The position numbers were made by a program, and so were the translations under genes. This document shows, piece after piece, positions 1-64,000 of a stretch of DNA of 64,000 nucleotides (its first letter is position 1; every line of letters starts with the position of its first letter). Source of the DNA: Gammaproteobacteria bacterium (GTDB lineage Bacteria > Pseudomonadota > Gammaproteobacteria > Steroidobacterales > Steroidobacteraceae); assembly GCA_027459765.1 (NCBI GenBank), contig DAIDHD010000059.1:499-64498 (forward strand). The letters run 5' to 3'. Below the pieces are notes generated by a model. That model saw only the letters and a list, made by a program, of their open reading frames with translations. It did no database searches and was not told the DNA's origin.

Positions 1-367
1 CATCGCGCGCGGTGTCGCGCATCACCCCCGGCCAGCGCAACAGGTCGAGCACGTCGATGCGTGCCGACGGGCCGGCGGCGGTGGCGAGGGTCCGCACCCG
101 CTCGGTGAGCGCGCCGAGCACCTGGGCGTCCACCTCGAGCCCGGTCGCGGTGACGCTTGGCCGGAAGTACAGCGTGCACTCCACCTTGCCGCGGCGCACG
201 GCGGCGGCGATGGTCTGGCGGAAGTCGGACTCGGCGGCGCGCAACTCCTCCGGCAGCCGCAGACCGATCTCCAGGTAGCGGTGGTTGACGGTCTTCAGTT
301 CCCAGGCGAGGAGTCCGAACGGGTGCTGGCGTTCGCGGCGTGCGAAGCCGGTCATGCTGCGAATCAT
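1..367 (-). CDS. yicC: YicC family stress-induced protein, N-terminal part (gene continues beyond the window start)
   Basis: Reverse-strand translation from the ATG at 367 reads MIRSMTGFARRERQHPFGLLAWELKTVNHRYLEIGLRLPEEL..., the canonical YicC N-terminus. The ORF runs off the window edge, so it is absent from the ORF track. yicC lies near rph in E. coli as well. Confidence 0.8.
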   Translation of the reverse strand, partial: MIRSMTGFARRERQHPFGLLAWELKTVNHRYLEIGLRLPEELRAAESDFRQTIAAAVRRGKVECTLYFRPSVTATGLEVDAQVLGALTERVRTLATAAGPSARIDVLDLLRWPGVMRDTARD

Positions 368-412
368 GGCGGTGGACCGGAAAGTCGGGTGGAGGCGCGA
401 AAATCGGTAATA

Positions 413-1198
413 ATGACCCGCGGGAGCTTATCAGAAGGCGGGGAGCGACCGTTGCAGATCGAGACGGCGGATGTGAGCCTCATCGGCCACCGCGAGGAGA
501 ATCAGGACCGGGTCGCGGTGGCGGCGGGCGAGCACGCAGTGCTGCTCGTGGTGATCGACGGCATGGGCGGCCACGCCGAGGGCGCGCGCGCGGCGGAAAC
601 GGCGCTCGCCTCGCTGCTCGAGGCCTTCTGGCAGACCCCGCACCCGATATTCGATCCGCTCGGCTTCCTGCACCTGGCGCTCGGTCGCGCCCACGATGAA
701 GTCGCCAAGCTCGGTGCCGGCTTGGCGGTCGAGGCGCGGCCGCGGGCGACCTGTGCGGTCTGCCTGGTGCAGGACGCCTCGGCGTACTGGGCCCACGTCG
801 GCGACAGCCGCGTCTATCAGCTGCGCGCGACGCAGGTGCTCGATCGCACCCGCGACCACAGCCACGTCGAGGTGCTGCTGCGCGAGGGATTGATCACCGA
901 GGCCGAGGTGCACGGCCACCCGATGCGCAACTACGTCGAGTGCTGCCTCGGCGGCGACACGGCCCTGCCGGAAATGACCATCTCCACGCGTCGCGGCTTG
1001 CAGGCCGGCGACGTCCTCTTGCTGTGCACGGATGGCCTGTGGGCCAGCCTCAAGGACCAGGATCTCGTGAAATTCGCACAATCGTCCGGCAGGAGCCTGC
1101 GCGACGCGCTGCTGGAACTGGGCAAGCGCGCGGTCGAGGCGGCCGCCCCCTACAGCGACAACACCAGCGCCGCGGCGCTGCGCTTCGTCGCGGCATGA
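413..1198 (+). CDS. PP2C-family Ser/Thr protein phosphatase
   Basis: Lies in track ORF 281..1198. I chose the internal ATG at 413 (MTRGSL...) because 281..367 overlaps yicC. PP2C-like blocks are present: [32 protein letters not shown]. Confidence 0.8.
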
Positions 1199-1917
1199 GC
1201 GCGCGGCCGAGCGGGCGCGCGCCCGACGAATTGCGCGCGGTCAGCTTCGAGCGCGGCTTCACCCGCCACGCGGAAGGATCGGTGCTGGTGAGCTTCGGCG
1301 CGACGCGCGTGCTGTGCACCGCGAGCATCGAGGACGGCGTGCCCTCGTTCCTGCGCGGCACCGGCCAGGGGTGGATCACGGCCGAGTACGGCATGCTGCC
1401 GCGCGCCACCCACACCCGCTCGGCGCGCGAGGCGGCGCGCGGCAAGCAGACCGGCCGCACCCAGGAGATCCAGCGCCTGATCGGCCGCGCGCTGCGCGCG
1501 GTGGTGGACTTGAAGGCGCTCGGCGAGCGCACCGTGACCATCGACTGCGACGTGCTGCAGGCCGACGGTGGCACGCGCACCGCCGCGATCACCGGCGGCT
1601 ACGTGGCGCTCGCGGATGCGGTCGACACGCTGCTCGCGCGCCGCGCGATCGCCGCCAGTCCGCTGCACGGCCAGGTGGCGGCGGTGTCGGTGGGCATCTA
1701 TCGCGGCGTGCCGGTGGTGGACCTCGACTACGCCGAGGACTCGAACGCCGAGACCGACATGAACGTGGTCATGAACAGCGGCGGCGCCTTCGTCGAGGTG
1801 CAGGGCACGGCCGAAGGCCACGCCTTTCGCCGCCAGGAATTGGATCGCCTGCTCGACCTCGCCGCGCAGGGCATCGAGCGCCTGCATGCCGCGCAAGCCG
1901 CCGCCCGCTCGGCCTGA
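1195..1917 (+). CDS. rph: Ribonuclease PH
   Basis: In-frame ATG at 1195 inside ORF 940..1917. The product begins [35 protein letters not shown] and contains [18 protein letters not shown], typical of RNase PH. The start overlaps the PP2C stop (ATGA). Confidence 0.95.
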
Positions 1918-2527
1918 GCGGCTGGTCGTCGCCACCGCCAATCCCGGCAAGCTGCGCGAGTTTCGGGCGCTGCTCGCGGGCCTGCCCTACGAGGTGGTCG
2001 CGCAGGGCGATCTCGGCGTGCCCTCGCCGCCGGAGACGGGCACGACCTTCGCCGCCAACGCGCTCCTGAAGGCGCGGCACGCGGCACGCGCCACCGGCGG
2101 GGCCGCGCTCGCCGACGACTCGGGACTCGAGGTGGACGCACTCGGTGGCGCACCGGGGGTGTACTCCGCGCGCTACGCCGGCGAGGGCGCGAGCGACGCC
2201 GCCAACAACGAAAAGCTACTCGCGGCACTCGCCGGCGTGGCGCGTGGCCTGCGCGGCGCGCGCTACCGCTGCGTGCTCGCCTTCGTCGCCGGCCCCGAGG
2301 ACCCCGCGCCGCTGTTTGCCGAAGGGGTCTGGGAGGGAGAGATCCTCGCCGCACCGCGAGGCACCGGTGGCTTCGGCTACGACCCGCTGTTCTGGCTCGC
2401 CGAGCGCGAGGCGAGCGCCGCCGAGCTCGCACCTGCGCTCAAGAACGAGCTCAGCCACCGCGGCCAGGCGCTCGCGAACCTGCGCGCGCAGCTCGAGGCA
2501 CGCGCGCGCGCCGCGCGACGGCCGTGA
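1886..2527 (+). CDS. rdgB: Non-canonical purine NTP pyrophosphatase (RdgB/HAM1 family)
   Basis: ORF 1886..2527 contains [43 protein letters not shown] and SHRG motifs. The exact start is uncertain because it overlaps the rph end by about 30 nt. Confidence 0.9.
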
Positions 2528-3723
2528 GCGCGGCAACCGCCACGCACGCAAGCGCGCCGGCCGGCGCCGGTGACCTCACGGCCGTGCCGCTCGCGCTTTA
2601 CGTGCACCTGCCCTGGTGCGTGCGCAAGTGCCCCTACTGCGACTTCAACTCGCACCAGCTGAAGAGCGCGCGTCCCGAGCGCGGCTACGTCGACGCGCTG
2701 CTCGCCGACCTCGAGCGCGACGCGCCGCTGGTGGCGGGCCGCACGGTCGAGACGGTGTTCTTCGGCGGCGGTACGCCGAGCCTGTTCTCGCCCGAGGACT
2801 ACGCGCGTCTGCTCGCCGGCGTGCGTGCGCGCATCGAGCTCGCCGCCGACGCCGAGATCACCCTCGAGGCCAATCCCGGCGCGGTCGAGCGCGGCGCCTT
2901 CGCGGGCTACCGCGACGCCGGCATCAATCGCGTGTCGCTGGGGGTGCAGAGTTTCTCGCCGGTGGCGCTCGAACGCCTGGGCAGGGTGCACGGGGTGGAC
3001 GACGTGTACGCGTCGGTGGAGGAACTGCACACCGCTGGTCTCGTCAACTTCAACCTCGATCTGATGTACGCCCTGCCGCAGCAGTCGCTCGCGGAGGCGC
3101 ACGCCGACCTTGCGGCGGCGTGTCGGCTCGGCCCCGCGCACCTGTCTTATTACCAACTCACGCTCGAGCCGGGCACGGTGTTCCACGCGCGTCCGCCGGC
3201 GCTGCCCGACGAGGACACCGCCTGGGCGATGCACCTCGAGGGGCGGGCGGCGCTCGCACAGGCGGGCTTCGAGCGCTACGAGGTCTCGGCGTACGCGCGC
3301 CCGGGACGGCAGTGCCGCCACAACCTCAACTACTGGCGCTTCGGCGACTATCTCGGCATCGGTGCCGGCGCGCACGGCAAGATCACGACGAGCCTGCCCG
3401 CGGGCATTCTGCGCACCGAGAAGCCGAAGCAGCCCCGCGATTTTCTCGCCCACGTCACCGGCGGTGGCGCATCCCCGGCGGTGCGGCGGCCGATCGCGGT
3501 GGCCGACCTGCCGTTCGAGTTCATGCTGAATGCGCTGCGCCTCGACGCGGGCTTCGCTGCCGCCGAGTTCGCCGCACGCACGGGCCTCGACCCGGCGACC
3601 CTCGCGCCGGCCCTCGACGCAGCGCAGCGACGCGGGCTCTTGACTCCGACGACCACCGGGTGGCGACCGACCGAACTCGGCGCCCGCTTCTTGAATGACC
3701 TGCAGGCGAGCTTTTTGCCCTGA
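2524..3723 (+). CDS. hemW: Radical SAM heme chaperone HemW (HemN-like, oxygen-independent coproporphyrinogen oxidase family)
   Basis: ORF 2524..3723 carries LYVHLPWCVRKCPYCDFNS, a CxxxCxxC radical SAM motif. The rdgB-hemW adjacency matches E. coli yggV-yggW. The start overlaps the rdgB stop. Confidence 0.9.
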   Translation: MSAATATHASAPAGAGDLTAVPLALYVHLPWCVRKCPYCDFNSHQLKSARPERGYVDALLADLERDAPLVAGRTVETVFFGGGTPSLFSPEDYARLLAGVRARIELAADAEITLEANPGAVERGAFAGYRDAGINRVSLGVQSFSPVALERLGRVHGVDDVYASVEELHTAGLVNFNLDLMYALPQQSLAEAHADLAAACRLGPAHLSYYQLTLEPGTVFHARPPALPDEDTAWAMHLEGRAALAQAGFERYEVSAYARPGRQCRHNLNYWRFGDYLGIGAGAHGKITTSLPAGILRTEKPKQPRDFLAHVTGGGASPAVRRPIAVADLPFEFMLNALRLDAGFAAAEFAARTGLDPATLAPALDAAQRRGLLTPTTTGWRPTELGARFLNDLQASFLP

Positions 3724-3810
3724 TCCGGCGGCTAGCGGCTGCGGCGGGCCTCCCGACGAGGGCTTCCACGAGGCTTGACAGCGCTCGCGGAAGCGGTTCC
3801 GTCGGCGAGC

Positions 3811-4021
3811 TTATGCACACGACGGGGCAGGCCGAAGCGAAAAGGGTACCTACGTGACATTGCGCCAAACTTGGTTAAACACAGGCTCGTAAGTCTTTGT
3901 TTTATATTGGTGAAATGCCCTGATTAAATTTTGACCAAATTAACATTTACTCGAAAATTCGCGGCGGGCAGGCGCCGCTTTGCCGTTCATGCACAGACTT
4001 ATCCACAGGGAATGTGGACAA
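3811..4021. promoter_or_regulatory. Cluster of DnaA-box-like 9-mers flanking an AT-rich island
   Basis: The boxes are TTATGCACA at 3811..3819, TTAAACACA at 3875..3883, TTATCCACA at 3999..4007 and TGTGGACAA (TTGTCCACA on the minus strand) at 4013..4021. They flank an AT-rich stretch at about 3868..3960 in otherwise GC-rich DNA. The consensus DnaA box is TTATNCACA. Confidence 0.35.
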
Positions 4022-4107
4022 GATGGCATATTTGTGTCGCGGACGGCCGTGCTCGAGCCGGCCTACCGTGGCCACTGCGGGCCGCGGCGGGGCGCTCGCA
4101 GGTCGCC

Positions 4108-4137
4108 TTGCGGCCGCGGCAGGGCGAGGGGTAGTAT
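4108..4137 (+). promoter_or_regulatory. Candidate sigma70-type promoter for rpmE
   Basis: TTGCGG (4108..4113), 18 nt spacer, TAGTAT (4132..4137), about 90 nt upstream of the rpmE ATG. This is a pattern match only. Confidence 0.3.
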
Positions 4138-4229
4138 GTGCGGCTCGCGTGGCGTCGCGTCCTGCCCCTCGTTTCGAGGGCGGCGCGCCGATTCTGCCCT
4201 ACCAATAGCAACTCTCGAGGTTCCTCGCC

Positions 4230-4445
4230 ATGAAAGCCGGTATCCATCCCGAGTACAAGGAAATCACGGTCAACTGCAGCTGCGGCAACGTGTTCGTGAC
4301 GCGCTCGACCGTCGGCCAGGATCTGCACCTCGAAGTGTGCTCGAACTGCCACCCGTTCTATACCGGCAAGCAGAAGATCGTCGACACCGGCGGCCGCGTC
4401 GACAAGTTCCGCAAGAAGTACGCGAACCTCGCCCCCAAGGCCTGA
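4230..4445 (+). CDS. rpmE: 50S ribosomal protein L31
   Basis: [27 protein letters not shown]...[13 protein letters not shown] is an unmistakable L31 sequence of the Zn-ribbon CxxC type. Confidence 0.97.
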
Positions 4446-4451
4446 TCGCGC

Positions 4452-4496
4452 GGGCCGCGCGTGCGCACTCGCGCGCGGCCCCTCGCTTTTCTTTGC
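4452..4496 (+). terminator. Rho-independent terminator after rpmE
   Basis: Stem GGGCCGCGCG (4452..4461) pairs with CGCGCGGCCC (4472..4481), followed by the T-rich tract CGCTTTTCTTTG. Confidence 0.6.
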
Positions 4497-4634
4497 TTGG
4501 AAAATTCTTAGAAAAGTTCCCGGCTCGTCGTCGTCGTAGCGCCTGCGCGTCGCAGTGCGCACTCGTGCTCGCTCGCCCTTGATTCCGTCGGACGGGCGTG
4601 CAAACCTCGCCGCATCTTTTTCGAGAAGACGCGC

Positions 4635-5927
4635 ATGAGCCAGAAATTCGAACTGAAGAATCTCGCCACCGGCAAGAGCACGCAGCTCGACGTGATGTCG
4701 GGCAGCCTCGGGCCCGACGTGCTCAACATCTCCCAGCTCACCAAGGACATGGGGGTGTTCACCTTCGATCCCGGCTTCATGGCCACGGCGAGCACCGAGA
4801 GCCGCATCACTTTCATCGACGGCGACGCGGGTGAACTGCTGTACCGCGGCTATCCGGTCGCGCAGCTCGCGGAGCGCTCGAACTTCCTCGAAGTGGCGCA
4901 GCTGCTGATCACCGGCAAGCTCCCGACCAAGGCCGAATACGACGCGTTCGCCAATTCGATCACCCGGCACACGATGCTCAACGAGCACCTGTTGCGCTTC
5001 TACCAGGGCTTCCACCACGACGCGCACCCGATGGCCATGGTCTCGGCGGTGGTGGCCTCGATGGCGGCCTTCTATCGCGACGCCACCGACATCGGCGACC
5101 CGCGCCAGCGCGAGATCTTCGCGCACCGGATCATCGCCAAGCTCCCGACCATCGCCGCGGCGGCCTACAAGCACACGCTCGGCCAGCCGTTCGTGTATCC
5201 GCGCAACGACCTGCGCTACTGCGCGAACATCATGAACATGTTCTTCGCCGTGCCGTGCGAGCCCTACGCCATCGATCCGGTGGCGGCCGAGGCGCTCGAC
5301 CTGCTGTTCATCCTGCACGCCGACCACGAACAGAACGCGAGCACGTCGACCGTGCGCCTCGCCGGCAGCACCGGCACCAATCCGTACGCCGCGATTTCGG
5401 CGGGCGTGGCCTCGCTGTGGGGCCCGGCGCACGGTGGCGCCAACGAGGCGGTGATCGACATGCTCGACGAGATCGGCTCGGTGGCCAACATCGACAAGTT
5501 CCTCGCGCGCGTGAAGGACAAGAACGATCACGTGCGCCTGATGGGCTTCGGCCACCGGGTGTACAAGAACTTCGACCCGCGCGCCAAGATCATCCGCGAG
5601 ATGTGCTACCGCGTGCTCGACAAGCTCGGCAAGGGCAACGGGCCGATGTTCGAGCTCGCGCTCAAGCTCGAGGAGATCGCCCTCAAGGACGACTACTTCG
5701 TCTCGCGCAAGCTCTATCCGAACGTGGACTTCTATTCCGGCATCATCTACAGCGCGCTCGGCATCCCGCGCTCGATGTTCACGGTGATGTTCGCCATCGC
5801 TCGCACCGCCGGCTGGGTGGCGCACTGGCAGGAGATGGTGACCGATCCGCACATGCGCATCGGCCGCCCGCGCCAGCTGTACACCGGCCCCGGCAAGCGA
5901 GACTACGTGCCGTTCGAACAGCGCTGA
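4635..5927 (+). CDS. gltA: Citrate synthase (type II, hexameric Gram-negative type)
   Basis: The 430-aa product shows [33 protein letters not shown] and [14 protein letters not shown], which are conserved citrate synthase blocks. Confidence 0.95.
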
Positions 5928-5930
5928 CGC

Positions 5931-7724
5931 GTGCGATTCGAAGTCACGGCCGCAGGCCTCGCTCTCTCGGCCGCGCTCACGGCGGCCGGTGTGGCGGCGC
6001 CCGGCGACCCGCCGGCCACGCCGGCCACGCCGGCGCCCGGCGCGCGGCTTTGCGCCGACCCGCCCGGACCGGTCGCGGTCGGCATGGCGCAGTGGAACGG
6101 CTGGGGCCGTGATTCAGAGAACACGCGCTACCAGCCCGAGCCGGCACTGCGTGCCATCGACGTGCACAAGCTCGCGCTCAAGTGGGCCTTCGGCTTCGAG
6201 GGCAGCGCCGTTGCCGGACAGCCTTCGGTGGTCGACGGACGGCTGTTCGTGGCGAGCGCCGTGGGTCGCGTGTACGCGCTCGACGCGCGCACCGGGTGCA
6301 CCTACTGGACCTTCGACGCCGGCGCCGGCGTGCACACGCCCATCACCATCGGCGAGTACGCGCCGCCAAAATCCGCGGCGCCGACCAAGGCCACCGGCGC
6401 ACCGACGCCGAGGCACAAGACCCGCCACCACCACCGCGCCACGAAGCGCGCGGGGCCGCGCACCCTCGCGCACACCGATCTGCTGAAGGCGCCGAGCACC
6501 GCGTTCTTCGGTGACGACACCGGCACGGTTTATGCGCTCGATGCGCAGAGCGGCGCGCTGCGCTGGAAGGTGCGCATCGACGCGCACCCGCGAGCGCGGA
6601 TACTCGGCGCGCCGACCGTGAGCCACGGACGCCTGTACGTCGTGGTCGGCAGCGCCCGGCGGGAGGACGCGCCCTCGCCCACGCCGGCGAGTGCTGCCGT
6701 CCCGACCCACGCCGCCAACGAGGGCGTCGGCGCGGACTCGGGCAGCCGTGGCAGCGTGGTGGCGCTCGATGTGGTCAGCGGGCAGGTCTTGTGGAAGACG
6801 GTCATGGCGAACGCCGCCATCGGCGCCACGGCCGTGGTCAGCGCCGCCAGCCCCAGCGCCGGTTCTGCGCCGGCGGCGGCATCGCCGGTGATCGACCCGG
6901 CCGCGGACGGCGCCCCCGTGATGGCTGCGCCCAGCATCGACGATGCGCACGGGCTGCTCTACGTGGCCACCGACTCGGCGCGCGCACCGGACCTGCTGGA
7001 CAAAGCCGTGGTCGCGCTCGATCTCAACGACGGCCGGGTGCGCTGGGTCAAGCGGCTCGGCGGCGCGCCCCTGCCGGGCGCCGTGCCGGACCTCTCCGGT
7101 TTCACGACCTCCCCCATCCTGCGCCACCTGCCCGGTGAACGGCACGTGCTCGTGGTCACGCAGCGTTCGGGCACGGTGTTCGGACTCGACCCGGACCGCG
7201 GTGGCGAACTGCTGTGGACCGCGCGCGCGGGCGAGGGGAATTTCGGCGGAGTGGAGTGGGGCGCGGCGGCCGATCACCGCAGCGTGTACGTGCCGCTCTC
7301 CGGTCTCACCGAGGACCCGCTGCTCACCGAAGGCCGCGGCGCCGTCGGCGGCCTGGTGGCGCTCGATCTGAAGACCGGCGCGCGGCGCTGGCAGGTGGCG
7401 GCGCCGACGCCGGCCTGTGCCTGGGGGCCGCGCAGCTGCTCGCACGCCGAGGCGCAGGCGGCCACGCTCGTGCCGGGCGCGGTGTTCTCGGGCGCCATGG
7501 ACGGTCACCTGCGCGCCTACTCGACCATCGACGGCAAGATTCTCTGGGACTACGCCACCGCCACGGATTTCGTCACGGTCAACGGGGTCAAGGCGAGCGG
7601 TGGCTCGCTCGATCGCGGCGGACCGGTCATCGTCGATGGCATGTTGTACGTGAACTCCGGCTACGGCGAGCGCGTCGGCCAGCCGGGCAACGTGCTGTTG
7701 GCGTTCGCCGTACCCGGCAAGTGA
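5931..7724 (+). CDS. Secreted PQQ-like (BamB/PVA-dehydrogenase-type) beta-propeller repeat protein
   Basis: GTG start 3 nt after the gltA stop. It has a hydrophobic N-terminus, WNGWGRDSENTRY, and repeated 'G.VYALDA.TG...W' propeller blades, ending in GGPVIVDGMLYVNSGYG. Three Ala/Pro/Ser-rich insertions are present. Confidence 0.7.
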   Translation: MRFEVTAAGLALSAALTAAGVAAPGDPPATPATPAPGARLCADPPGPVAVGMAQWNGWGRDSENTRYQPEPALRAIDVHKLALKWAFGFEGSAVAGQPSVVDGRLFVASAVGRVYALDARTGCTYWTFDAGAGVHTPITIGEYAPPKSAAPTKATGAPTPRHKTRHHHRATKRAGPRTLAHTDLLKAPSTAFFGDDTGTVYALDAQSGALRWKVRIDAHPRARILGAPTVSHGRLYVVVGSARREDAPSPTPASAAVPTHAANEGVGADSGSRGSVVALDVVSGQVLWKTVMANAAIGATAVVSAASPSAGSAPAAASPVIDPAADGAPVMAAPSIDDAHGLLYVATDSARAPDLLDKAVVALDLNDGRVRWVKRLGGAPLPGAVPDLSGFTTSPILRHLPGERHVLVVTQRSGTVFGLDPDRGGELLWTARAGEGNFGGVEWGAAADHRSVYVPLSGLTEDPLLTEGRGAVGGLVALDLKTGARRWQVAAPTPACAWGPRSCSHAEAQAATLVPGAVFSGAMDGHLRAYSTIDGKILWDYATATDFVTVNGVKASGGSLDRGGPVIVDGMLYVNSGYGERVGQPGNVLLAFAVPGK

Positions 7725-7741
7725 TCCACCCGAGCAAACCC

Positions 7742-9277
7742 ATGCACCACCCGCGCTCGTTTCGCGACGGTTTCGTCGCGCTCCTCGTCTTGACGCTGCT
7801 CGCGACGGCGCCGCTGCTCGCCCCGCGGGCGCAGGCGGCCGCCACGCCCATCGAAGACTCGGTGGTCAAGGTGTTCGCGACGCTGCGCTACCCGGACCCG
7901 TTCAAGCCCTGGACCAAGCAGTCGCCCACCGAGATCACCGCCTCGGGGGTGGTGATCGACGGCAAGCGCATCCTCACCAATGCGCACGCGGTCTTGTACG
8001 CCAGCCAGGTCCAGGTGCAGGCGAACGCCGCCGGCGACAAGGTCTCGGCCAACGTGGTCGCGATCGCACCGGGCATAGATCTCGCCGTACTGTCGCTCGA
8101 CGATCCGGGCTTTTTCGACTCGCACCCGCCGCTCGCGCGCGCCAAGGCGCTGCCGCGCATCAAGGATCCGGTGCTAGCCTACGGCTTCCCCACCGGCGGC
8201 TCGTCGCTCTCGATCACCAAGGGCATCGTCTCGCGCATCGAATTCGCGAGCTACAAGTACCCGGTGTCGGGCCTGCGCATCCAGATCGACGCCGCCATCA
8301 ACCCCGGCAACAGCGGCGGGCCGGCCGTGGCCAACGACCAGATGATCGGGCTCGCCTTCAGTCGGCTCGGCGGCGATACCCAGAACATCGGCTACATCAT
8401 CCCGAACGAAGAGATCGATCTGTTCCTCGCCGACGTGGCGGACGGCCGCTACGACGGCAAGCCGACCATGTTCGACGAACTGCAGACGCTCGAGAACCCC
8501 GCGCTGCGCGAGTACCTGAAGCTCGACAAGAGCGTCGAGGGCATGGTCGTGCACCGGCCCGCCTCGAGCGATCCGGGCTACCCGCTCAAGGAGTGGGACG
8601 TCATCACCCGCATCGGCACGACGCCGGTCGACAACCAGGGCATGATCAAGCTGGACGCCGACCTGCGGGTCGGCCTCGCCTACGAGGTGCAGCACGTCGC
8701 GCGCAACGGACGCCTGCCCCTCACCGTGATCCGCGGCGGCAAGCGGCTCGAACTGCAGCTTCCGGTGGGCTCCGAGCGGCCGACGCTGGTGCGCGACCTG
8801 CACGGCGCCTATCCGTCGTACTTCATCTACGGGCCGCTGGTGTTCTCCACCGCCACCTGGCAGTACGTGGCGGCGCTCGAACAGCACGCCGGGCTGTTGC
8901 GCGCGCTCGGCCTGGTGCAGAGCCCGCTGGTGACCGAGGCGCTGGATGCGCCCACCCCGCAGCGGCAGGAACTCGTGGTGGTGTCCTCGCCGATGTTTCC
9001 GCACAAGCTCGCCAACGGCTACTCCAACCCGGCCGGCGCCGTGGTGTACGCGATCAACGGCACGCGCATCGCGAGCCTCGCCCAGCTGGTCGCGGTGCTG
9101 CGCGACCTGAAGGACCCGTACGTGACCATCGAATTCGATCAGCGTGGTGGGGAGGCACTGGTGTTCGAGCGCGCTGCGCTCGCCGCGGCCACCGACGACA
9201 TTCTCACCGACAACGGCGTGCGCGCGCAGGGTTCCGCGGACACGCTCGCCATCTGGCAGGCGCGGCCCGCGCACTGA
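7742..9277 (+). CDS. Secreted trypsin-like (S1C/Deg-type) serine protease
   Basis: In-frame ATG at 7742 in ORF 7214..9277. The signal peptide is MHHPRSFRDGFVALLVLTLLATAPLLAPRAQAAA. Catalytic-triad contexts are TNAHAV, DLAVL and GNSGGPA. The C-terminal half is of unknown fold. Confidence 0.8.
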   Translation: MHHPRSFRDGFVALLVLTLLATAPLLAPRAQAAATPIEDSVVKVFATLRYPDPFKPWTKQSPTEITASGVVIDGKRILTNAHAVLYASQVQVQANAAGDKVSANVVAIAPGIDLAVLSLDDPGFFDSHPPLARAKALPRIKDPVLAYGFPTGGSSLSITKGIVSRIEFASYKYPVSGLRIQIDAAINPGNSGGPAVANDQMIGLAFSRLGGDTQNIGYIIPNEEIDLFLADVADGRYDGKPTMFDELQTLENPALREYLKLDKSVEGMVVHRPASSDPGYPLKEWDVITRIGTTPVDNQGMIKLDADLRVGLAYEVQHVARNGRLPLTVIRGGKRLELQLPVGSERPTLVRDLHGAYPSYFIYGPLVFSTATWQYVAALEQHAGLLRALGLVQSPLVTEALDAPTPQRQELVVVSSPMFPHKLANGYSNPAGAVVYAINGTRIASLAQLVAVLRDLKDPYVTIEFDQRGGEALVFERAALAAATDDILTDNGVRAQGSADTLAIWQARPAH

Positions 9278-9283
9278 GCCGGT

Positions 9284-9904
9284 TCAGGCGCCCGGTGTGT
9301 CGATGAGCGCCGACACCTCGCGGCTGTCGGCACGGCGCATGGGGCGACCGTCGACGGGCGAGTAGGGCGCCTGGCGGATGCCGTCGATCGGAAACACGGT
9401 GGCATCGACGGTGCGGCCACCGGCCTCGAAGCGCAGCGCCGGGTAGGTCACGCTGCGCTCCGAGTCCATCTTCACGCGCCGCTCGTAGAATTCGTGCGGC
9501 ACGCCGATCTCGATCAGCTTGATCGCCACCGACTCGGAGCTGTCGGCGAACAGGTGCAAATTGATGTCGCTGTGGTCGGTGGCCGTGCCGGTGAGCACCG
9601 AGCCGACCAGCCGCGGCTGGAATTCGTCGAGCACGCGCATGGCGTCGAGCGCCGCGCGGCGCTGCGCGCGCAGGGTCTCTTCGTGGCTGTCGCGACCGAA
9701 CAGCCGCTGGCGCTCGCGCAGCGCGGCCTCGATCTCCACGTTCTTGGGCAGCATCGCGCTGCCGTCGTGCACGCCGAGGCGGTCGGCCGCCTTGCGCTTG
9801 GCCTGGCCGTAGTCCTCGATGCCGTGCTCGGCCATCAGCCGCGCGGCCTCCTGCGCCAGCGCGCGCCGCAGGTCGTCCGCCCGGTGCGAGTTTCGTCTCG
9901 GCAT
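9284..9904 (-). CDS. Conserved hypothetical protein, possible nucleotidyltransferase fold
   Basis: The 206-aa ORF has genome-typical GC3. The segment VGSVLTGTATDHSDINLHLF resembles the Pol-beta NTase motif hG[GS]x9-13Dh[DE]h, with Asn in place of the second acidic residue. This is a motif-level match only. Confidence 0.5.
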   Translation of the reverse strand: MPRRNSHRADDLRRALAQEAARLMAEHGIEDYGQAKRKAADRLGVHDGSAMLPKNVEIEAALRERQRLFGRDSHEETLRAQRRAALDAMRVLDEFQPRLVGSVLTGTATDHSDINLHLFADSSESVAIKLIEIGVPHEFYERRVKMDSERSVTYPALRFEAGGRTVDATVFPIDGIRQAPYSPVDGRPMRRADSREVSALIDTPGA

Positions 9905-9910
9905 GCGTCC

Positions 9911-12466
9911 TCAGAATAGCGGCTTGTCGCCGTCGTTCATCCGGTTGCGGTTGGCGGGGTTCTGGTCGCTGCCGGCCTTCGGCAGGCTCCCCTCCATGAA
10001 CTTCTCCATGATGGCGTTCGGGTCGTCGGCGCCCGCCAGCAGCCCGGTGTCCGGCGAGATGCGTGCGGTGACGATGCCGTCCGGCACCGCCACCGGGCGG
10101 CGCGGCATGGCCGCGAGCGCGTCGTGCATGAAATAGATCCAGGTCGGCAGCGCGGCGTGCGCGCCCTCCTCGCCCGCGCCGAGCGAGCGCGCGACGTCGA
10201 AGCCGGTCCACACCGTCGTCACCAGGCCGGCATTGAAGCCCGAGAACCAGGCATCGTGCTGGTCGTTGGTGGTGCCGGTCTTGCCGGCGATGTCGTCGCG
10301 GTTGAGCACGCGCGCACGCACGCCGGTGCCGCGGCGAATGACGTCGGCCAGCATGTCGGCGATCAGGTAGGACACTTGCGGTTTGAGCACCTGCGGCGCG
10401 AGTTCGGCTACCGTTTCGAGCGTGTGGCCGTCGAAGCGGCCGCTGTCGAGGCCGGCGATGCCGGCGTCGATGCGCGCCACGGCCGGCATCACCACCGGGC
10501 CCGTGCCGTTCGCGGCGGTGGCCGTCACGGTCGGCGCCACCGGTGCGGTAGCCGGCGCCGCCAAGGGCGCTGCGCCCGCCGGCGCGGCGGCGGCAGCACG
10601 AGCGGCCGCGCACTCGAAGCAGGCCACCGGCGCGTGCGCCTGTTCCAGCACCTTGCCGTTCGGGTCCTCGACGCGGTCGATCCAATAGGGCGTGACGCGA
10701 AAGCCGCCGTTCGCGAACACGGCGTAGCCCGTGACCATCTGCAGCGGCGTGGCCTCGGCGGTGCCGAGCGCGATGGTCATGTCGTCCGGGACCTGGCTCT
10801 TTTCGAAGCCGAAGCGGGTGACGTAGTCGCGCGCGTACTCCACGCCGATGTCGCGCAGCAGCCGGATGGTGACGAGGTTGCGCGAGTGCGCGAGCGCGTC
10901 GCGCAGGCGCATCGGTCCGAAGAAGTCGCCCTCGTTGTCCTTCGGCCGCCAGGCCTGTTCGCTGCCGGTCGCGTCGAGCACGATGGGCGCGTCGAGCAGC
11001 ACGCTTGCCGGCGTGAAGCCCTTCTCGAAGGCCGCGGCGTACAGGAATGGCTTGAAGCTCGAGCCGGGCTGGCGGCGCGCCTGGGTGACGCGGTTGAACT
11101 TGCTCTGGTAGTAGTCGAAGCCGCCCACCAGCGCCACCACCGCGCCGTCGTGCGGATCGATCGACACCAGCGCGCTCTGCGCCTGTGGAACCTGCACGAA
11201 CTGCAGCCGGTCCGGCGTGCTACCGACGGTATAGATGACGTCGCCCACCGCCATGACGTCGGCGACGCGTTGCGGGGCCCGGTCGCGGGCGCTGTCGGAG
11301 AGCTGACGCCGCGCCCAGGCGATCTTCTCCCAGGGCAGATTCACGGGACCGACGCCCTTGATGTAGATGCGCGCGCTCTTCTCCTCCACCCGCAGCACCA
11401 CCGCCGGGCGCAGGCCGCCGACCAGCGGTATGTCCTCGAGTGCCTCGTCGATGCTCGCCGGCGTACCGAGCGCGCCGGGATCGATCTTCGCGGTCGCGCC
11501 GCGCCAGCCATGACGGCGGTCGTATTCCAGGAGCCCGGTCCGCAGCGCCACCGTCGCCGCCAGCTGCAGCTGCGAATCGAGCGTGGTGTAGACCCGGTAG
11601 CCGGCGGTGTAGATGGCGTCGCCGTACTTGGTCTGCATCTCGCTGCGCACCATCTCGGCGACGTAGGGTGCGTCCACCTCGATGGCCGGGCCGTGCAGCC
11701 GCGATTCCATCGGATAGGCCTTGGCAGCCTCGTATTCCGGGCGGGTGATGTAACCGAGTTCGAGCATGCGGCCGAGGACGTGCGCGCGCCGCGTGGTGGC
11801 GGCGGCCGGGTCCGCCACCGGGTTGATGGCCGAGGGAGCCGAGGGCAGGCCGGCGAGGGTGGCCATCTCGGCGAGATTGAGCTGGTCCAGGGTCTTGCCG
11901 AAGTACACCTCGGCCGCCGCCGCCACGCCGTAGGCCCGCTGGCCGAGGAAGATCTTGTTCACGTAGAGGGAGAAGATCTCCTCCTTGGTGAACTCCGACT
12001 CCATCAGCAGCGCGATGTAGACCTCGCTGATCTTGCGCTTCAGGTCGCGGCGCGGCGTCAGGAACATGTCGCGCGCCACTTGCATGGTGATGGTGCTCGC
12101 GCCCTGGCGAATGCCGCCCGCGCGCGCATTGGCAAGCGCGGCGCGCAGGATGCCCTGCCAGTCGACGCCGTGATGGCGGAAGAAGCGGTCGTCCTCGGTG
12201 GCGAGGAAGGCCTCCACCAGTTGCGGCGGAAGCTGGTCGTAGCGCACCGGGATGCGGCGTTGTTCGCCCACGGAGGCCATCAGGCGCCCGTCGCGGGTGT
12301 AGATGCGCAGCGGCACCTGGAGCTTGACCTCACGCAGGCTCTCGACGTCCGGCAGGGCGGGGCGCAGGTACACGTAGGCGCAGACGTTGGCGAAGAACAG
12401 AAGCGCCGCGACCCCCAAAAGGACGATGAAAATGCGGGATATGAGAACCAGATAACGTTTGGACAC
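9911..12466 (-). CDS. mrcA: Penicillin-binding protein 1A (bifunctional transglycosylase/transpeptidase)
   Basis: The 851-aa product has an N-terminal TM helix, glycosyltransferase blocks (EDDRFFRHHGVD, GASTITMQVARD, RKISE) and transpeptidase blocks (SSFKP, SRN, KTGTT). It is divergent from pilM, as ponA is in Pseudomonas. Confidence 0.95.
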   Translation of the reverse strand: MSKRYLVLISRIFIVLLGVAALLFFANVCAYVYLRPALPDVESLREVKLQVPLRIYTRDGRLMASVGEQRRIPVRYDQLPPQLVEAFLATEDDRFFRHHGVDWQGILRAALANARAGGIRQGASTITMQVARDMFLTPRRDLKRKISEVYIALLMESEFTKEEIFSLYVNKIFLGQRAYGVAAAAEVYFGKTLDQLNLAEMATLAGLPSAPSAINPVADPAAATTRRAHVLGRMLELGYITRPEYEAAKAYPMESRLHGPAIEVDAPYVAEMVRSEMQTKYGDAIYTAGYRVYTTLDSQLQLAATVALRTGLLEYDRRHGWRGATAKIDPGALGTPASIDEALEDIPLVGGLRPAVVLRVEEKSARIYIKGVGPVNLPWEKIAWARRQLSDSARDRAPQRVADVMAVGDVIYTVGSTPDRLQFVQVPQAQSALVSIDPHDGAVVALVGGFDYYQSKFNRVTQARRQPGSSFKPFLYAAAFEKGFTPASVLLDAPIVLDATGSEQAWRPKDNEGDFFGPMRLRDALAHSRNLVTIRLLRDIGVEYARDYVTRFGFEKSQVPDDMTIALGTAEATPLQMVTGYAVFANGGFRVTPYWIDRVEDPNGKVLEQAHAPVACFECAAARAAAAAPAGAAPLAAPATAPVAPTVTATAANGTGPVVMPAVARIDAGIAGLDSGRFDGHTLETVAELAPQVLKPQVSYLIADMLADVIRRGTGVRARVLNRDDIAGKTGTTNDQHDAWFSGFNAGLVTTVWTGFDVARSLGAGEEGAHAALPTWIYFMHDALAAMPRRPVAVPDGIVTARISPDTGLLAGADDPNAIMEKFMEGSLPKAGSDQNPANRNRMNDGDKPLF

Positions 12467-12895
12467 TTAAAACCGTTCTAACTTATTGCCTGGGCGGTAG
12501 TGCAAGGATCATCTTACCGCCGCACACAGGGGCATACTCATCGAAAGGTGAGGACGCAAAGCCACCGGTCCTTTAGAGAGGTTCCGACGCCGCCAGGCAG
12601 CGGGCCCCTCGAGGACAGCGGGGTTGCCAGACCAGCTTCAACCAATCGCCGGCGCGGCGTTGCCGCAGGCGAGACGAGGTCTGTATGACGAGTCGACGTC
12701 TTCCTCATCCGCGCACGGACGCGGCCGTTCGTATGCCGCCCTCAGGCCCCGCCTGCCGCTCAAGCACCCTTGGATTGCGCCGATCGTGAGTAGTTTCACG
12801 GTCTATTTAACAGTTTCTTGCTAACTTTTAATTCGCTAGCTAATCTCGCATCCAAGTTTCGATCTCCAAGACACTGACGCGAAAAGGAAAAATTT

Positions 12896-13960
12896 GTGTG
12901 GTCGTTCGCGAAAAGACAGCGTCCGCTGATCGGACTTGACATAACCACCTCCTCGGTCAAGCTCATCGAGCTGTCCCGGGCGGGTGACCAGTACCGTGTC
13001 GAGTCCTATGCGGCCGAGCCGACGCCCCACAATGCGATCAACGAGAAGGCCATCGTCGACGCCGAGGCCGTCGGCGAGGCCATCCGCCGCGCCGTCAAGC
13101 GCTCCGGAGCGAAGAGCCGCCTCGCCGCGATCGCCATCAGCGGCGACGCCGCCATCACCAAGGTCATCCAGATGCCCAAGAGCCTCGGCGAGAACGAGCT
13201 CGAGGGCCAGGTCGAGATGCAGGCCGACCAATACATCCCCTTCCCCATGGAAGAGGTGAGCTACGACTTCCAGGTGATCGGGCCTTCGGAGAAGGACCCC
13301 GAGATGCTGGACGTACTGCTCGTCGCCACCCGCACCGAGAACGTCGAGCAGCGCCAGGCCGCGGTGCAGGCGGCGGGGCTGACCGCGCAGATCGTCGACG
13401 TCGAAGCGTTCGCCCTGGAGAACGCCTGCTCGCTGATGCGCCACCAGATGCCCGACGGCGGGGTCGACCGGACCATCGCCGTGGTCGATTTCGGGGCGAG
13501 CAGCACGACCTTCAGCGTGCTGCGCGATCTGAAGGTGATCTACACCCGCGATTTCGCCTTCGGTGGGCAGCAGCTCACCGAGGAGATCATGCGCACCTAC
13601 GGGTTGTCGATGGAGGAGGCGGGCCGCGCCAAGAAGGAAGGCGGCCTGCCGAGCAACTACCAGCCCGAGGTGCTCGATCCGTTCATCGACGACATGACCC
13701 AGCAGGTCAGCCGCTCGCTGCAGTTCTACCTCGCCTCGGGCAGCGGCCGCTCACAACCGGACCAGATGCTGATCTGCGGCGGCTGCGCCAACATCCCCGG
13801 CGTCGCCGAGGTGATCTCCAGCCGCGTGGGCGTCGCGGCCGAGCGCGGCGATCCGCTGGGCAACATGAAGATCTCCTCCAAGGCCAAGGCGCAGGCCGTC
13901 GGCCGCGACGCCACCGCCCTGCTCACCGCGTGCGGCCTCGCGCTGCGCAGCTTCGATTGA
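12896..13960 (+). CDS. pilM: Type IV pilus assembly protein PilM
   Basis: The 354-aa actin-like ATPase-fold protein is first in the conserved pilMNOPQ order. Confidence 0.93.
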   Translation: MWSFAKRQRPLIGLDITTSSVKLIELSRAGDQYRVESYAAEPTPHNAINEKAIVDAEAVGEAIRRAVKRSGAKSRLAAIAISGDAAITKVIQMPKSLGENELEGQVEMQADQYIPFPMEEVSYDFQVIGPSEKDPEMLDVLLVATRTENVEQRQAAVQAAGLTAQIVDVEAFALENACSLMRHQMPDGGVDRTIAVVDFGASSTTFSVLRDLKVIYTRDFAFGGQQLTEEIMRTYGLSMEEAGRAKKEGGLPSNYQPEVLDPFIDDMTQQVSRSLQFYLASGSGRSQPDQMLICGGCANIPGVAEVISSRVGVAAERGDPLGNMKISSKAKAQAVGRDATALLTACGLALRSFD

Positions 13961-13980
13961 GGACCTCGTAAAGAGCCGCC

Positions 13981-14571
13981 ATGCCTCGCATCAATCTACT
14001 TCCCTGGCGTGAACAGCAACGCAAGATCCGGCGCCGCGAGTTCGGCGTCGCCGCCGGCGGCGCCGTGATCGCCGCCATCGTCTTCGCGCTCGGCGGCAAG
14101 CTCGTGTACTCGAGCTGGATCGACGCGCAGAACGCCAAGAACAACCTCTTGAAGTCCGAGATCAAGAAGCTCGACGCCCAGATCGCCGACATTCAGGATC
14201 TCGAGACCCGCAAGCAGCGCCTGGTGGCGCGCATGGAGATCATCGAGAAGCTGCAGCGCAGCCGTCCGGAAATCGTGCACCTCTTCGACGAGATCGTGCA
14301 CACCGTGCCCGACGGCGTCTACCTTACGCAGATCAAGCAGAACGGCCGCAAGCTCGAGATCCACGGCATCGCCCAGTCGAGCACCCGGGTCTCCACCTTC
14401 ATGCGCAACATCGACGGCTCGGCCTGGATGGACAACCCGGCACTGCAGGTCGTCGAGGCCGCCAAGGACTCGCCCACCGGCGGCGAGCGCTTCACGCTGT
14501 TCGCCGACACGGTGGGCGTCGACCTGGAGAACAAGGGCGCAACCACGGTGAAGAAGGTGGCCGCCAAATGA
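13981..14571 (+). CDS. pilN: Type IV pilus assembly protein PilN
   Basis: MPRINLLPWREQQRK is the canonical PilN N-terminus. It has a single TM helix and a coiled coil. Confidence 0.9.
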   Translation: MPRINLLPWREQQRKIRRREFGVAAGGAVIAAIVFALGGKLVYSSWIDAQNAKNNLLKSEIKKLDAQIADIQDLETRKQRLVARMEIIEKLQRSRPEIVHLFDEIVHTVPDGVYLTQIKQNGRKLEIHGIAQSSTRVSTFMRNIDGSAWMDNPALQVVEAAKDSPTGGERFTLFADTVGVDLENKGATTVKKVAAK

Positions 14572-15218
14572 ACTTCCTTCAGCAGCTGCAGACGCTCGAC
14601 CCGCGCGACCCCGGTCGCTGGCCGGTGGCCGTGCGCGCCTTCTTCGTCGCGCTCACGTTCGTGGGCTGCGCCGCCGTCGCCTGGTACGTGCTCGTGTGGA
14701 ACGAGGACCGGCCGGTGCTGCAGAAGGCCGAGCAGGACGAGGCCGATCTTCGCCAGCAATTCTCGACCAAGCAGCAGCGCGCCGCGAACCTCGACGCCTA
14801 CCGCGCGCAACTCGCCGAGATGGAGCGCAGCTTCGGCGCCATGTTGCGCCAGCTGCCGGGCAAGACCGAGGTGCCGAACCTGCTCGTCGACATCTCCCAG
14901 ACGGGTCTCGCGGCCGGCCTGCAGGAGAAGCTCTTCCAGCCGGGCAGCGAGCAGAGCAAGGGCTTCTACGCCGAACTGCCCATCAAGATCCGCCTGGTCG
15001 GCAGCTACCATGAATTCGGCGCCTTCGTGAGCGGCATCGCCGCCTTGCCGCGCATCGTGACGCTGCACGACATCCAGATCACGCCGGTGAACGACAAGGG
15101 CGGCTTCGACAATCTGGTCATGGACGTGACAGCGAAGACTTACCGATACCTCGAGGACGAGGGCGGACCGAAGGCGAAGCCCGGTCACGGCGCCAAGAAC
15201 ACGGGAGGTGCGAAGTGA
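14568..15218 (+). CDS. pilO: Type IV pilus assembly protein PilO
   Basis: The call rests on position, size and a TM helix plus coiled-coil architecture. The start overlaps the pilN stop. Confidence 0.88.
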   Translation: MNFLQQLQTLDPRDPGRWPVAVRAFFVALTFVGCAAVAWYVLVWNEDRPVLQKAEQDEADLRQQFSTKQQRAANLDAYRAQLAEMERSFGAMLRQLPGKTEVPNLLVDISQTGLAAGLQEKLFQPGSEQSKGFYAELPIKIRLVGSYHEFGAFVSGIAALPRIVTLHDIQITPVNDKGGFDNLVMDVTAKTYRYLEDEGGPKAKPGHGAKNTGGAK

Positions 15219-15751
15219 AGCCCCCCCTGAGCAACCGGCCCGTTCCGCGCGCGCTGTTCCTGGTTCTCAACGTAGGCGCCGCGGCGCTGCTCGTCGCCGG
15301 ATGTTCGGGCGGCCAGGCGGATCTGCAGAAGTGGATCGCCGACACCAAGAAGCACCCGGGCGGGCGCATCGCGCCGCTCCCCGAGGTCAAGCCGTACGAG
15401 ACCTTCGCCTACTCCGCGGCGTCGCTGCGCTCGCCGTTCCAGCCCCAGGGACAGACCGGAAACGGTGCGGCCATGCAACGGCGCAACGAGCAGCGCAACC
15501 GCGAGTTTCTGGAGAACTTCCCGCTCGACTCGCTCAAGATGGTCGGCACCATGCAGGTCGGCGGCCGGCTCTACGGTCTCGTGAAGTCGAAGGATGGACT
15601 CGTTCACAAGGTTCTGCCGGGCAATTACCTCGGCCAGAACGACGGCAAGATCAACCAGATCAGCAGCAGCAAGATCAGTCTCACCGAGATCATCCCCGAT
15701 GGTCTCGGCGGCTACATCGAGCGACCGGCCTCGTTGGCGCTCGCCAACTGA
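15215..15751 (+). CDS. pilP: Type IV pilus assembly lipoprotein PilP
   Basis: Lipobox LLVAGC. The call also rests on position between pilO and pilQ. The start overlaps the pilO stop. Confidence 0.85.
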   Translation: MKPPLSNRPVPRALFLVLNVGAAALLVAGCSGGQADLQKWIADTKKHPGGRIAPLPEVKPYETFAYSAASLRSPFQPQGQTGNGAAMQRRNEQRNREFLENFPLDSLKMVGTMQVGGRLYGLVKSKDGLVHKVLPGNYLGQNDGKINQISSSKISLTEIIPDGLGGYIERPASLALAN

Positions 15752-15773
15752 GGCTTCGAGGGAGAACCTGAGG

Positions 15774-17936
15774 ATGACCAAGATGCAGGCAGGAAGGGCG
15801 ATGCTCACGGCATGGGCGCTCGCGGTGGCGTCCCTCGCGGCGCACGCCGCCGACCCGGTGAAGCTCGAATCCATCGACGTGCAGACGACGGGGCAGCAGG
15901 TGCAGCTCAAGCTGCACCTGAGCGGTCCCGCGCCGCAGCCGCTGCCGTTCACCATCGACAAGCCCGCGCGAATCGCCCTCGACTTGCCGAATACCGAGCT
16001 TGCGCTCGCTTCGCGGCGCGTGGACGTGCACTCCGGCGGCGTCGAGACCGTGCTTGCGGCCGAGGCCAACGGCCGCACGCGCGTGGTGGTGGACGTCGAC
16101 TCGCTGCTTCCCTACGCGACGCAGGTGAGCGGTAACGACGTACTGGTCACCATCGGCGGCCAGACGGCCGCCGCGGCCGCCGACTCGGGCGCGCGCAGCG
16201 CCGCCGCCAGACCTGCGCCGGGGGCGGGACCCGCCGCCGCGCCGGAACGGGCCATCCGCACCATCGACTTTCGCCGCGGCTCCGACGGCACCGGCCGCGT
16301 CATCGTCGAACTCACCGATCCGCGCACGCCCGTCAACGTGCGCCAGGAAGGCAATCAGGTGGTGGTCGACTTCGCCGGCGCCCTTTTGCCCAAGAACCTG
16401 ATGCGCCGCTACGACGTCACCGATTTCGCCACCCCGGTGAAGAGCGTGGACGCCCTGCGCGTCGACTCCAACTCGCGGCTCGTGATCAGCGCCCAGGGCG
16501 ATTTCGAACAGCTCGCCTACCAGTCCGACGCCCAATACGTGGTCGAGATCAAGCCCTCGAACAAGCGCGCCGCGGCCGACGAGAAGAAGGAGTACACGGG
16601 CGAGCGCCTGACGCTCAACTTCCAGGACATCGACGTACGCTCGGTGCTGCAGCTGCTGGCCGACACCAGCGGCCAGAACATCGTGGTCAGCGACTCGGTC
16701 ACCGGCAGCCTGACGCTGCGGCTGCAGAACGTGCCCTGGGACCAGGCCCTCGACATCGTGCTGCGCACCAAGGGCCTCGACAAGCGTCGCCAGGACAACG
16801 TCATCATCATCGGCCCCACCGAGGAGTTGGCGGCGCGCGAGAAGGCGGCGCTCGCCGCACACAAGGAAGTGCAGGAGCTGTCGCCGATCCGCACCGAATT
16901 CATCCAGGTCAACTACGCCAAGGTCGCCGACCTCGCCAAGCTGATCCGCGGCCAGGCCGGTGGCGTGTCCGGCGGCGCCGGCGGTGGCAAGCAGAGCATG
17001 CTGTCGCAGCGCGGTACGCTGTCCATCGACGAGCGCACCAACACGCTGATCGTGCAGGACACGGCCGAGAGCCTGGCCGACATCCACCGGCTGGTTCAGA
17101 GCCTGGACGTGCCGGTGCGGCAGGTGCTCATCGAGGCGCGCATCGTCATCGTCAGTGACAGCTTCGAGCGCGACCTGGGCGCCCGCTTCGGCATCACGAC
17201 CGCGCAGAAGAACGGCGCCAACGGCCTGATCTCCGTCACCGGCAACGGCACCGGCGCGGACACCATGTCGCAGTCCGCCATCTCGAACCTGTCGACCACG
17301 GGGTCGGCGTTCCCGGTCGCGACGCCGGCGCTCGCCAACCGCTACATGGTGAACGTGCCGGCCGCGAACACCAACGGCAGCATCGGCATCGGCATCCTGG
17401 GCGGCAGCTTCCTCGTGGACCTGGAGTTGTCGGCGGCGCAGAACGAAGGCCGCAGCCAGACCATCTCCTCGCCGCGCGTGATCACCGCCAACCAGAAACA
17501 GGCGACGATCATGCAGGGTGTCGAGATTCCCTACCAGGAATCCGCCTCCAGCGGCGCCACCACCACGCAGTTCAAGGACGCGGTGCTGAAGCTCATGGTG
17601 ACCCCGCTGATCACGCCCGACAATCGCGTGATCCTCGACCTGAACGTGAGCGACGACGCCGTCGGCCAGCAGGTCACCAGCGCCACCGGCGGCTCGGTGC
17701 CCTCGATCGACACCCGCCAGATCATCACCCAGGTGCTGGTCGGCGACGGCCAGACCGTGGTGCTCGGCGGCATTCTCGACACCACCAAGTCGAAGGCGGC
17801 GCAGAAAGTGCCGTTCTTCGGCGACATCCCGGTGCTCGGAAGCCTCTTCCGCAGCACCACGGACATCAACAACAAGACCGAACTCCTGATCTTCATCACG
17901 CCGAAGATTCTGCGTGAGGGATCGAATCTCTACTGA
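15774..17936 (+). CDS. pilQ: Type IV pilus secretin PilQ
   Basis: In-frame ATG at 15774 in ORF 15594..17936 (MTKMQAGRAML..., signal peptide). It has AMIN-like N-terminal repeats and a secretin C-terminus (VPFFGDIPVLGSLFR, ELLIFITPKIL). Confidence 0.95.
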   Translation: MTKMQAGRAMLTAWALAVASLAAHAADPVKLESIDVQTTGQQVQLKLHLSGPAPQPLPFTIDKPARIALDLPNTELALASRRVDVHSGGVETVLAAEANGRTRVVVDVDSLLPYATQVSGNDVLVTIGGQTAAAAADSGARSAAARPAPGAGPAAAPERAIRTIDFRRGSDGTGRVIVELTDPRTPVNVRQEGNQVVVDFAGALLPKNLMRRYDVTDFATPVKSVDALRVDSNSRLVISAQGDFEQLAYQSDAQYVVEIKPSNKRAAADEKKEYTGERLTLNFQDIDVRSVLQLLADTSGQNIVVSDSVTGSLTLRLQNVPWDQALDIVLRTKGLDKRRQDNVIIIGPTEELAAREKAALAAHKEVQELSPIRTEFIQVNYAKVADLAKLIRGQAGGVSGGAGGGKQSMLSQRGTLSIDERTNTLIVQDTAESLADIHRLVQSLDVPVRQVLIEARIVIVSDSFERDLGARFGITTAQKNGANGLISVTGNGTGADTMSQSAISNLSTTGSAFPVATPALANRYMVNVPAANTNGSIGIGILGGSFLVDLELSAAQNEGRSQTISSPRVITANQKQATIMQGVEIPYQESASSGATTTQFKDAVLKLMVTPLITPDNRVILDLNVSDDAVGQQVTSATGGSVPSIDTRQIITQVLVGDGQTVVLGGILDTTKSKAAQKVPFFGDIPVLGSLFRSTTDINNKTELLIFITPKILREGSNLY

Positions 17937-17974
17937 TGCGCGGCGCAGGCACGCGCTGCATGAGGATGGCACAG

Positions 17975-20224
17975 ATGCGTAAGCTTTGGATGTTGGCGAC
18001 GGTGATGTCGCTCGCGCTGGTGGCGGCCTGCGGAGGCGGCTCGAAGACGCTGATCGGCAACTGTACCGGCGGGACCGGCAGCACGGGCAGCACGGGCAGC
18101 ACGAGCTGCGGCACCACCGGCGGCGGGTCGACCACCGGTGCGGTGGTGAACAGCCTGTCGGTCACCACCAGTTCGGCGCAGATCGCCGCGGACGGCTCCA
18201 CGACCGCCACGATCAGCGCGGTGGCCAAGGACGCCAACAACAACTTCGTGCAGGGCGCCACGGTGAAGTTCAGCGCCCCGACCGGAGGCCTCACGGTCAC
18301 CCAGGCCACCACCGACGCCAGCGGGCTCGCGACCGCGACGCTCGTCGCCAACGGTGCCGCCGCCGGCACCGCCATCACGGTGACGGCGACCTCGGGCAGC
18401 GCCAGCGGCAACGTCACCGTCAACGTGGTCAGCATCCAGCAGACCATTTCGCTCACCACCGATCTGCCGCAGATCCCCTCGGACGGCTCCAAGTCGGCGA
18501 CCATCACCGCGCTGGTGCGCGACGCCAACAACAATTTCGTGTCGGGCGTGGCGGTGAGCTTCAACGCCGATTCCGGCGGCCTCACGGTGACGCAGGGAAC
18601 CACTAATGCGAGCGGCATCGCCACCGCCACTTTGAGCACCGCCAACGATCCCACCAATCGCATCATCCACGTGACCGCGAGCGCCGGTTCGGCCACGCAG
18701 ACGTTGCCGATCCAGGTGACGGGCACGACGCTCACCGTGACCGGCCCGCCGAACCTGGTGCTGAACAGCTCGGGAACCTACACGGTGGCGCTGCTGAATT
18801 CCTCCAAGACGGGCATCCCCAATACCACCGTCAATCTGGCCTCGGCGCTCGGCAACACGCTGAGCGGCGCGACCGTGACCACGGACTCGACCGGCCAGAA
18901 GACCTTCACGGTGACCGCCACCAAGTCGGGCAACGACACCATCACCGCGAGCGCGCTCGGCCTAACCGCCGGACAGCCGGTCGCGGTGGCGGCACAGAGC
19001 TTCGCCTTCACTTCGCCGCCGGCCAACGGCGCCACCACCCAGGTGAACATCGGCACCGCCCAGCCTCTCACGGTGCAGTGGACGGTCAACGGCCAGCCGC
19101 AGGTCGGCCAGACCGTGAACTTTGCCGCCACGCGCGGCACCTTGAGCGCGGCGAGCGCGGTCACCGACGCTAGCGGCAACGCCACCGTGAGCATTTCCTC
19201 CAGCATCTCCGGACCGGCGACCGTGACCGCCTCGGCGACGGGAGTCACGGCGCAGGCGGTGCTCGACTTCATCGCCACCACGCCGGCGTCCATCGACCTG
19301 CAGGCGAGTCCGGCGACCATTCCGACCCAGGGCCAGAGCACGCTCACCGCCATCGTGCGCGACGCGGCAGGCAATCTGGTGGAGAACGCCACCGTCAACT
19401 TCAAGACGGTGAACGACACCACCGGCGGCTCGCTGTCGGTGGCGTCGGCGATCACCGATGCCAACGGCCGCGCGCAGACCGTGTACACCGCGAGCTCGAC
19501 TCCGAGCGCGACCAACGGCGTGACCATCCAGGCGTCGACCACCGGCGCCGGCGGCGCCGCCATCTCGCAGACCGCCAACCTCACCGTGGGCGGCATCACC
19601 GTGTACCTGTCCCTGGGCACGGGCAACACCATCAACGAGAACGCGACCAAGACGCAGTTCATCGTGCCGTACACGGTGATCGCGCTCGACGCCGGCGGCA
19701 ACCCGGTGGCGAACTCCGCCATCACCCTCACCATCCACCCGCTGTATTACTACAAGGGCGGCTATTACCTGCAAGCCAACCCACAGCAATGGGTGCAGAC
19801 CGATACGCCGGCGAGTCCGCCGGGTGGCCCGCCGACGGCGTGTCCGAACGAGGACAGCGACTTCACCGGCATCTACGACCAGGCGAAGGACGGCTTCCCG
19901 GCCTTCTCGGGCCAGGCCGACTACGACCCGCTGGGCAACCAGAACGGCAAGCTCGATCCGGGCGGCACGGCGGTGGCTTCGCCCGCGAGCGTGACCACGG
20001 GCAGCGACGGCTCGGCCGCGTTCAACGTGATCTATCCGGAGAACGAGGCGCTCTGGGTCAAGGTCCAGCTCATCGCCACCACCACGGTGCAGGGCACGGA
20101 GAGCACCGCGAGCTCGACCTTCGTGTTGCCCATCCTCGCCACCTACCTGACGACCACCACGTCGCAGCCGCCGGGATTCGTGAGCCCGTACGGAACCGCG
20201 ACGGTGTGCACCAACCCGAACTGA
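17975..20224 (+). CDS. Big_1 (invasin/intimin-type Ig-like) repeat lipoprotein
   Basis: In-frame ATG at 17975 with GAGGA 7 nt upstream. Lipobox LALVAAC. It has about five tandem repeats of roughly 90 aa of the type '..ADGS..ATI.A.V.DANNNFV.G..V.F.A..GGLTVTQ.TT.ASG.ATATL', followed by a C-terminal domain of about 200 aa. The gene starts 38 nt after the pilQ stop. Confidence 0.8.
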   Translation: MRKLWMLATVMSLALVAACGGGSKTLIGNCTGGTGSTGSTGSTSCGTTGGGSTTGAVVNSLSVTTSSAQIAADGSTTATISAVAKDANNNFVQGATVKFSAPTGGLTVTQATTDASGLATATLVANGAAAGTAITVTATSGSASGNVTVNVVSIQQTISLTTDLPQIPSDGSKSATITALVRDANNNFVSGVAVSFNADSGGLTVTQGTTNASGIATATLSTANDPTNRIIHVTASAGSATQTLPIQVTGTTLTVTGPPNLVLNSSGTYTVALLNSSKTGIPNTTVNLASALGNTLSGATVTTDSTGQKTFTVTATKSGNDTITASALGLTAGQPVAVAAQSFAFTSPPANGATTQVNIGTAQPLTVQWTVNGQPQVGQTVNFAATRGTLSAASAVTDASGNATVSISSSISGPATVTASATGVTAQAVLDFIATTPASIDLQASPATIPTQGQSTLTAIVRDAAGNLVENATVNFKTVNDTTGGSLSVASAITDANGRAQTVYTASSTPSATNGVTIQASTTGAGGAAISQTANLTVGGITVYLSLGTGNTINENATKTQFIVPYTVIALDAGGNPVANSAITLTIHPLYYYKGGYYLQANPQQWVQTDTPASPPGGPPTACPNEDSDFTGIYDQAKDGFPAFSGQADYDPLGNQNGKLDPGGTAVASPASVTTGSDGSAAFNVIYPENEALWVKVQLIATTTVQGTESTASSTFVLPILATYLTTTTSQPPGFVSPYGTATVCTNPN

Positions 20225-20233
20225 CGCGCGAAG

Positions 20234-20264
20234 GCGCAGGCGGCCGCAACGCGGCCGCCTGCGC
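20234..20264 (+). terminator. Strong GC hairpin after the Ig-repeat lipoprotein gene (no U-tract)
   Basis: A perfect 14-bp inverted repeat, GCGCAGGCGGCCGC (20234..20247) and GCGGCCGCCTGCGC (20251..20264), with loop AAC. It lies 10 nt after the stop codon. Confidence 0.45.
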
Positions 20265-20330
20265 AACGGCGCCGGCGCCCCGCACGGCGTGCCGCACGGC
20301 GAGCCCCGCAAGGGTAGACTCGGCGCTCGC

Positions 20331-20858
20331 ATGCTCGGCCGCCGTAATCTCTTCCTCATCGGTCCCATGGGCTCCGGCAAGTCCGCCGTCGGCCGCGCAC
20401 TCGCGCGCCTGTTGAAGCTGCGCTTCATCGACAGCGACACCGACATCGAGGCCCGCACCGGCGTCGACATTCCCTTCATCTTCGAGAAGGAGGGCGAGGC
20501 GGGCTTTCGGGCCCGCGAGCGCGAGGCGATCGAGAGGCTCACCCGCCTCGACGGCATCGTGCTCGCCACCGGCGGCGGGGCGGTGATCGATCCCGACAAC
20601 CGGCGCGCGCTCGCCGAACGTGGCACGGTGGTCTACCTTGCCACCTCGGTGCGCGAACAGCTCGCCCGCACGCGCCACACGCAGCACCGTCCGCTGCTGC
20701 GGGACGCCGATCCCGGCCGCAAGCTTCAGGAGCTGATGGCGGCGCGCGCCGCCTGGTACGCCGAAATCGCGGATCTGACGGTCACCACGGACGGCCGCAA
20801 GGTGGCCTCCGTCGCCGCCGAGATCCACGCAGCACTGCGGGGCACACCGGCGGCCTAA
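20331..20858 (+). CDS. aroK: Shikimate kinase
   Basis: In-frame ATG at 20331. MLGRRNLFLIGPMGSGKSAVGRALA contains the Walker A motif, and DSD and GGG blocks follow. The pilQ...aroK-aroB synteny supports the call. Confidence 0.95.
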   Translation: MLGRRNLFLIGPMGSGKSAVGRALARLLKLRFIDSDTDIEARTGVDIPFIFEKEGEAGFRAREREAIERLTRLDGIVLATGGGAVIDPDNRRALAERGTVVYLATSVREQLARTRHTQHRPLLRDADPGRKLQELMAARAAWYAEIADLTVTTDGRKVASVAAEIHAALRGTPAA

Positions 20859-20877
20859 GCTCCGTATAATCGCGGGC

Positions 20878-21954
20878 GTGCGCACGCTCGACGTCGAGGC
20901 CGGACCGACCCGCTACACCATCACCATCGGCCCCGCGCTGATCGGCGACCCGCACGCTTGCGCGGCGCGGATCCCGGGCCGGGACCACCTCGTCGTCACC
21001 AACGAGACCGTGGCGCCGCTCTACCTCGACAAGCTGCGCGCCGGCCTGCCCGGACGGCGCGTGCAGGCCTGCGTGCTGCCCGACGGCGAGCGCTTCAAGA
21101 CGCTGGCGACGCTCGAGCGCGTGTTCGATGCGCTCACCGCGCACCGCTTCAATCGCGATGCCGTGGTGATCGCCCTCGGCGGCGGCGTGGTCGGCGACAT
21201 GGCCGGGTTCGCGGCGGCCTGTTACCAGCGTGGCGTTGGTTACGTGCAGGTGCCGACCACTTTGCTCGCCCAAGTGGACTCGTCGGTGGGCGGCAAGACC
21301 GGCGTCAATCTGCCCGCCGGCAAGAATCTGGTGGGAGCCTTCCACCAGCCGCTCGCGGTGATCGCCGACACCGATACGCTCGCGACGCTGCCGCCGCGCG
21401 AGTTGCGCGCTGGTCTCGCCGAGGTGATCAAGTACGGCTGCATCTGCGACGTGGGCTTCCTCGACTGGATCGAGACGCGCCTGGAAGCGCTCCTCGCCTG
21501 CGACGCCGCCGCGCTCACCGAGGCGATCGAGCGCTCCTGTGCCATCAAGGCCCGGGTGGTGGGCGAGGACGAGCGCGAGCACGGGTTGCGCGCCATCCTC
21601 AACTTCGGCCACACCTTCGGGCACGCCATCGAGGCCGCCACCGGCTACGAGACCCTGCTGCACGGCGAGGCCGTGGCTCTCGGCATGCTCTGCGCCGCCG
21701 ATCTGTCGTGCCGCATCGGCATGCTCGAACCGGCCGCCGCCGCCCGTATCGGCGCGCTGTTGACGCGCGCCGGGCTGCCGACCGTGACGCCGCGGATCGG
21801 CGCCGCGCGCGCCGCCGAGCTGCTGCGCCTCGACAAGAAGGTGCTCGCCGGCAAGGTGCGTCTGGTGCTCCTCGACGGTCTCGGCCGGGCCGTGGTGAGC
21901 GACGCCTACCCGCAGGACGCGCTCGGCGCCGTGCTCGAGGAGCGCTTCGCGTGA
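20878..21954 (+). CDS. aroB: 3-dehydroquinate synthase
   Basis: The 358-aa product shows [31 protein letters not shown] and [11 protein letters not shown]. Confidence 0.95.
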
Positions 21955-23102
21955 GCGAGCTGGCTGCGTACGCCGCGCACGACGAGGCTTCGCGCGGCCG
22001 GCGCTTCCCCGAACCGGAACCCGCGCACCGCTCGGAGTTCCAGCGCGACCGCGACCGGATCGTGCACTCCACGGCCTTCCGCCGTCTGGTCTACAAGACC
22101 CAGGTGTTCGTGAACCACGAAGGCGATCTGTACCGCACCCGGCTCACCCACTCGCTCGAAGTGGCGCAGATCGCGCGCGCCAGCGCCCGCGCCCTCAAGC
22201 TCAACGAGGCGCTCTCCGAGGCCATATGCCTCGCGCACGACCTCGGCCACACGCCGTTCGGCCACGCCGGCCAGGACGCGCTCAACGAGTGCATGCGCGA
22301 ATTCGGCGGTTTCGAGCACAATCTGCAGTCGCTGCGGGTGGTCGACGTCCTGGAGGAGCACTACGCCGACTTCGACGGACTGAATCTGACCTTCGAGTGC
22401 CGCGAGGGCATCCTCAAGCACTGCTCGCACGCCAACGCGCTTGCACTCGGCGAAATCGGCGAACGCTTCCTCAAGAAGCACCAGCCCGGGCTGGAGGCGC
22501 AGCTCGCGAATTTCGCCGACGAGATCGCCTACAACAACCACGACGTCGACGACGGGCTGCGCGCCGGATTGGTCACGGTCGATCAGCTGCTCGAGGTGCC
22601 GTTGTTCGCCGAACACCACGCCGAGGTGAAGGCGCGCCACCCCGACCTCGGCGGACGGCGCCTGGTGCACGAGATCATCCGCCGCATGATCGGCCGTCTG
22701 GTCACCGACCTCATCGACGCCTCGCGCGCGCGCCTGACCGCCGCCGGCGTGCGCTCCATCGACGAGGTTCGCATGCACGCCGGGCCGCTGATAGGCTTCA
22801 GCGATCCGGTGCGCGAGCTCAACCGGCAGTTGAAGAACTTCCTGCGCGAGCACGTCTACCGGCACTACAAGGTGCGGCGCATGACCGCCAAGGCGCGGCG
22901 CGTGGTGAGCGCGCTGTTCGAGGCCTTTCTTGCCGACCCCGGTTTGATGCCCGAGGAACACCAGGCCACCGCGGAACGGCTGCAGGCGGCACAGGGAACG
23001 GCGGGCCGTGCACGCGCGGTGGCCGATTACATCGCGGGCATGACCGACCGATATGCCATCATCGAGCACCGCCGACTCTTCGACCCCAGCGAGCGAACAT
23101 GA
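21951..23102 (+). CDS. dgt: dGTP triphosphohydrolase-like HD-domain protein
   Basis: GTG at 21951 overlaps the aroB stop. It shows [25 protein letters not shown] and [10 protein letters not shown] (HD domain). Confidence 0.9.
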
Positions 23103-24157
23103 CCGACACGTTGCGTAACGATCTCTTCCTTCGGGCCCTGCTGCGCGAGCCCACGCCGCGGCGACCCCTGTGGCTGATGCGCCAGGCGGGGCGCTACCTG
23201 CCCGAGTACCGCGCCACGCGCGCGCGCGCGGGCAACTTCCTCAACCTGTGCACGAACCCCGAGCTCGCCTGCGAGGTCACGCTGCAGCCCATCGATCGAT
23301 ACGGCTTCGATGCCGCCATCCTGTTCTCCGACATCCTCACGGTGCCGCACGCCATGAAGCTCGGCCTGGAGTTCGAGGCCGGCGAGGGACCGCGCTTCGA
23401 GCGCCCGGTGCGCACGCCACGCGACATCGACGCGCTGCCGGTGCCCGATCCGCACATCGATCTCAAGTACGTCGTCGACGCCGTCGCCCTGATCCGTCGC
23501 GAGCTGCGTGGCCGTGTGCCGCTGATCGGCTTCGCCGGCAGTCCGTGGACGGTGGGCACCTACATGGTCGAGGGCGGCGGCAGCAAGAGCTTCGCGCACA
23601 TCAAGCGCATGATGTACGAGGCGCCCGCCGAACTGCACCGGCTGCTCGACGTCGTCACGCGCGCCACGGTGCTGTACCTGAACGCGCAGATCGCCGCCGG
23701 CGCACAGGCCGTCATGCTGTTCGACACCTGGGGCGGAATTCTCACGCCGGCGCAGTACGAGGAGTTCTCGCTGCGGCCGATGGCGCAGGTGGTGGCCGCG
23801 CTCACGCGCGAGGCCGACGGGCGGCGCGTGCCGTCGATCGTGTTCACCAAGGGGGGCGGCGCCTGGCTCGAGCGCATCGCCGCGATCGGCTGCGATGCCG
23901 TGGGAGTCGACTGGAGCACGGATCTCGCCACCGCCCGGCGCGCCGTCGGCGGACGGGTGGCCCTGCAGGGCAACCTCGATCCCGCGGCGCTGTACGCGCC
24001 CCCCGACCGGTTGCGCGCCGAAACCCTGCGGGTGCTCGACAGCTACGGCCCGGGTCCCGGCCACGTCTTCAATCTCGGCCACGGCATCACGCCGGACGTG
24101 GATCCGGAGCGTGTCGCCGTGCTGGTGGAGACGGTGAGGAACTACGTCCCGGGCTGA
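23099..24157 (+). CDS. hemE: Uroporphyrinogen decarboxylase
   Basis: ATG at 23099 overlaps the dgt stop (ATGA). [38 protein letters not shown] is the classic HemE N-terminus. Confidence 0.95.
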
Positions 24158-25896
24158 GCCGCGCCCCCGGGCGGCACCGCGCCCGTGCCGACGCCGTCGC
24201 GCAGCTCGTCGCGCAGCGCCCGCCGCAGGATCTTGCCGACGTTGGTCTTCGGCAGCTCCCTGCGGAAGTAGACGTGCTTGGGCACCTTGTAGCCCGCCAG
24301 CCGCCCGTGGCAGTGCTTCACCAGCTCCTCGGCCGTGAGCGCCGGGTCCTTGCGCACCACGAAGATCGCCACCACCTCACCCGAGTGCTCGTCGGCCTGG
24401 GCCACCGCGGCCACCTCCAGCACCCCGGGGTGCTCGGCGACCACGCCCTCCACTTCGTTGGCGTAGACGTTGAATCCCGACACCAGGATCATGTCCTTCT
24501 TGCGATCCTCGATGTACACGAAGCCGCGCTCGTCCATGCGGCCGACGTCGCCGGTGCGCAGCCAATCGCCGAACATGACCTTCTCGGTCTCGTCGGGACG
24601 ATTCCAATAGCCGCGCATCACCTGCGGCCCGAACACGCAGATCTCGCCGATGCCGTTCACCGGCAGCTCGCGGCCGTCCTCGTCGCGGATCGAGACGTCG
24701 GTGGAGGGAATGGGCAGCCCGATGGAACCGTTGAACGGCTCGTCGAACGGATTGATGCACGCCGCCGGCGAGGTCTCGGTCAGCCCCCAGGCCTGGGTGA
24801 GGTTGTTGCCCGTCACCTCCTTCCAGCGCGCCGCCACCACCGCCTGCACGGCCATCCCGCCGCCGAGGCTGATCTTCAATCCGCTGAAATCGAGCTCGGC
24901 GAATCCGGGGGTGTGCAGCAGCGCGTTGAACAGCGTGTTCACGCCGCTGATGAAGAAGAACCGGTGGCGGCGTAGCTCCTTGACGAATCCGGCGAAATCG
25001 CGCGGATTGGTGATGAGCAGGTTGGTTGCGCCGAGGTTGATCCACAGGAGGCAGTTCGCCGTGAGCGAGAAGATGTGATAGAGCGGCAGCGCGGTCACGA
25101 CGACGCGTGAATCCGCCGCGTCCGCGAGCGCGGGCCCGATCCAGGCGCGTGCCTGCAGGACGTTGGCCACCATGTTGCGGTGGGTGAGCACCGCCGCCTT
25201 GGAAACGCCGGTGGTGCCGCCCGTGTACTGCAGGAAGGCGATGTCGTCGTGGGCGAGCGGCACCGTCTCGAGCTTGGCGCCGAGCCCGACCGCGAGGGCG
25301 TGCTTGAAGCGGATCGAGCCCGGGATGCGATACGCCGGGACCTGCTTGCGAACGCGGCGCACCACGAAATTCACGATGGCGCCGCGCGGAAAGGAGAGAA
25401 GCTCGCCGATGCTGGTGATCAGCACCTGCTTCAACTCCGTGCGCGGCAGCACCTCCGCGAGCACGTGCGCGAAGTTCTCGACGATGACGATGGCCTTGGC
25501 GCCCGAGTCGCGTAGCTGGTGCTCGAGCTCGCGCGCCGTATACAGCGGATTGGTGTTGACCACCACCATGCCGGCGCGCAACGCCCCGAACAGCGCCACC
25601 GGATACTGCAGCAGGTTCGGCATCATGAGCGCGATCCGGTCGCCGGCCGCGAGCCCCGAGTGCTTCTGCAGCCAGGCGGCGAAGGCGCGCGACAGCTCGT
25701 CGAGCTGCGCGTAGCTCATGGTGGTGCCGAAGTTGCTGTAGGCCGTGCGTGCGGCGTAACGCCGGCACGCGTCCTCCAGGACGTCGCGCAGCGACGCGTA
25801 CTCGTTCAGGTCGACGTCGGCGGGGACGCCGGCCGGGTAGTGGCGCAGCCAGGTTCGCTCCACGCGCAAGGACTCCTCGGAATTCCCGTGTCGCAC
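24142..25896 (-). CDS. fadD: Long-chain fatty acid--CoA ligase (AMP-binding family)
   Basis: The 584-aa product shows the AMP-binding motif [12 protein letters not shown], plus GYWNRPDET and the C-terminal KILRR. Its 3' end overlaps the hemE 3' end by 16 nt (convergent). Confidence 0.88.
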
Positions 25897-25995
25897 CTAT
25901 AGCACCGGTCACCGGCGCCGGCAACGATGCGGCCCGGAATTCCAGGTACACTTGAGCGTGCGCTCGGCGACGCGCCGGGCGCAGGAGTAAAGGTC

Positions 25996-26409
25996 ATGCT
26001 GAGACTGCGCTTCTTCGCGCTCGCCGCCTGCGCCGCACTCGCCGGCTGCGTCTCCGGTTACGGCGGCTGTCTGTTCCTGCGGCCCGCGTCGCACACCCTC
26101 ACCGGCCGGGTGCACTTCCGCAGCTACCCGGTGACGGGCGGGGTCGATCACGTGACGCTGCTCGACTTCGATCGTACGGAATACGTGTACGCGCCCGCCA
26201 AGAGCCTCATGTGCATACCCGTCAACGAGGTTCAGCTCACCGGGCTGGCGGAGTTTCCGGAGGAGGTGATCGAGAACCAGCGCGTCTCGGTGCACGGACG
26301 ACTCACACAGGTCGCCTCCGGCCGCGAGCACACCGATTTCGCGCTGCAGGTCATCACCCTCCTGCCGTTGCGCGGTCGGCCCGCGGATGCCGCGCCGTCG
26401 CACCCTTGA
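25996..26409 (+). CDS. Hypothetical lipoprotein
   Basis: In-frame ATG at 25996. MLRLRFFALAACAALAGC forms a lipobox. High GC3. I recognise no family with confidence. Confidence 0.55.
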   Translation: MLRLRFFALAACAALAGCVSGYGGCLFLRPASHTLTGRVHFRSYPVTGGVDHVTLLDFDRTEYVYAPAKSLMCIPVNEVQLTGLAEFPEEVIENQRVSVHGRLTQVASGREHTDFALQVITLLPLRGRPADAAPSHP

Positions 26410-26524
26410 GTGGATGCCGGCGGCGGGCGTGCATGCGGGCGACCGCCGAAATTCGGGTGCACCCGTGGGTTCGGGCTACAATCCGGCCGGGCGATACCTA
26501 TAACCAGCTCGGGGAGAAATACTG

Positions 26525-26986
26525 ATGAAAACGACGACGTTGATGAGTGCCATTGCGGCACCGGTGCTGTGTCTGTGGATGGCGGTCCCCGCCTTCGCCG
26601 CCGACGGCCAGACGATGTGCAAGGACGGTACGACCTCGGCCACCTCCGGCCGCGGCGCCTGCAGCGGCCACGGCGGCGTGCAGAAGGCCGCCAAGGCCTC
26701 CAAATCGTCCAAGTCCTCGAAGGCGGCGGCTGCCGAGACCAAGAGCGAGCCGGCGGCTGCGCCGGCCAAGACCGAGGCCCCGGCGGCCAAGAGCGCAGCG
26801 CCGGCGGCCAAGTCCGCGGCCAAGGCGGCGCCCGCGGCCTCCAAGTCCGCACCCACGGGCAGCGACGCCGGCGCGCCCAGCGGCGCGACCGCGAAGTGCA
26901 AGGACGGCACCTACTCCAAGGCGAAGACGCACACCGGGGCGTGCTCGCACCACGGCGGCGTGGCGGAGTGGCTCGACGGCAAGTGA
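26525..26986 (+). CDS. Secreted DUF3761-type protein with two Cys motifs and an Ala/Lys/Ser-rich linker
   Basis: It has a signal peptide (..AVPAFA/ADG). The motif 'CKDGT.S......GACS.HGGV' occurs at both ends, which is the DUF3761 signature as I remember it. The linker between them is low-complexity (AAKSAAPAAKSAAKAAPAASKS). Confidence 0.65.
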   Translation: MKTTTLMSAIAAPVLCLWMAVPAFAADGQTMCKDGTTSATSGRGACSGHGGVQKAAKASKSSKSSKAAAAETKSEPAAAPAKTEAPAAKSAAPAAKSAAKAAPAASKSAPTGSDAGAPSGATAKCKDGTYSKAKTHTGACSHHGGVAEWLDGK

Positions 26987-27069
26987 TCGGTACGCCCGCC
27001 GGCACACGCCGGTGAGCGTTCCCATCCGCTCTGGCGGCGACGCCCCGGTTCACGGGGCTCGCCGCCATT

Positions 27070-27696
27070 TCATTTCATTAGCAGCGGTTTCAGCGCCGGC
27101 CAGAGCGTGTCGAGCAATTGCGGTTGGCCGGCCGCGTTCGGGTGAATGCCGTCGGCCTGCATCAGCGCCGGATCCAGCGCCACCCGATCGAGCAGGAACG
27201 GCACCAGCGGCAACTTCTTGTCGCGCGCCAGATCGGTGTACACGGCACGGAACTGTGCCTCGTAGCGCGGTCCGTAATTAGGCGGTATGCGCATGCCCAC
27301 CAGCAGCACGCGCGCACCCGCGCCGCGGGCGAGATCGATCATCCTCGCGAGGTTCGCGCGCATCTGTGCCGCCGGGAGCGCGCGCAGGCCGTCGTTGCCG
27401 CCGAGTTCCAGCACCACGACCGCGGGGTGGTGCACGGCGAGCGCCCGTGGCAGCCGAGCCAGCCCGCCGGCGGTGGTCTCACCGCTGACGCTGGCGTTGA
27501 CGACCTCGTACCCGTACCCTGCGGCCTTGATTTTCGCGGCGAGCATCGCCACCCATCCCTGCTCGACGTGCTCGAGGCCGTAGCCGGCGCTGATGCTGTC
27601 GCCGAACACGAGTAGGGTCGAGGCGCGTGCGCCGCCCGGCAGCGCAGCGGCGATCATCATCACGAATGCCAGTAACCGAATCACGGGCGCCCCCAT
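27070..27696 (-). CDS. tesA: GDSL-family arylesterase / acyl-CoA thioesterase I
   Basis: In-frame ATG at 27696 in ORF 27070..27900. It has a signal peptide followed by LLVFGDSISAGYG (GDSL block), LGGNDG and DGIHPN. It is divergent from ybbA-ybbP as in E. coli. Confidence 0.85.
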   Translation of the reverse strand: MGAPVIRLLAFVMMIAAALPGGARASTLLVFGDSISAGYGLEHVEQGWVAMLAAKIKAAGYGYEVVNASVSGETTAGGLARLPRALAVHHPAVVVLELGGNDGLRALPAAQMRANLARMIDLARGAGARVLLVGMRIPPNYGPRYEAQFRAVYTDLARDKKLPLVPFLLDRVALDPALMQADGIHPNAAGQPQLLDTLWPALKPLLMK

Positions 27697-28378
27697 GCAA
27701 GAAGATGTGGTACTGCAGGCCGAGCACGTCTCGAAGACCGTCGACAGCCCCGAAGGGCCGCTCACCATTCTCGCCGATGTCAGCTTGACCGTGCGAGCCG
27801 GCGAGACGCTCGCCATCGTCGGCCCGTCGGGCGCCGGCAAGTCCACGCTGCTCGCGCTGCTCGCCGGGCTCGACAGTCCGAGCACCGGCCGCGTCGTCAT
27901 CGCCGGCGAGAGTCTCGGCGATCTCGACGAGGACGGCCGCGCCAGCCTGCGCGGCCGCCACGTGGGTTTCGTGTTTCAGAGCTTCCACCTCATCCCCGCG
28001 CTCACCGCGCTCGAGAACGTGATGCTGCCGCTCGAGTTGCGCGGCGACGCCGACGCGCGCGCCGCGGCCGGGCACGCGCTCGCGCAGGTGGGACTCGAGG
28101 CGCGCCGCGGCCACTATCCCCGCCAGCTCTCCGGAGGCGAGCAGCAGCGGGTCGCGATCGCTCGCGCCTTCGTGACGCAGCCGAAGCTGCTGTTCGCGGA
28201 CGAACCGACCGGCAACCTCGACACCGCCACCGGCCAGCGGATCACCGAGCTCCTGTTCGCCCTCAATCGCGACCGCGGCTCGACGCTGGTGCTGGTGACG
28301 CACGACCGGGCGCTCGCGGCGCGCTGTCACCGCGTGCTCGAACTCGAGGCGGGGCAGCGCGTGGAACTCGAACCGTGA
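27695..28378 (+). CDS. ybbA: ABC transporter ATP-binding protein (YbbA-like)
   Basis: In-frame ATG at 27695. It shows Walker [10 protein letters not shown], signature LSGGEQQRV and Walker [13 protein letters not shown]. Confidence 0.9.
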
Positions 28379-30864
28379 CGGCGCTGCGCTTCGCGCTGCG
28401 TAACCTCGGTCGTGACCTCAAGTCCGGCGAGCTCGGCGTGCTGCTGCTCGCGCTGGTGATCGCGGTCGGCTCGCTCACCGCGGTGGGCTTCTTCGTCAGC
28501 CGCATCGCCGAGGCCGTGGCCGACCAGGCCCACGAGGTGCTCGCCGCGGACCTGCGGCTCGAATCGCCGGCGCCGATCGCCGAGACGCTCCTCGATTCGG
28601 CGCGCGCACGCGGTCTCGCGGTGGCGCGCCTCGACACTTTTCCCACCGCGATCTGGAACGGTGACCAGAGCCAGCTCGCGGCGCTGATCGCCGCCGGCCC
28701 CGGCTATCCGTTGCGCGGCCGGCTGCGCATCGCCGACCGGCCCTTCGGGTTGGCGCGGCCCACCGACCGACTGCCCGCCCGCGGCGAGGTGTGGCTCGAC
28801 GCGCGCATCCTCGCCACCCTCGGCGTCGCGCCGGGCGCGACGCTGCGCATCGGCGGCGCGTCGTTTCGCATCACGGCGGTGCTCGACTATCGTCCGGACC
28901 AGGGTACCGGATTCGTCAACCTCGCCCCGAGCGCCCTGATTGCGCTCGCCGACCTGCCCGCCACCGGGCTCGTGCAGCCGGGGAGCCGCGTCACCCACGT
29001 GGCCTTGTTCGCCGGAACGGCGGGCGCCATTGCCGGGTATCGTGAGTTCCTGCGCGAACACAAGGCGCCGTCGGAACGCCTGCGCGACGTCGAGGACTCG
29101 AGCCGCCAGCTCACCTCCGCCATCGAACGGGCGACGCGCTTCCTGAACCTCGCGAGCCTCGCCGCGGTGCTGATCGCCGCGGTGGCGGTCGCCATGGCGG
29201 CGCGCCGCTACGCCGCGCGCCACGTCGATGGCGTAGCGCTCATGAAGTGCATGGGCGCCTCGCAGGCGTTCGTTCTCGCGACCGCCGCCACCGAACTCCT
29301 GATCCTTGCGCTCGCGGGCCTCTTCGTGGGTGCGGCGCTCGGCTGGGCGGCGCAGAACGGGCTCGCCTGGCTGCTGCGCGGCCTGATCCACTCGGCTCTG
29401 CCACCGCCCTCGGCGACGCCGCTGCTCCTGGCCGCGGCGACCGTTGCGGTCATGCTGCTCGGCTTCGCGCTGCCGCCGCTGTTACAGTTGAGGCGTACGC
29501 CGCCGCTGCGCGTGCTGCGCAAGACGGCGGAGCCGCCGCGACTTGGCTACGGACTCGCCTACGGCGCGGCGCTCCTCGCGCTGCTGGCGATCGTCTTCGT
29601 CCTGGGGCGCGATCCGGAGTTGGTGCTCGCCGTGCTCGGCGGCGTGCTCGGCGTCGGCGTCGCGCTCGCGCTGGCCGGCGCCTTGCTGCTCGCCGCCGTT
29701 GCGCGACTGCGCGGCGGTGTCGGAGTCGCGTGGCGCTACGGGCTCGCCAACGTGGCGCGGCGCGGCGCGGCAAGCGTGGTGCAGGTGGTGGCCTTCGGGC
29801 TCGGACTGCTGATGCTGCTGCTGCTCGCCGTGGTGCGCGCCGACCTGCTCGCGGACTGGCGCCGCAGCCTGCCCGCGAACGCCCCCAACTACTTCGTGGT
29901 GAACATCCGGCCCGAGGACCGCGAGGCGCTCGCGGGCCTGCTCGCGGCGCACGGGGTGGCGCCGTCGCCGGCGTATCCGATGATCCGCGCGCGCCTGACC
30001 GCGGTGAACGGCCAGCCCGCCGAACCGCTGGCGGCGCGCAGCGACTCGGCGCGCGCCTACGTGGAGCGCGAACAGAACCTCACCTGGTCCGCGAATCTCG
30101 CCGACGACAACCGGCTGGTGGCGGGACGCTGGTGGACGCCGGCTGATGCGGGCCGGCCGCTCGTGTCGGTGTCCACCGAATACCAGCAGGCGCTCGGCCT
30201 CGCGCTCGGCGACGAATTGTCCTTCGACGTCGCCGGCGAGCCGCTCACCGCCAAGATCGCGAGCTTCCGCAAGATCCGCTGGGACAGCTTCCGCCCGAAC
30301 TTCTTCCTGGTGTTTCCGCCGCGGCTGCTCGACGGCGCCGCCGGCACGTACCTGACCAGCCTGTATCTGCCGCAGGACCAGCGCCCCGTGCTGGCGGAAC
30401 TCGTGCACCGCTTCCCGTCCGTCACGGTGATCGACGTCGACGCCATCCTTGCGCAGATCCGCGAGATCGTCGACCGCGCCTCGCTCGCCGTGCAGTACGT
30501 GTTCCTGTTCACGCTCGCGGCCGGTGTCGTGGTTCTGCTCGCCGCGGTCCAGGCGACGCGCGACGAGCGGCGCTACGAAAGCGCGATGTTGCGCACTCTG
30601 GGCGCGAGCCGGCGCACGGTGCTGCTCGGCGTGGCGGCGGAGTTCGTCACCCTCGGCGGTCTTGCGGGTGCGCTCGCGGCGGTGGGCGCGACCGCCATCG
30701 GCTGGGCGCTGGCGCGCCGATTGTTCGCCGTGCCCTACGACCTCGATCCCTGGGTGTGGGTGTGGGGTATCGCCGCCGGTACGCTGCTGGTGGGTGCGGC
30801 GGGAACGCTCGCGACACGCCGCGTCGTCGAAGCGCCGCCGCTGGTCAGCCTGCGCGACGACTGA
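28375..30864 (+). CDS. ybbP: FtsX-like ABC transporter permease (YbbP-like, two FtsX domains)
   Basis: The 829-aa polytopic membrane protein has a duplicated FtsX-type architecture. The start overlaps the ybbA stop. Confidence 0.88.
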   Translation: MTALRFALRNLGRDLKSGELGVLLLALVIAVGSLTAVGFFVSRIAEAVADQAHEVLAADLRLESPAPIAETLLDSARARGLAVARLDTFPTAIWNGDQSQLAALIAAGPGYPLRGRLRIADRPFGLARPTDRLPARGEVWLDARILATLGVAPGATLRIGGASFRITAVLDYRPDQGTGFVNLAPSALIALADLPATGLVQPGSRVTHVALFAGTAGAIAGYREFLREHKAPSERLRDVEDSSRQLTSAIERATRFLNLASLAAVLIAAVAVAMAARRYAARHVDGVALMKCMGASQAFVLATAATELLILALAGLFVGAALGWAAQNGLAWLLRGLIHSALPPPSATPLLLAAATVAVMLLGFALPPLLQLRRTPPLRVLRKTAEPPRLGYGLAYGAALLALLAIVFVLGRDPELVLAVLGGVLGVGVALALAGALLLAAVARLRGGVGVAWRYGLANVARRGAASVVQVVAFGLGLLMLLLLAVVRADLLADWRRSLPANAPNYFVVNIRPEDREALAGLLAAHGVAPSPAYPMIRARLTAVNGQPAEPLAARSDSARAYVEREQNLTWSANLADDNRLVAGRWWTPADAGRPLVSVSTEYQQALGLALGDELSFDVAGEPLTAKIASFRKIRWDSFRPNFFLVFPPRLLDGAAGTYLTSLYLPQDQRPVLAELVHRFPSVTVIDVDAILAQIREIVDRASLAVQYVFLFTLAAGVVVLLAAVQATRDERRYESAMLRTLGASRRTVLLGVAAEFVTLGGLAGALAAVGATAIGWALARRLFAVPYDLDPWVWVWGIAAGTLLVGAAGTLATRRVVEAPPLVSLRDD

Positions 30865-30899
30865 GCGCCGCACTGCGGTGCGACGCAGGCGGCGCCTCG

Positions 30900-31730
30900 C
30901 TAGCGCGCCTCGATGACCACCCAGCCGACCGGCAGCGGCGAGCCCTGGAAGGGCAGCGCCTCGATGCGCAGCACATATGACCCCGCGCTGAGGGCGGAGG
31001 TGTTGAAGGTGGCGCGCAACTCGCCGTTGGAGTCCTTCTCGACGTCGTTGAGGATCAGCACCCGGCCCTGATCGCGCTTGTCGACCACCAGGCGATAGCG
31101 CGGATACTTCGAGTGATCGAGGTCGAGGTGCAACTCGACGAGTTGCGGACTCGCGTGATCGACCCGGACCACCGCCTGCCCGGCGCGCTCGTCGGCGTCC
31201 GGCACCACCGACACCTGCGTCTCCGCCGAGGGCTGCACCAGCGCTCCCTGTTGGGCCCGCAGCCGCGCATCGGCGAGCTCGCTGCGCAGAAGCTGGTACT
31301 TCGCGAACAGCACCCAGAAGGCGAACAGGCTGAGTACGGCGATCACCGCCAGCGCGACCAGCGCCTGCGGTCGCCGCCACCACGGCGGCGGCTTGTCGCT
31401 GAGATCCTGCGGTTGGCCGCAGGCCTCCAAGAGCCTGAGGCTGGCCTGGGTGCGCTCGGCGAGCTGCAACTCCGCGAGGTACTCCGGGTTGACGCGGCAC
31501 CAGGCCTCGAGGTCGCGCGCACCCTTGTAGGGCAGCTTGCCCTCGAAGTAGCGCTCGAGCAGCCGGTGCTCCTCGATGAACTTGCGGTCGAAGCGGGGAC
31601 GCTGCGGCGCAGCGGCGCTCGTCGCGGCGGCGCCCGCGCCCGCACCCGCCGCGGACTGCGACGCGCTTGGGGGCGCCGGCGGGTGGATGTCGGCGGACGG
31701 ATCGGCTTCGATGGGCGGTGGCGTGCTCAT
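30900..31730 (-). CDS. Hypothetical single-pass membrane protein
   Basis: In-frame ATG at 31730 in ORF 30900..32378. It has an Ala/Pro-rich N-terminus, a conserved-looking cytoplasmic segment (FDRKFIEEHRLLERYFEGKLPY), one TM helix (ALVALAVIAVLSLFAFWVLF) and a beta-rich C-terminal domain. Confidence 0.55.
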   Translation of the reverse strand: MSTPPPIEADPSADIHPPAPPSASQSAAGAGAGAAATSAAAPQRPRFDRKFIEEHRLLERYFEGKLPYKGARDLEAWCRVNPEYLAELQLAERTQASLRLLEACGQPQDLSDKPPPWWRRPQALVALAVIAVLSLFAFWVLFAKYQLLRSELADARLRAQQGALVQPSAETQVSVVPDADERAGQAVVRVDHASPQLVELHLDLDHSKYPRYRLVVDKRDQGRVLILNDVEKDSNGELRATFNTSALSAGSYVLRIEALPFQGSPLPVGWVVIEAR

Positions 31731-31799
31731 GCGGCGTGCAACTCTCCTATTAGGAATGATGCCGCCTTCCGCGGCCTGCTTATGTGAAATAATCGGCAA

Positions 31800-33389
31800 A
31801 TGCGCGACGGGCTCCCTCGCACGGTGATGGTGGTCGCACTCGGTGCGGCCGGGGCCTGCGCGGCCGCTGTGGCCGGCAGCACGGCCGGTGCCGCCGGCGC
31901 GGGCGGCGCCAGCGCCGGCGTCCTCCAGGGCCGGGCGGCCTTGCCCGGCGCCACCACACTGACGATCTACAGCTCGGCGCAGCCCGGAGCGATTCCGGTC
32001 GCACTCTATCGGCCCACCCTGGATGCACCGGCGCCGGCCGCCGAATCGGTGCCGGGCTACGCGCTGGTCAGTCAGCAGCGGCGCGTCGAGCTGCCCGCCG
32101 GCGTGAGCGAGCTCGCCATCAGCGACGTCGCCGCGTTGATCGAGCCGACCACGGTGCGTTTCTCCGCCGGCGAGGACGGCGACGCCCGGGTGCTCGAGCA
32201 GAACTTCCAGTTCGACCTGGTGAACATACCGAAGCTGTTGTCGCGCTACATCGACAAGCCGGTCAGTGTCGACGTGCCTGGCGCTTCGGGCACCACCACG
32301 CTCGCCGGCACGCTCCTCGCCGCCGGCGACGGCTTGGTGATTCGCGGCGAGGACGGCAGCGTGCACGCCCTGCGCCAATACTCCAATCTGCGCGTCGCCG
32401 ACGTGCCCGGCGGGCTGATCACGCGGCCGACGCTGCTGTGGCGGGTGTCCGCCCGCCGTGCCGGCGTTCGCCAGGCGCAGGTGAGCTACGAGACCCGCGG
32501 CATCACCTGGTGGGCCGATTACAACCTCACCTTCGCGCCGGGGAGCGATGCCAACAGCGGACTACTCGACGTGGCCGCCTGGGTGAGCATTCTCAACCAG
32601 TCGGGTGCGAGCTACGACGAGGCCAGGCTCAAGCTGGTGGCCGGCGATCTGCACCGCGCGCAGCCCCCCGGCATCCCCATGCCGATGCACGCGGCGCGGC
32701 TCGCCACTGCGGCGGCGCCCGAAGGGTTCAGCGAGCAGCCGCTGTTCGAGTACCACCTCTACACCCTCGGACGGCCGACGACGCTCCCCGACCGCTCGAC
32801 CAAGCAGCTCGAGCTCATCGAGCCCGCGCGCCGCGTGCCGGCCCGCAAGTTGCTCGTGTACGCGGGGCAGGGCGACCTGCGCTACGCCGGCGGCGTGTTC
32901 CTCGACCGCGCGCTCGCCGGGGACGCCGGCCAGAAGGTGAACGTCTACCTCGAGTTTCGCAACGACGCCCGGTCGGGGCTCGGCGTGCCGCTGCCGAAGG
33001 GCCGCGTGCGGGTCTCGCAGGCCGACCCCGCGGACGGGAGCCTGCAACTCGTCGGCGAGGACGTCATCGACCACACGCCCGTCAACGAGCGTGTGACGCT
33101 GCGCCTGGGCGCGGCATTCGACGTGATCGGCGAGCGCCGGCAGGTGGATTTCGCGCTCGATACCAAGGCGCGGCGCATGGAGGAGGAAATCGAGGTGCGC
33201 CTGCGCAATCACAAGCGCGAGACCGTGGCCGTGCGCGTGCGCGAATCGCTGTACCGCGCCGGAACCTGGACGATGTTGTCGAATTCCTCCGACTACGAGC
33301 GCCTCGACGCGCACACCGTGGAGTTCCCGGTCGACGTGCCGGCCGACGGCGAGCGCGTGCTGCGCTACCGGGTGCGCTACACCTGGTGA
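31800..33389 (+). CDS. DUF4139 domain protein (MuiA-like family)
   Basis: The 529-aa product has a signal-like N-terminus. Blocks such as LFEYHLYTLGRPTTLPDRSTKQLELI and the C-terminal VRVRESL...W.....S..YE..DA.T.EF.V.VPA.GE..L.Y.VRY are typical of DUF4139 as I recall it. Confidence 0.65.
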   Translation: MRDGLPRTVMVVALGAAGACAAAVAGSTAGAAGAGGASAGVLQGRAALPGATTLTIYSSAQPGAIPVALYRPTLDAPAPAAESVPGYALVSQQRRVELPAGVSELAISDVAALIEPTTVRFSAGEDGDARVLEQNFQFDLVNIPKLLSRYIDKPVSVDVPGASGTTTLAGTLLAAGDGLVIRGEDGSVHALRQYSNLRVADVPGGLITRPTLLWRVSARRAGVRQAQVSYETRGITWWADYNLTFAPGSDANSGLLDVAAWVSILNQSGASYDEARLKLVAGDLHRAQPPGIPMPMHAARLATAAAPEGFSEQPLFEYHLYTLGRPTTLPDRSTKQLELIEPARRVPARKLLVYAGQGDLRYAGGVFLDRALAGDAGQKVNVYLEFRNDARSGLGVPLPKGRVRVSQADPADGSLQLVGEDVIDHTPVNERVTLRLGAAFDVIGERRQVDFALDTKARRMEEEIEVRLRNHKRETVAVRVRESLYRAGTWTMLSNSSDYERLDAHTVEFPVDVPADGERVLRYRVRYTW

Positions 33390-34282
33390 GCGGGGCGCGG
33401 CGCGCCCTTGGCGAGCGCCTCGCAGAGCGCTTCCACCACCGGACCGCGCGTGCTCGACTTGCGCCACACCGCCCCCACTTCGCGCATCGGCGGCGGCGCG
33501 GCGAAGCGCCGCACGGTCATGCCGCGTTGGGTACCGAAGGGTGCATCGACGGCAAGTTCCGGCAGGAGGGTGACCCCGAGCCCCGCGACCACCATCTGCC
33601 GCAGGGTCTCGAGGCTGGTGGCCCGAAAGTCGTCGGATTCGCGCACGTCGATGCGGCTGCAGACCTCCAGAGCCTGGTCCCGCAGGCAGTGGCCGTCCTC
33701 GAGGAGCAGCAGGGTCTGGCCCGTCAGGTCGGCGAGGCGCACCTGCGGTTTGCCGGCGAGCGGGTGCCCGTTCGGCACGGCGAGCGTGAACGACTCCTGG
33801 TAGAGCGGCTGCGTCTCCAGGCCGTCCGTGTCCACCGGCAGGGCGACGATGCCGACGTCGATCTCGCCCTCCTTCAGGCGCTTCAGCAACGGTTCGGTCT
33901 GATACTCGTACAGCATCAGTCCGAGTCGCGGCAGCGCCTTGCGGATCTTCTGCATCACCCTGGGCAGCAGGTACGGCCCGATGGTCGGGATCAGCGCCAC
34001 GCGCAGCTTGCCGGCGAACGGGTCGGCATTGCTGCGCGCGAGCGCCACGATCTGCTCGCCGTCGTCGATCATGCGGCGTGCCACGGCCACGATCTGGCGG
34101 CCCACCTCGGTGAGCTGCACCTGCTTCGGGCGGCGCTCCACCAGCGTCACGCCGAGGTATTCCTCGAGCTTCTTGAGTTGCGCCGAGAGGGTCGGCTGGC
34201 TCACGAAGCTGCGCTCGGCCGCCTTGCCGAAGTGGCCGGTATCGGCGATGGCGACGAGATATTTCAGATCCTTCAGGTTCAC
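33377..34282 (-). CDS. oxyR: Hydrogen peroxide-inducible LysR-type regulator OxyR
   Basis: It has MNLKDLKYLVAIADTGHFGKAAERSFVSQPTLS (the helix-turn-helix) and LLLEDGHCLRDQALEVC (the redox Cys pair context of OxyR). It is divergent from ahpCF. Confidence 0.93.
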   Translation of the reverse strand: MNLKDLKYLVAIADTGHFGKAAERSFVSQPTLSAQLKKLEEYLGVTLVERRPKQVQLTEVGRQIVAVARRMIDDGEQIVALARSNADPFAGKLRVALIPTIGPYLLPRVMQKIRKALPRLGLMLYEYQTEPLLKRLKEGEIDVGIVALPVDTDGLETQPLYQESFTLAVPNGHPLAGKPQVRLADLTGQTLLLLEDGHCLRDQALEVCSRIDVRESDDFRATSLETLRQMVVAGLGVTLLPELAVDAPFGTQRGMTVRRFAAPPPMREVGAVWRKSSTRGPVVEALCEALAKGAPRPAHQV

Positions 34283-34335
34283 GCGCGGACTCCGGGGGTG
34301 CCGTCGGCGACGGGTGCGTCATGCCTTCGAATGCG

Positions 34336-34372
34336 ATAGATGCAGTCTATCAAGATAATTAAATTAATCAAT
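34336..34372. promoter_or_regulatory. Candidate OxyR operator in the oxyR-ahpC intergenic region
   Basis: ATAG-N7-CTAT at 34336..34350, then N7, then a degenerate ATTA-N7-CAAT at 34358..34372. This matches the ATAG-N7-CTAT-N7-ATAG-N7-CTAT OxyR motif architecture. Confidence 0.5.
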
Positions 34373-34441
34373 TTGATGAATTTGCGATGCGGTGGCATCC
34401 TGCACGCCTCGTTTCCAATCACTTCCGCCAAGGAGTCCTCG

Positions 34442-35005
34442 ATGTCCCTGATCAATACCGAAATCAAGCCCTTCAAGGCGACCGCCTACCACAACGGCAA
34501 GTTCGTGCCGGTCACCGAGCAGGACTTCAAGGGCAAGTGGTCGGTGCTGGTGTTCTACCCCGCGGACTTCACGTTCGTCTGCCCGACCGAGCTCGGTGAT
34601 CTCGCCGACAACTACGCCGCCTTCAAGAAGCTCGGCGTGGAGATCTACGGCGTGTCGACCGACACCCACTTCACCCACAAGGCGTGGCACGACACCTCCG
34701 ACACGATCAAGAAGGTGGAGTACCCGCTGATCGGCGACCCGACCCTGACGCTCGCCCGCAACTTCCAGGTGCTGATCGAGGAAGAGGGTCTCGCGCTGCG
34801 TGGCACGTTCGTGATCGATCCGGCCGGCAAGATCAAGATCATCGAGATCCACGACAACGGCATCGGCCGCGACGCCAAGGAGCTGCTGCGCAAGGTGCAG
34901 GCCGCCCAGTACGTCGCCTCGCACCCGGGCGAGGTCTGCCCGGCCAAGTGGACCCCCGGCGAGGAGACGCTGAAGCCCTCCCTGTCGCTGGTCGGCAAGA
35001 TCTGA
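34442..35005 (+). CDS. ahpC: Alkyl hydroperoxide reductase subunit C (2-Cys peroxiredoxin)
   Basis: In-frame ATG at 34442. [16 protein letters not shown]...[14 protein letters not shown] and the C-terminal EVCPAKW are present. Confidence 0.97.
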
Positions 35006-35090
35006 CCGCAATCCGGCCACTCCGGCGCATCGCCGGAGTGGCCGCGGCTGCCGGCAACCCGCCGCAGCCTTCGTTCATCGAGGTGACACC

Positions 35091-36653
35091 ATGCTCGACA
35101 CCGATTTGAAGACTCAGCTGAAGGGCTACCTGGAGCGCATCGCGCAGCCGATCGAGATCGTCGCAGCCGCGGACGGCTCGGCGAAATCGCGGGAGATGCT
35201 CGAGCTGATCGGCGACGTCGTCGAGCTGTCACCGCTGGTCAAGCTCGCCGGCGTGGAGGATTCCTCCGCCTTCGTGCCTTCCTTCGCGCTGCGTCGGCCC
35301 GGTGAGGAGGCGCGGATCCGCTTCGCCGGCCTGCCCATGGGGCACGAATTCACGTCGCTGGTGCTCGCGCTGCTGCAGACCGGCGGCTATCCGCCCAAGG
35401 TCGATGCCGCGGTGGTCGAGCAGATCCGCGCCCTGGATCGCGAGCTCAACTTCGAGACCGTGGTGTCCTTGAGCTGCCACAGCTGCCCGGACGTGGTCCA
35501 GGCGCTCAACCTGATGGCGGTACTCAATCCGAAAATCCGTCACACCATGATCGACGGCGCCGTCTTCCCGCAGGAAGTGGAGCGCCGCCAGGTGATGGGC
35601 GTGCCGGCCGTCTATCTGAACGGCGAGCACTTCAGCCAGGGCCGCCTCGAGCTGCCCGAACTGCTCGCCAAGCTCGACGCGGCGGGCGCCGCGCGCGAGG
35701 CCGAGCGGCTCTCGGCCAAGGCCCCCTACGACGTGCTGGTCATCGGCGGCGGCCCCGCCGGCGCGGCCGCGGCCGTCTACGCCGCGCGCAAGGGCATTCG
35801 CACCGGACTCGCCGCCGAACGCTTCGGCGGCCAGCTCCTCGACACCGTCGGGGTGGAGAACTTCATCTCCGTGAAGGAGACCACCGGCCACGCGCTCGCC
35901 GCCGGTCTCACCGAGCACGTGTCGACCTACGACGTCGACGTGATGAACTCGCAGCGTGCCGCGGCGCTCGTGCCCGGCGATCTCATCGAGGTGCGATTCG
36001 AGAGCGGTGCCGCTCTCAAGGCGCGCTCGGTGGTGCTCGCGACCGGCGCGCGCTGGCGCGAGATCAACGTCCCCGGCGAGCGCGAATACCGCAACAAGGG
36101 CGTTGCCTACTGCCCGCACTGCGATGGCCCGCTCTACAAGGGCAAGCGCGTCGCGGTGATCGGCGGCGGAAATTCGGGCGTCGAGGCCGCGATCGACCTC
36201 GCCGGCATCGTCAGCCACGTGACGCTGATCGAGTACGACACGCAGCTGCGCGCCGACGCGGTGCTGCAGACGAAGCTTCGCAGCCTGCCGAACGTCGCCG
36301 TGATCACCGGCGCGCAGACCACCGAGATCCAGGGCGACGGCCAGCGCGTCACCAGCCTCCACTACAAGGACCGCCAGAGCGGACAGGCGCACGCACTCGA
36401 GTTGGCCGGCGTATTCGTGCAGATCGGGCTCGTGCCCAACACCGATTGGCTGAAGGGATCCGTCAAGTTGAGCCCGCGTGGCGAGATCGAGATCGACGCG
36501 CACGGACGCACCTCGGTGCCGGGCGTGTTCGCCGCCGGCGACTGCACCACCGTGCCCTACAAGCAGATCGTGATCGCGATGGGCGAGGGCGCGAAGGCGT
36601 CGCTGTCCGCGTTCGACCACCTCATCCGCTCGCCGCTGTCGGCCGCCGCCTGA
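35091..36653 (+). CDS. ahpF: Alkyl hydroperoxide reductase subunit F
   Basis: The 520-aa product shows the N-terminal CHSCPD redox motif, FAD and NAD GxGxxG motifs, and CPHCDG. Confidence 0.95.
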
Positions 36654-36741
36654 TTCGCCCCGGCGCGGCGGCCCGCACGGCCGCCGGCGCAGCGGCCCGC
36701 GCGGTGCTGGTCGCGCGTGGCGTTACAATGGCGGGCGTGTC

Positions 36742-37203
36742 GTGCGCGAGACTTCCATGACCCCGGTTCCGCCGACCCCGCGGGTCTCCGCGGGAGTCGC
36801 GGTCGTGAACGTGCGTGATCGCAAGCTCAAGTTCCTGCTGCTGCGCGCCTACCGGAACTGGGACTTCCCCAAGGGCATGGTCGAGCCGGGCGAGACCCCG
36901 ATCGACGCCGCCCTGCGCGAAGTGCGTGAAGAGACCGGCCTCGACGACGTCTCCTTCGACTGGGGCCTCGGCTTCTTCGAGACCGGACCCTACGCCAAGG
37001 GCAAGATCGCCCGCTACTACATCGCCCGCAGCAAGGAAGTCCACGTGGTGTTGCCGGTGAACCCGGAACTCGGCCGGCCGGAGCACCACGAGGCGCGCTG
37101 GGTCGACTACGCCGAGGCGCTGAAGCTGGTCACGCCGCGGCTCGTACCCGTGCTCGAGTGGGCGTACGGGACCGTCATGCACTTGGCCCGCGCCGGCCGC
37201 TGA
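36742..37203 (+). CDS. NUDIX hydrolase
   Basis: Nudix box GMVEPGETPIDAALREVREETGL. The start is uncertain, either GTG at 36742 or ATG at 36757. Confidence 0.85.
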   Translation: MRETSMTPVPPTPRVSAGVAVVNVRDRKLKFLLLRAYRNWDFPKGMVEPGETPIDAALREVREETGLDDVSFDWGLGFFETGPYAKGKIARYYIARSKEVHVVLPVNPELGRPEHHEARWVDYAEALKLVTPRLVPVLEWAYGTVMHLARAGR

Positions 37204-37237
37204 CGTAGAGGGCCCGCGCGACCCGCGCAGGCCTGCC

Positions 37238-38083
37238 CTAGAGCGTGAACACGCCGCGCGCGATCTCGCACACCGCGCCGCCGACGTGGATTCGTCCCGC
37301 TGAATCCACGCCTAAGTCGAGGGTGGAGGGCCGGCCGACCTGCTCGCCCTGGAGGATGGTCAGCTGCGCCGGCAGGCGCTCGCCCATCGCCAGCAGCCAG
37401 CCGCCGAAGTTGGCGGTGGCCGACCCGGTGGCGGGATCTTCGAGCATCGCCGGGCCCTGCGAGAAGAAGAATCGCGCCACCGCGCGTCCGGGCGCCGTGC
37501 GTGCGAACACGTACGCCATGGCGTTGCCGTCGGCGGCACGCAGGTGCGGGACCGCCTCTGGACGCGGCTGCGCCCGGCGCACCGCGTCCGCCGACTCGAG
37601 CGGTACGATCAACTGTTCCTTGCCGGCGGTCACCCACAGAGGGCGTTCGCCCAGATCCGAGACCTCGAGTCCGAGCGCGGCGGCGAGTTCGGCGCGCGTG
37701 CTCGACACCTCGCGGTGGCTCGATGCCGGCGCGGTCAAGGTCCAGCGGTCCTCCCGCGCCGATACCTCAATGAGTCCGGCGGACATGTCGAGCAGCAGCG
37801 TGTCTGCGCCGCGGCCGAGCGCGCGCACGACGTGCGCCGTGCCGAGCGTCGGGTGTCCGGCGAAGGGCATCTCGTAGTTCGGCGTGAAGATGCGCACCGC
37901 GGCGTTGGCTCGGTCCGAGGGCAGGATGAACGTGGTCTCGGACAGATTCAGCTGCCGGGCCAGTGCCTGCATGGTTGCAGTGTCGAACGGCGTGCCGTCC
38001 TCGAACACGCACAGCGGATTGCCGCTGAGCGCCGCGCCCTCGTGGGTGAAGACGTTGACGATGCGATACGGGTGGGTCGGCAT
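37238..38083 (-). CDS. PhzF-family isomerase-like protein
   Basis: The N-terminal block VNVFTHEGAALSGNPLCVF...LNLSETTFILPS is typical of the PhzF family. Confidence 0.88.
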   Translation of the reverse strand: MPTHPYRIVNVFTHEGAALSGNPLCVFEDGTPFDTATMQALARQLNLSETTFILPSDRANAAVRIFTPNYEMPFAGHPTLGTAHVVRALGRGADTLLLDMSAGLIEVSAREDRWTLTAPASSHREVSSTRAELAAALGLEVSDLGERPLWVTAGKEQLIVPLESADAVRRAQPRPEAVPHLRAADGNAMAYVFARTAPGRAVARFFFSQGPAMLEDPATGSATANFGGWLLAMGERLPAQLTILQGEQVGRPSTLDLGVDSAGRIHVGGAVCEIARGVFTL

Positions 38084-38132
38084 GACCCGCGCGAGTATAC
38101 GCGAGCCTCAGGCGGTCGCCCGCGGATGCGGA

Positions 38133-38158
38133 CGGCTGCCCGCGTGTACGGGCAGCCG
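38133..38158 (-). terminator. GC hairpin between the small lipoprotein ORF and the phzF-like gene
   Basis: Arms CGGCTGCCCG (38133..38142) and CGGGCAGCCG (38149..38158) with a 6-nt loop. No clear U-tract. Confidence 0.35.
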
Positions 38159-38166
38159 CGCGCGGC

Positions 38167-38319
38167 TTACGGGCGCACCACCACCACCGGTGCCGGAGCG
38201 ACCACCGCCACCCGCGGCCCGTAGTAATAGGGCCGGTGATACGGATAGGGAGCGACCACGCAGCCACCCAACGCCAGAAGCCCCAGCGGTATCAGCCATT
38301 TGACAACCGTGCGTGCCAT
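38167..38319 (-). CDS. Small (50 aa) putative lipoprotein, absent from the ORF track
   Basis: My own translation is MARTVVKWLIPLGLLALGGCVVAPYPYHRPYYYGPRVAVVAPAPVVVVRP. GGAGG lies 7 nt upstream of the ATG. Lipobox LALGGC. GC3 is close to that of neighbouring genes. Confidence 0.5.
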   Translation of the reverse strand: MARTVVKWLIPLGLLALGGCVVAPYPYHRPYYYGPRVAVVAPAPVVVVRP

Positions 38320-38449
38320 GAAAACCTCCCGTTCTCGCCGGTGCCGCGGGAAATCGCGGCATCCTTACGGGGAGATCAACGGCGCCACCGGGGCGGCGAT
38401 GACCGGATGACTCGAGCTTAATGTGCCGCGCCGCGGCGGTCCGATGCGC

Positions 38450-39175
38450 TCACGCCAGGGTGTGGAATACCTTTTGCACGTCGTCGTCCTGTTCCAGCTT
38501 GTCGATGAGCGCCAGCACTTCCGCCGCCTGTTCCTCGGGCAGTTCCACGGGTGCGGAACAGATGTACTCGTGCTCGGCGGAGATGGGCGTGATGCCGCGC
38601 GCCTCGAGCGCTTCTTGCACCTTGCCGAAATCGTTGAAGGCGCAGCGGATCACCACCTGCGGTTCGCCCTTCTCGCCGGTGCTGTCGCCCATCTCCTCCA
38701 GGCCGTGGTCGATCAGGTGCAGCTCGAGCTCGTCGGCGTCCTTGACCGCCGACGGATCGAGCCGAAACACGCCCATCTTCTTGAACTGGAAACTCACGCT
38801 GCCCGTGGTCGCGAGGTTGCCGCCGTGCTTGGAGAACACGTTGCGGACGTTGCCCACCGTACGTGTGGGATTGTCGGTGGCGGCCTCGACCAGCACCGCG
38901 ACCCCGTGCGGCGCGTAGCCCTCGTAGAGCACCTCCTGGTAATTGGTAGCCTCCTTGCCGCTCGCCCGCCGGATGGCGGCGTCGGTCTTGTCCTTGGGCA
39001 TGTTCACGGCGCGCGCGTTCTGCAGCACGCGCCGCAGCGCGGGATTCGACGTCGGGTCGGGGCCGCCCGAGTGCACCGCGATGGTGATGTCCTTGGCAAT
39101 GCGCGTGAACTGCTTCGCCATGCGGTTCCAGCGCGCGAACATCGTGTGTTTTCTGGTCTCGAAGATACGTCCCAT
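38450..39175 (-). CDS. YebC/PmpR family DNA-binding transcriptional regulator
   Basis: In-frame ATG at 39175 in ORF 38450..39268. [52 protein letters not shown] and the C-terminal DDVQKVFH are present. Confidence 0.92.
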
Positions 39176-39288
39176 GACTTTTCCGTCCGCTAGCTTTGAG
39201 GTCGACGCCTTTTCCGGAGGCGCATGGTAGCAATACCCGGCCAAACCGCTAGACTTGAGCTCCTTCAAGCCCTGGGCGGAACCTCCCC

Positions 39289-40758
39289 TTGACCAATCAC
39301 CCGCCAGCCGAGGCGCCGGCGCCGACCGGCGTCACTTTCGAGTCGCTGAACCTCGCCGCCCCCGTATTGAGGGCGCTCGCCGAGGTCGGTTACGAGGTTC
39401 CCTCGCCGGTGCAGGCGGCGGCCATTCCGCCGCTGCTCGCGGGCAAGGACCTCGTCGGCCAGGCGCAGACCGGCACCGGCAAGACCGCCGCGTTCGCGCT
39501 TCCGGCCCTGACACGTATCGACCTCCAGCGCCGTTCCCCGCAGGTGCTCGTGCTGGTGCCCACGCGCGAGCTCGCCCTGCAGGTGGCCGAGGCGTTCCAG
39601 CGCTATGCGGCGCACCTGAAGGGGTTCCACGTCCTGCCCATCTACGGCGGGCAGAGCTATCAGCCGCAACTGAACGCCCTCAAGCGGGGCGCACACGTGG
39701 TGGTCGGAACGCCGGGGCGGGTCATCGACCACATGAACCGGCGCACGCTCGACCTCGACGGTCTGTCGATGCTGGTGCTCGACGAAGCCGACGAGATGCT
39801 GCGGATGGGCTTCATCGAGGCGGTCGAGAGCGTGCTGGCGGCGCTGCCGCCGCAACGCCAGATCGCGCTGTTCTCGGCCACCATGCCGCCGCCCATCCGC
39901 CGCATCGCGCAGCGCCACCTGCGTGCCGCGGTGGAAGTCACCATCCGCGCCAAGACCGCCACCGCGCCGCGCATCCGCCAGCGCTTCTGGATGGTGAGCG
40001 GCATGCACAAGCTCGATGCGCTGACGCGCATCCTGGAGACCGAGCCTTTCGATGGCATGCTCGTGTTCACGCGCACCAAGCAATCCACGGTCGAGCTCGC
40101 GGAGCGTCTCGAGGCGCGGGGATTCGCCGCCGCGGCGCTCAACGGCGACATCCCGCAGTCGCAGCGCGAACGCACGGTCGCCCGCCTGAAGGCCGGCGAG
40201 ATCGACGTCCTCGTGGCCACCGACGTCGCGGCGCGCGGCCTCGACGTGGAGCGCATCGGTCACGTGGTCAACTACGACGTGCCCTACGATGCCGAGTCCT
40301 ACGTGCACCGCATCGGCCGCACCGGCCGTGCGGGGCGCGCGGGCGAGGCGATCCTGTTCGTGGCGCCGCGCGAACGCGGCCTGCTGCGCGCCATCGAGCG
40401 CGCCACGCGGCAGCCGATAGAGCCCATGCGCCTGCCGAGCGTCGATGCGGTCAACGCGCTGCGGATCGAACGCTTCAAGCAGCGCGTGCTGGATGCGGCC
40501 GCCGATCCACAGGCGGCGGCGCTGCGTCCGATTCTCGAACAACTGGTGGCGCAGACCGGCATCGCGCCGCTCGACGTGGCCGCCGCGCTCGCAGCGCTGG
40601 CGCAGGCCGGAACGCCGCTCACGCTGACCCCGTCCGCCGCCGAGGAAGCGCCGCCCGAGCGGCCCTCCGCACGGCCTGCGGCGCCGGAAGCGCCACGCAG
40701 GCGCCCGCCGCCACGGCACGCGCACGGCAAGCCGCGCAAGCAGCACCGACGGGGTTAG
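39289..40758 (+). CDS. DEAD-box ATP-dependent RNA helicase
   Basis: It shows the Q motif/[25 protein letters not shown], the [10 protein letters not shown] motif and a basic C-terminal tail. The TTG start at 39289 is uncertain. Confidence 0.9.
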
Positions 40759-40791
40759 GCGGGCTCGCGGGTCCGCCGGGTCTCGCGGCCG

Positions 40792-41745
40792 CTAGACCAC
40801 GCGGCCGCGCCGGCCGCCTTGCCGAAAGTCGCGCACGTTGGCCGCCATCTCGTCGATGCAGCGCTGCCGCGCCTCGCGCGCGGCCCAGGCGACGTGTGGT
40901 GTGACGATGAGGTTCGGCAGCCGCGCGTCGAGCAGCGGATCTCCGTCCACGGGCGGTTCCTGGGGCAGCACGTCGATGCCGGCGCCGCCGAGGCGCCCCG
41001 CGCGCAGCGCCGCCGCCACCGCGGCGCTGTCGACCAGGCCGCCGCGCGCCGTGTTGATGAGCAGCGCATCGGGTTTCATGAGCGCAATCTCGCGCGCGCC
41101 GATCAGTGTCTGCGTTTCCGGCGTGAGCGGACAGTGCAGCGACAACACGTCGGCGGCCGCAAGCACGTCGTCGAACGCCGACCGGCCGGGTCGCGGCGCT
41201 GCGCCGCGCCGCTCGGCCACCAGCACCTGCATGCCGAACGCGGCGCCGATTCGCGCCGCCGCCCGCCCCAACTCGCCGTAGCCGATCACGCCGAACGTCC
41301 GTCCGGCGAGTTCGCGGATCGGCGCCGACAGCACCGCGCGCCGTTCGTCGCGGGTCCAGGTGCCGTCGGTGGCGACACGCGCATGCTCGGCGAGGTGCTG
41401 CGTGAGTGCGAGGATCAGCGCCCAGGTCTGCTGGGTCACCGACTGCGTGCAATAGGCGCGCACGTTGCACACGGCGATGCCGCGCTCGCGGGCGGCGGCG
41501 AGGTCGACGTGATTGGTGCCGGTTCCGGCGAGCACCACGAGCTTGAGGCGCGGCGCCGCCGCCAGCACCGCGCGCGGCATGCGCACCTTGTTGAGCATCG
41601 CGACCTCGGCGTCGCCGATCCCGTCCAGAACCTCCTCCTGGCTGCCCAGGGCGAGGAATTCGATCTCATCGACCGCGGCGCGCAGGGCGCCCGGGTCGAG
41701 ATCGTCGTTCGAGACCGTGTCGTAATCCAGGAATACCGCGCGCAT
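40792..41745 (-). CDS. D-isomer-specific 2-hydroxyacid dehydrogenase (glycerate dehydrogenase-like)
   Basis: It shows the NAD-binding block GVIGYGELGRAAA, a catalytic region ending NTARGGLVD, and TPHVAW. Confidence 0.88.
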   Translation of the reverse strand: MRAVFLDYDTVSNDDLDPGALRAAVDEIEFLALGSQEEVLDGIGDAEVAMLNKVRMPRAVLAAAPRLKLVVLAGTGTNHVDLAAARERGIAVCNVRAYCTQSVTQQTWALILALTQHLAEHARVATDGTWTRDERRAVLSAPIRELAGRTFGVIGYGELGRAAARIGAAFGMQVLVAERRGAAPRPGRSAFDDVLAAADVLSLHCPLTPETQTLIGAREIALMKPDALLINTARGGLVDSAAVAAALRAGRLGGAGIDVLPQEPPVDGDPLLDARLPNLIVTPHVAWAAREARQRCIDEMAANVRDFRQGGRRGRVV

Positions 41746-41765
41746 GGAAGCTAGAATAGCCGCTC

Positions 41766-42365
41766 ATGCGGTTGCCCGCCGTCAAAATCCTGATCGCACT
41801 CAACGTGATCGTCTATCTCCTGCAGGGGATCGGCGGTGGCGCGGTGGAGACGGCTTTCGCGCTCTGGCCGCTCGGGCCCGCTGACGACGGCGGCGCCTTC
41901 CACCCCTGGCAGCTCGTCACCTACGCCTTCCTGCACGACCGAGACAACGTATCGCACCTGTTGTTCAACATGCTGGGGCTGTGGATGTTCGGCGCGCAGG
42001 TGGAATTCGAGGTCGGTACACGACGCTTTCTCGCGTGTTATTTCGCGTCGGTGGTGAGCGCGGCCTTGAGCCAGCTCACCGTGCCGACGCTGTTCGGCGA
42101 GCCGCCGGCGCCGACCATCGGCGCCTCCGGCGGCGTGTTCGGCCTGCTGCTCGCGTATGCGCTCCTGTTCCCGAACCGCAAGGTGATCCCGCTGATTCCG
42201 CCCATCCCGATGCCGGCGTGGCTGTTCGCCACCCTGTACGCCGCGGTGGAGCTCGTGCTCGGGATCACCGGCAGGTTCGCGGGCGTGGCGCACTTCGCGC
42301 ACCTGGGCGGCATGATCGGCAGCGCCGTGGTCGTGCTGCAGTGGCGCCGGCCGCGCCCGCGGTAG
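41766..42365 (+). CDS. Rhomboid-family intramembrane serine protease
   Basis: It is a polytopic membrane protein with HLLFNMLGLWMFG, GASGGVFGLL (catalytic Ser context) and AHFAHLGG. Confidence 0.85.
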   Translation: MRLPAVKILIALNVIVYLLQGIGGGAVETAFALWPLGPADDGGAFHPWQLVTYAFLHDRDNVSHLLFNMLGLWMFGAQVEFEVGTRRFLACYFASVVSAALSQLTVPTLFGEPPAPTIGASGGVFGLLLAYALLFPNRKVIPLIPPIPMPAWLFATLYAAVELVLGITGRFAGVAHFAHLGGMIGSAVVVLQWRRPRPR

Positions 42366-42399
42366 CGCCGCCGCCCGCCGGCGCGGTAGCCTTGCGCCC

Positions 42400-43401
42400 A
42401 TGAAGCCGACGATTCCGCTGCTGGCCGCCGCGTTCCTGCTTGCGAGTTCCGCCGCGCGCGCCGAGTGGGTGCAGCGGATCACCGACGGCATCATGGGCAC
42501 GCGCATCACGGTCGAACTGTGGTCCGAGGATCGCGCCCAGGCGGAGGCGGCGATCGACGCCGTGCTCGACGCCATGCGCCACGTCGACGAGACCATGAGC
42601 ACCTACAAACCCACCAGCGAGGTGTCGCAGGTGAACGCGCACGCGGCCGAGGGGCCGATGCGCATCAGCGGCGAGCTCTTTCACATTCTCACGGAATCCG
42701 AGAAGTACTCGGAGCTCACCGAGGGCGCCTTCGACATCACCTACGCGAGCGTCGGCTACCTCTACGACTTTCGCGAGCACGTGAAGCCGACCGACGCCGC
42801 CATCGCGCGGGCATTGCCCGCCGTCGATCATCGCCACGTGGTGCTCAACCCCGACCAGCGGACGGTGCGCTTCTCGACACCGGGCGTGCGCATCGATCTC
42901 GGCGGCATCGCCAAGGGTTACGCCGTCGACCTGGGGATAGAGGCGCTGAAGGCGCGCGGCATCACGCGTGCCTACGTCGGCGCCGGCGGCGACAGCCGCA
43001 TCATCGGCGATCGCTTCGGCAAACCGTGGATGGTCGGCATCCGCGATCCGCGCAAGGGCGAGGGCTCGGTGATCACGCGCATTCCCCTCACCGACGCCGC
43101 CATCTCGACCTCCGGCGACTACGAGCGATTCTTCGACGAGGGCGGCGTGCGCTATCACCACATCATCGATCCGCACACCGGCAAGTCGGCGAGCAAGGTA
43201 CGCAGCGCCACGGTGATCGGCCCGTATGCCATGCGCACCGACGGGCTGTCGAAGACCGCGTTCGTTCTGGGGCCGGAAGAGGCGATGAAGATCTACAACC
43301 GCATCGAGGACATCGACGCGGTGATCGTGACCCTCGATGGTCGCGTGCTCTACTCCAAGGGCCTGGAACCCGCCCGCGCCGCCGCGCCGCCGCCGCACTG
43401 A
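42400..43401 (+). CDS. apbE: FAD:protein FMN transferase (ApbE family)
   Basis: It has a signal peptide, MGT.I.V, DLGGIAKGYAVD and HHIIDPHTG blocks. Confidence 0.9.
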   Translation: MKPTIPLLAAAFLLASSAARAEWVQRITDGIMGTRITVELWSEDRAQAEAAIDAVLDAMRHVDETMSTYKPTSEVSQVNAHAAEGPMRISGELFHILTESEKYSELTEGAFDITYASVGYLYDFREHVKPTDAAIARALPAVDHRHVVLNPDQRTVRFSTPGVRIDLGGIAKGYAVDLGIEALKARGITRAYVGAGGDSRIIGDRFGKPWMVGIRDPRKGEGSVITRIPLTDAAISTSGDYERFFDEGGVRYHHIIDPHTGKSASKVRSATVIGPYAMRTDGLSKTAFVLGPEEAMKIYNRIEDIDAVIVTLDGRVLYSKGLEPARAAAPPPH

Positions 43402-43502
43402 CCGGCGACGGTGCGCCAAAATCGCATCGCCGAATCGCAAAACGGCATGGCGGGTCGGCGGCGCTTGGCTCACGCTATGAGCTGTTGAGAGGAGTCCGCC
43501 GC

Positions 43503-45059
43503 ATGAGCACCCGCGAAGAGCCGGCCGGCCGGCGCAGCCGGCGGCGGCCAGCCGCCGCCGCCGACGCACACGCGCCGAGCGACCGTACCCGCGCCTACCG
43601 CCACCTGCGCAATCCGTTCCGCCCGCTCGAGGTGTTCTCGACGGACGAGGTCGCGGCCATGCACGACGCGGCCCTCATAATCCTCGAGACCCAGGGCATG
43701 AAGGTCCTGTCGGCCGACGCCCGGCGCCGCTACGCGGCCGCCGGCGGGCAGGTCGACGAGGCTTCGCAGATGGTGCGCCTCGACCGTGCGCTCGTGGCCG
43801 ACGCCCTTGCCAAGGCGCCGCGGGAGATCACCCTGCACGCCGGTGATCCCTCGCGCCACATGCCGGTGTCGGGGGCTCACGTGGCGTTCGCACCCACCTC
43901 CGGTCCGCCCAACATCATGGACGTCGATCGTGGCCGGCGCGCCGGCACGATCGAGGACTTCTGCAACATGATGAAGCTCTGTCAGAGCTTCGAGGTGATC
44001 CACCTGCTCGGCGGCGCCACCGAGCCGCAGGATGTCGCGCCCGCCGTGCGCCACATGCACGTGATGCGCGCGCAGCTGCTGCTCACCGACAAGGTGCCCT
44101 TCATGTTCTCGCGCGGTTCGGCGCAGATCGCCGACAACTTCGAGCTCATCCGGATCGCGCGCGGCATCACGCCCGATGAGTTTCGCGCCCGGCCGTACGT
44201 TTACACCATCATAAACACCAACTCGCCGCTGCAGCTCGACGTGCCCATGGCCGACGGCATCGTCGACAGTGCGGTCGCCGGGCAATTGCTCATCATCACG
44301 CCGTTCACCCTGGCCGGCGCCATGGCGCCGGTGACGGTGGCGGGGGCGCTGACGCTCGCACACGCCGAGTTCCTCGCCGGCCTGACGCTTGCCCAGATCG
44401 CCCGCCCGGGCGCGCCGGTGATGTACGGCAGCTTCACCTCCAACGTCGACATGAAGTCCGGTTCGCCGGCCTTCGGCACGCCGGAATACGTCAAGGCGTC
44501 GTTCGGCGCCGGCCAGCTGGCGCGCTTCATCGGGCTGCCGTGGCGCTCATCGAATGCCACCGCCTCGAACGCGCCGGACGCGCAGGCCGCCTACGAATCC
44601 CAGATGAGCCTCTGGGGCGCCCTGTTCGGCGGCTGCAATTTCATCCTGCACGCCGCCGGCTGGCTGGAGAGCGGCCTCACCACGTCGTACGAGAAGTTCA
44701 TCCTCGACGTGGAGATGTTGCAGATGTTCGCGGAGGTGTTTCAGCCGGTGGGCGCCAGCGCCGCGGACCTCGCGCTCGAGGCGGTCGGGGAGGTCGGACC
44801 CGGCGGGCACTTCTTCGGTTGCGCGCACACCATGGAGCGCTATCGGAGCGCCTTCTACGCGCCGCTGGTGTCCGATTGGCGCAACTTCGGCCAATGGAGC
44901 GAGGGCGGCGCCAAGACCGCCACGCAGCGCGCCACCGAGATCTGGAAGGCGACGCTGGCCGCCTATACGCCACCGGCGCGGGATCCGGCCGTGGTCGAGG
45001 CCGTGAACGACTTCGTCGCCCGGCGCACGCACGAGGGCGGGGCGTTGCCCGCGACTTGA
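43503..45059 (+). CDS. Trimethylamine methyltransferase (MttB) family protein, non-pyrrolysine type, paralog 1
   Basis: In-frame ATG at 43503 (GAGGAG upstream) in ORF 42465..45059. The 518-aa product has no internal stop. Family blocks are INTNSPLQLD, ITPFTLAGAMAPVTVAG, GAPVMYGSF, GSPAFGTPE, DAQAAYES and HAAGWLESGL. The N-terminal tail is Arg-rich. Confidence 0.88.
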   Translation: MSTREEPAGRRSRRRPAAAADAHAPSDRTRAYRHLRNPFRPLEVFSTDEVAAMHDAALIILETQGMKVLSADARRRYAAAGGQVDEASQMVRLDRALVADALAKAPREITLHAGDPSRHMPVSGAHVAFAPTSGPPNIMDVDRGRRAGTIEDFCNMMKLCQSFEVIHLLGGATEPQDVAPAVRHMHVMRAQLLLTDKVPFMFSRGSAQIADNFELIRIARGITPDEFRARPYVYTIINTNSPLQLDVPMADGIVDSAVAGQLLIITPFTLAGAMAPVTVAGALTLAHAEFLAGLTLAQIARPGAPVMYGSFTSNVDMKSGSPAFGTPEYVKASFGAGQLARFIGLPWRSSNATASNAPDAQAAYESQMSLWGALFGGCNFILHAAGWLESGLTTSYEKFILDVEMLQMFAEVFQPVGASAADLALEAVGEVGPGGHFFGCAHTMERYRSAFYAPLVSDWRNFGQWSEGGAKTATQRATEIWKATLAAYTPPARDPAVVEAVNDFVARRTHEGGALPAT

Positions 45060-45269
45060 TCCTCGGGCGGCCACGCCGTCCAAATGCTCCGCGGCGAATC
45101 GACTCGGTCTGGTGCTGACGCATCCAGACAACCCCGTGACGCAAACGGATCAGCCGCTCCTGGCGGTGGTGACCATACTGCGATCGACACGAGAGTCGCC
45201 GCCCGCGAGCGGCGCCGGCTCTCGCCAGTTCCCTTTGAAGGGAGCACCGCCTACCGGAGGAGCATCACC

Positions 45270-46865
45270 ATGTCCGACTCATCCGTGACCGGCGCGACGG
45301 CCACGCCCGCTGCGGAGGCGCAGCGCGGACGTCGTCCGAGCGGGCGCGATGCCAAGCGCGCCGCGCGTGCCGCGCGCAGCGGCTCCACCGTGCCCTACAT
45401 CACCCGCAAGATTCCGTACTACGAGGTGCTCGGCGAGGAGGGCCTCGCCCAGCTCGAGGAGAACGCCGACACCATACTCGAGGAGATCGGCATCGACTTC
45501 CGCGAGGATCCGGAGGCGCTCGCGATCTGGAAGGCCGCGGGCGCCGACGTGCAGGGCGAGCGCGTGCACTTTGCGCGCGGCATGTGCCGCGAGCTCGTGC
45601 AACGCACGGCGCCGCGCGAGTTCACGCAGCACGCGCGCAATCCGGCGCGCAGCGTGCTGATCGGCGGTCCCAACACGGTGTTCGCGCCGGCCTACGGCTC
45701 GCCTTTCGTGCGCAACCTCGACGAGGGGCGGCGTTACGCGCGCATCGAGGACTTCCGCAATTTCGTCAAGCTCGCTTATATGTCGCCGTCCCTGCACCAC
45801 AGCGGCGGCACCATCTGCGAGCCCGTCGACCTGCCGGTGAACAAGCGCCACCTCGACATGGTGTACAGCCACCTGAAGTACAGCGACAAGCCCTTCATGG
45901 GGTCGGTGACCGCGCCGGAGCGCGCCGCCGACTCGGTCGCGCTCGCCGACATCGCCTTCGGCGCCGACCGGCTCGATCCGGCCACGGGCCGGCCCAAGAC
46001 CACGCTGATCAACCTCATCAACGTCAATTCACCGATGACCTACGACGCCACCATGCTCGGCGCCGCCAAGGTCTATGCCCGCGCCAACCAGGCCACCATC
46101 ATCACGCCGTTCATCCTCGCCGGCGCCATGTCGCCGGTGACGGTCGCGGGCACGGTGGCGCAGACGCTCGCCGAGGCGCTCGCCGGCATGGCGTTCGTGC
46201 AGCTGGTCAATCCGGGGGCCCCGGTGGTGCTCGGCAGCTTCGCCTCCTCGATCTCCATGCAGTCGGGCGCGCCCACCTTCGGTACGCCGGAGCCGGCGCT
46301 GGTGCTGTACGTGATGGCGGCGCTGGCGCGCCGTCTCGGGGTGCCGTTCCGCTCGGGCGGGAGCCTTTGCGCCTCGAAGATTTCCGACGCGCAGGCCGCG
46401 TTCGAGTCGGCGCAGACGCTGCTGCCGACCTGCCTCGCGGGCGTGAACTTCGTGCTGCACACCGCCGGCTGGCTCGAGGGCGGTCTCGCCATGGGCTACG
46501 AGAAGTTCGTGATGGACGCCGACCAGGCCGGGATGATGCACACCCTGCTCGCCGGCGTGGACCTCACCGCCAACGGCCAGGCGCTCGACGCCATGCGCGA
46601 GGTCGGCCCGGGCAAGCACTTCCTGGGCTGCGCCCACACCCAGGCCAACTTCGAGACCGCGTTCTACCGCTCCCCGCTCGCCGACAACAACAGCGTCGAG
46701 CAGTGGGAGGCCGAGGGTGCGAGCGACATGACCAAGCGCGCCAACGCGCTGTGGAAGAAGATGCTGGCCGAGTACGAGGAGCCGCCGCTCGATCCGGCCG
46801 TCGACGAGGCGCTCAAGGACTACGTCGCGCGGCGCAAGGCCGAGGCGCCCGACTCGAACGTCTGA
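45270..46865 (+). CDS. Trimethylamine methyltransferase (MttB) family protein, non-pyrrolysine type, paralog 2
   Basis: In-frame ATG at 45270 (GGAGGAG upstream) in ORF 45084..46865. The 531-aa product has no internal stop. It shares blocks with paralog 1 (INVNSPMTYD, ITPFILAGAMSPVTVAG, GAPVVLGSF, GAPTFGTPE, DAQAAFES, HTAGWLEGGL). Confidence 0.88.
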   Translation: MSDSSVTGATATPAAEAQRGRRPSGRDAKRAARAARSGSTVPYITRKIPYYEVLGEEGLAQLEENADTILEEIGIDFREDPEALAIWKAAGADVQGERVHFARGMCRELVQRTAPREFTQHARNPARSVLIGGPNTVFAPAYGSPFVRNLDEGRRYARIEDFRNFVKLAYMSPSLHHSGGTICEPVDLPVNKRHLDMVYSHLKYSDKPFMGSVTAPERAADSVALADIAFGADRLDPATGRPKTTLINLINVNSPMTYDATMLGAAKVYARANQATIITPFILAGAMSPVTVAGTVAQTLAEALAGMAFVQLVNPGAPVVLGSFASSISMQSGAPTFGTPEPALVLYVMAALARRLGVPFRSGGSLCASKISDAQAAFESAQTLLPTCLAGVNFVLHTAGWLEGGLAMGYEKFVMDADQAGMMHTLLAGVDLTANGQALDAMREVGPGKHFLGCAHTQANFETAFYRSPLADNNSVEQWEAEGASDMTKRANALWKKMLAEYEEPPLDPAVDEALKDYVARRKAEAPDSNV

Positions 46866-46902
46866 CGGCGCAGTCAGTGTCCCGCGAGGCCCGACGCAGC
46901 CG

Positions 46903-47565
46903 TCAGTCGCCGGACAGCGGCACGTCAGCCCACAGTGCCGTGCCGCGCGGGGCGCGCGTGGCGACGTCGAGGGAGCCGCCACAGCGTGCCAGCTGTTCCT
47001 TCAGCCCGACCAGGCCGATGGAGTTTGCCGCCCGCTCGCGGCCGTCAATCCCGCGCCCGTCGTCCTCGACCGTCAGCCGCAACCGCGGCGGTGCGTCCAG
47101 ACGCTCCAGTGTGATCCACACCCGTGTGGCCTCGGCGTGCTTCACCACGTTGGTGAGCGCCTCGCGGGCAGTGCGCAGCAGCACCACCAGCGAACGGCCG
47201 CCGAGCGCCGGCATGTCCGCGGTCACGCGAAATTCGGTCGCGATGCCGAAGCGGTGCGCGAATGCGGCCACGTGATCGCGCAGCGCGGCCTCGAAGCCGC
47301 TGCGCTCGAGGCTGTCCGGATGCAATGCGACGGTGAGGTTGCGAATCTTCTCGATGGTCGCGGTGAGCAGCGCATCGAGTTCCGCTACCCCCGCGCTTGC
47401 CTCGGTGCTCGCAGCGACGCTGCGCTTCAGGCTCAACAAGCCGAGCTTGAGTGCGACGAGATTCTGCGCCACCGTGTCGTGCAATAGATAGGACAGCTCG
47501 CGGCGTTCCTCGAGTCGCGCGTTCTCCACGGCCTCGGCGAGTCCCGATCCGGCGTGATCCAGCAT
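46903..47565 (-). CDS. Sensor-less histidine kinase core (HisKA_3 dimerisation/phosphoacceptor + HATPase_c)
   Basis: In-frame ATG at 47565 in ORF 46903..47943 (upstream of that, the ORF overlaps the RACo gene). The H-box is LSYLLHDTVAQNL. The ATPase blocks are REALTNVVKH (N box), VEDDGRGI (G1) and GLVGLKEQ (G2). Only about 20 aa precede the H-box helix. Confidence 0.72.
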   Translation of the reverse strand: MLDHAGSGLAEAVENARLEERRELSYLLHDTVAQNLVALKLGLLSLKRSVAASTEASAGVAELDALLTATIEKIRNLTVALHPDSLERSGFEAALRDHVAAFAHRFGIATEFRVTADMPALGGRSLVVLLRTAREALTNVVKHAEATRVWITLERLDAPPRLRLTVEDDGRGIDGRERAANSIGLVGLKEQLARCGGSLDVATRAPRGTALWADVPLSGD

Positions 47566-47638
47566 GGTGTAGCACCTTCCCCTGGCACTCGCGAGCAGGT
47601 CCCTAGCGGCTTTTTCACCGAGAGGACAGCCTACGACT

Positions 47639-47676
47639 GCATTGCGGCAGCGGTCACTACGTGATCGCCGCAATGC
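47639..47676 (-). terminator. Hairpin between the RACo gene and the histidine kinase gene
   Basis: Perfect 10-bp arms GCATTGCGGC (47639..47648) and GCCGCAATGC (47667..47676). No U-tract. Confidence 0.4.
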
Positions 47677-47689
47677 TCTAGCGGCGCGC

Positions 47690-49717
47690 TCAGCCCGGCG
47701 CCGCCGCTCCGCGGCGCGGCCGGCGACCGCGGCTCTCCGCCGCGGCGGCGGCCTCCTTCGGCGCCGGCAGATCCACCACGCGCCGGAGGTTCGGGTAGGG
47801 CGCGGTCTTGTGCGGGATGGCCATCGCCTCGACGAAGTGCTGCTGGAAGCGCGGTTCGATCGCGGTCTCCACCTTCTCGATCCGCCGCACCAGCGACTCG
47901 ATGGTCGGGCGCGACTCGGCATCCAGCAGCGCGATGCGCGCACCGGTGCCGGCGGCGTTGCCCGCCGAGCGCACCTCGGCGAGATCGCAGTCCGGGATCA
48001 TGCCGAGCACGGCGGCGTACTTGACGTCGATGTGGCTGCCGAACGCGCCGGCGAGGCGGATCCGCTCGACCCGCTCGATGCCGAGCCGATCCATCAGCAG
48101 GGCGACGCCCGCGTACAGGGCCGCCTTGGCGAGCTGGATGGCGCGCACGTCGTTCTGGGTGATCTTCAGGTCCACGGCGCCCGCGTGCAGCACGTAGGCG
48201 AACGTGCGGCCATTCGCCACCACGCGCGCCGAGCGCTCCGCGAGCCGGCCGTCGACCACGCCGTCCTGGTTGATCACGCCCGCGAGGTACATCTCCGCGA
48301 TCACCTCGATGATCCCCGAGCCGCACACGCCGGTGATGCCGGTGTGTGCGGTGGCCTCGGCGAAGCCGGGATCGTCGGACCAGAGATCGCAGCCGATCAC
48401 CTTGAAGCGCGGTTCGAGGCTCTCGCGATCGATGCGCACCCGCTCGATCGCGCCGGGTGCGGCGCGCTGGCCGCAGCTGATCTGTGCGCCCTCGAAGGCG
48501 GGGCCGGTGGGGCTCGAGCAGGCGAGCAGCCGGTGGCGGTTGCCGAGCACGATCTCGGCGTTGGTGCCGACGTCCACCAGCAGCGTCATGGCGTCGTCGA
48601 GGTCCGGGCGCTCCGACAGCACCATGCCCGCGGTGTCCGCGCCCACGTGGCCGGCGATGCAGGGCAGCACGTAGACCCGCGCGTTCGGGTGCAGGTGCAG
48701 TTCCAGTTCGTGAGCGGGCAGGGTGAGCGACTGGTCCGTGGCGAGCGCGAACGGTGCGCCACCGAGCTCCACGGGATCGATGCCGAGGAGGAGGTGGTGC
48801 ATGATCGGGTTGCCCACCAGCGTCGCCTCGAGGATGTCCTGCGCGGTCACGCCGGCGCTCTGCGCCACGTCGGCGGCGAGCTGCGACACCGCCGCGCGCA
48901 CCGCCGCCGTCATCTGCGCGGCGCCGCCTGGGTTCATCATCGAATAGGACACCCGGCTCATGAGATCCTCGCCGAAGCGGATCTGCGGATTCATGGCGCC
49001 CGCCGACGCCACCACCTCGCCGCTGGTGAGGTCGCAAAGGTGCGCGGCGATGGTGGTTGAGCCGACGTCCACCGCGAGACCGAACGCCTGCTCGTGCAGG
49101 CCCGGCCAGACGCCGATGACGCGCTCGCCCGCGTGCACCGCCACCGTGACCGCCCAGCCGCCCGCGCGCAGAGTGGGTTGCAGCGACCGGAGCACCCCCA
49201 GGTCGCAACTCAGGTTCGCGAGCTGCCACTCCCGTTCCAGCGCCGCGTACAGGCGCCGCAGGTCGCCGGACGGGTCGTGCATGTCCGGCTCCTCGACCTG
49301 AACGTAGTGCAGCCGCACCAGCGGGTTCAGTTCGATGACGCGCGCGTCCGCCTCCTTGCGCACCAGCTGGCGGTGCACCTGGCTGCTCGCGGGCACGTCG
49401 ATGACCACGTCGGCCTCGATGCGCGCGGAACACGACAGGCGCCGACCGGCCGCGAGCGGCTGGCGGCGCGAGAAGCGCGCCTCGGGCTCGCTGAAGGCCG
49501 ACAGGCTCTGCGCCGAGGAGCTCACGCCGTGCTTGGCGAACTCACCCTCGGCGACCAGCACCTGGCATCGGCCGCACAGCCCGCGGCCGCCGCACACCGA
49601 GTCGATGTCGACGCCCAGCGCGCGCGCCGCCTGCAGCACCGGCGTGCCGGCCGGAAAGTGGCCGCGCTTGCCGGAGGGTGTGAAGACGATGAGCGGATCG
49701 CGACCGGATGCGGACAT
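47690..49717 (-). CDS. Reductive activator of corrinoid proteins (RACo-type: 2Fe-2S ferredoxin domain + ASKHA/DUF4445 ATPase domain)
   Basis: The 675-aa product has N-terminal SVCGGRGLCGRCQV...C (plant-type 2Fe-2S) and then an actin/ASKHA-like region (GLAVDVGSTTIAAHL, LLVDVGTNAEIVLG). Confidence 0.85.
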   Translation of the reverse strand: MSASGRDPLIVFTPSGKRGHFPAGTPVLQAARALGVDIDSVCGGRGLCGRCQVLVAEGEFAKHGVSSSAQSLSAFSEPEARFSRRQPLAAGRRLSCSARIEADVVIDVPASSQVHRQLVRKEADARVIELNPLVRLHYVQVEEPDMHDPSGDLRRLYAALEREWQLANLSCDLGVLRSLQPTLRAGGWAVTVAVHAGERVIGVWPGLHEQAFGLAVDVGSTTIAAHLCDLTSGEVVASAGAMNPQIRFGEDLMSRVSYSMMNPGGAAQMTAAVRAAVSQLAADVAQSAGVTAQDILEATLVGNPIMHHLLLGIDPVELGGAPFALATDQSLTLPAHELELHLHPNARVYVLPCIAGHVGADTAGMVLSERPDLDDAMTLLVDVGTNAEIVLGNRHRLLACSSPTGPAFEGAQISCGQRAAPGAIERVRIDRESLEPRFKVIGCDLWSDDPGFAEATAHTGITGVCGSGIIEVIAEMYLAGVINQDGVVDGRLAERSARVVANGRTFAYVLHAGAVDLKITQNDVRAIQLAKAALYAGVALLMDRLGIERVERIRLAGAFGSHIDVKYAAVLGMIPDCDLAEVRSAGNAAGTGARIALLDAESRPTIESLVRRIEKVETAIEPRFQQHFVEAMAIPHKTAPYPNLRRVVDLPAPKEAAAAAESRGRRPRRGAAAPG

Positions 49718-49732
49718 CGACGCGCGACTCCG

Positions 49733-50650
49733 TCAGGCCGGCCGGCGGCGCAGTCCGCCCTCGCGCCGCCCGCGCGGCGCCTCGCCCGTCGCCGCGCCCG
49801 GAGGAGGCGGTTCGCGAAAGCGGCGGATCCAGCGCGCGCAGTTCGGGTCGTGACCCATCATCACGTCCGCGCCCATCACCGCGGCGAGCACCTCGACGTG
49901 CAGCGGATTGAGGATGGCCGAGGTCATGCCGGCGCCGATGGCCATGGTGAGGAAGGCGGCGTTGATGCCGTGCCGGTTGGGCAGGCCGAAGCTGATGTTC
50001 GAGGCGCCGCAGGAGGTGTTCACCTTGAGCTCGTTGCGCAGGCGCGATACCAGATGCAGCACCTGACGGCCGGCCTGGTTGATGGCGCCGATGGGCATCA
50101 CCAAGGGATCCACCACCACGTCGCTCGCCGGGATGCCGTGATCCATGGCGCGCTCGACGATCTTCTTGGCGACCGTGAAGCGCACGTCCGGGTCCTCCGA
50201 GATGCCGGTCTCGTCGTTGGAGATCGCGATCACCGCCGCGCCGTACTTCTTGACGAGCGGCAGCACCTGCTCGAGGCGCTCCTCCTCGCCGGTCACGGAA
50301 TTCACCAGCGCCTTGCCCTTGTAGACAGCGAGACCCGCCTCGAGCGCGGCGACGATCGAGGAGTCGATCGACAGCGGCACGTCGGTGATCGACTGCACCA
50401 GCTGGATCGCCTTGGCGAGGATCGCCGGCTCGTCGGCGAGCGGGATGCCGGCGTTGACGTCGAGCATGTGCGCGCCGGCCTCCACCTGCGCGCGCGCGTC
50501 CGCCTCCACGCGGCTGAAGTCGCCCGCGGCCATCTCCGCCGCCAGGATCTTGCGGCCGGTGGGATTGATGCGCTCGCCGATGATGACGAAGGGACGCTCG
50601 AAGCCGATGACGACTTCCTTGGTGGCGGAGCTGACGACGGTATCGGTCAT
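49733..50650 (-). CDS. Methyltetrahydrofolate:corrinoid methyltransferase (pterin-binding domain, MtgA/AcsE/MeTr-like)
   Basis: In-frame ATG at 50650 in ORF 49733..51445. It shows VIIGERINPTGRK, HMLDVNAG, ALVNSVTGEE and SCGASNISFGLPNR. Confidence 0.85.
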   Translation of the reverse strand: MTDTVVSSATKEVVIGFERPFVIIGERINPTGRKILAAEMAAGDFSRVEADARAQVEAGAHMLDVNAGIPLADEPAILAKAIQLVQSITDVPLSIDSSIVAALEAGLAVYKGKALVNSVTGEEERLEQVLPLVKKYGAAVIAISNDETGISEDPDVRFTVAKKIVERAMDHGIPASDVVVDPLVMPIGAINQAGRQVLHLVSRLRNELKVNTSCGASNISFGLPNRHGINAAFLTMAIGAGMTSAILNPLHVEVLAAVMGADVMMGHDPNCARWIRRFREPPPPGAATGEAPRGRREGGLRRRPA

Positions 50651-51666
50651 GATGCGGTCCTGTGGGTGGTGGTCGGGGTGTCGCGGCCGGGGTACCAGGG
50701 CGTGCGTCCGGCGAGCACGCCGGAGCGCTCGACGATCTCGGCCACCGACTCCTCCTGGCGGTACGCCATGATGTGCACGCCGGCGACGCCGCGGATCTCG
50801 CGGATCTCCTGGATCAGCTCGACACAGATGTCGCGGCCCTCGCGCGCGCCGTCCTTCGCGCCACGCAGGCGCTCGATCAGCGCGTCGGGGATGTGCAGGC
50901 CCGGCACGTTGGCGCGCATCCACTCCGCAGTCTTCGCCGAGCGCAGCGGCCCGACGCCGACCAGGACGAACACGCGTTCGAGCAGGCCGAGCGACTCGAC
51001 CTGATCCATGAAGGCGCGCAGGCGCGCGACGTCGTACACGTACTGGGTCTGGATGAACTGCGCGCCGGCCGCGACCTTCTTCGCGAGGCGCTGCGCGCGC
51101 CACTCGAGCGGCAGGCCGCAGGGGTTCTCGGCCGCGCCGAGAAATACGCGCGGCGACGAGGAGATCTTGCGGCCGCTCTGGAAGCGGTGCTCGTCGCGCA
51201 GGGTTCGTGCGACGTCGAGCAGCGACATGCAGTCGAGGTCGAACACGGGCTTGGCCTGCGGGTGGTCGCCCGCCTGCACGCCGTCGCCGGTGAGGCACAG
51301 CACGTTGCACACGCCCATGGCCGCGCCGCCGAGGATGTCGCCCTGGATGGCGATGCGGTTCTTGTCGCGGCAGGAGATCTGCATGATGGGGGCGTAGCCC
51401 ATGCGGGTCAGCAGGGCGCACACCGCCACGCTCGACATGTGGCAATTCGCGCCGCTGCCGTCGGTGGCGTTGATCGCGTCCACGTAGCCGTCGAACACGC
51501 GGGCGCGCTTGAAGACTTCCTCCGGGTCGGCCGAATCCGGCGGCGCGAGTTCGGTGGTGACCGCGAAGCCGCCGGCGCGCAGCACGCGCTCGAATCGTCC
51601 CGGCGAACTGTGCCCCGGCAGGATCGGCAGCGGATAGCCGGGAACCGGCTCGTCCTCGAACCTCAT
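50647..51666 (-). CDS. metF: Methylenetetrahydrofolate reductase (MetF-like catalytic subunit)
   Basis: In-frame ATG at 51666 in ORF 50647..52203. It shows FAVTTELAPPD, VDAINATDG, ISCRDKNRIA, CLTGDG and FIQTQYVYD. The stop overlaps the next gene's start (ATGA). Confidence 0.83.
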   Translation of the reverse strand: MRFEDEPVPGYPLPILPGHSSPGRFERVLRAGGFAVTTELAPPDSADPEEVFKRARVFDGYVDAINATDGSGANCHMSSVAVCALLTRMGYAPIMQISCRDKNRIAIQGDILGGAAMGVCNVLCLTGDGVQAGDHPQAKPVFDLDCMSLLDVARTLRDEHRFQSGRKISSSPRVFLGAAENPCGLPLEWRAQRLAKKVAAGAQFIQTQYVYDVARLRAFMDQVESLGLLERVFVLVGVGPLRSAKTAEWMRANVPGLHIPDALIERLRGAKDGAREGRDICVELIQEIREIRGVAGVHIMAYRQEESVAEIVERSGVLAGRTPWYPGRDTPTTTHRTAS

Positions 51667-52160
51667 GACTTCGCAGCCGGCGCGGCCGGCGCCTGCGCAG
51701 GCGGAGTCTGCGGCTGCGCGCGTTCGCGCACCACGCGCAGCCAGGACGAACGGCCGGCCTGCCGGTGATCGACGGGCAACTGGACCACCCTCATCGCCTC
51801 GACGCCGCCGGGGATGCGCTGGCTGCCGCGATACGCCTCCACCCACACGCAGCGCATGGTGGGCACCACTTCGCAGCAGCCGTTGTCGCGCACCCCGCCG
51901 CAGGGGCCGTTGCGCAGCTGCTTGGGACAGTTCATCGGGCAGGACAGGCCCGTGGAGCTCAGCACGCACTGACCGCACATCTTGCAGTCGAACAGCACGC
52001 GCTTGACGGTGCGCTCCACCGCCGCCACCGGGCGCTCGAGGCGTTCGTAGCCGATGGCGCGAAACAGCGGATGCAGGCGCGTCAGCAGCGCCTCGAAACC
52101 GCGGTAGAGCGCCGACAGACCGCGCGCGTGCCGCACCGACCAGAGGCGCACGGCGTACAT
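51663..52160 (-). CDS. MTHFR C-terminal-domain (MetV-like) Cys-rich small subunit
   Basis: The 165-aa product has the Cys cluster FDCKMCGQCVLSSTGLSCPMNCPKQLRNGPCGG...CCE, as in MetV partners of MetF in acetogens. Confidence 0.8.
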   Translation of the reverse strand: MYAVRLWSVRHARGLSALYRGFEALLTRLHPLFRAIGYERLERPVAAVERTVKRVLFDCKMCGQCVLSSTGLSCPMNCPKQLRNGPCGGVRDNGCCEVVPTMRCVWVEAYRGSQRIPGGVEAMRVVQLPVDHRQAGRSSWLRVVRERAQPQTPPAQAPAAPAAKS

Positions 52161-52522
52161 CAGGTCGCTCCCGAGTCCGCGTCGCCGGTGGGGCTCGCAT
52201 CACCGGTGTTGCCCGCGGCCGCCGGCGCCTCCAGGCCCTTGGCGCGGATCAGGCGCTCCAGGTCCTCGTCGCTGTAGCGTGCTTCCAGCCGCGCCGCCTC
52301 GGCCGACGCCTCGGCCTGCAGGTCTTCGCCGCAGGGACGCGGCGCGCTGCGCCGCCAGTCCGCGAGATACGCGTCGGAACTGCCCTTGCCGGCGCGCATC
52401 GCGGCGCGGTCGACCGCCTCCTGGAAGCGCTGCGAGAGCTGCACCTTGGCGGTCTCGCGGCCGCGCTTGACGATGACCTGGGCGGGGATGTCGCGCCAGG
52501 AGATGATGATCAGCGAACTCAT
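52160..52522 (-). CDS. Small protein of the family usually labelled 'virulence factor' (function unknown)
   Basis: In-frame ATG at 52522 in ORF 52160..53050. MSSLIIISWRDIPAQVIVKRGRETAKVQLSQRFQEAVDRAAMRAG...YLADWRR matches my recollection of this family (YWRDIPAQV...). Both ends overlap the neighbouring genes. Confidence 0.65.
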   Translation of the reverse strand: MSSLIIISWRDIPAQVIVKRGRETAKVQLSQRFQEAVDRAAMRAGKGSSDAYLADWRRSAPRPCGEDLQAEASAEAARLEARYSDEDLERLIRAKGLEAPAAAGNTGDASPTGDADSGAT

Positions 52523-53151
52523 GCGGTGGTTTCCGTTGCCGGCGCCGCCTCCGCGTGCGCGACGAAGCGCGCGAGGCGGGTATCGAGCGCGCCGTAGCCG
52601 GTGATACGGGCCTCGAACGAGAGGCCCAGGCGCTCGGCGGCCGCGCGCGCACGGCCGCGTGCCTGCGGGTCGTTGGTCTGCGCGAGATAGACGAGGCGCC
52701 GATAATTGCCGAAGTAGGCGTCGCGCAGTTCGGGGTGACGGTCCAGGCCGAGTTCGCGAATCACCAGCCGTTCGAAATGCCGCGCCAGGAAATCGGTGAG
52801 ATAGAACGTGCCGGGCTCGTCCTCGGCGAGCGCCGCGAAGGTCGCGGCGCCGGCGTAGAACTCGTAGCAGTGCGCGCCCGGCAGCCGCTCCACGCCTTCC
52901 TCGGCCAGCACCCGGTCGAGCGCACCGCCCGTGCCGCAATCGGCGTACGCCACGAACACCGCGCGGTAGCGGTGGCGCGCCGCGCGCACCGCGGCGCGCA
53001 CGGCCTCGGGGATCTGTTCGGGACGGTTGTGCAGTTCGGGCGGCAGGCACGCGACGTCGAGCCCGTCCCAGCGATTGGCGCGGCGAAGCGCCGCGATCTC
53101 CCGGGCCAGCGCGCCGCAGGCAACGATGAGTGCACCCTCGCCCTGCGCCAT
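52519..53151 (-). CDS. DUF1638 domain protein
   Basis: The 210-aa product has IVACGALAREI..., ACLPPELHNRP, FVAYADCGTGG and HCYEFY blocks typical of DUF1638. This family commonly neighbours corrinoid methyltransferase genes. Confidence 0.78.
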   Translation of the reverse strand: MAQGEGALIVACGALAREIAALRRANRWDGLDVACLPPELHNRPEQIPEAVRAAVRAARHRYRAVFVAYADCGTGGALDRVLAEEGVERLPGAHCYEFYAGAATFAALAEDEPGTFYLTDFLARHFERLVIRELGLDRHPELRDAYFGNYRRLVYLAQTNDPQARGRARAAAERLGLSFEARITGYGALDTRLARFVAHAEAAPATETTA

Positions 53152-53173
53152 GATCGTCGTCGCAGCCGGCGGA

Positions 53174-53881
<708 letters not shown>

Positions 53882-54066
53882 ACCGCTCTCCTACAGGCAG
53901 GGCTTGCAGGGCGTCGCCCCTGGCCAGAATGACCACCCTGTGACCCCGTCCGCCGATGGTAAGTGCCACCTGCGGCCGAGACTTGCGAAAGGGCGACGGA
54001 GGCATACCCAGATGCGACAGGGTACGGACCTTTTTGCGACAGTCGTGACGGAGCGCCAGGTTCCCT
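53882..54066 (-). promoter_or_regulatory. Structured 185-nt leader upstream of the corrinoid protein gene (weak co-linear resemblance to a cobalamin riboswitch)
   Basis: The minus-strand RNA reads CUGAAGGGAACCUGG...CACGACUGUCGC...GGCACUU...GGACGGGG...GGCCAGGGGCGACGCCCUGC. These are partial matches to the AGGGAA, ACUGU and B12-box (AGCCAGGAGACCUGCC) blocks. It is not a confident match. Confidence 0.25.
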
Positions 54067-55014
54067 TCAGGGCGTCGGGGGCGGGCAATCGGCGGCCGGC
54101 GGGGCGGCGGGACGCGCGTTCAAGTCCTGCGAGGTGGCCTCGACCGCCGCGCGCAGCGGCGAATCCGCGGCGTCGGCGACGGCCCGGGCCGCCTCGCGAC
54201 GCGCGGCGGCGAGGCAGCCACGACGTGCGAGCAGGTCCGCGAGATTGTTGCGCGCGGCGACGTACCTGGGCGCGACGGCGAGCGCGCGGCGATAGGCGGC
54301 TTCGGCCGCCGCGGCGTCACCGGCGCGCGCGCGCGCATTGCCGAGGCCGAACCAGGCCGCCGGTTCCTGCGGCCAGCGCGCCGCGGCGGCGGCGTAGGTG
54401 GCTGCCGCGTCGGCCGGGGTGGCGAGGTGTTCGAAGGCCGCGGCGGCGTCCAGAAAGTCGCGCGCGTCGCCGCTGGCGGGCAACTCCCCGGGCGCGAGCG
54501 CCACGAAACCCCACTCGTCGGCGCGGCGCCAGGTGGCCGCGAAGCGCCAGTCACTGCTGCGTTCGCGCGCGGTGGTGCCCGAGCGCAGCAGCACGTGCCC
54601 CGGTTCGATGCCGATCACCACCGCGTAGTGCCACAGCGGGTGGCCGCGACTGCCGAAGTTCTGCAGCACCAGCACCGGGTGGCCGGCTCGAAGCTCCGCT
54701 TCCAGCGCCGCGCGTCCGCCGCGCAGGGGGACGGCGACCCGGCCGTTGCGCCGCGCGGCCGCGAGCATCTCGGCCTGCAGCGAGCCGTGCCGCGCGGGAA
54801 CGTAGACCTGCGGGGTGAGTTCGTCCGGCGTGATCGAGACGCCGCTCGCGGCGAGCACGGTGGCGAGCGCGGCCGGGCCGCACTGATAGCGTTGCTGTGG
54901 GAAGAAGGGTACCGCGGACAGCTCGGCCACCGGCGGGCCGCGGTCGCCGGCGGGCGGCGTGCTGGCGCAGCCCGCCAGGGCGAGCGCCGGCACGATCCAC
55001 GCCAGCCGGATCAA
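54067..55014 (-). CDS. Peptidase C39-like cysteine protease lipoprotein with C-terminal TPR repeats (PA2778-like family)
   Basis: Lipobox ALALAGC. The catalytic contexts are QQRYQCGPAALATVL (Cys) and LWHYAVVIG (His). The C-terminus is TPR-like and Ala-rich. Confidence 0.78.
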   Translation of the reverse strand: MIRLAWIVPALALAGCASTPPAGDRGPPVAELSAVPFFPQQRYQCGPAALATVLAASGVSITPDELTPQVYVPARHGSLQAEMLAAARRNGRVAVPLRGGRAALEAELRAGHPVLVLQNFGSRGHPLWHYAVVIGIEPGHVLLRSGTTARERSSDWRFAATWRRADEWGFVALAPGELPASGDARDFLDAAAAFEHLATPADAAATYAAAAARWPQEPAAWFGLGNARARAGDAAAAEAAYRRALAVAPRYVAARNNLADLLARRGCLAAARREAARAVADAADSPLRAAVEATSQDLNARPAAPPAADCPPPTP

Positions 55015-55409
55015 TGGTGGTGGCTGAAGATGTGGGTGGCGCCGACGTAATCGAGGATGATCAGCACCAGGAACACCACGCCGAGCACCACGAAGATCCC
55101 GAAATCGCCGCCCGCCGGCAGCGTGTCGAACTGGTGCGCGAGCAGGTTCAGATCCTGGTCGTCGAGCGCGGCGGCGCGTGTCGCGGCCTCGTCGGGATTG
55201 ACTCCGAACTTGACCAGCTGAGCGCGCACGTCGGCACGCGCAAGTCCCGCCTGCACCCGAGCGAGCGTGGCGGCGCGCGCGCTGCCTGAGTCCGCGGTGA
55301 GTGCGGTGTCGGTGCCGATCATCGCGGCGAACGCCCCGGCGGGCATGCCGGCGATCAGGAAGGCGCCGAGGGTGATCGAGAGCAGCGAGCGTTTCAGCGA
55401 GGGCGTCAT
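55011..55409 (-). CDS. PA2779-like small exported/membrane-anchored protein with a GG motif
   Basis: The 132-aa product has a signal peptide (..PAGAFA/AM). A soluble segment of about 70 aa ends in LPAGG, followed directly by a TM helix (DFGIFVVLGVVFLVLIILDYVG) and a tail ending HHH. The stop overlaps the peptidase start (ATGA). GGAGG RBS. Confidence 0.68.
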   Translation of the reverse strand: MTPSLKRSLLSITLGAFLIAGMPAGAFAAMIGTDTALTADSGSARAATLARVQAGLARADVRAQLVKFGVNPDEAATRAAALDDQDLNLLAHQFDTLPAGGDFGIFVVLGVVFLVLIILDYVGATHIFSHHH

Positions 55410-55517
55410 GAGACCTCCGAGCGTTGTTATTGTGAAGCCCGCGATGGTACGACGAGACGCCGGAGCGCGAAAAGCCGCGTCGCTGTGCGGCGACAGGGAA
55501 CCCTCGCGCCGGGAGCT

Positions 55518-56066
55518 TCAGCGCGCGGCGGCGATGCCGTTGCGGCGAGGCGTGCTCCGTGCCGCACGCGGCGGCGCGCGCCGCGCGCCCGTACGACGGG
55601 TGGCGCGCGTCGTGCTCGCGCCGGCCTTGCCCAGGCCAAGGAGCGTCGCCAGCCGGCGCGGCTGGTCAACCAGGTCGGCGAGGGTGTGCCGGTCGAGCTC
55701 GCGCAGGAAGGCATCGAGCGCTCGCTGCACGGCACGTGAAAATCCGCACGCCGTCTCGATCGGACAAGACTTGCGATCCTCGAAGCAGCCCACCAGGGCG
55801 AACCCCGGCTCCATGCGCCGGACCACCTCGCCGACGTTGATCTTCGCCGCCGGGCGTGCGAGCCGCATGCCGCCGCCGCGGCCGCGCAGGGTCTCGACGT
55901 AGCCGGCCTTGCCGAGCTGGTGCACCACCTTCATCAGGTGGTGTTCGGAGATGTCGTAGGCGCGCGCGATCTCGGCGATGGTAGTGAGTTCGGTCGGTCG
56001 CAGTGACAGGCGGACCAGGACGCGGATGGAATAATCGGTGTAGGTGGTCAGGTGCACGGCATTCAT
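55518..56066 (-). CDS. Rrf2-family (NsrR/IscR-like) Fe-S transcriptional regulator
   Basis: It has the TDYSIRVLVRL winged-helix N-terminus and three Cys in GCFEDRKSCPIETAC. The C-terminal tail of about 45 aa is unusually long and Arg/Ala-rich. Confidence 0.88.
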   Translation of the reverse strand: MNAVHLTTYTDYSIRVLVRLSLRPTELTTIAEIARAYDISEHHLMKVVHQLGKAGYVETLRGRGGGMRLARPAAKINVGEVVRRMEPGFALVGCFEDRKSCPIETACGFSRAVQRALDAFLRELDRHTLADLVDQPRRLATLLGLGKAGASTTRATRRTGARRAPPRAARSTPRRNGIAAAR

Positions 56067-56204
56067 CCCTGCGGCGAATTACGAGACGGCGCACGGTACG
56101 TCCGTGCACGTTCTCCCCGCTCGGCGCCATGATCACACACTTTTAATCGCTTTTTAATCTATGGTTTGCCGAGCTGCCTCGCTCACCCTATCGTAAGGAC
56201 CCGT

Positions 56205-57551
56205 ATGCAAGCCACCTCGATCGGTACCTGCTGCGGCGGTACCCGGATCCGTCCCGCGCGTTTCGCCGCGGCGTTCCTCGGCCTCGTCGTGCTGTCGCCG
56301 GCGCCGTTCGCGGCGTCCGCGGCGGATCCGGGCGCCGCAGCTCCGGCCGCCCCCGATCCGGCCCTCGAGCGGCGCATCGCGCACCTGCTCGCGGCGTATC
56401 CGGTGATCGACGGGCACAACGATCTCGCCTGGGAGATCCGCGACCGCTACCACAGCGACCTCGCCGCGATCGACCTCGCCGCCGACACCGCGGGTCTGCC
56501 GCACGCCGCCGGCAGCGCGGCGCTCATGACCGATCTGCTGCGCCTGCACGCGGGCGGGGTGGGCGGCCAATTCTGGTCGGTGTGGGTGCCGGTAACCATC
56601 ACCGGCCCCGCCGCCGTCAAGGCCACGCTCGAGCAGATCGACCTGGTCAAGCGCTTCACGGCGCGCTACCCGCGCGATCTCGCCATGGCCTACACGGCCG
56701 CCGACGTGCGCCGTGTGATCGCCTCGCACCGTATCGCCTCGCTGATCGGCGTCGAGGGCGGCCACCAGATCGACGACTCGCTGGCGGTGCTGCGCCAGTA
56801 CTACGACGCCGGCGCGCGCTACATGACCCTCACCCACACCAGCAACACGAGCTGGGCCGACTCGGCCACCGACGCGCCCGCGCACCACGGACTCACGCCG
56901 TTCGGCGTCGAGGTGGTGCACGAGATGAACCGGCTCGGCATGCTGGTCGACTTGAGCCACGTGTCGCCCGAGACCATGCGCGCGGCGCTCGCGGCCACCG
57001 CGGCGCCGGTGATCTTCTCGCACTCCTCGGCGCGCGCGCTGGTGGACCACCCGCGCAACGTCGACGACGATGTGCTGCGCGCGGTGGCGGCCAACGGCGG
57101 CGTGGTGATGATCAACTTCGCGCCGGGCTACGTGTCCGACGCGCGCCGGCACTGGGACGCCGATCTCGCCGCCGAAAAGGTGCGCTACGACAGCCCGCCC
57201 TACGCGGGCCTCTACATCGGCCAGCCCGAGCGCGCCGCGGCGGCGCTCGCCGAGTGGCAGCGCGCGCACCCGCAGCCGCACGCCACCCTCGCGCAGGTGG
57301 CCGACCACATCGAGCACGTGCGCGCCGTCGCCGGCGCCGACCACGTGGGCCTCGGCTCTGATTTCGACGGCATCCCGGACGCTCCCGACGGGCTCGGCGG
57401 CGTCGACCGCTACCCGGCGCTGCTCGCCGAGCTCGCGCGCCGCGGCTGGAGCGACGCCGACCTCGGCAAGCTCGCCGGCGGCAACGTTCTGCGGGTCATG
57501 GCGGCCGCCGAGCAAGTGGCGGCGCGACAGCGGGCCGCGGCCGGCACCTGA
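56205..57551 (+). CDS. Membrane dipeptidase (peptidase M19 family), exported
   Basis: In-frame ATG at 56205 in ORF 56166..57551. It has a signal peptide, then [34 protein letters not shown] and GLGSDFDG. Confidence 0.9.
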
Positions 57552-57603
57552 GCATCGGTCCGACGGCCGCGGCCGCCGGACGGGCGCCGCGGCGCCGGCT
57601 GAG

Positions 57604-58086
57604 TCAGTCGCGGAAGTTGTTGAACTGCAGCGGCACGCCGAGCGACTCCTTGCGCAGCAGCGCGATCACGCTCTGCAGGTCGTCGCGCTGCTTGCCGGTG
57701 ACGCGCACCTTGTCGCCCTGCAACTGGGCCTGAACCTTGATCTTCGAGTCCTTCACCAGGCGCGCGATCTTGCGGCCGGTGTCGGCGTCGATGCCGTGCT
57801 TCAGGACCACGCTCTGGCGGGCGCGGGCGAGATTGACGTCCGGGTCCTCGACCTCCATGCAGGTCACGTCGATGCCGCGCTTGGCGACCTTGAGCCGCAG
57901 GATGTCGAGCATCTGCTTCAACTGGAACTCGGCCGGCGCGCTCATGATCACGGTGGTCTCTTCCAGCTCGAAACGTGCCTCGACGCCCTTGAAGTCGAAG
58001 CGCTGGGAGAGTTCGCGCGAGGCCTGGTCCACCGCGTTGGTGAGTTCGTGGCGATCGATCTCGGAGACTACGTCGAAGGAGGGCAT
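57604..58086 (-). CDS. yajQ: YajQ-family nucleotide/cyclic-di-GMP-binding protein
   Basis: In-frame ATG at 58086. MPSFDVVSEIDRHELTNAVDQASRELSQRFDFKG is the canonical YajQ start. Confidence 0.93.
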   Translation of the reverse strand: MPSFDVVSEIDRHELTNAVDQASRELSQRFDFKGVEARFELEETTVIMSAPAEFQLKQMLDILRLKVAKRGIDVTCMEVEDPDVNLARARQSVVLKHGIDADTGRKIARLVKDSKIKVQAQLQGDKVRVTGKQRDDLQSVIALLRKESLGVPLQFNNFRD

Positions 58087-58119
58087 GGGCGGCGATGTTA
58101 GCACCCGCCGCCGCCGTGC

Positions 58120-59989
<1,870 letters not shown>

Positions 59990-60015
<26 letters not shown>

Positions 60016-60346
60016 GCCCTTGCTCGAACGCTGGCGCAAAGACGCCGCTCCCGCGCTCACCGCCGAGTCGTACACGGTGCGGCTGCCGCTCGACGACGCC
60101 GCGCGGCTGCACGCGCTCGCGGAGCTCTTTCCCGGGCACTCGCCCGAGGCCCTGATCACCGACCTCCTGCAGGCCGCGCTCGACGAGATCGGCGCCGCCA
60201 TGCCCTACGAACCCGGCCCCAAGGTGATCGCGCGCGACGATCACGGCGATCCGGTGTACGAGGACGTCGGCATGACGCCGCGCTTCGTCGAGCTCACGCG
60301 CAAGCACAAGAAGTCGCTCGAGGCGACGCGCGCCACCCGGGCTTGA
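59990..60346 (+). CDS. Conserved hypothetical small protein
   Basis: It lies in ORF 59897..60346. I chose ATG at 59990 (MAGVSVKFKPLLERW...). It has high GC3. TATAAT is at 59962..59967. I did not recognise a family. Confidence 0.5.
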
Positions 60347-60379
60347 CGCTGCGCGCGCTGGCCGGTGATACTCGATTCC

Positions 60380-60451
60380 ATGGCGAATGCGCGGCAAATC
60401 GGTCTCGGCTGGTGGTGGCGACCACGAGAGGAGTGGGCGCTGGCCGCTTAA
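60380..60451 (+). CDS. trpL: trp operon leader peptide (23 aa, WWW)
   Basis: My own translation is MANARQIGLGWWWRPREEWALAA*. It has three consecutive TGG codons (60410..60418) plus a fourth Trp. It lies 117 nt upstream of trpE and is followed by a terminator hairpin. Confidence 0.7.
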   Translation: MANARQIGLGWWWRPREEWALAA

Positions 60452-60480
60452 GAGCTCGATCGAACGATAGATCTCTCCAG

Positions 60481-60518
60481 AACCCATCTCCGCAGCGTCG
60501 GTGATGGGTTTTTTGTTG
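60481..60518 (+). terminator. trp attenuator (rho-independent terminator in the trpE leader)
   Basis: Stem AACCCATC(t)CCG pairs with CGG(t)GATGGGTT over 60481..60510, with a 6-nt loop, followed by TTTTGTTG. It lies 50 nt upstream of the trpE ATG. Confidence 0.65.
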
Positions 60519-60567
60519 CCTTCGGGAAACGCGCCAGGAACTTCCACGGTCCACCGTCCAAGCACTC

Positions 60568-61953
60568 ATGAAACCACCCTTCGACATCTCGGCCGATCTC
60601 GACACGCCGGTCTCGGCGTATCTCAAGCTCGCCCCTTTCAAGCCGCGCTTCCTGCTCGAGAGCGTGGAGGGCGGCGAGCGCCTCGCGCGCTACTCGTTCA
60701 TCGGCTTCGGCGACTGCCTCGAGGTGCGCCTCGACGCCGCCGGCCTCGCGATCGACGGTGTCGTCGGCCCGCGGCCGCGCACCCGCGCCGAGCTGCTCGA
60801 CGCGCTGCGCGGCGCGCTCGCCCGTGCGCCGCAGCCGCTGCCGCACGTGCCCGGCGTGCCGCTGCTCGGCGGACTCGTGGGCTACACCGCCTACGACGCC
60901 GTGCGCTACTTCGAGCGCGTGCCCGGGCGGCGCCTGGAGGACAGCGGCGTGCCGCACGCCCACTACGTGGCGCCGCGCTCGCTGCTGGTGTTCGACCACC
61001 TGACGCGCTCGGCGGCGCTGCTGCACGCCGGTAGCGAGGCCGAGCGCCAGGCCCTGCGCCGCGAGGTCATGCAGGCGCTGCGCGGCGCGGTGCCCGTGCT
61101 CGCGGCGCCCGGCGGCTTCTCGCCCGCCACCCCCTCGCTCACGGAGGCCGAGCACGCCGTGGCGGTACGCCGCGCGCAGGAATACATCGCCGCCGGCGAC
61201 GTCTATCAGCTGGTGCTCGCGTCCCGGTTCGAGGGACGGCACTCGCTGGCGCCGTTCGAGGTGTACCGCGCGCTGCGTCTCATCAATCCCTCCCCGTACC
61301 TCTACTACTGCGAGCTCGGCGACCTCACCGTGGTCGGTTCCTCGCCCGAGGCGCTGGTGAAGTGCCACGACGGCCACGCCCAGCTGCGGCCGATCGCGGG
61401 CTCCCGGCCGCGCGGCGCCGATGCCGCCGAGGACGCCCGCCTGGAGGCGGAGCTGCGTGCCGACCCGAAGGAGAATGCCGAGCACGTCATGCTGGTGGAC
61501 CTCGCCCGCAACGACCTGGGCCGGGTCGCCACCGCGGGGAGCGTGCGCGTCGATCCCTACCGCACCATCGAACGCTACAGTCACATCATGCACATCGTCA
61601 GCGGCGTCAACGGCCGCCTCGCGCCCGGCCGCGACGCCTTCGACCTGTTCGCCGCCACCTTCCCGGCCGGCACCCTGGTCGGCGCCCCCAAGGTGCGCGC
61701 CATGGAGATCATCGACGAGCTGGAGCCCGTCGGGCGCCAGCTCTACGGCGGCACGGTGGGCTACTTCGGCCGCCAGGGCGACATGGACCAGGCCATCACC
61801 ATCCGCACCCTGGTGTTCCGCGGCGACACCTACAGCTACCAGGCGGGCGGCGGCATCGTCGCCGACAGCCGGCCTCGGGCCGAATACGAGGAAGTCATGG
61901 CGAAGAGCGCCGTGCTGCGCCGGGCGCTCGCGATCGCCGCGGAGGGTCTATGA
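60568..61953 (+). CDS. trpE: Anthranilate synthase component I
   Basis: The 461-aa product shows [22 protein letters not shown], the chorismate-binding blocks [14 protein letters not shown] and GG.VGYF, and IRT.V. Confidence 0.95.
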
Positions 61954-62570
61954 GCGCGCAACCGCGACTCCTGTTGATCGACAACTACGATTCCTTCACC
62001 TACAACCTGGTGCAGGCGTTCCTGGTCCTCGGCGCGCAGGTCGACGTGCGCCGCAACGACGAGATCACGGTGGAGGCGGCGCGCGAGCTCGACGTCACCC
62101 ACCTCGTCATCTCGCCCGGCCCCGGCACGCCGCACGACGCCGGCGTGTCCATGGCCATGATCCGTGAGTTCGCCGGCAAGCTTCCCATCCTCGGCGTGTG
62201 CCTCGGCCATCAGTCACTGGTCGAGGTGTTCGGCGGCCGGGTGGTGCGCGCCGGCCGGTTGATGCACGGCAAGGTCTCGCCGGTGCGCCACGACGGACGC
62301 GGCGTGTTCCGCGGCCTGCCGCAGGACTTCGAGGCCGGCCGCTACCACTCGCTGATCGCCGATCCCGCGAGCCTGCCGCCGGAGCTCGAAGTGACCGCGC
62401 GCACCGCCGAGGGCGAGATCATGGGCGTACGGCACACGCGCCTGCCCGTGGAAGGGGTGCAGTTCCACCCCGAAAGCGTACTCACGCCTGAAGGGCCGCG
62501 CCTGCTCGGCAACTTCCTCGACCAGGCCTTCTTCGCGGCGCGCGCGCCGCACGTGTCCGCTCGTGGCTGA
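61950..62570 (+). CDS. trpG: Anthranilate synthase component II (glutamine amidotransferase)
   Basis: ATG at 61950 overlaps the trpE stop. It shows [20 protein letters not shown] (catalytic Cys) and GVQFHPES. Confidence 0.95.
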
Positions 62571-63588
62571 CGCACGGCCGCTGCTCGAGCACCTGTTGGC
62601 GGGACGGGATCTGCCCGAACGGGACGCCGGCGAGATGCTGCGCGTGCTCACCGCGCCGGAGCTGCCGCCCGCGGTGGCCGGCGCGCTGCTCGCCGCGCTG
62701 CGCGCCAAGGGCGTCACCGCCGAGGAGGTACGCGGCTTCGCGCACGCCATGCGCGCGCTCGCGCGCAAACCGAGCCTGCCGGACGGGCTCGACGCCATCG
62801 ACATCGTGGGCACCGGCGGCGACGCTTCCGGGAGCCTGAACCTGTCCACCGGCGCCGCGCTGCTCGCCGCCGCCTGCGGCGTGCCGGTGGTCAAGCACGG
62901 CAACCGCTCCGTCTCCAGCAGGAGCGGCAGCGCCGACGTGCTCGAGCGACTCGGTGTGCCGATGCCGCTCGACGAGGCGCGCGCCGCGCGCTGCTTCGAG
63001 GCCGCCGGCTTCACCTTTCTGTTCGCGCCGTACTACCACCCGGCGATGCGCGCGCTCGCGCCCGTGCGCGCCGCGCTCGGCATCCGCACGGTGTTCAATC
63101 TCCTGGGGCCGCTGACCAATCCGGTGGCGCCGCGCTTTCGCCTGATCGGCGCCTTCAACGAGGCCACCGCCGCGCTCATCGCCGAGACGCTCACCGGCAC
63201 GGACCTCGCGCGCGCCTGGGTGGTGCACGGTGCCGCCGGCTGGGACGAGGCGACACCCATCGGCCCGTTCACGGTGTACGACGTGTCGCCCGCGGGCAGC
63301 GTTCGGTTTCACGTCGACCCCGAGGATCTCGGACTCGCCCGCTGCGCCGCCGAGGACCTCAAGGGTGCCGACCCGGAGTCGAATCTGCGCGCGCTGCTCG
63401 CCGTATTCGCCGGCGAGGATCGCGGCCCGCACCGCGCGGCGCTGATCCTGCAGGCGGGCATGGCGCTGCACATTGCCGGACGCGCGCCCGGCCTGCGCGA
63501 GGGCGTGCAGGCCGCCGCCGACGTCCTCGATTCCGGCGGCGCGCGGCGCTGGCTCGAGCGCTTCGAACGCGCGGTCACGGAGGCTTGA
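62563..63588 (+). CDS. trpD: Anthranilate phosphoribosyltransferase
   Basis: The 341-aa product shows [26 protein letters not shown] and [10 protein letters not shown]. Confidence 0.95.
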
Positions 63589-63593
63589 CGTCC

Positions 63594-64000
63594 ATGGCGG
63601 GATTCCTCGAGGAGATGGCGGCATCCAGTGCGCACCGCGCCGCCGCGGCGCGCAGCGCCGAGCCGCTCGGAGCGCTGCTGGCGCGGATCCGCGACCTGCC
63701 GCCGCCGCCGCCGCTCGCGCTCTCGCCGCAGGGCTTCGACGTCATCGCCGAGTTGAAGCTGCGCTCGCCCGCGGCGGGCGCGCTTGGCGCGGCCACCGAC
63801 GACTGGCTCGGCCGGGTGAGCGCCTACGCGGCGGGCGGCGCGGCGGCGGTGTCGGTGCTCACCGAGCCGACCCGCTTCGATGGCGCGCTCGCGCACCTCG
63901 AGGCCGCAGCCGCGGCGTTGCGCCCGCACCGGGTGCCGGCGATGCGCAAGGATTTCCTGGTGGATCCCTACCAGGTGGCCGAGGCGCGTGCCGCCGGCGC
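63594..64000 (+). CDS. trpC: Indole-3-glycerol phosphate synthase, N-terminal part (runs off the window end)
   Basis: My own translation from the ATG at 63594 reads MAGFLEEMAASS...VIAELKLRSPAAG...AAVSVLTEPTRFDG...PAMRKDFLVDPYQVAEARAAGA, which contains the conserved TrpC blocks. It is absent from the ORF track because it has no stop in the window. Confidence 0.88.
   Translation, partial: MAGFLEEMAASSAHRAAAARSAEPLGALLARIRDLPPPPPLALSPQGFDVIAELKLRSPAAGALGAATDDWLGRVSAYAAGGAAAVSVLTEPTRFDGALAHLEAAAAALRPHRVPAMRKDFLVDPYQVAEARAAG

What the first reader, a model, noticed from the sequence alone, without database searches (positions are those of the whole stretch)
17975..20224. 750-aa Big_1 Ig-repeat lipoprotein inserted between pilQ and aroK, apparently the sixth gene of the pilMNOPQ operon
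Seen in sequence:
- The ORF starts 38 nt after the pilQ stop with a good RBS and ends 10 nt before a perfect 14-bp-arm hairpin. aroK follows with its own upstream region.
- The protein has a lipobox (LVAAC) and a Gly/Ser/Thr-rich linker.
- It then has about five invasin/intimin-type Ig-like repeats.
- It ends with a C-terminal domain of about 200 aa containing a Pro/Gly/Asp-rich insertion and two Cys.

Established knowledge:
- In Pseudomonas-like genomes pilQ is followed directly by aroK-aroB.
- Known secretin accessory proteins are of other types: the TPR pilotin PilF/PilW/Tgl and the LysM protein TsaP.

Inference:
- This may be a lineage-specific accessory factor of the type IV pilus secretin, for example a surface-exposed or periplasmic spacer, an adhesin, or a secretin-associated scaffold.
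- I cannot tell whether it is widespread.
Basis: partly seen in the sequence, partly recalled or inferred. Interest (0 to 1): 0.65.

Follow-up and report, generated by a model that had tools for sequence, protein, structure and literature searches.

The report
Ig-repeat lipoprotein in pilus operon
A real, uncharacterised gene for a lipid-anchored rod of antibody-like domains sits as a conserved sixth gene behind the type IV pilus secretin gene pilQ in many environmental bacteria, so it is probably an unrecognised pilus-associated envelope or surface protein, though its function is untested.

Summary
The gene at 17975-20224 encodes 749 aa:
- a lipobox (LVAAC);
- a disordered Gly/Ser/Thr tether;
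- five Big_1 Ig domains;
- a 209-aa C-terminal domain with two invariant Cys.

It starts 38 nt after pilQ. A 14-bp hairpin follows it.

Comparative data make it the last gene of a pilMNOPQ-X operon.
- About 50 species-level genomes keep the order pilQ-X-aroK. They are Steroidobacteraceae, Nevskiaceae, Woeseiaceae and Lentisalinibacter, plus two Burkholderiales.
- The pilQ-X gap is typically 13-64 nt.
- No locus has a hairpin after pilQ (0/54), while 47/62 have a strong one after X.
- Distant relatives of 952-3083 aa, one probably from Nitrospinota, are still pil-linked, even where aroK is absent.
- In five genomes X is followed by fimU-pilVWXY1E.

The C-terminal domain is a split Ig-like sandwich with an inserted loop. 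It has no Pfam or PDB relative. The loop carries EF-hand/dockerin-type motifs in many members, but they are degenerate here.

[quoted passage not shown] A periplasmic secretin scaffold is the main rival. Function is inferred only.

The parts
12896..13960 (+). pilM
   Evidence: Pfam PilM_2 E 5e-127
13981..14571 (+). pilN
   Evidence: Pfam PilN E 6e-24
14568..15218 (+). pilO
   Evidence: Pfam PilO E 3e-55
15215..15751 (+). pilP
   Evidence: Pfam PilP E 5e-47
15774..17936 (+). pilQ secretin (2 AMIN, N0/STN, Secretin_N, Secretin). The real start is the ATG at 15774, which is followed by a signal peptide.
   Evidence: Pfam and TIGR02515 IV_pilus_PilQ at E 1e-156. Start.
17937..17974 (+). 38-nt pilQ-X spacer with the ribosome-binding site GAGGA at 17962-17966. 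It contains no hairpin.
   Evidence: 0/54 related loci have a hairpin of 8 bp or more after pilQ.
17975..18031 (+). Lipoprotein signal peptide, MRKLWMLATVMSLALVAAC (lipobox LVAAC, Cys19)
   Evidence: Cys19 invariant. Lipobox present in all related loci examined but one, whose ORF is N-terminally truncated.
18032..18142 (+). Gly/Ser/Thr-rich tether (aa 20-56), beginning C-G-G-G-S
   Evidence: AF2 pLDDT <50 for residues 1-54. P2'-P4' G-G-[GS] in 38/42 members.
18143..19594 (+). Five tandem Big_1 Ig-like domains (aa 57-153, 154-249, 250-339, 340-435, 436-540)
   Evidence: Pfam Big_1 E 6e-50 in 5 stretches, plus Invasin_D3. AF2 beta-sandwiches at pLDDT about 90. Closest PDB sequences are intimin 6tpl and 5ldy.
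19595..20221 (+). Conserved C-terminal domain (aa 541-749). It is a split Ig-like sandwich with a loop of about 70 aa inserted (aa about 593-665). Invariant Cys623 (19841-19843) and Cys745 (20207-20209). C-terminal tail PPGfvSPYGtatvCTNPN.
   Evidence: pLDDT 88, pTM 0.83. No significant Pfam hit. No PDB relative by fold (E>=1e-3, TM<=0.33) or by sequence. Found in 1511 clusters.
20234..20264 (+). Perfect 14-bp-stem hairpin (loop AAC) starting 10 nt after the stop. It is the positional equivalent of the terminator hairpins found after the gene in relatives, but here it lacks a T tail.
   Evidence: 47/62 related loci have a perfect stem of 8 bp or more in the same place, against 1/177 controls.
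20331..20858 (+). aroK (shikimate kinase), the next transcription unit or a read-through gene
   Evidence: Pfam SKI and NCBIfam AroK. Start read.
20878..21954 (+). aroB (3-dehydroquinate synthase)
   Evidence: TIGR01357 E 2e-111

Best explanation
The gene is the conserved sixth and terminal gene of a type IVa pilus operon, pilM-N-O-P-Q-X.

What it encodes:
- an N-terminally lipidated protein;
- a flexible Gly/Ser/Thr tether;
- a rod of Big_1 Ig domains (five here; by protein length about 4 to more than 20 in orthologues);
- a conserved distal 'head'. The head is an Ig-like sandwich carrying a loop that is probably stapled by a disulfide (two invariant Cys) and, in many members, binds Ca2+.

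Most likely role: an adhesin-like stalk protein of the outer membrane or cell surface. It is made together with the pilus secretin and works with the pilus in surface attachment.

How the evidence divides:
- Shown: the operon membership and the architecture.
- Inferred: the surface location, from the free variation in rod length, the fast divergence and the distal conserved head.
- Speculative: how it would reach the surface. The obvious candidate is the neighbouring secretin PilQ, by analogy with the T2SS-dependent surface lipoproteins InvL and PulA.
For: Real gene and family:
- 1468 homologues at E<1e-5. The top 120 are 51-65% identical and 616-777 aa long.
- AF2 pLDDT 85.5.

Operon membership:
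- PBP1A<-pilMNOPQ-X-aroK-aroB is kept in about 50 of 64 species-level loci and in metagenome contigs.
- pilQ-X gaps are typically 13-64 nt, and a lipobox is present in all loci but one.
- Hairpins of 8 bp or more occur in 0/54 loci after pilQ, in 47/62 after X and in 1/177 controls.

Linkage is to the pilus, not to aroK:
- L074 has pilMNOPQ followed by a 1618-aa member with no aroK.
- L076 has pilQ followed by a 2196-aa member, with pilY1 and minor pilins nearby.
- L071 has a 3083-aa member beside pilMNOPQ-aroB in a probable Nitrospinota genome.
- L012, L020, L023, L030 and L046 have X followed directly by a two-component system and fimU-pilVWXY1E.

Adhesin-like traits:
- Lengths run from 605 to 2196 aa among pilQ-adjacent members.
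- X is the least conserved of nine syntenic proteins in 35/45 loci, with median identity 44% against 60% for PilQ.
- The C-terminal domain is conserved and has invariant Cys623 and Cys745.
- EF-hand/dockerin-type loops are present in 91/208 members.

Precedents:
- InvL is a lipoprotein with invasin-like Ig domains and no barrel. It is put on the surface by the T2SS secretin, and its sorting motif is GGG at P2'-P4' (PMC9245377, PMC12802150). X has C-G-G-[GS].
- Some type IV pilus machines secrete proteins (PMC4471445).
Against: - No experiment exists; localisation and function are inferred.
- The C-G-G motif does not discriminate here, because PilP lipoproteins of the same operons also carry C[GS]GG.
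- The window's own protein has degenerate Ca-loop motifs (DSDFTGIYDQAK; none passes even a loose pattern).
- Some family members are not next to pil genes: L032, L064/L078 (followed by alanine dehydrogenase) and L075.
- No type IVa pilus machine is known to display a lipoprotein.
- An Ig-fold lipoprotein belt around a secretin is known in Deinococcus, which keeps a periplasmic role open.
Confidence: 0.5

Rival explanations
1. A periplasmic structural accessory of the secretin. [quoted passage not shown] Its Ig rod and head would form a belt, cage or strut around the periplasmic part of PilQ, or reach the PilNOP alignment complex or the peptidoglycan.
For: - Conserved position immediately after pilQ with co-transcription signals.
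- Precedent: the Deinococcus Ig-fold (IPT/TIG) lipoprotein DR_1364 forms a 15-mer belt around the secretin (PMC10828601).
- Default Lol sorting puts lipoproteins on the periplasmic face (established knowledge).
- Five Ig domains come to roughly 20 nm, about the width of the periplasm (my estimate).
Against: - Rod length is not conserved. pilQ-adjacent members run from 605 to 2196 aa, and a 3083-aa member lies one gene away. That is hard to fit to a machine of fixed size.
- It is the fastest-evolving protein in the locus, unlike the core machine parts.
- Well-studied type IV pilus systems work without it (established knowledge).
Confidence: 0.22
2. An ordinary adhesin or envelope protein that merely rides on the pil transcript. 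It would be co-regulated with pili for surface colonisation but mechanistically independent of PilQ and the pilus.
For: - Big_1 arrays are generic adhesin modules.
- Some family members lie at loci without pil genes (L032, L064, L078, L075).
- It diverges fast.
Against: The linkage is kept across very distant lineages and through rearrangements of the flanks.
- PilM is only 32-48% identical in L071, L074 and L076.
- aroK is lost in some loci, and the pilY1 cluster is inserted in others, yet the gene stays next to pilQ.
This argues for selection on the association itself.
Confidence: 0.18
3. A pilotin substitute: an outer-membrane lipoprotein that targets or assembles PilQ in place of PilF/PilW/Tgl.
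For: It is a lipoprotein encoded next to the secretin gene.
Against: - It has no TPR or other pilotin fold, only Ig domains.
- Pilotins are small, and a long rod of variable length is unnecessary for that job.
- Whether these genomes also carry pilF could not be checked.
Confidence: 0.05

Closest known systems
InvL of Acinetobacter baumannii (T2SS-dependent surface lipoprotein adhesin; PMC9245377, PMC12802150)
   Same: - Lipobox signal peptide followed by a Gly-rich P2'-P4' (GGG).
- A tandem array of invasin/intimin-type Ig domains.
- No beta-barrel.
- A distinct C-terminal head.
- Dependence of InvL on a secretin-based type IV filament machine gives a plausible route for this protein too.
   Different: - InvL has 3 Ig domains and a C-type lectin-like tip. 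Here there are 5 Big_1 domains and a novel split-Ig head with a Cys pair.
- InvL uses T2SS GspD and GspN, whereas this gene sits with the type IVa pilus pilMNOPQ.
Invasin/intimin inverse autotransporters (type Ve secretion)
   Same: Big_1 / Invasin_D3 Ig repeats forming a rod.
   Different: - No LysM domain and no IAT beta-barrel; the anchor is a lipid instead.
- No C-type lectin-like tip domain.
DR_1364 (GspP), the Ig-fold lipoprotein belt of the Deinococcus radiodurans secretin (PMC10828601)
   Same: A lipoprotein with an Ig-like fold that is physically associated with a secretin. It shows that secretin accessories need not be TPR or LysM proteins.
   Different: - DR_1364 is a 155-aa single IPT/TIG domain, against a 749-aa multi-domain rod here.
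- Whether DR_1364 is encoded next to the secretin gene was not checked.
- No homology has been shown.
Known type IV pilus secretin accessories PilF/PilW/Tgl (TPR pilotins) and TsaP (LysM)
   Same: Envelope proteins that act with PilQ. The pilotins are also lipoproteins.
   Different: No TPR and no LysM domain in the Pfam results. The architecture is completely different.
Leptospira Lig proteins
   Same: A lipobox followed by a long tandem Ig-like array, acting as a surface adhesin (my own knowledge).
   Different: Lig proteins use Big_2 domains, are not linked to pilus genes, and have a different C-terminus.

Membership tests
Intimin/invasin inverse autotransporters | Tandem Big_1 / Invasin_D3 Ig-like domains | tested here: met
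   Pfam Big_1 E 6e-50 in 5 stretches; Invasin_D3 E 9e-24. PDB intimin 6tpl E 8e-6.
Intimin/invasin inverse autotransporters | N-terminal 12-stranded beta-barrel translocator, with or without LysM | tested here: not met
   Pfam finds no barrel or LysM. The N-terminus is a lipobox plus a disordered tether.
Intimin/invasin inverse autotransporters | C-type lectin-like C-terminal tip | tested here: not met
   The AF2 model of the C-terminal domain is an Ig-like sandwich with an inserted loop. Foldseek against the PDB gives only weak generic Ig hits (E>=1e-3, TM<=0.33).
InvL/PulA-type secretin-dependent surface lipoproteins | Lipobox signal peptide | tested here: met
   LVAAC, with Cys19 invariant.
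InvL/PulA-type secretin-dependent surface lipoproteins | Gly/Ser-rich or Asn/Asp-rich sorting motif at P2'-P4' | tested here: inconclusive
   C-G-G-[GS] in 38/42 family members. However, PilP lipoproteins of the same operons carry the same motif, so it does not discriminate in these genomes. The motif definition is from PMC12802150.
InvL/PulA-type secretin-dependent surface lipoproteins | Surface exposure that depends on the secretin (and on GspN) | not testable with these tools
   Needs protease shaving or immunolabelling in wild type against secretin mutants.
Type IV pilus pilotins (PilF/PilW/Tgl) | TPR-repeat fold in a small outer-membrane lipoprotein | tested here: not met
   No TPR in Pfam. 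The structure is all-beta Ig domains.
TsaP | LysM peptidoglycan-binding domain | tested here: not met
   No LysM hit.
Bacterial alpha-2-macroglobulins | MG-domain array with a thioester (CxEQ) and a bait region | tested here: not met
   Only a sub-threshold MG4 hit (20.8 bits against a cutoff of 24.7). The sequence has five Cys and none lies in a CxEQ context. Whole-chain Foldseek matches have TM<=0.28.
pilMNOPQ operon (as a sixth cistron) | Conserved adjacency, same strand, short gap, no terminator before it and a terminator after it | tested here: met
   The transcript itself was not observed.

The most novel reading that the evidence does not exclude
The protein is a cargo of the type IVa pilus machine. 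On this reading, the lipidated Ig-rod adhesin is pulled from the inner membrane and displayed on the cell surface through PilQ. It may dock on the minor-pilin/PilY1 tip complex that is encoded right after it in some genomes. This would make the type IVa pilus a lipoprotein display system, parallel to the T2SS-dependent display of InvL and PulA and to the type IVb pilus-dependent secretion of operon-encoded proteins.
Probability: 0.2. Interest if true: 0.8.

Novelty: new variant of a known kind. Interest (0 to 1): 0.58.

Why it matters
The pilMNOPQ operon is one of the best-studied gene sets of the bacterial envelope and is usually treated as complete. Here a sixth cistron is conserved across many soil and sediment Gammaproteobacteria and beyond. 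It is kept next to the secretin gene through flank rearrangements. That points to an unrecognised component, partner or cargo of the type IVa pilus machine.

If it is a surface lipoprotein that needs PilQ, secretin-mediated lipoprotein display would extend from the T2SS to type IV pili. It would also give a tractable system in cultured Lentisalinibacter strains.

The analysis also defines a widespread C-terminal domain, found in about 1500 clusters at 50% identity. The domain has an invariant Cys pair and has neither a Pfam family nor a solved structure.

Tried and rejected
- Whole-chain Foldseek gave only generic multi-Ig proteins such as alpha-2-macroglobulins and complement, with TM<=0.28. 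It was uninformative.
- Foldseek and a PDB profile search with the C-terminal domain found no relative. The only hit was a weak match (E 0.05) to a dockerin-type Ca loop.
- The P2'-P4' 'GGG' sorting motif was tried as evidence for surface display. I rejected it as discriminating, because PilP carries it too.
- Ca2+ binding by the window's own protein is not supported. The canonical loop is present in 91/208 relatives but absent here.
- The hairpin as a dispersed repeat (REP-like element) was rejected. The arm occurs only at this site plus one unrelated exact copy at 7829.
- Recent horizontal acquisition was rejected, because G+C equals that of the neighbours.
- The alternative start at 17936 was rejected on the homologue alignment.
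- The sigma-70 promoter scan found nothing in 12.4-22.2 kb. This is uninformative in DNA of about 68% G+C.
- Six literature searches found no description of this family or of an Ig-like gene after pilQ. The library is incomplete, so this is weak negative evidence.
- An NCBIfam scan found no specific family for the protein; only far sub-threshold intimin models hit.
Full report
**1. The observation**

The window carries a divergent PBP1A gene (9911-12466, -). It is followed on the + strand by:
- pilM (12896-13960);
- pilN (13981-14571);
- pilO (14568-15218);
- pilP (15215-15751);
- pilQ.

All were identified by Pfam and NCBIfam with strong scores. pilQ really starts at the ATG at 15774, which is followed by a signal peptide, and it ends at 17936.

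The flagged ORF runs from 17975 to 20224 and encodes 749 aa. The gap after pilQ is 38 nt, with GAGGA 8 nt before the ATG. An upstream ATG at 17936 overlaps the pilQ stop. However, 29 homologues start at the MRK/MRR that corresponds to 17975.

A perfect hairpin with 14-bp arms and a 3-nt loop lies at 20234-20264. It is not a dispersed repeat, and no T-run follows it. aroK follows (probable start 20331), then aroB at 20878-21954. G+C is the same as in the neighbours.

**2. The protein**

From the N-terminus:
- Residues 1-19 are a lipoprotein signal peptide (LVAAC), and Cys19 is invariant.
- Residues 20-56 are a Gly/Ser/Thr tether, predicted disordered.
- Five Big_1 domains follow. Pfam gives E 6e-50 in 5 stretches, plus Invasin_D3. 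AF2 models them as beta-sandwiches at pLDDT about 90. The closest solved sequences are intimin 6tpl and the Big_1 protein 5ldy.
- Residues 541-749 form a separate conserved domain.

The C-terminal domain was modelled on its own at pLDDT 88 and pTM 0.83. It is an Ig-like sandwich interrupted by a long loop. Cys623 lies at the start of the loop and Cys745 lies in the conserved tail PPGxxSPYGxxxxC(T)NPN. Both are invariant, which suggests a disulfide staple.

The domain has no significant Pfam hit. It has no PDB relative by fold (best E 1e-3, TM<=0.33) or by sequence profile.

In compact family members the loop consists of two back-to-back EF-hand/dockerin-type motifs: D-x-N-x-N-G-x-L-D-P-G-E, then D-x-N-x-N-G-K-L-D-P-G-D. 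The one weak PDB profile hit is to such a dockerin-type loop. A strict form of the motif occurs in 91 of 208 members, but not in the window's protein, where it is degenerate.

**3. Distribution and context**

The full-length protein has 1468 homologues at E<1e-5. The named ones are only called 'Ig-like domain-containing protein [Steroidobacteraceae bacterium]'. The C-terminal domain alone finds 1511 clusters at 50% identity, mostly at the C-terminus of proteins of 600-1400 aa. Of 94 full-length cluster representatives, 72 have a lipobox.

A scan of one genome per species returned 64 loci. tblastn with the window's proteins shows the order PBP1A<-pilMNOPQ-X-aroK-aroB in about 50 of them. The taxa are:
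- Steroidobacteraceae, Nevskiaceae and Woeseiaceae;
- cultured Lentisalinibacter sediminis and L. orientalis, and Thioalkalivibrio sp. XN8;
- several unclassified Gammaproteobacteria;
- two Burkholderiales, whose PilQ is only 41-42% identical to the window's.

Three metagenome contigs show the same order.

**4. Operon structure**

- The pilQ-to-X gap is typically 13-64 nt, and a lipobox is present in all related loci examined but one, whose ORF is N-terminally truncated.
- Within 90 nt after the pilQ stop, no locus has a perfect hairpin of 8 bp or more (0/54).
- Within 90 nt after the stop of X, 47 of 62 loci have one (median stem 10 bp). In 28 of these a T-rich tail follows.
- Control windows inside pilQ give 1/177.

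So the transcription unit most likely runs pilM to X and ends, at least partly, before aroK. The window's hairpin is the positional equivalent of these terminators, although it lacks the T tail.

**5. The linkage is to the pilus system, not to aroK**

Distant cluster representatives remain linked:
- a 952-aa member between pilQ and aroK (L073);
- a 1170-aa member with He_PIG and Big_1 domains between a pilQ fragment and aroK (L077);
- a 1618-aa member after pilMNOPQ with no aroK (L074);
- a 2196-aa member after pilMNOPQ, with pilY1 and minor pilins downstream (L076);
- a 3083-aa member beside pilMNOPQ-aroB (L071). This genome's NuoD is 91% identical to a Nitrospinota MAG protein, and its PilM is only 32% identical to the window's;
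- a 1376-aa member next to T2SSF-like and prepilin-like genes (L070).

In five species (L012, L020, L023, L030, L046), about 9 kb lies between X and aroK. It holds a two-component system and fimU-pilV-pilW-pilX-pilY1-pilE, so X is flanked by pilus genes on both sides.

There are exceptions:
- L055 has X about 1.4 kb downstream of aroB.
- L032 has no pil genes nearby.
- L064 and L078 have X followed by alanine dehydrogenase.
- A 7473-aa giant protein is unlinked to pil genes (L075).

**6. What it most likely does**

*Shown.* It is a real, conserved gene. It has the architecture lipobox, tether, variable Ig rod and conserved head. It has a conserved place as the last cistron of the pil operon.

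*Inferred.* Rod length varies freely among pilQ-adjacent orthologues (605-2196 aa). X is also the least conserved of nine syntenic proteins in 35 of 45 loci, with median identity 44% against 60% for PilQ and 81% for PilM. These are traits of surface stalk adhesins with a distal binding head, not of a fixed-size machine part.

*The closest functional analogue.* This is InvL of A. baumannii, a lipoprotein with invasin-like Ig domains and no barrel. It reaches the surface through the T2SS secretin, and it needs GspN and a GGG or ND(N/D) motif after the lipid Cys (PMC9245377, PMC12802150). X has C-G-G-[GS] in 38/42 members. But PilP in the same operons has it too, so the motif carries no weight here.

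*Route to the surface.* Some type IV pilus machines do secrete proteins (PMC4471445). Display through PilQ is therefore conceivable, but it is unproven.

*The main rival.* A periplasmic secretin-associated scaffold remains possible. Its precedent is the Ig-fold lipoprotein belt DR_1364 around the Deinococcus secretin (PMC10828601).

**7. Comparison with known families**

- It is not an inverse autotransporter, because it has no barrel, no LysM and no lectin tip.
- It is not a pilotin, because it has no TPR.
- It is not TsaP, because it has no LysM.
- It is not an alpha-2-macroglobulin, because it has no thioester context.
- It works most like the InvL/PulA class of lipid-anchored surface proteins, or like Lig-type Ig-array adhesins. 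Its head domain is new, and so is its association with the type IVa pilus operon.

The literature searches I ran on this question found no description of it.

**8. Verdict**

- The operon reading is supported.
- 'Lineage-specific' is wrong, because the family is widespread.
- Function remains inferred.

I rate it a new variant of a known kind, of moderate to good interest.

Noticed in passing
L012:11795-20682 (also L020, L023, L030, L046): In five related species an OmpR-type response regulator, a histidine kinase and fimU-pilV-pilW-pilX-pilY1-pilE lie between the Ig-lipoprotein gene and aroK. Together with pilMNOPQ they form one large type IV pilus supercluster.
   Followed up: yes
L064:4856-8178 and L078:1-3305: A second conserved context: a family member with no pil genes nearby is followed by alanine dehydrogenase, in a Nevskia MAG and in a MAG labelled 'Candidatus Binatia'. 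This may be a paralogous subfamily.
   Followed up: partly
window 42465-49717: Two adjacent MTTB-family (trimethylamine methyltransferase-like) genes at 42465-45059 and 45084-46865, plus a RACo corrinoid-activase gene at 47690-49717 (-). This looks like a corrinoid-dependent methyl-amine or quaternary-amine demethylation cluster.
   Followed up: no
window 15594-15773: The pilQ ORF extends 180 nt upstream of the real start and overlaps pilP. The true start is the ATG at 15774, with a ribosome-binding site and a signal peptide.
   Followed up: yes
L004:10871-11538: In one relative, a small gene plus a PIN-domain gene (a likely toxin-antitoxin pair) is inserted between aroK and aroB.
   Followed up: no
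window 18059-18109 (aa 29-45 of the protein): The tether contains an extra Cys pair (C30, C45). A few homologues (P0010, P0013, P0026) also have two Cys 10-11 residues apart in the tether. This suggests an optional small disulfide loop near the lipid anchor.
   Followed up: no
window 9284-9904 (-): A 206-aa ORF with no Pfam hit lies next to the PBP1A gene. Genes of 180-203 aa with no Pfam hit occupy the same place in relatives (L001, L004).
   Followed up: no
L070:430-7869: A 1376-aa family member lies downstream of a T2SSF-like platform gene, a prepilin-like (N_methyl) gene and two large genes with no Pfam hit. This may be a divergent type IV filament system. The upstream part could not be fetched.
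   Followed up: partly
window 57410-60565 (-): A 1051-aa ORF with no Pfam hit at E<=1e-5. It may be an unknown protein or a spurious antisense ORF in high-GC DNA.
   Followed up: no
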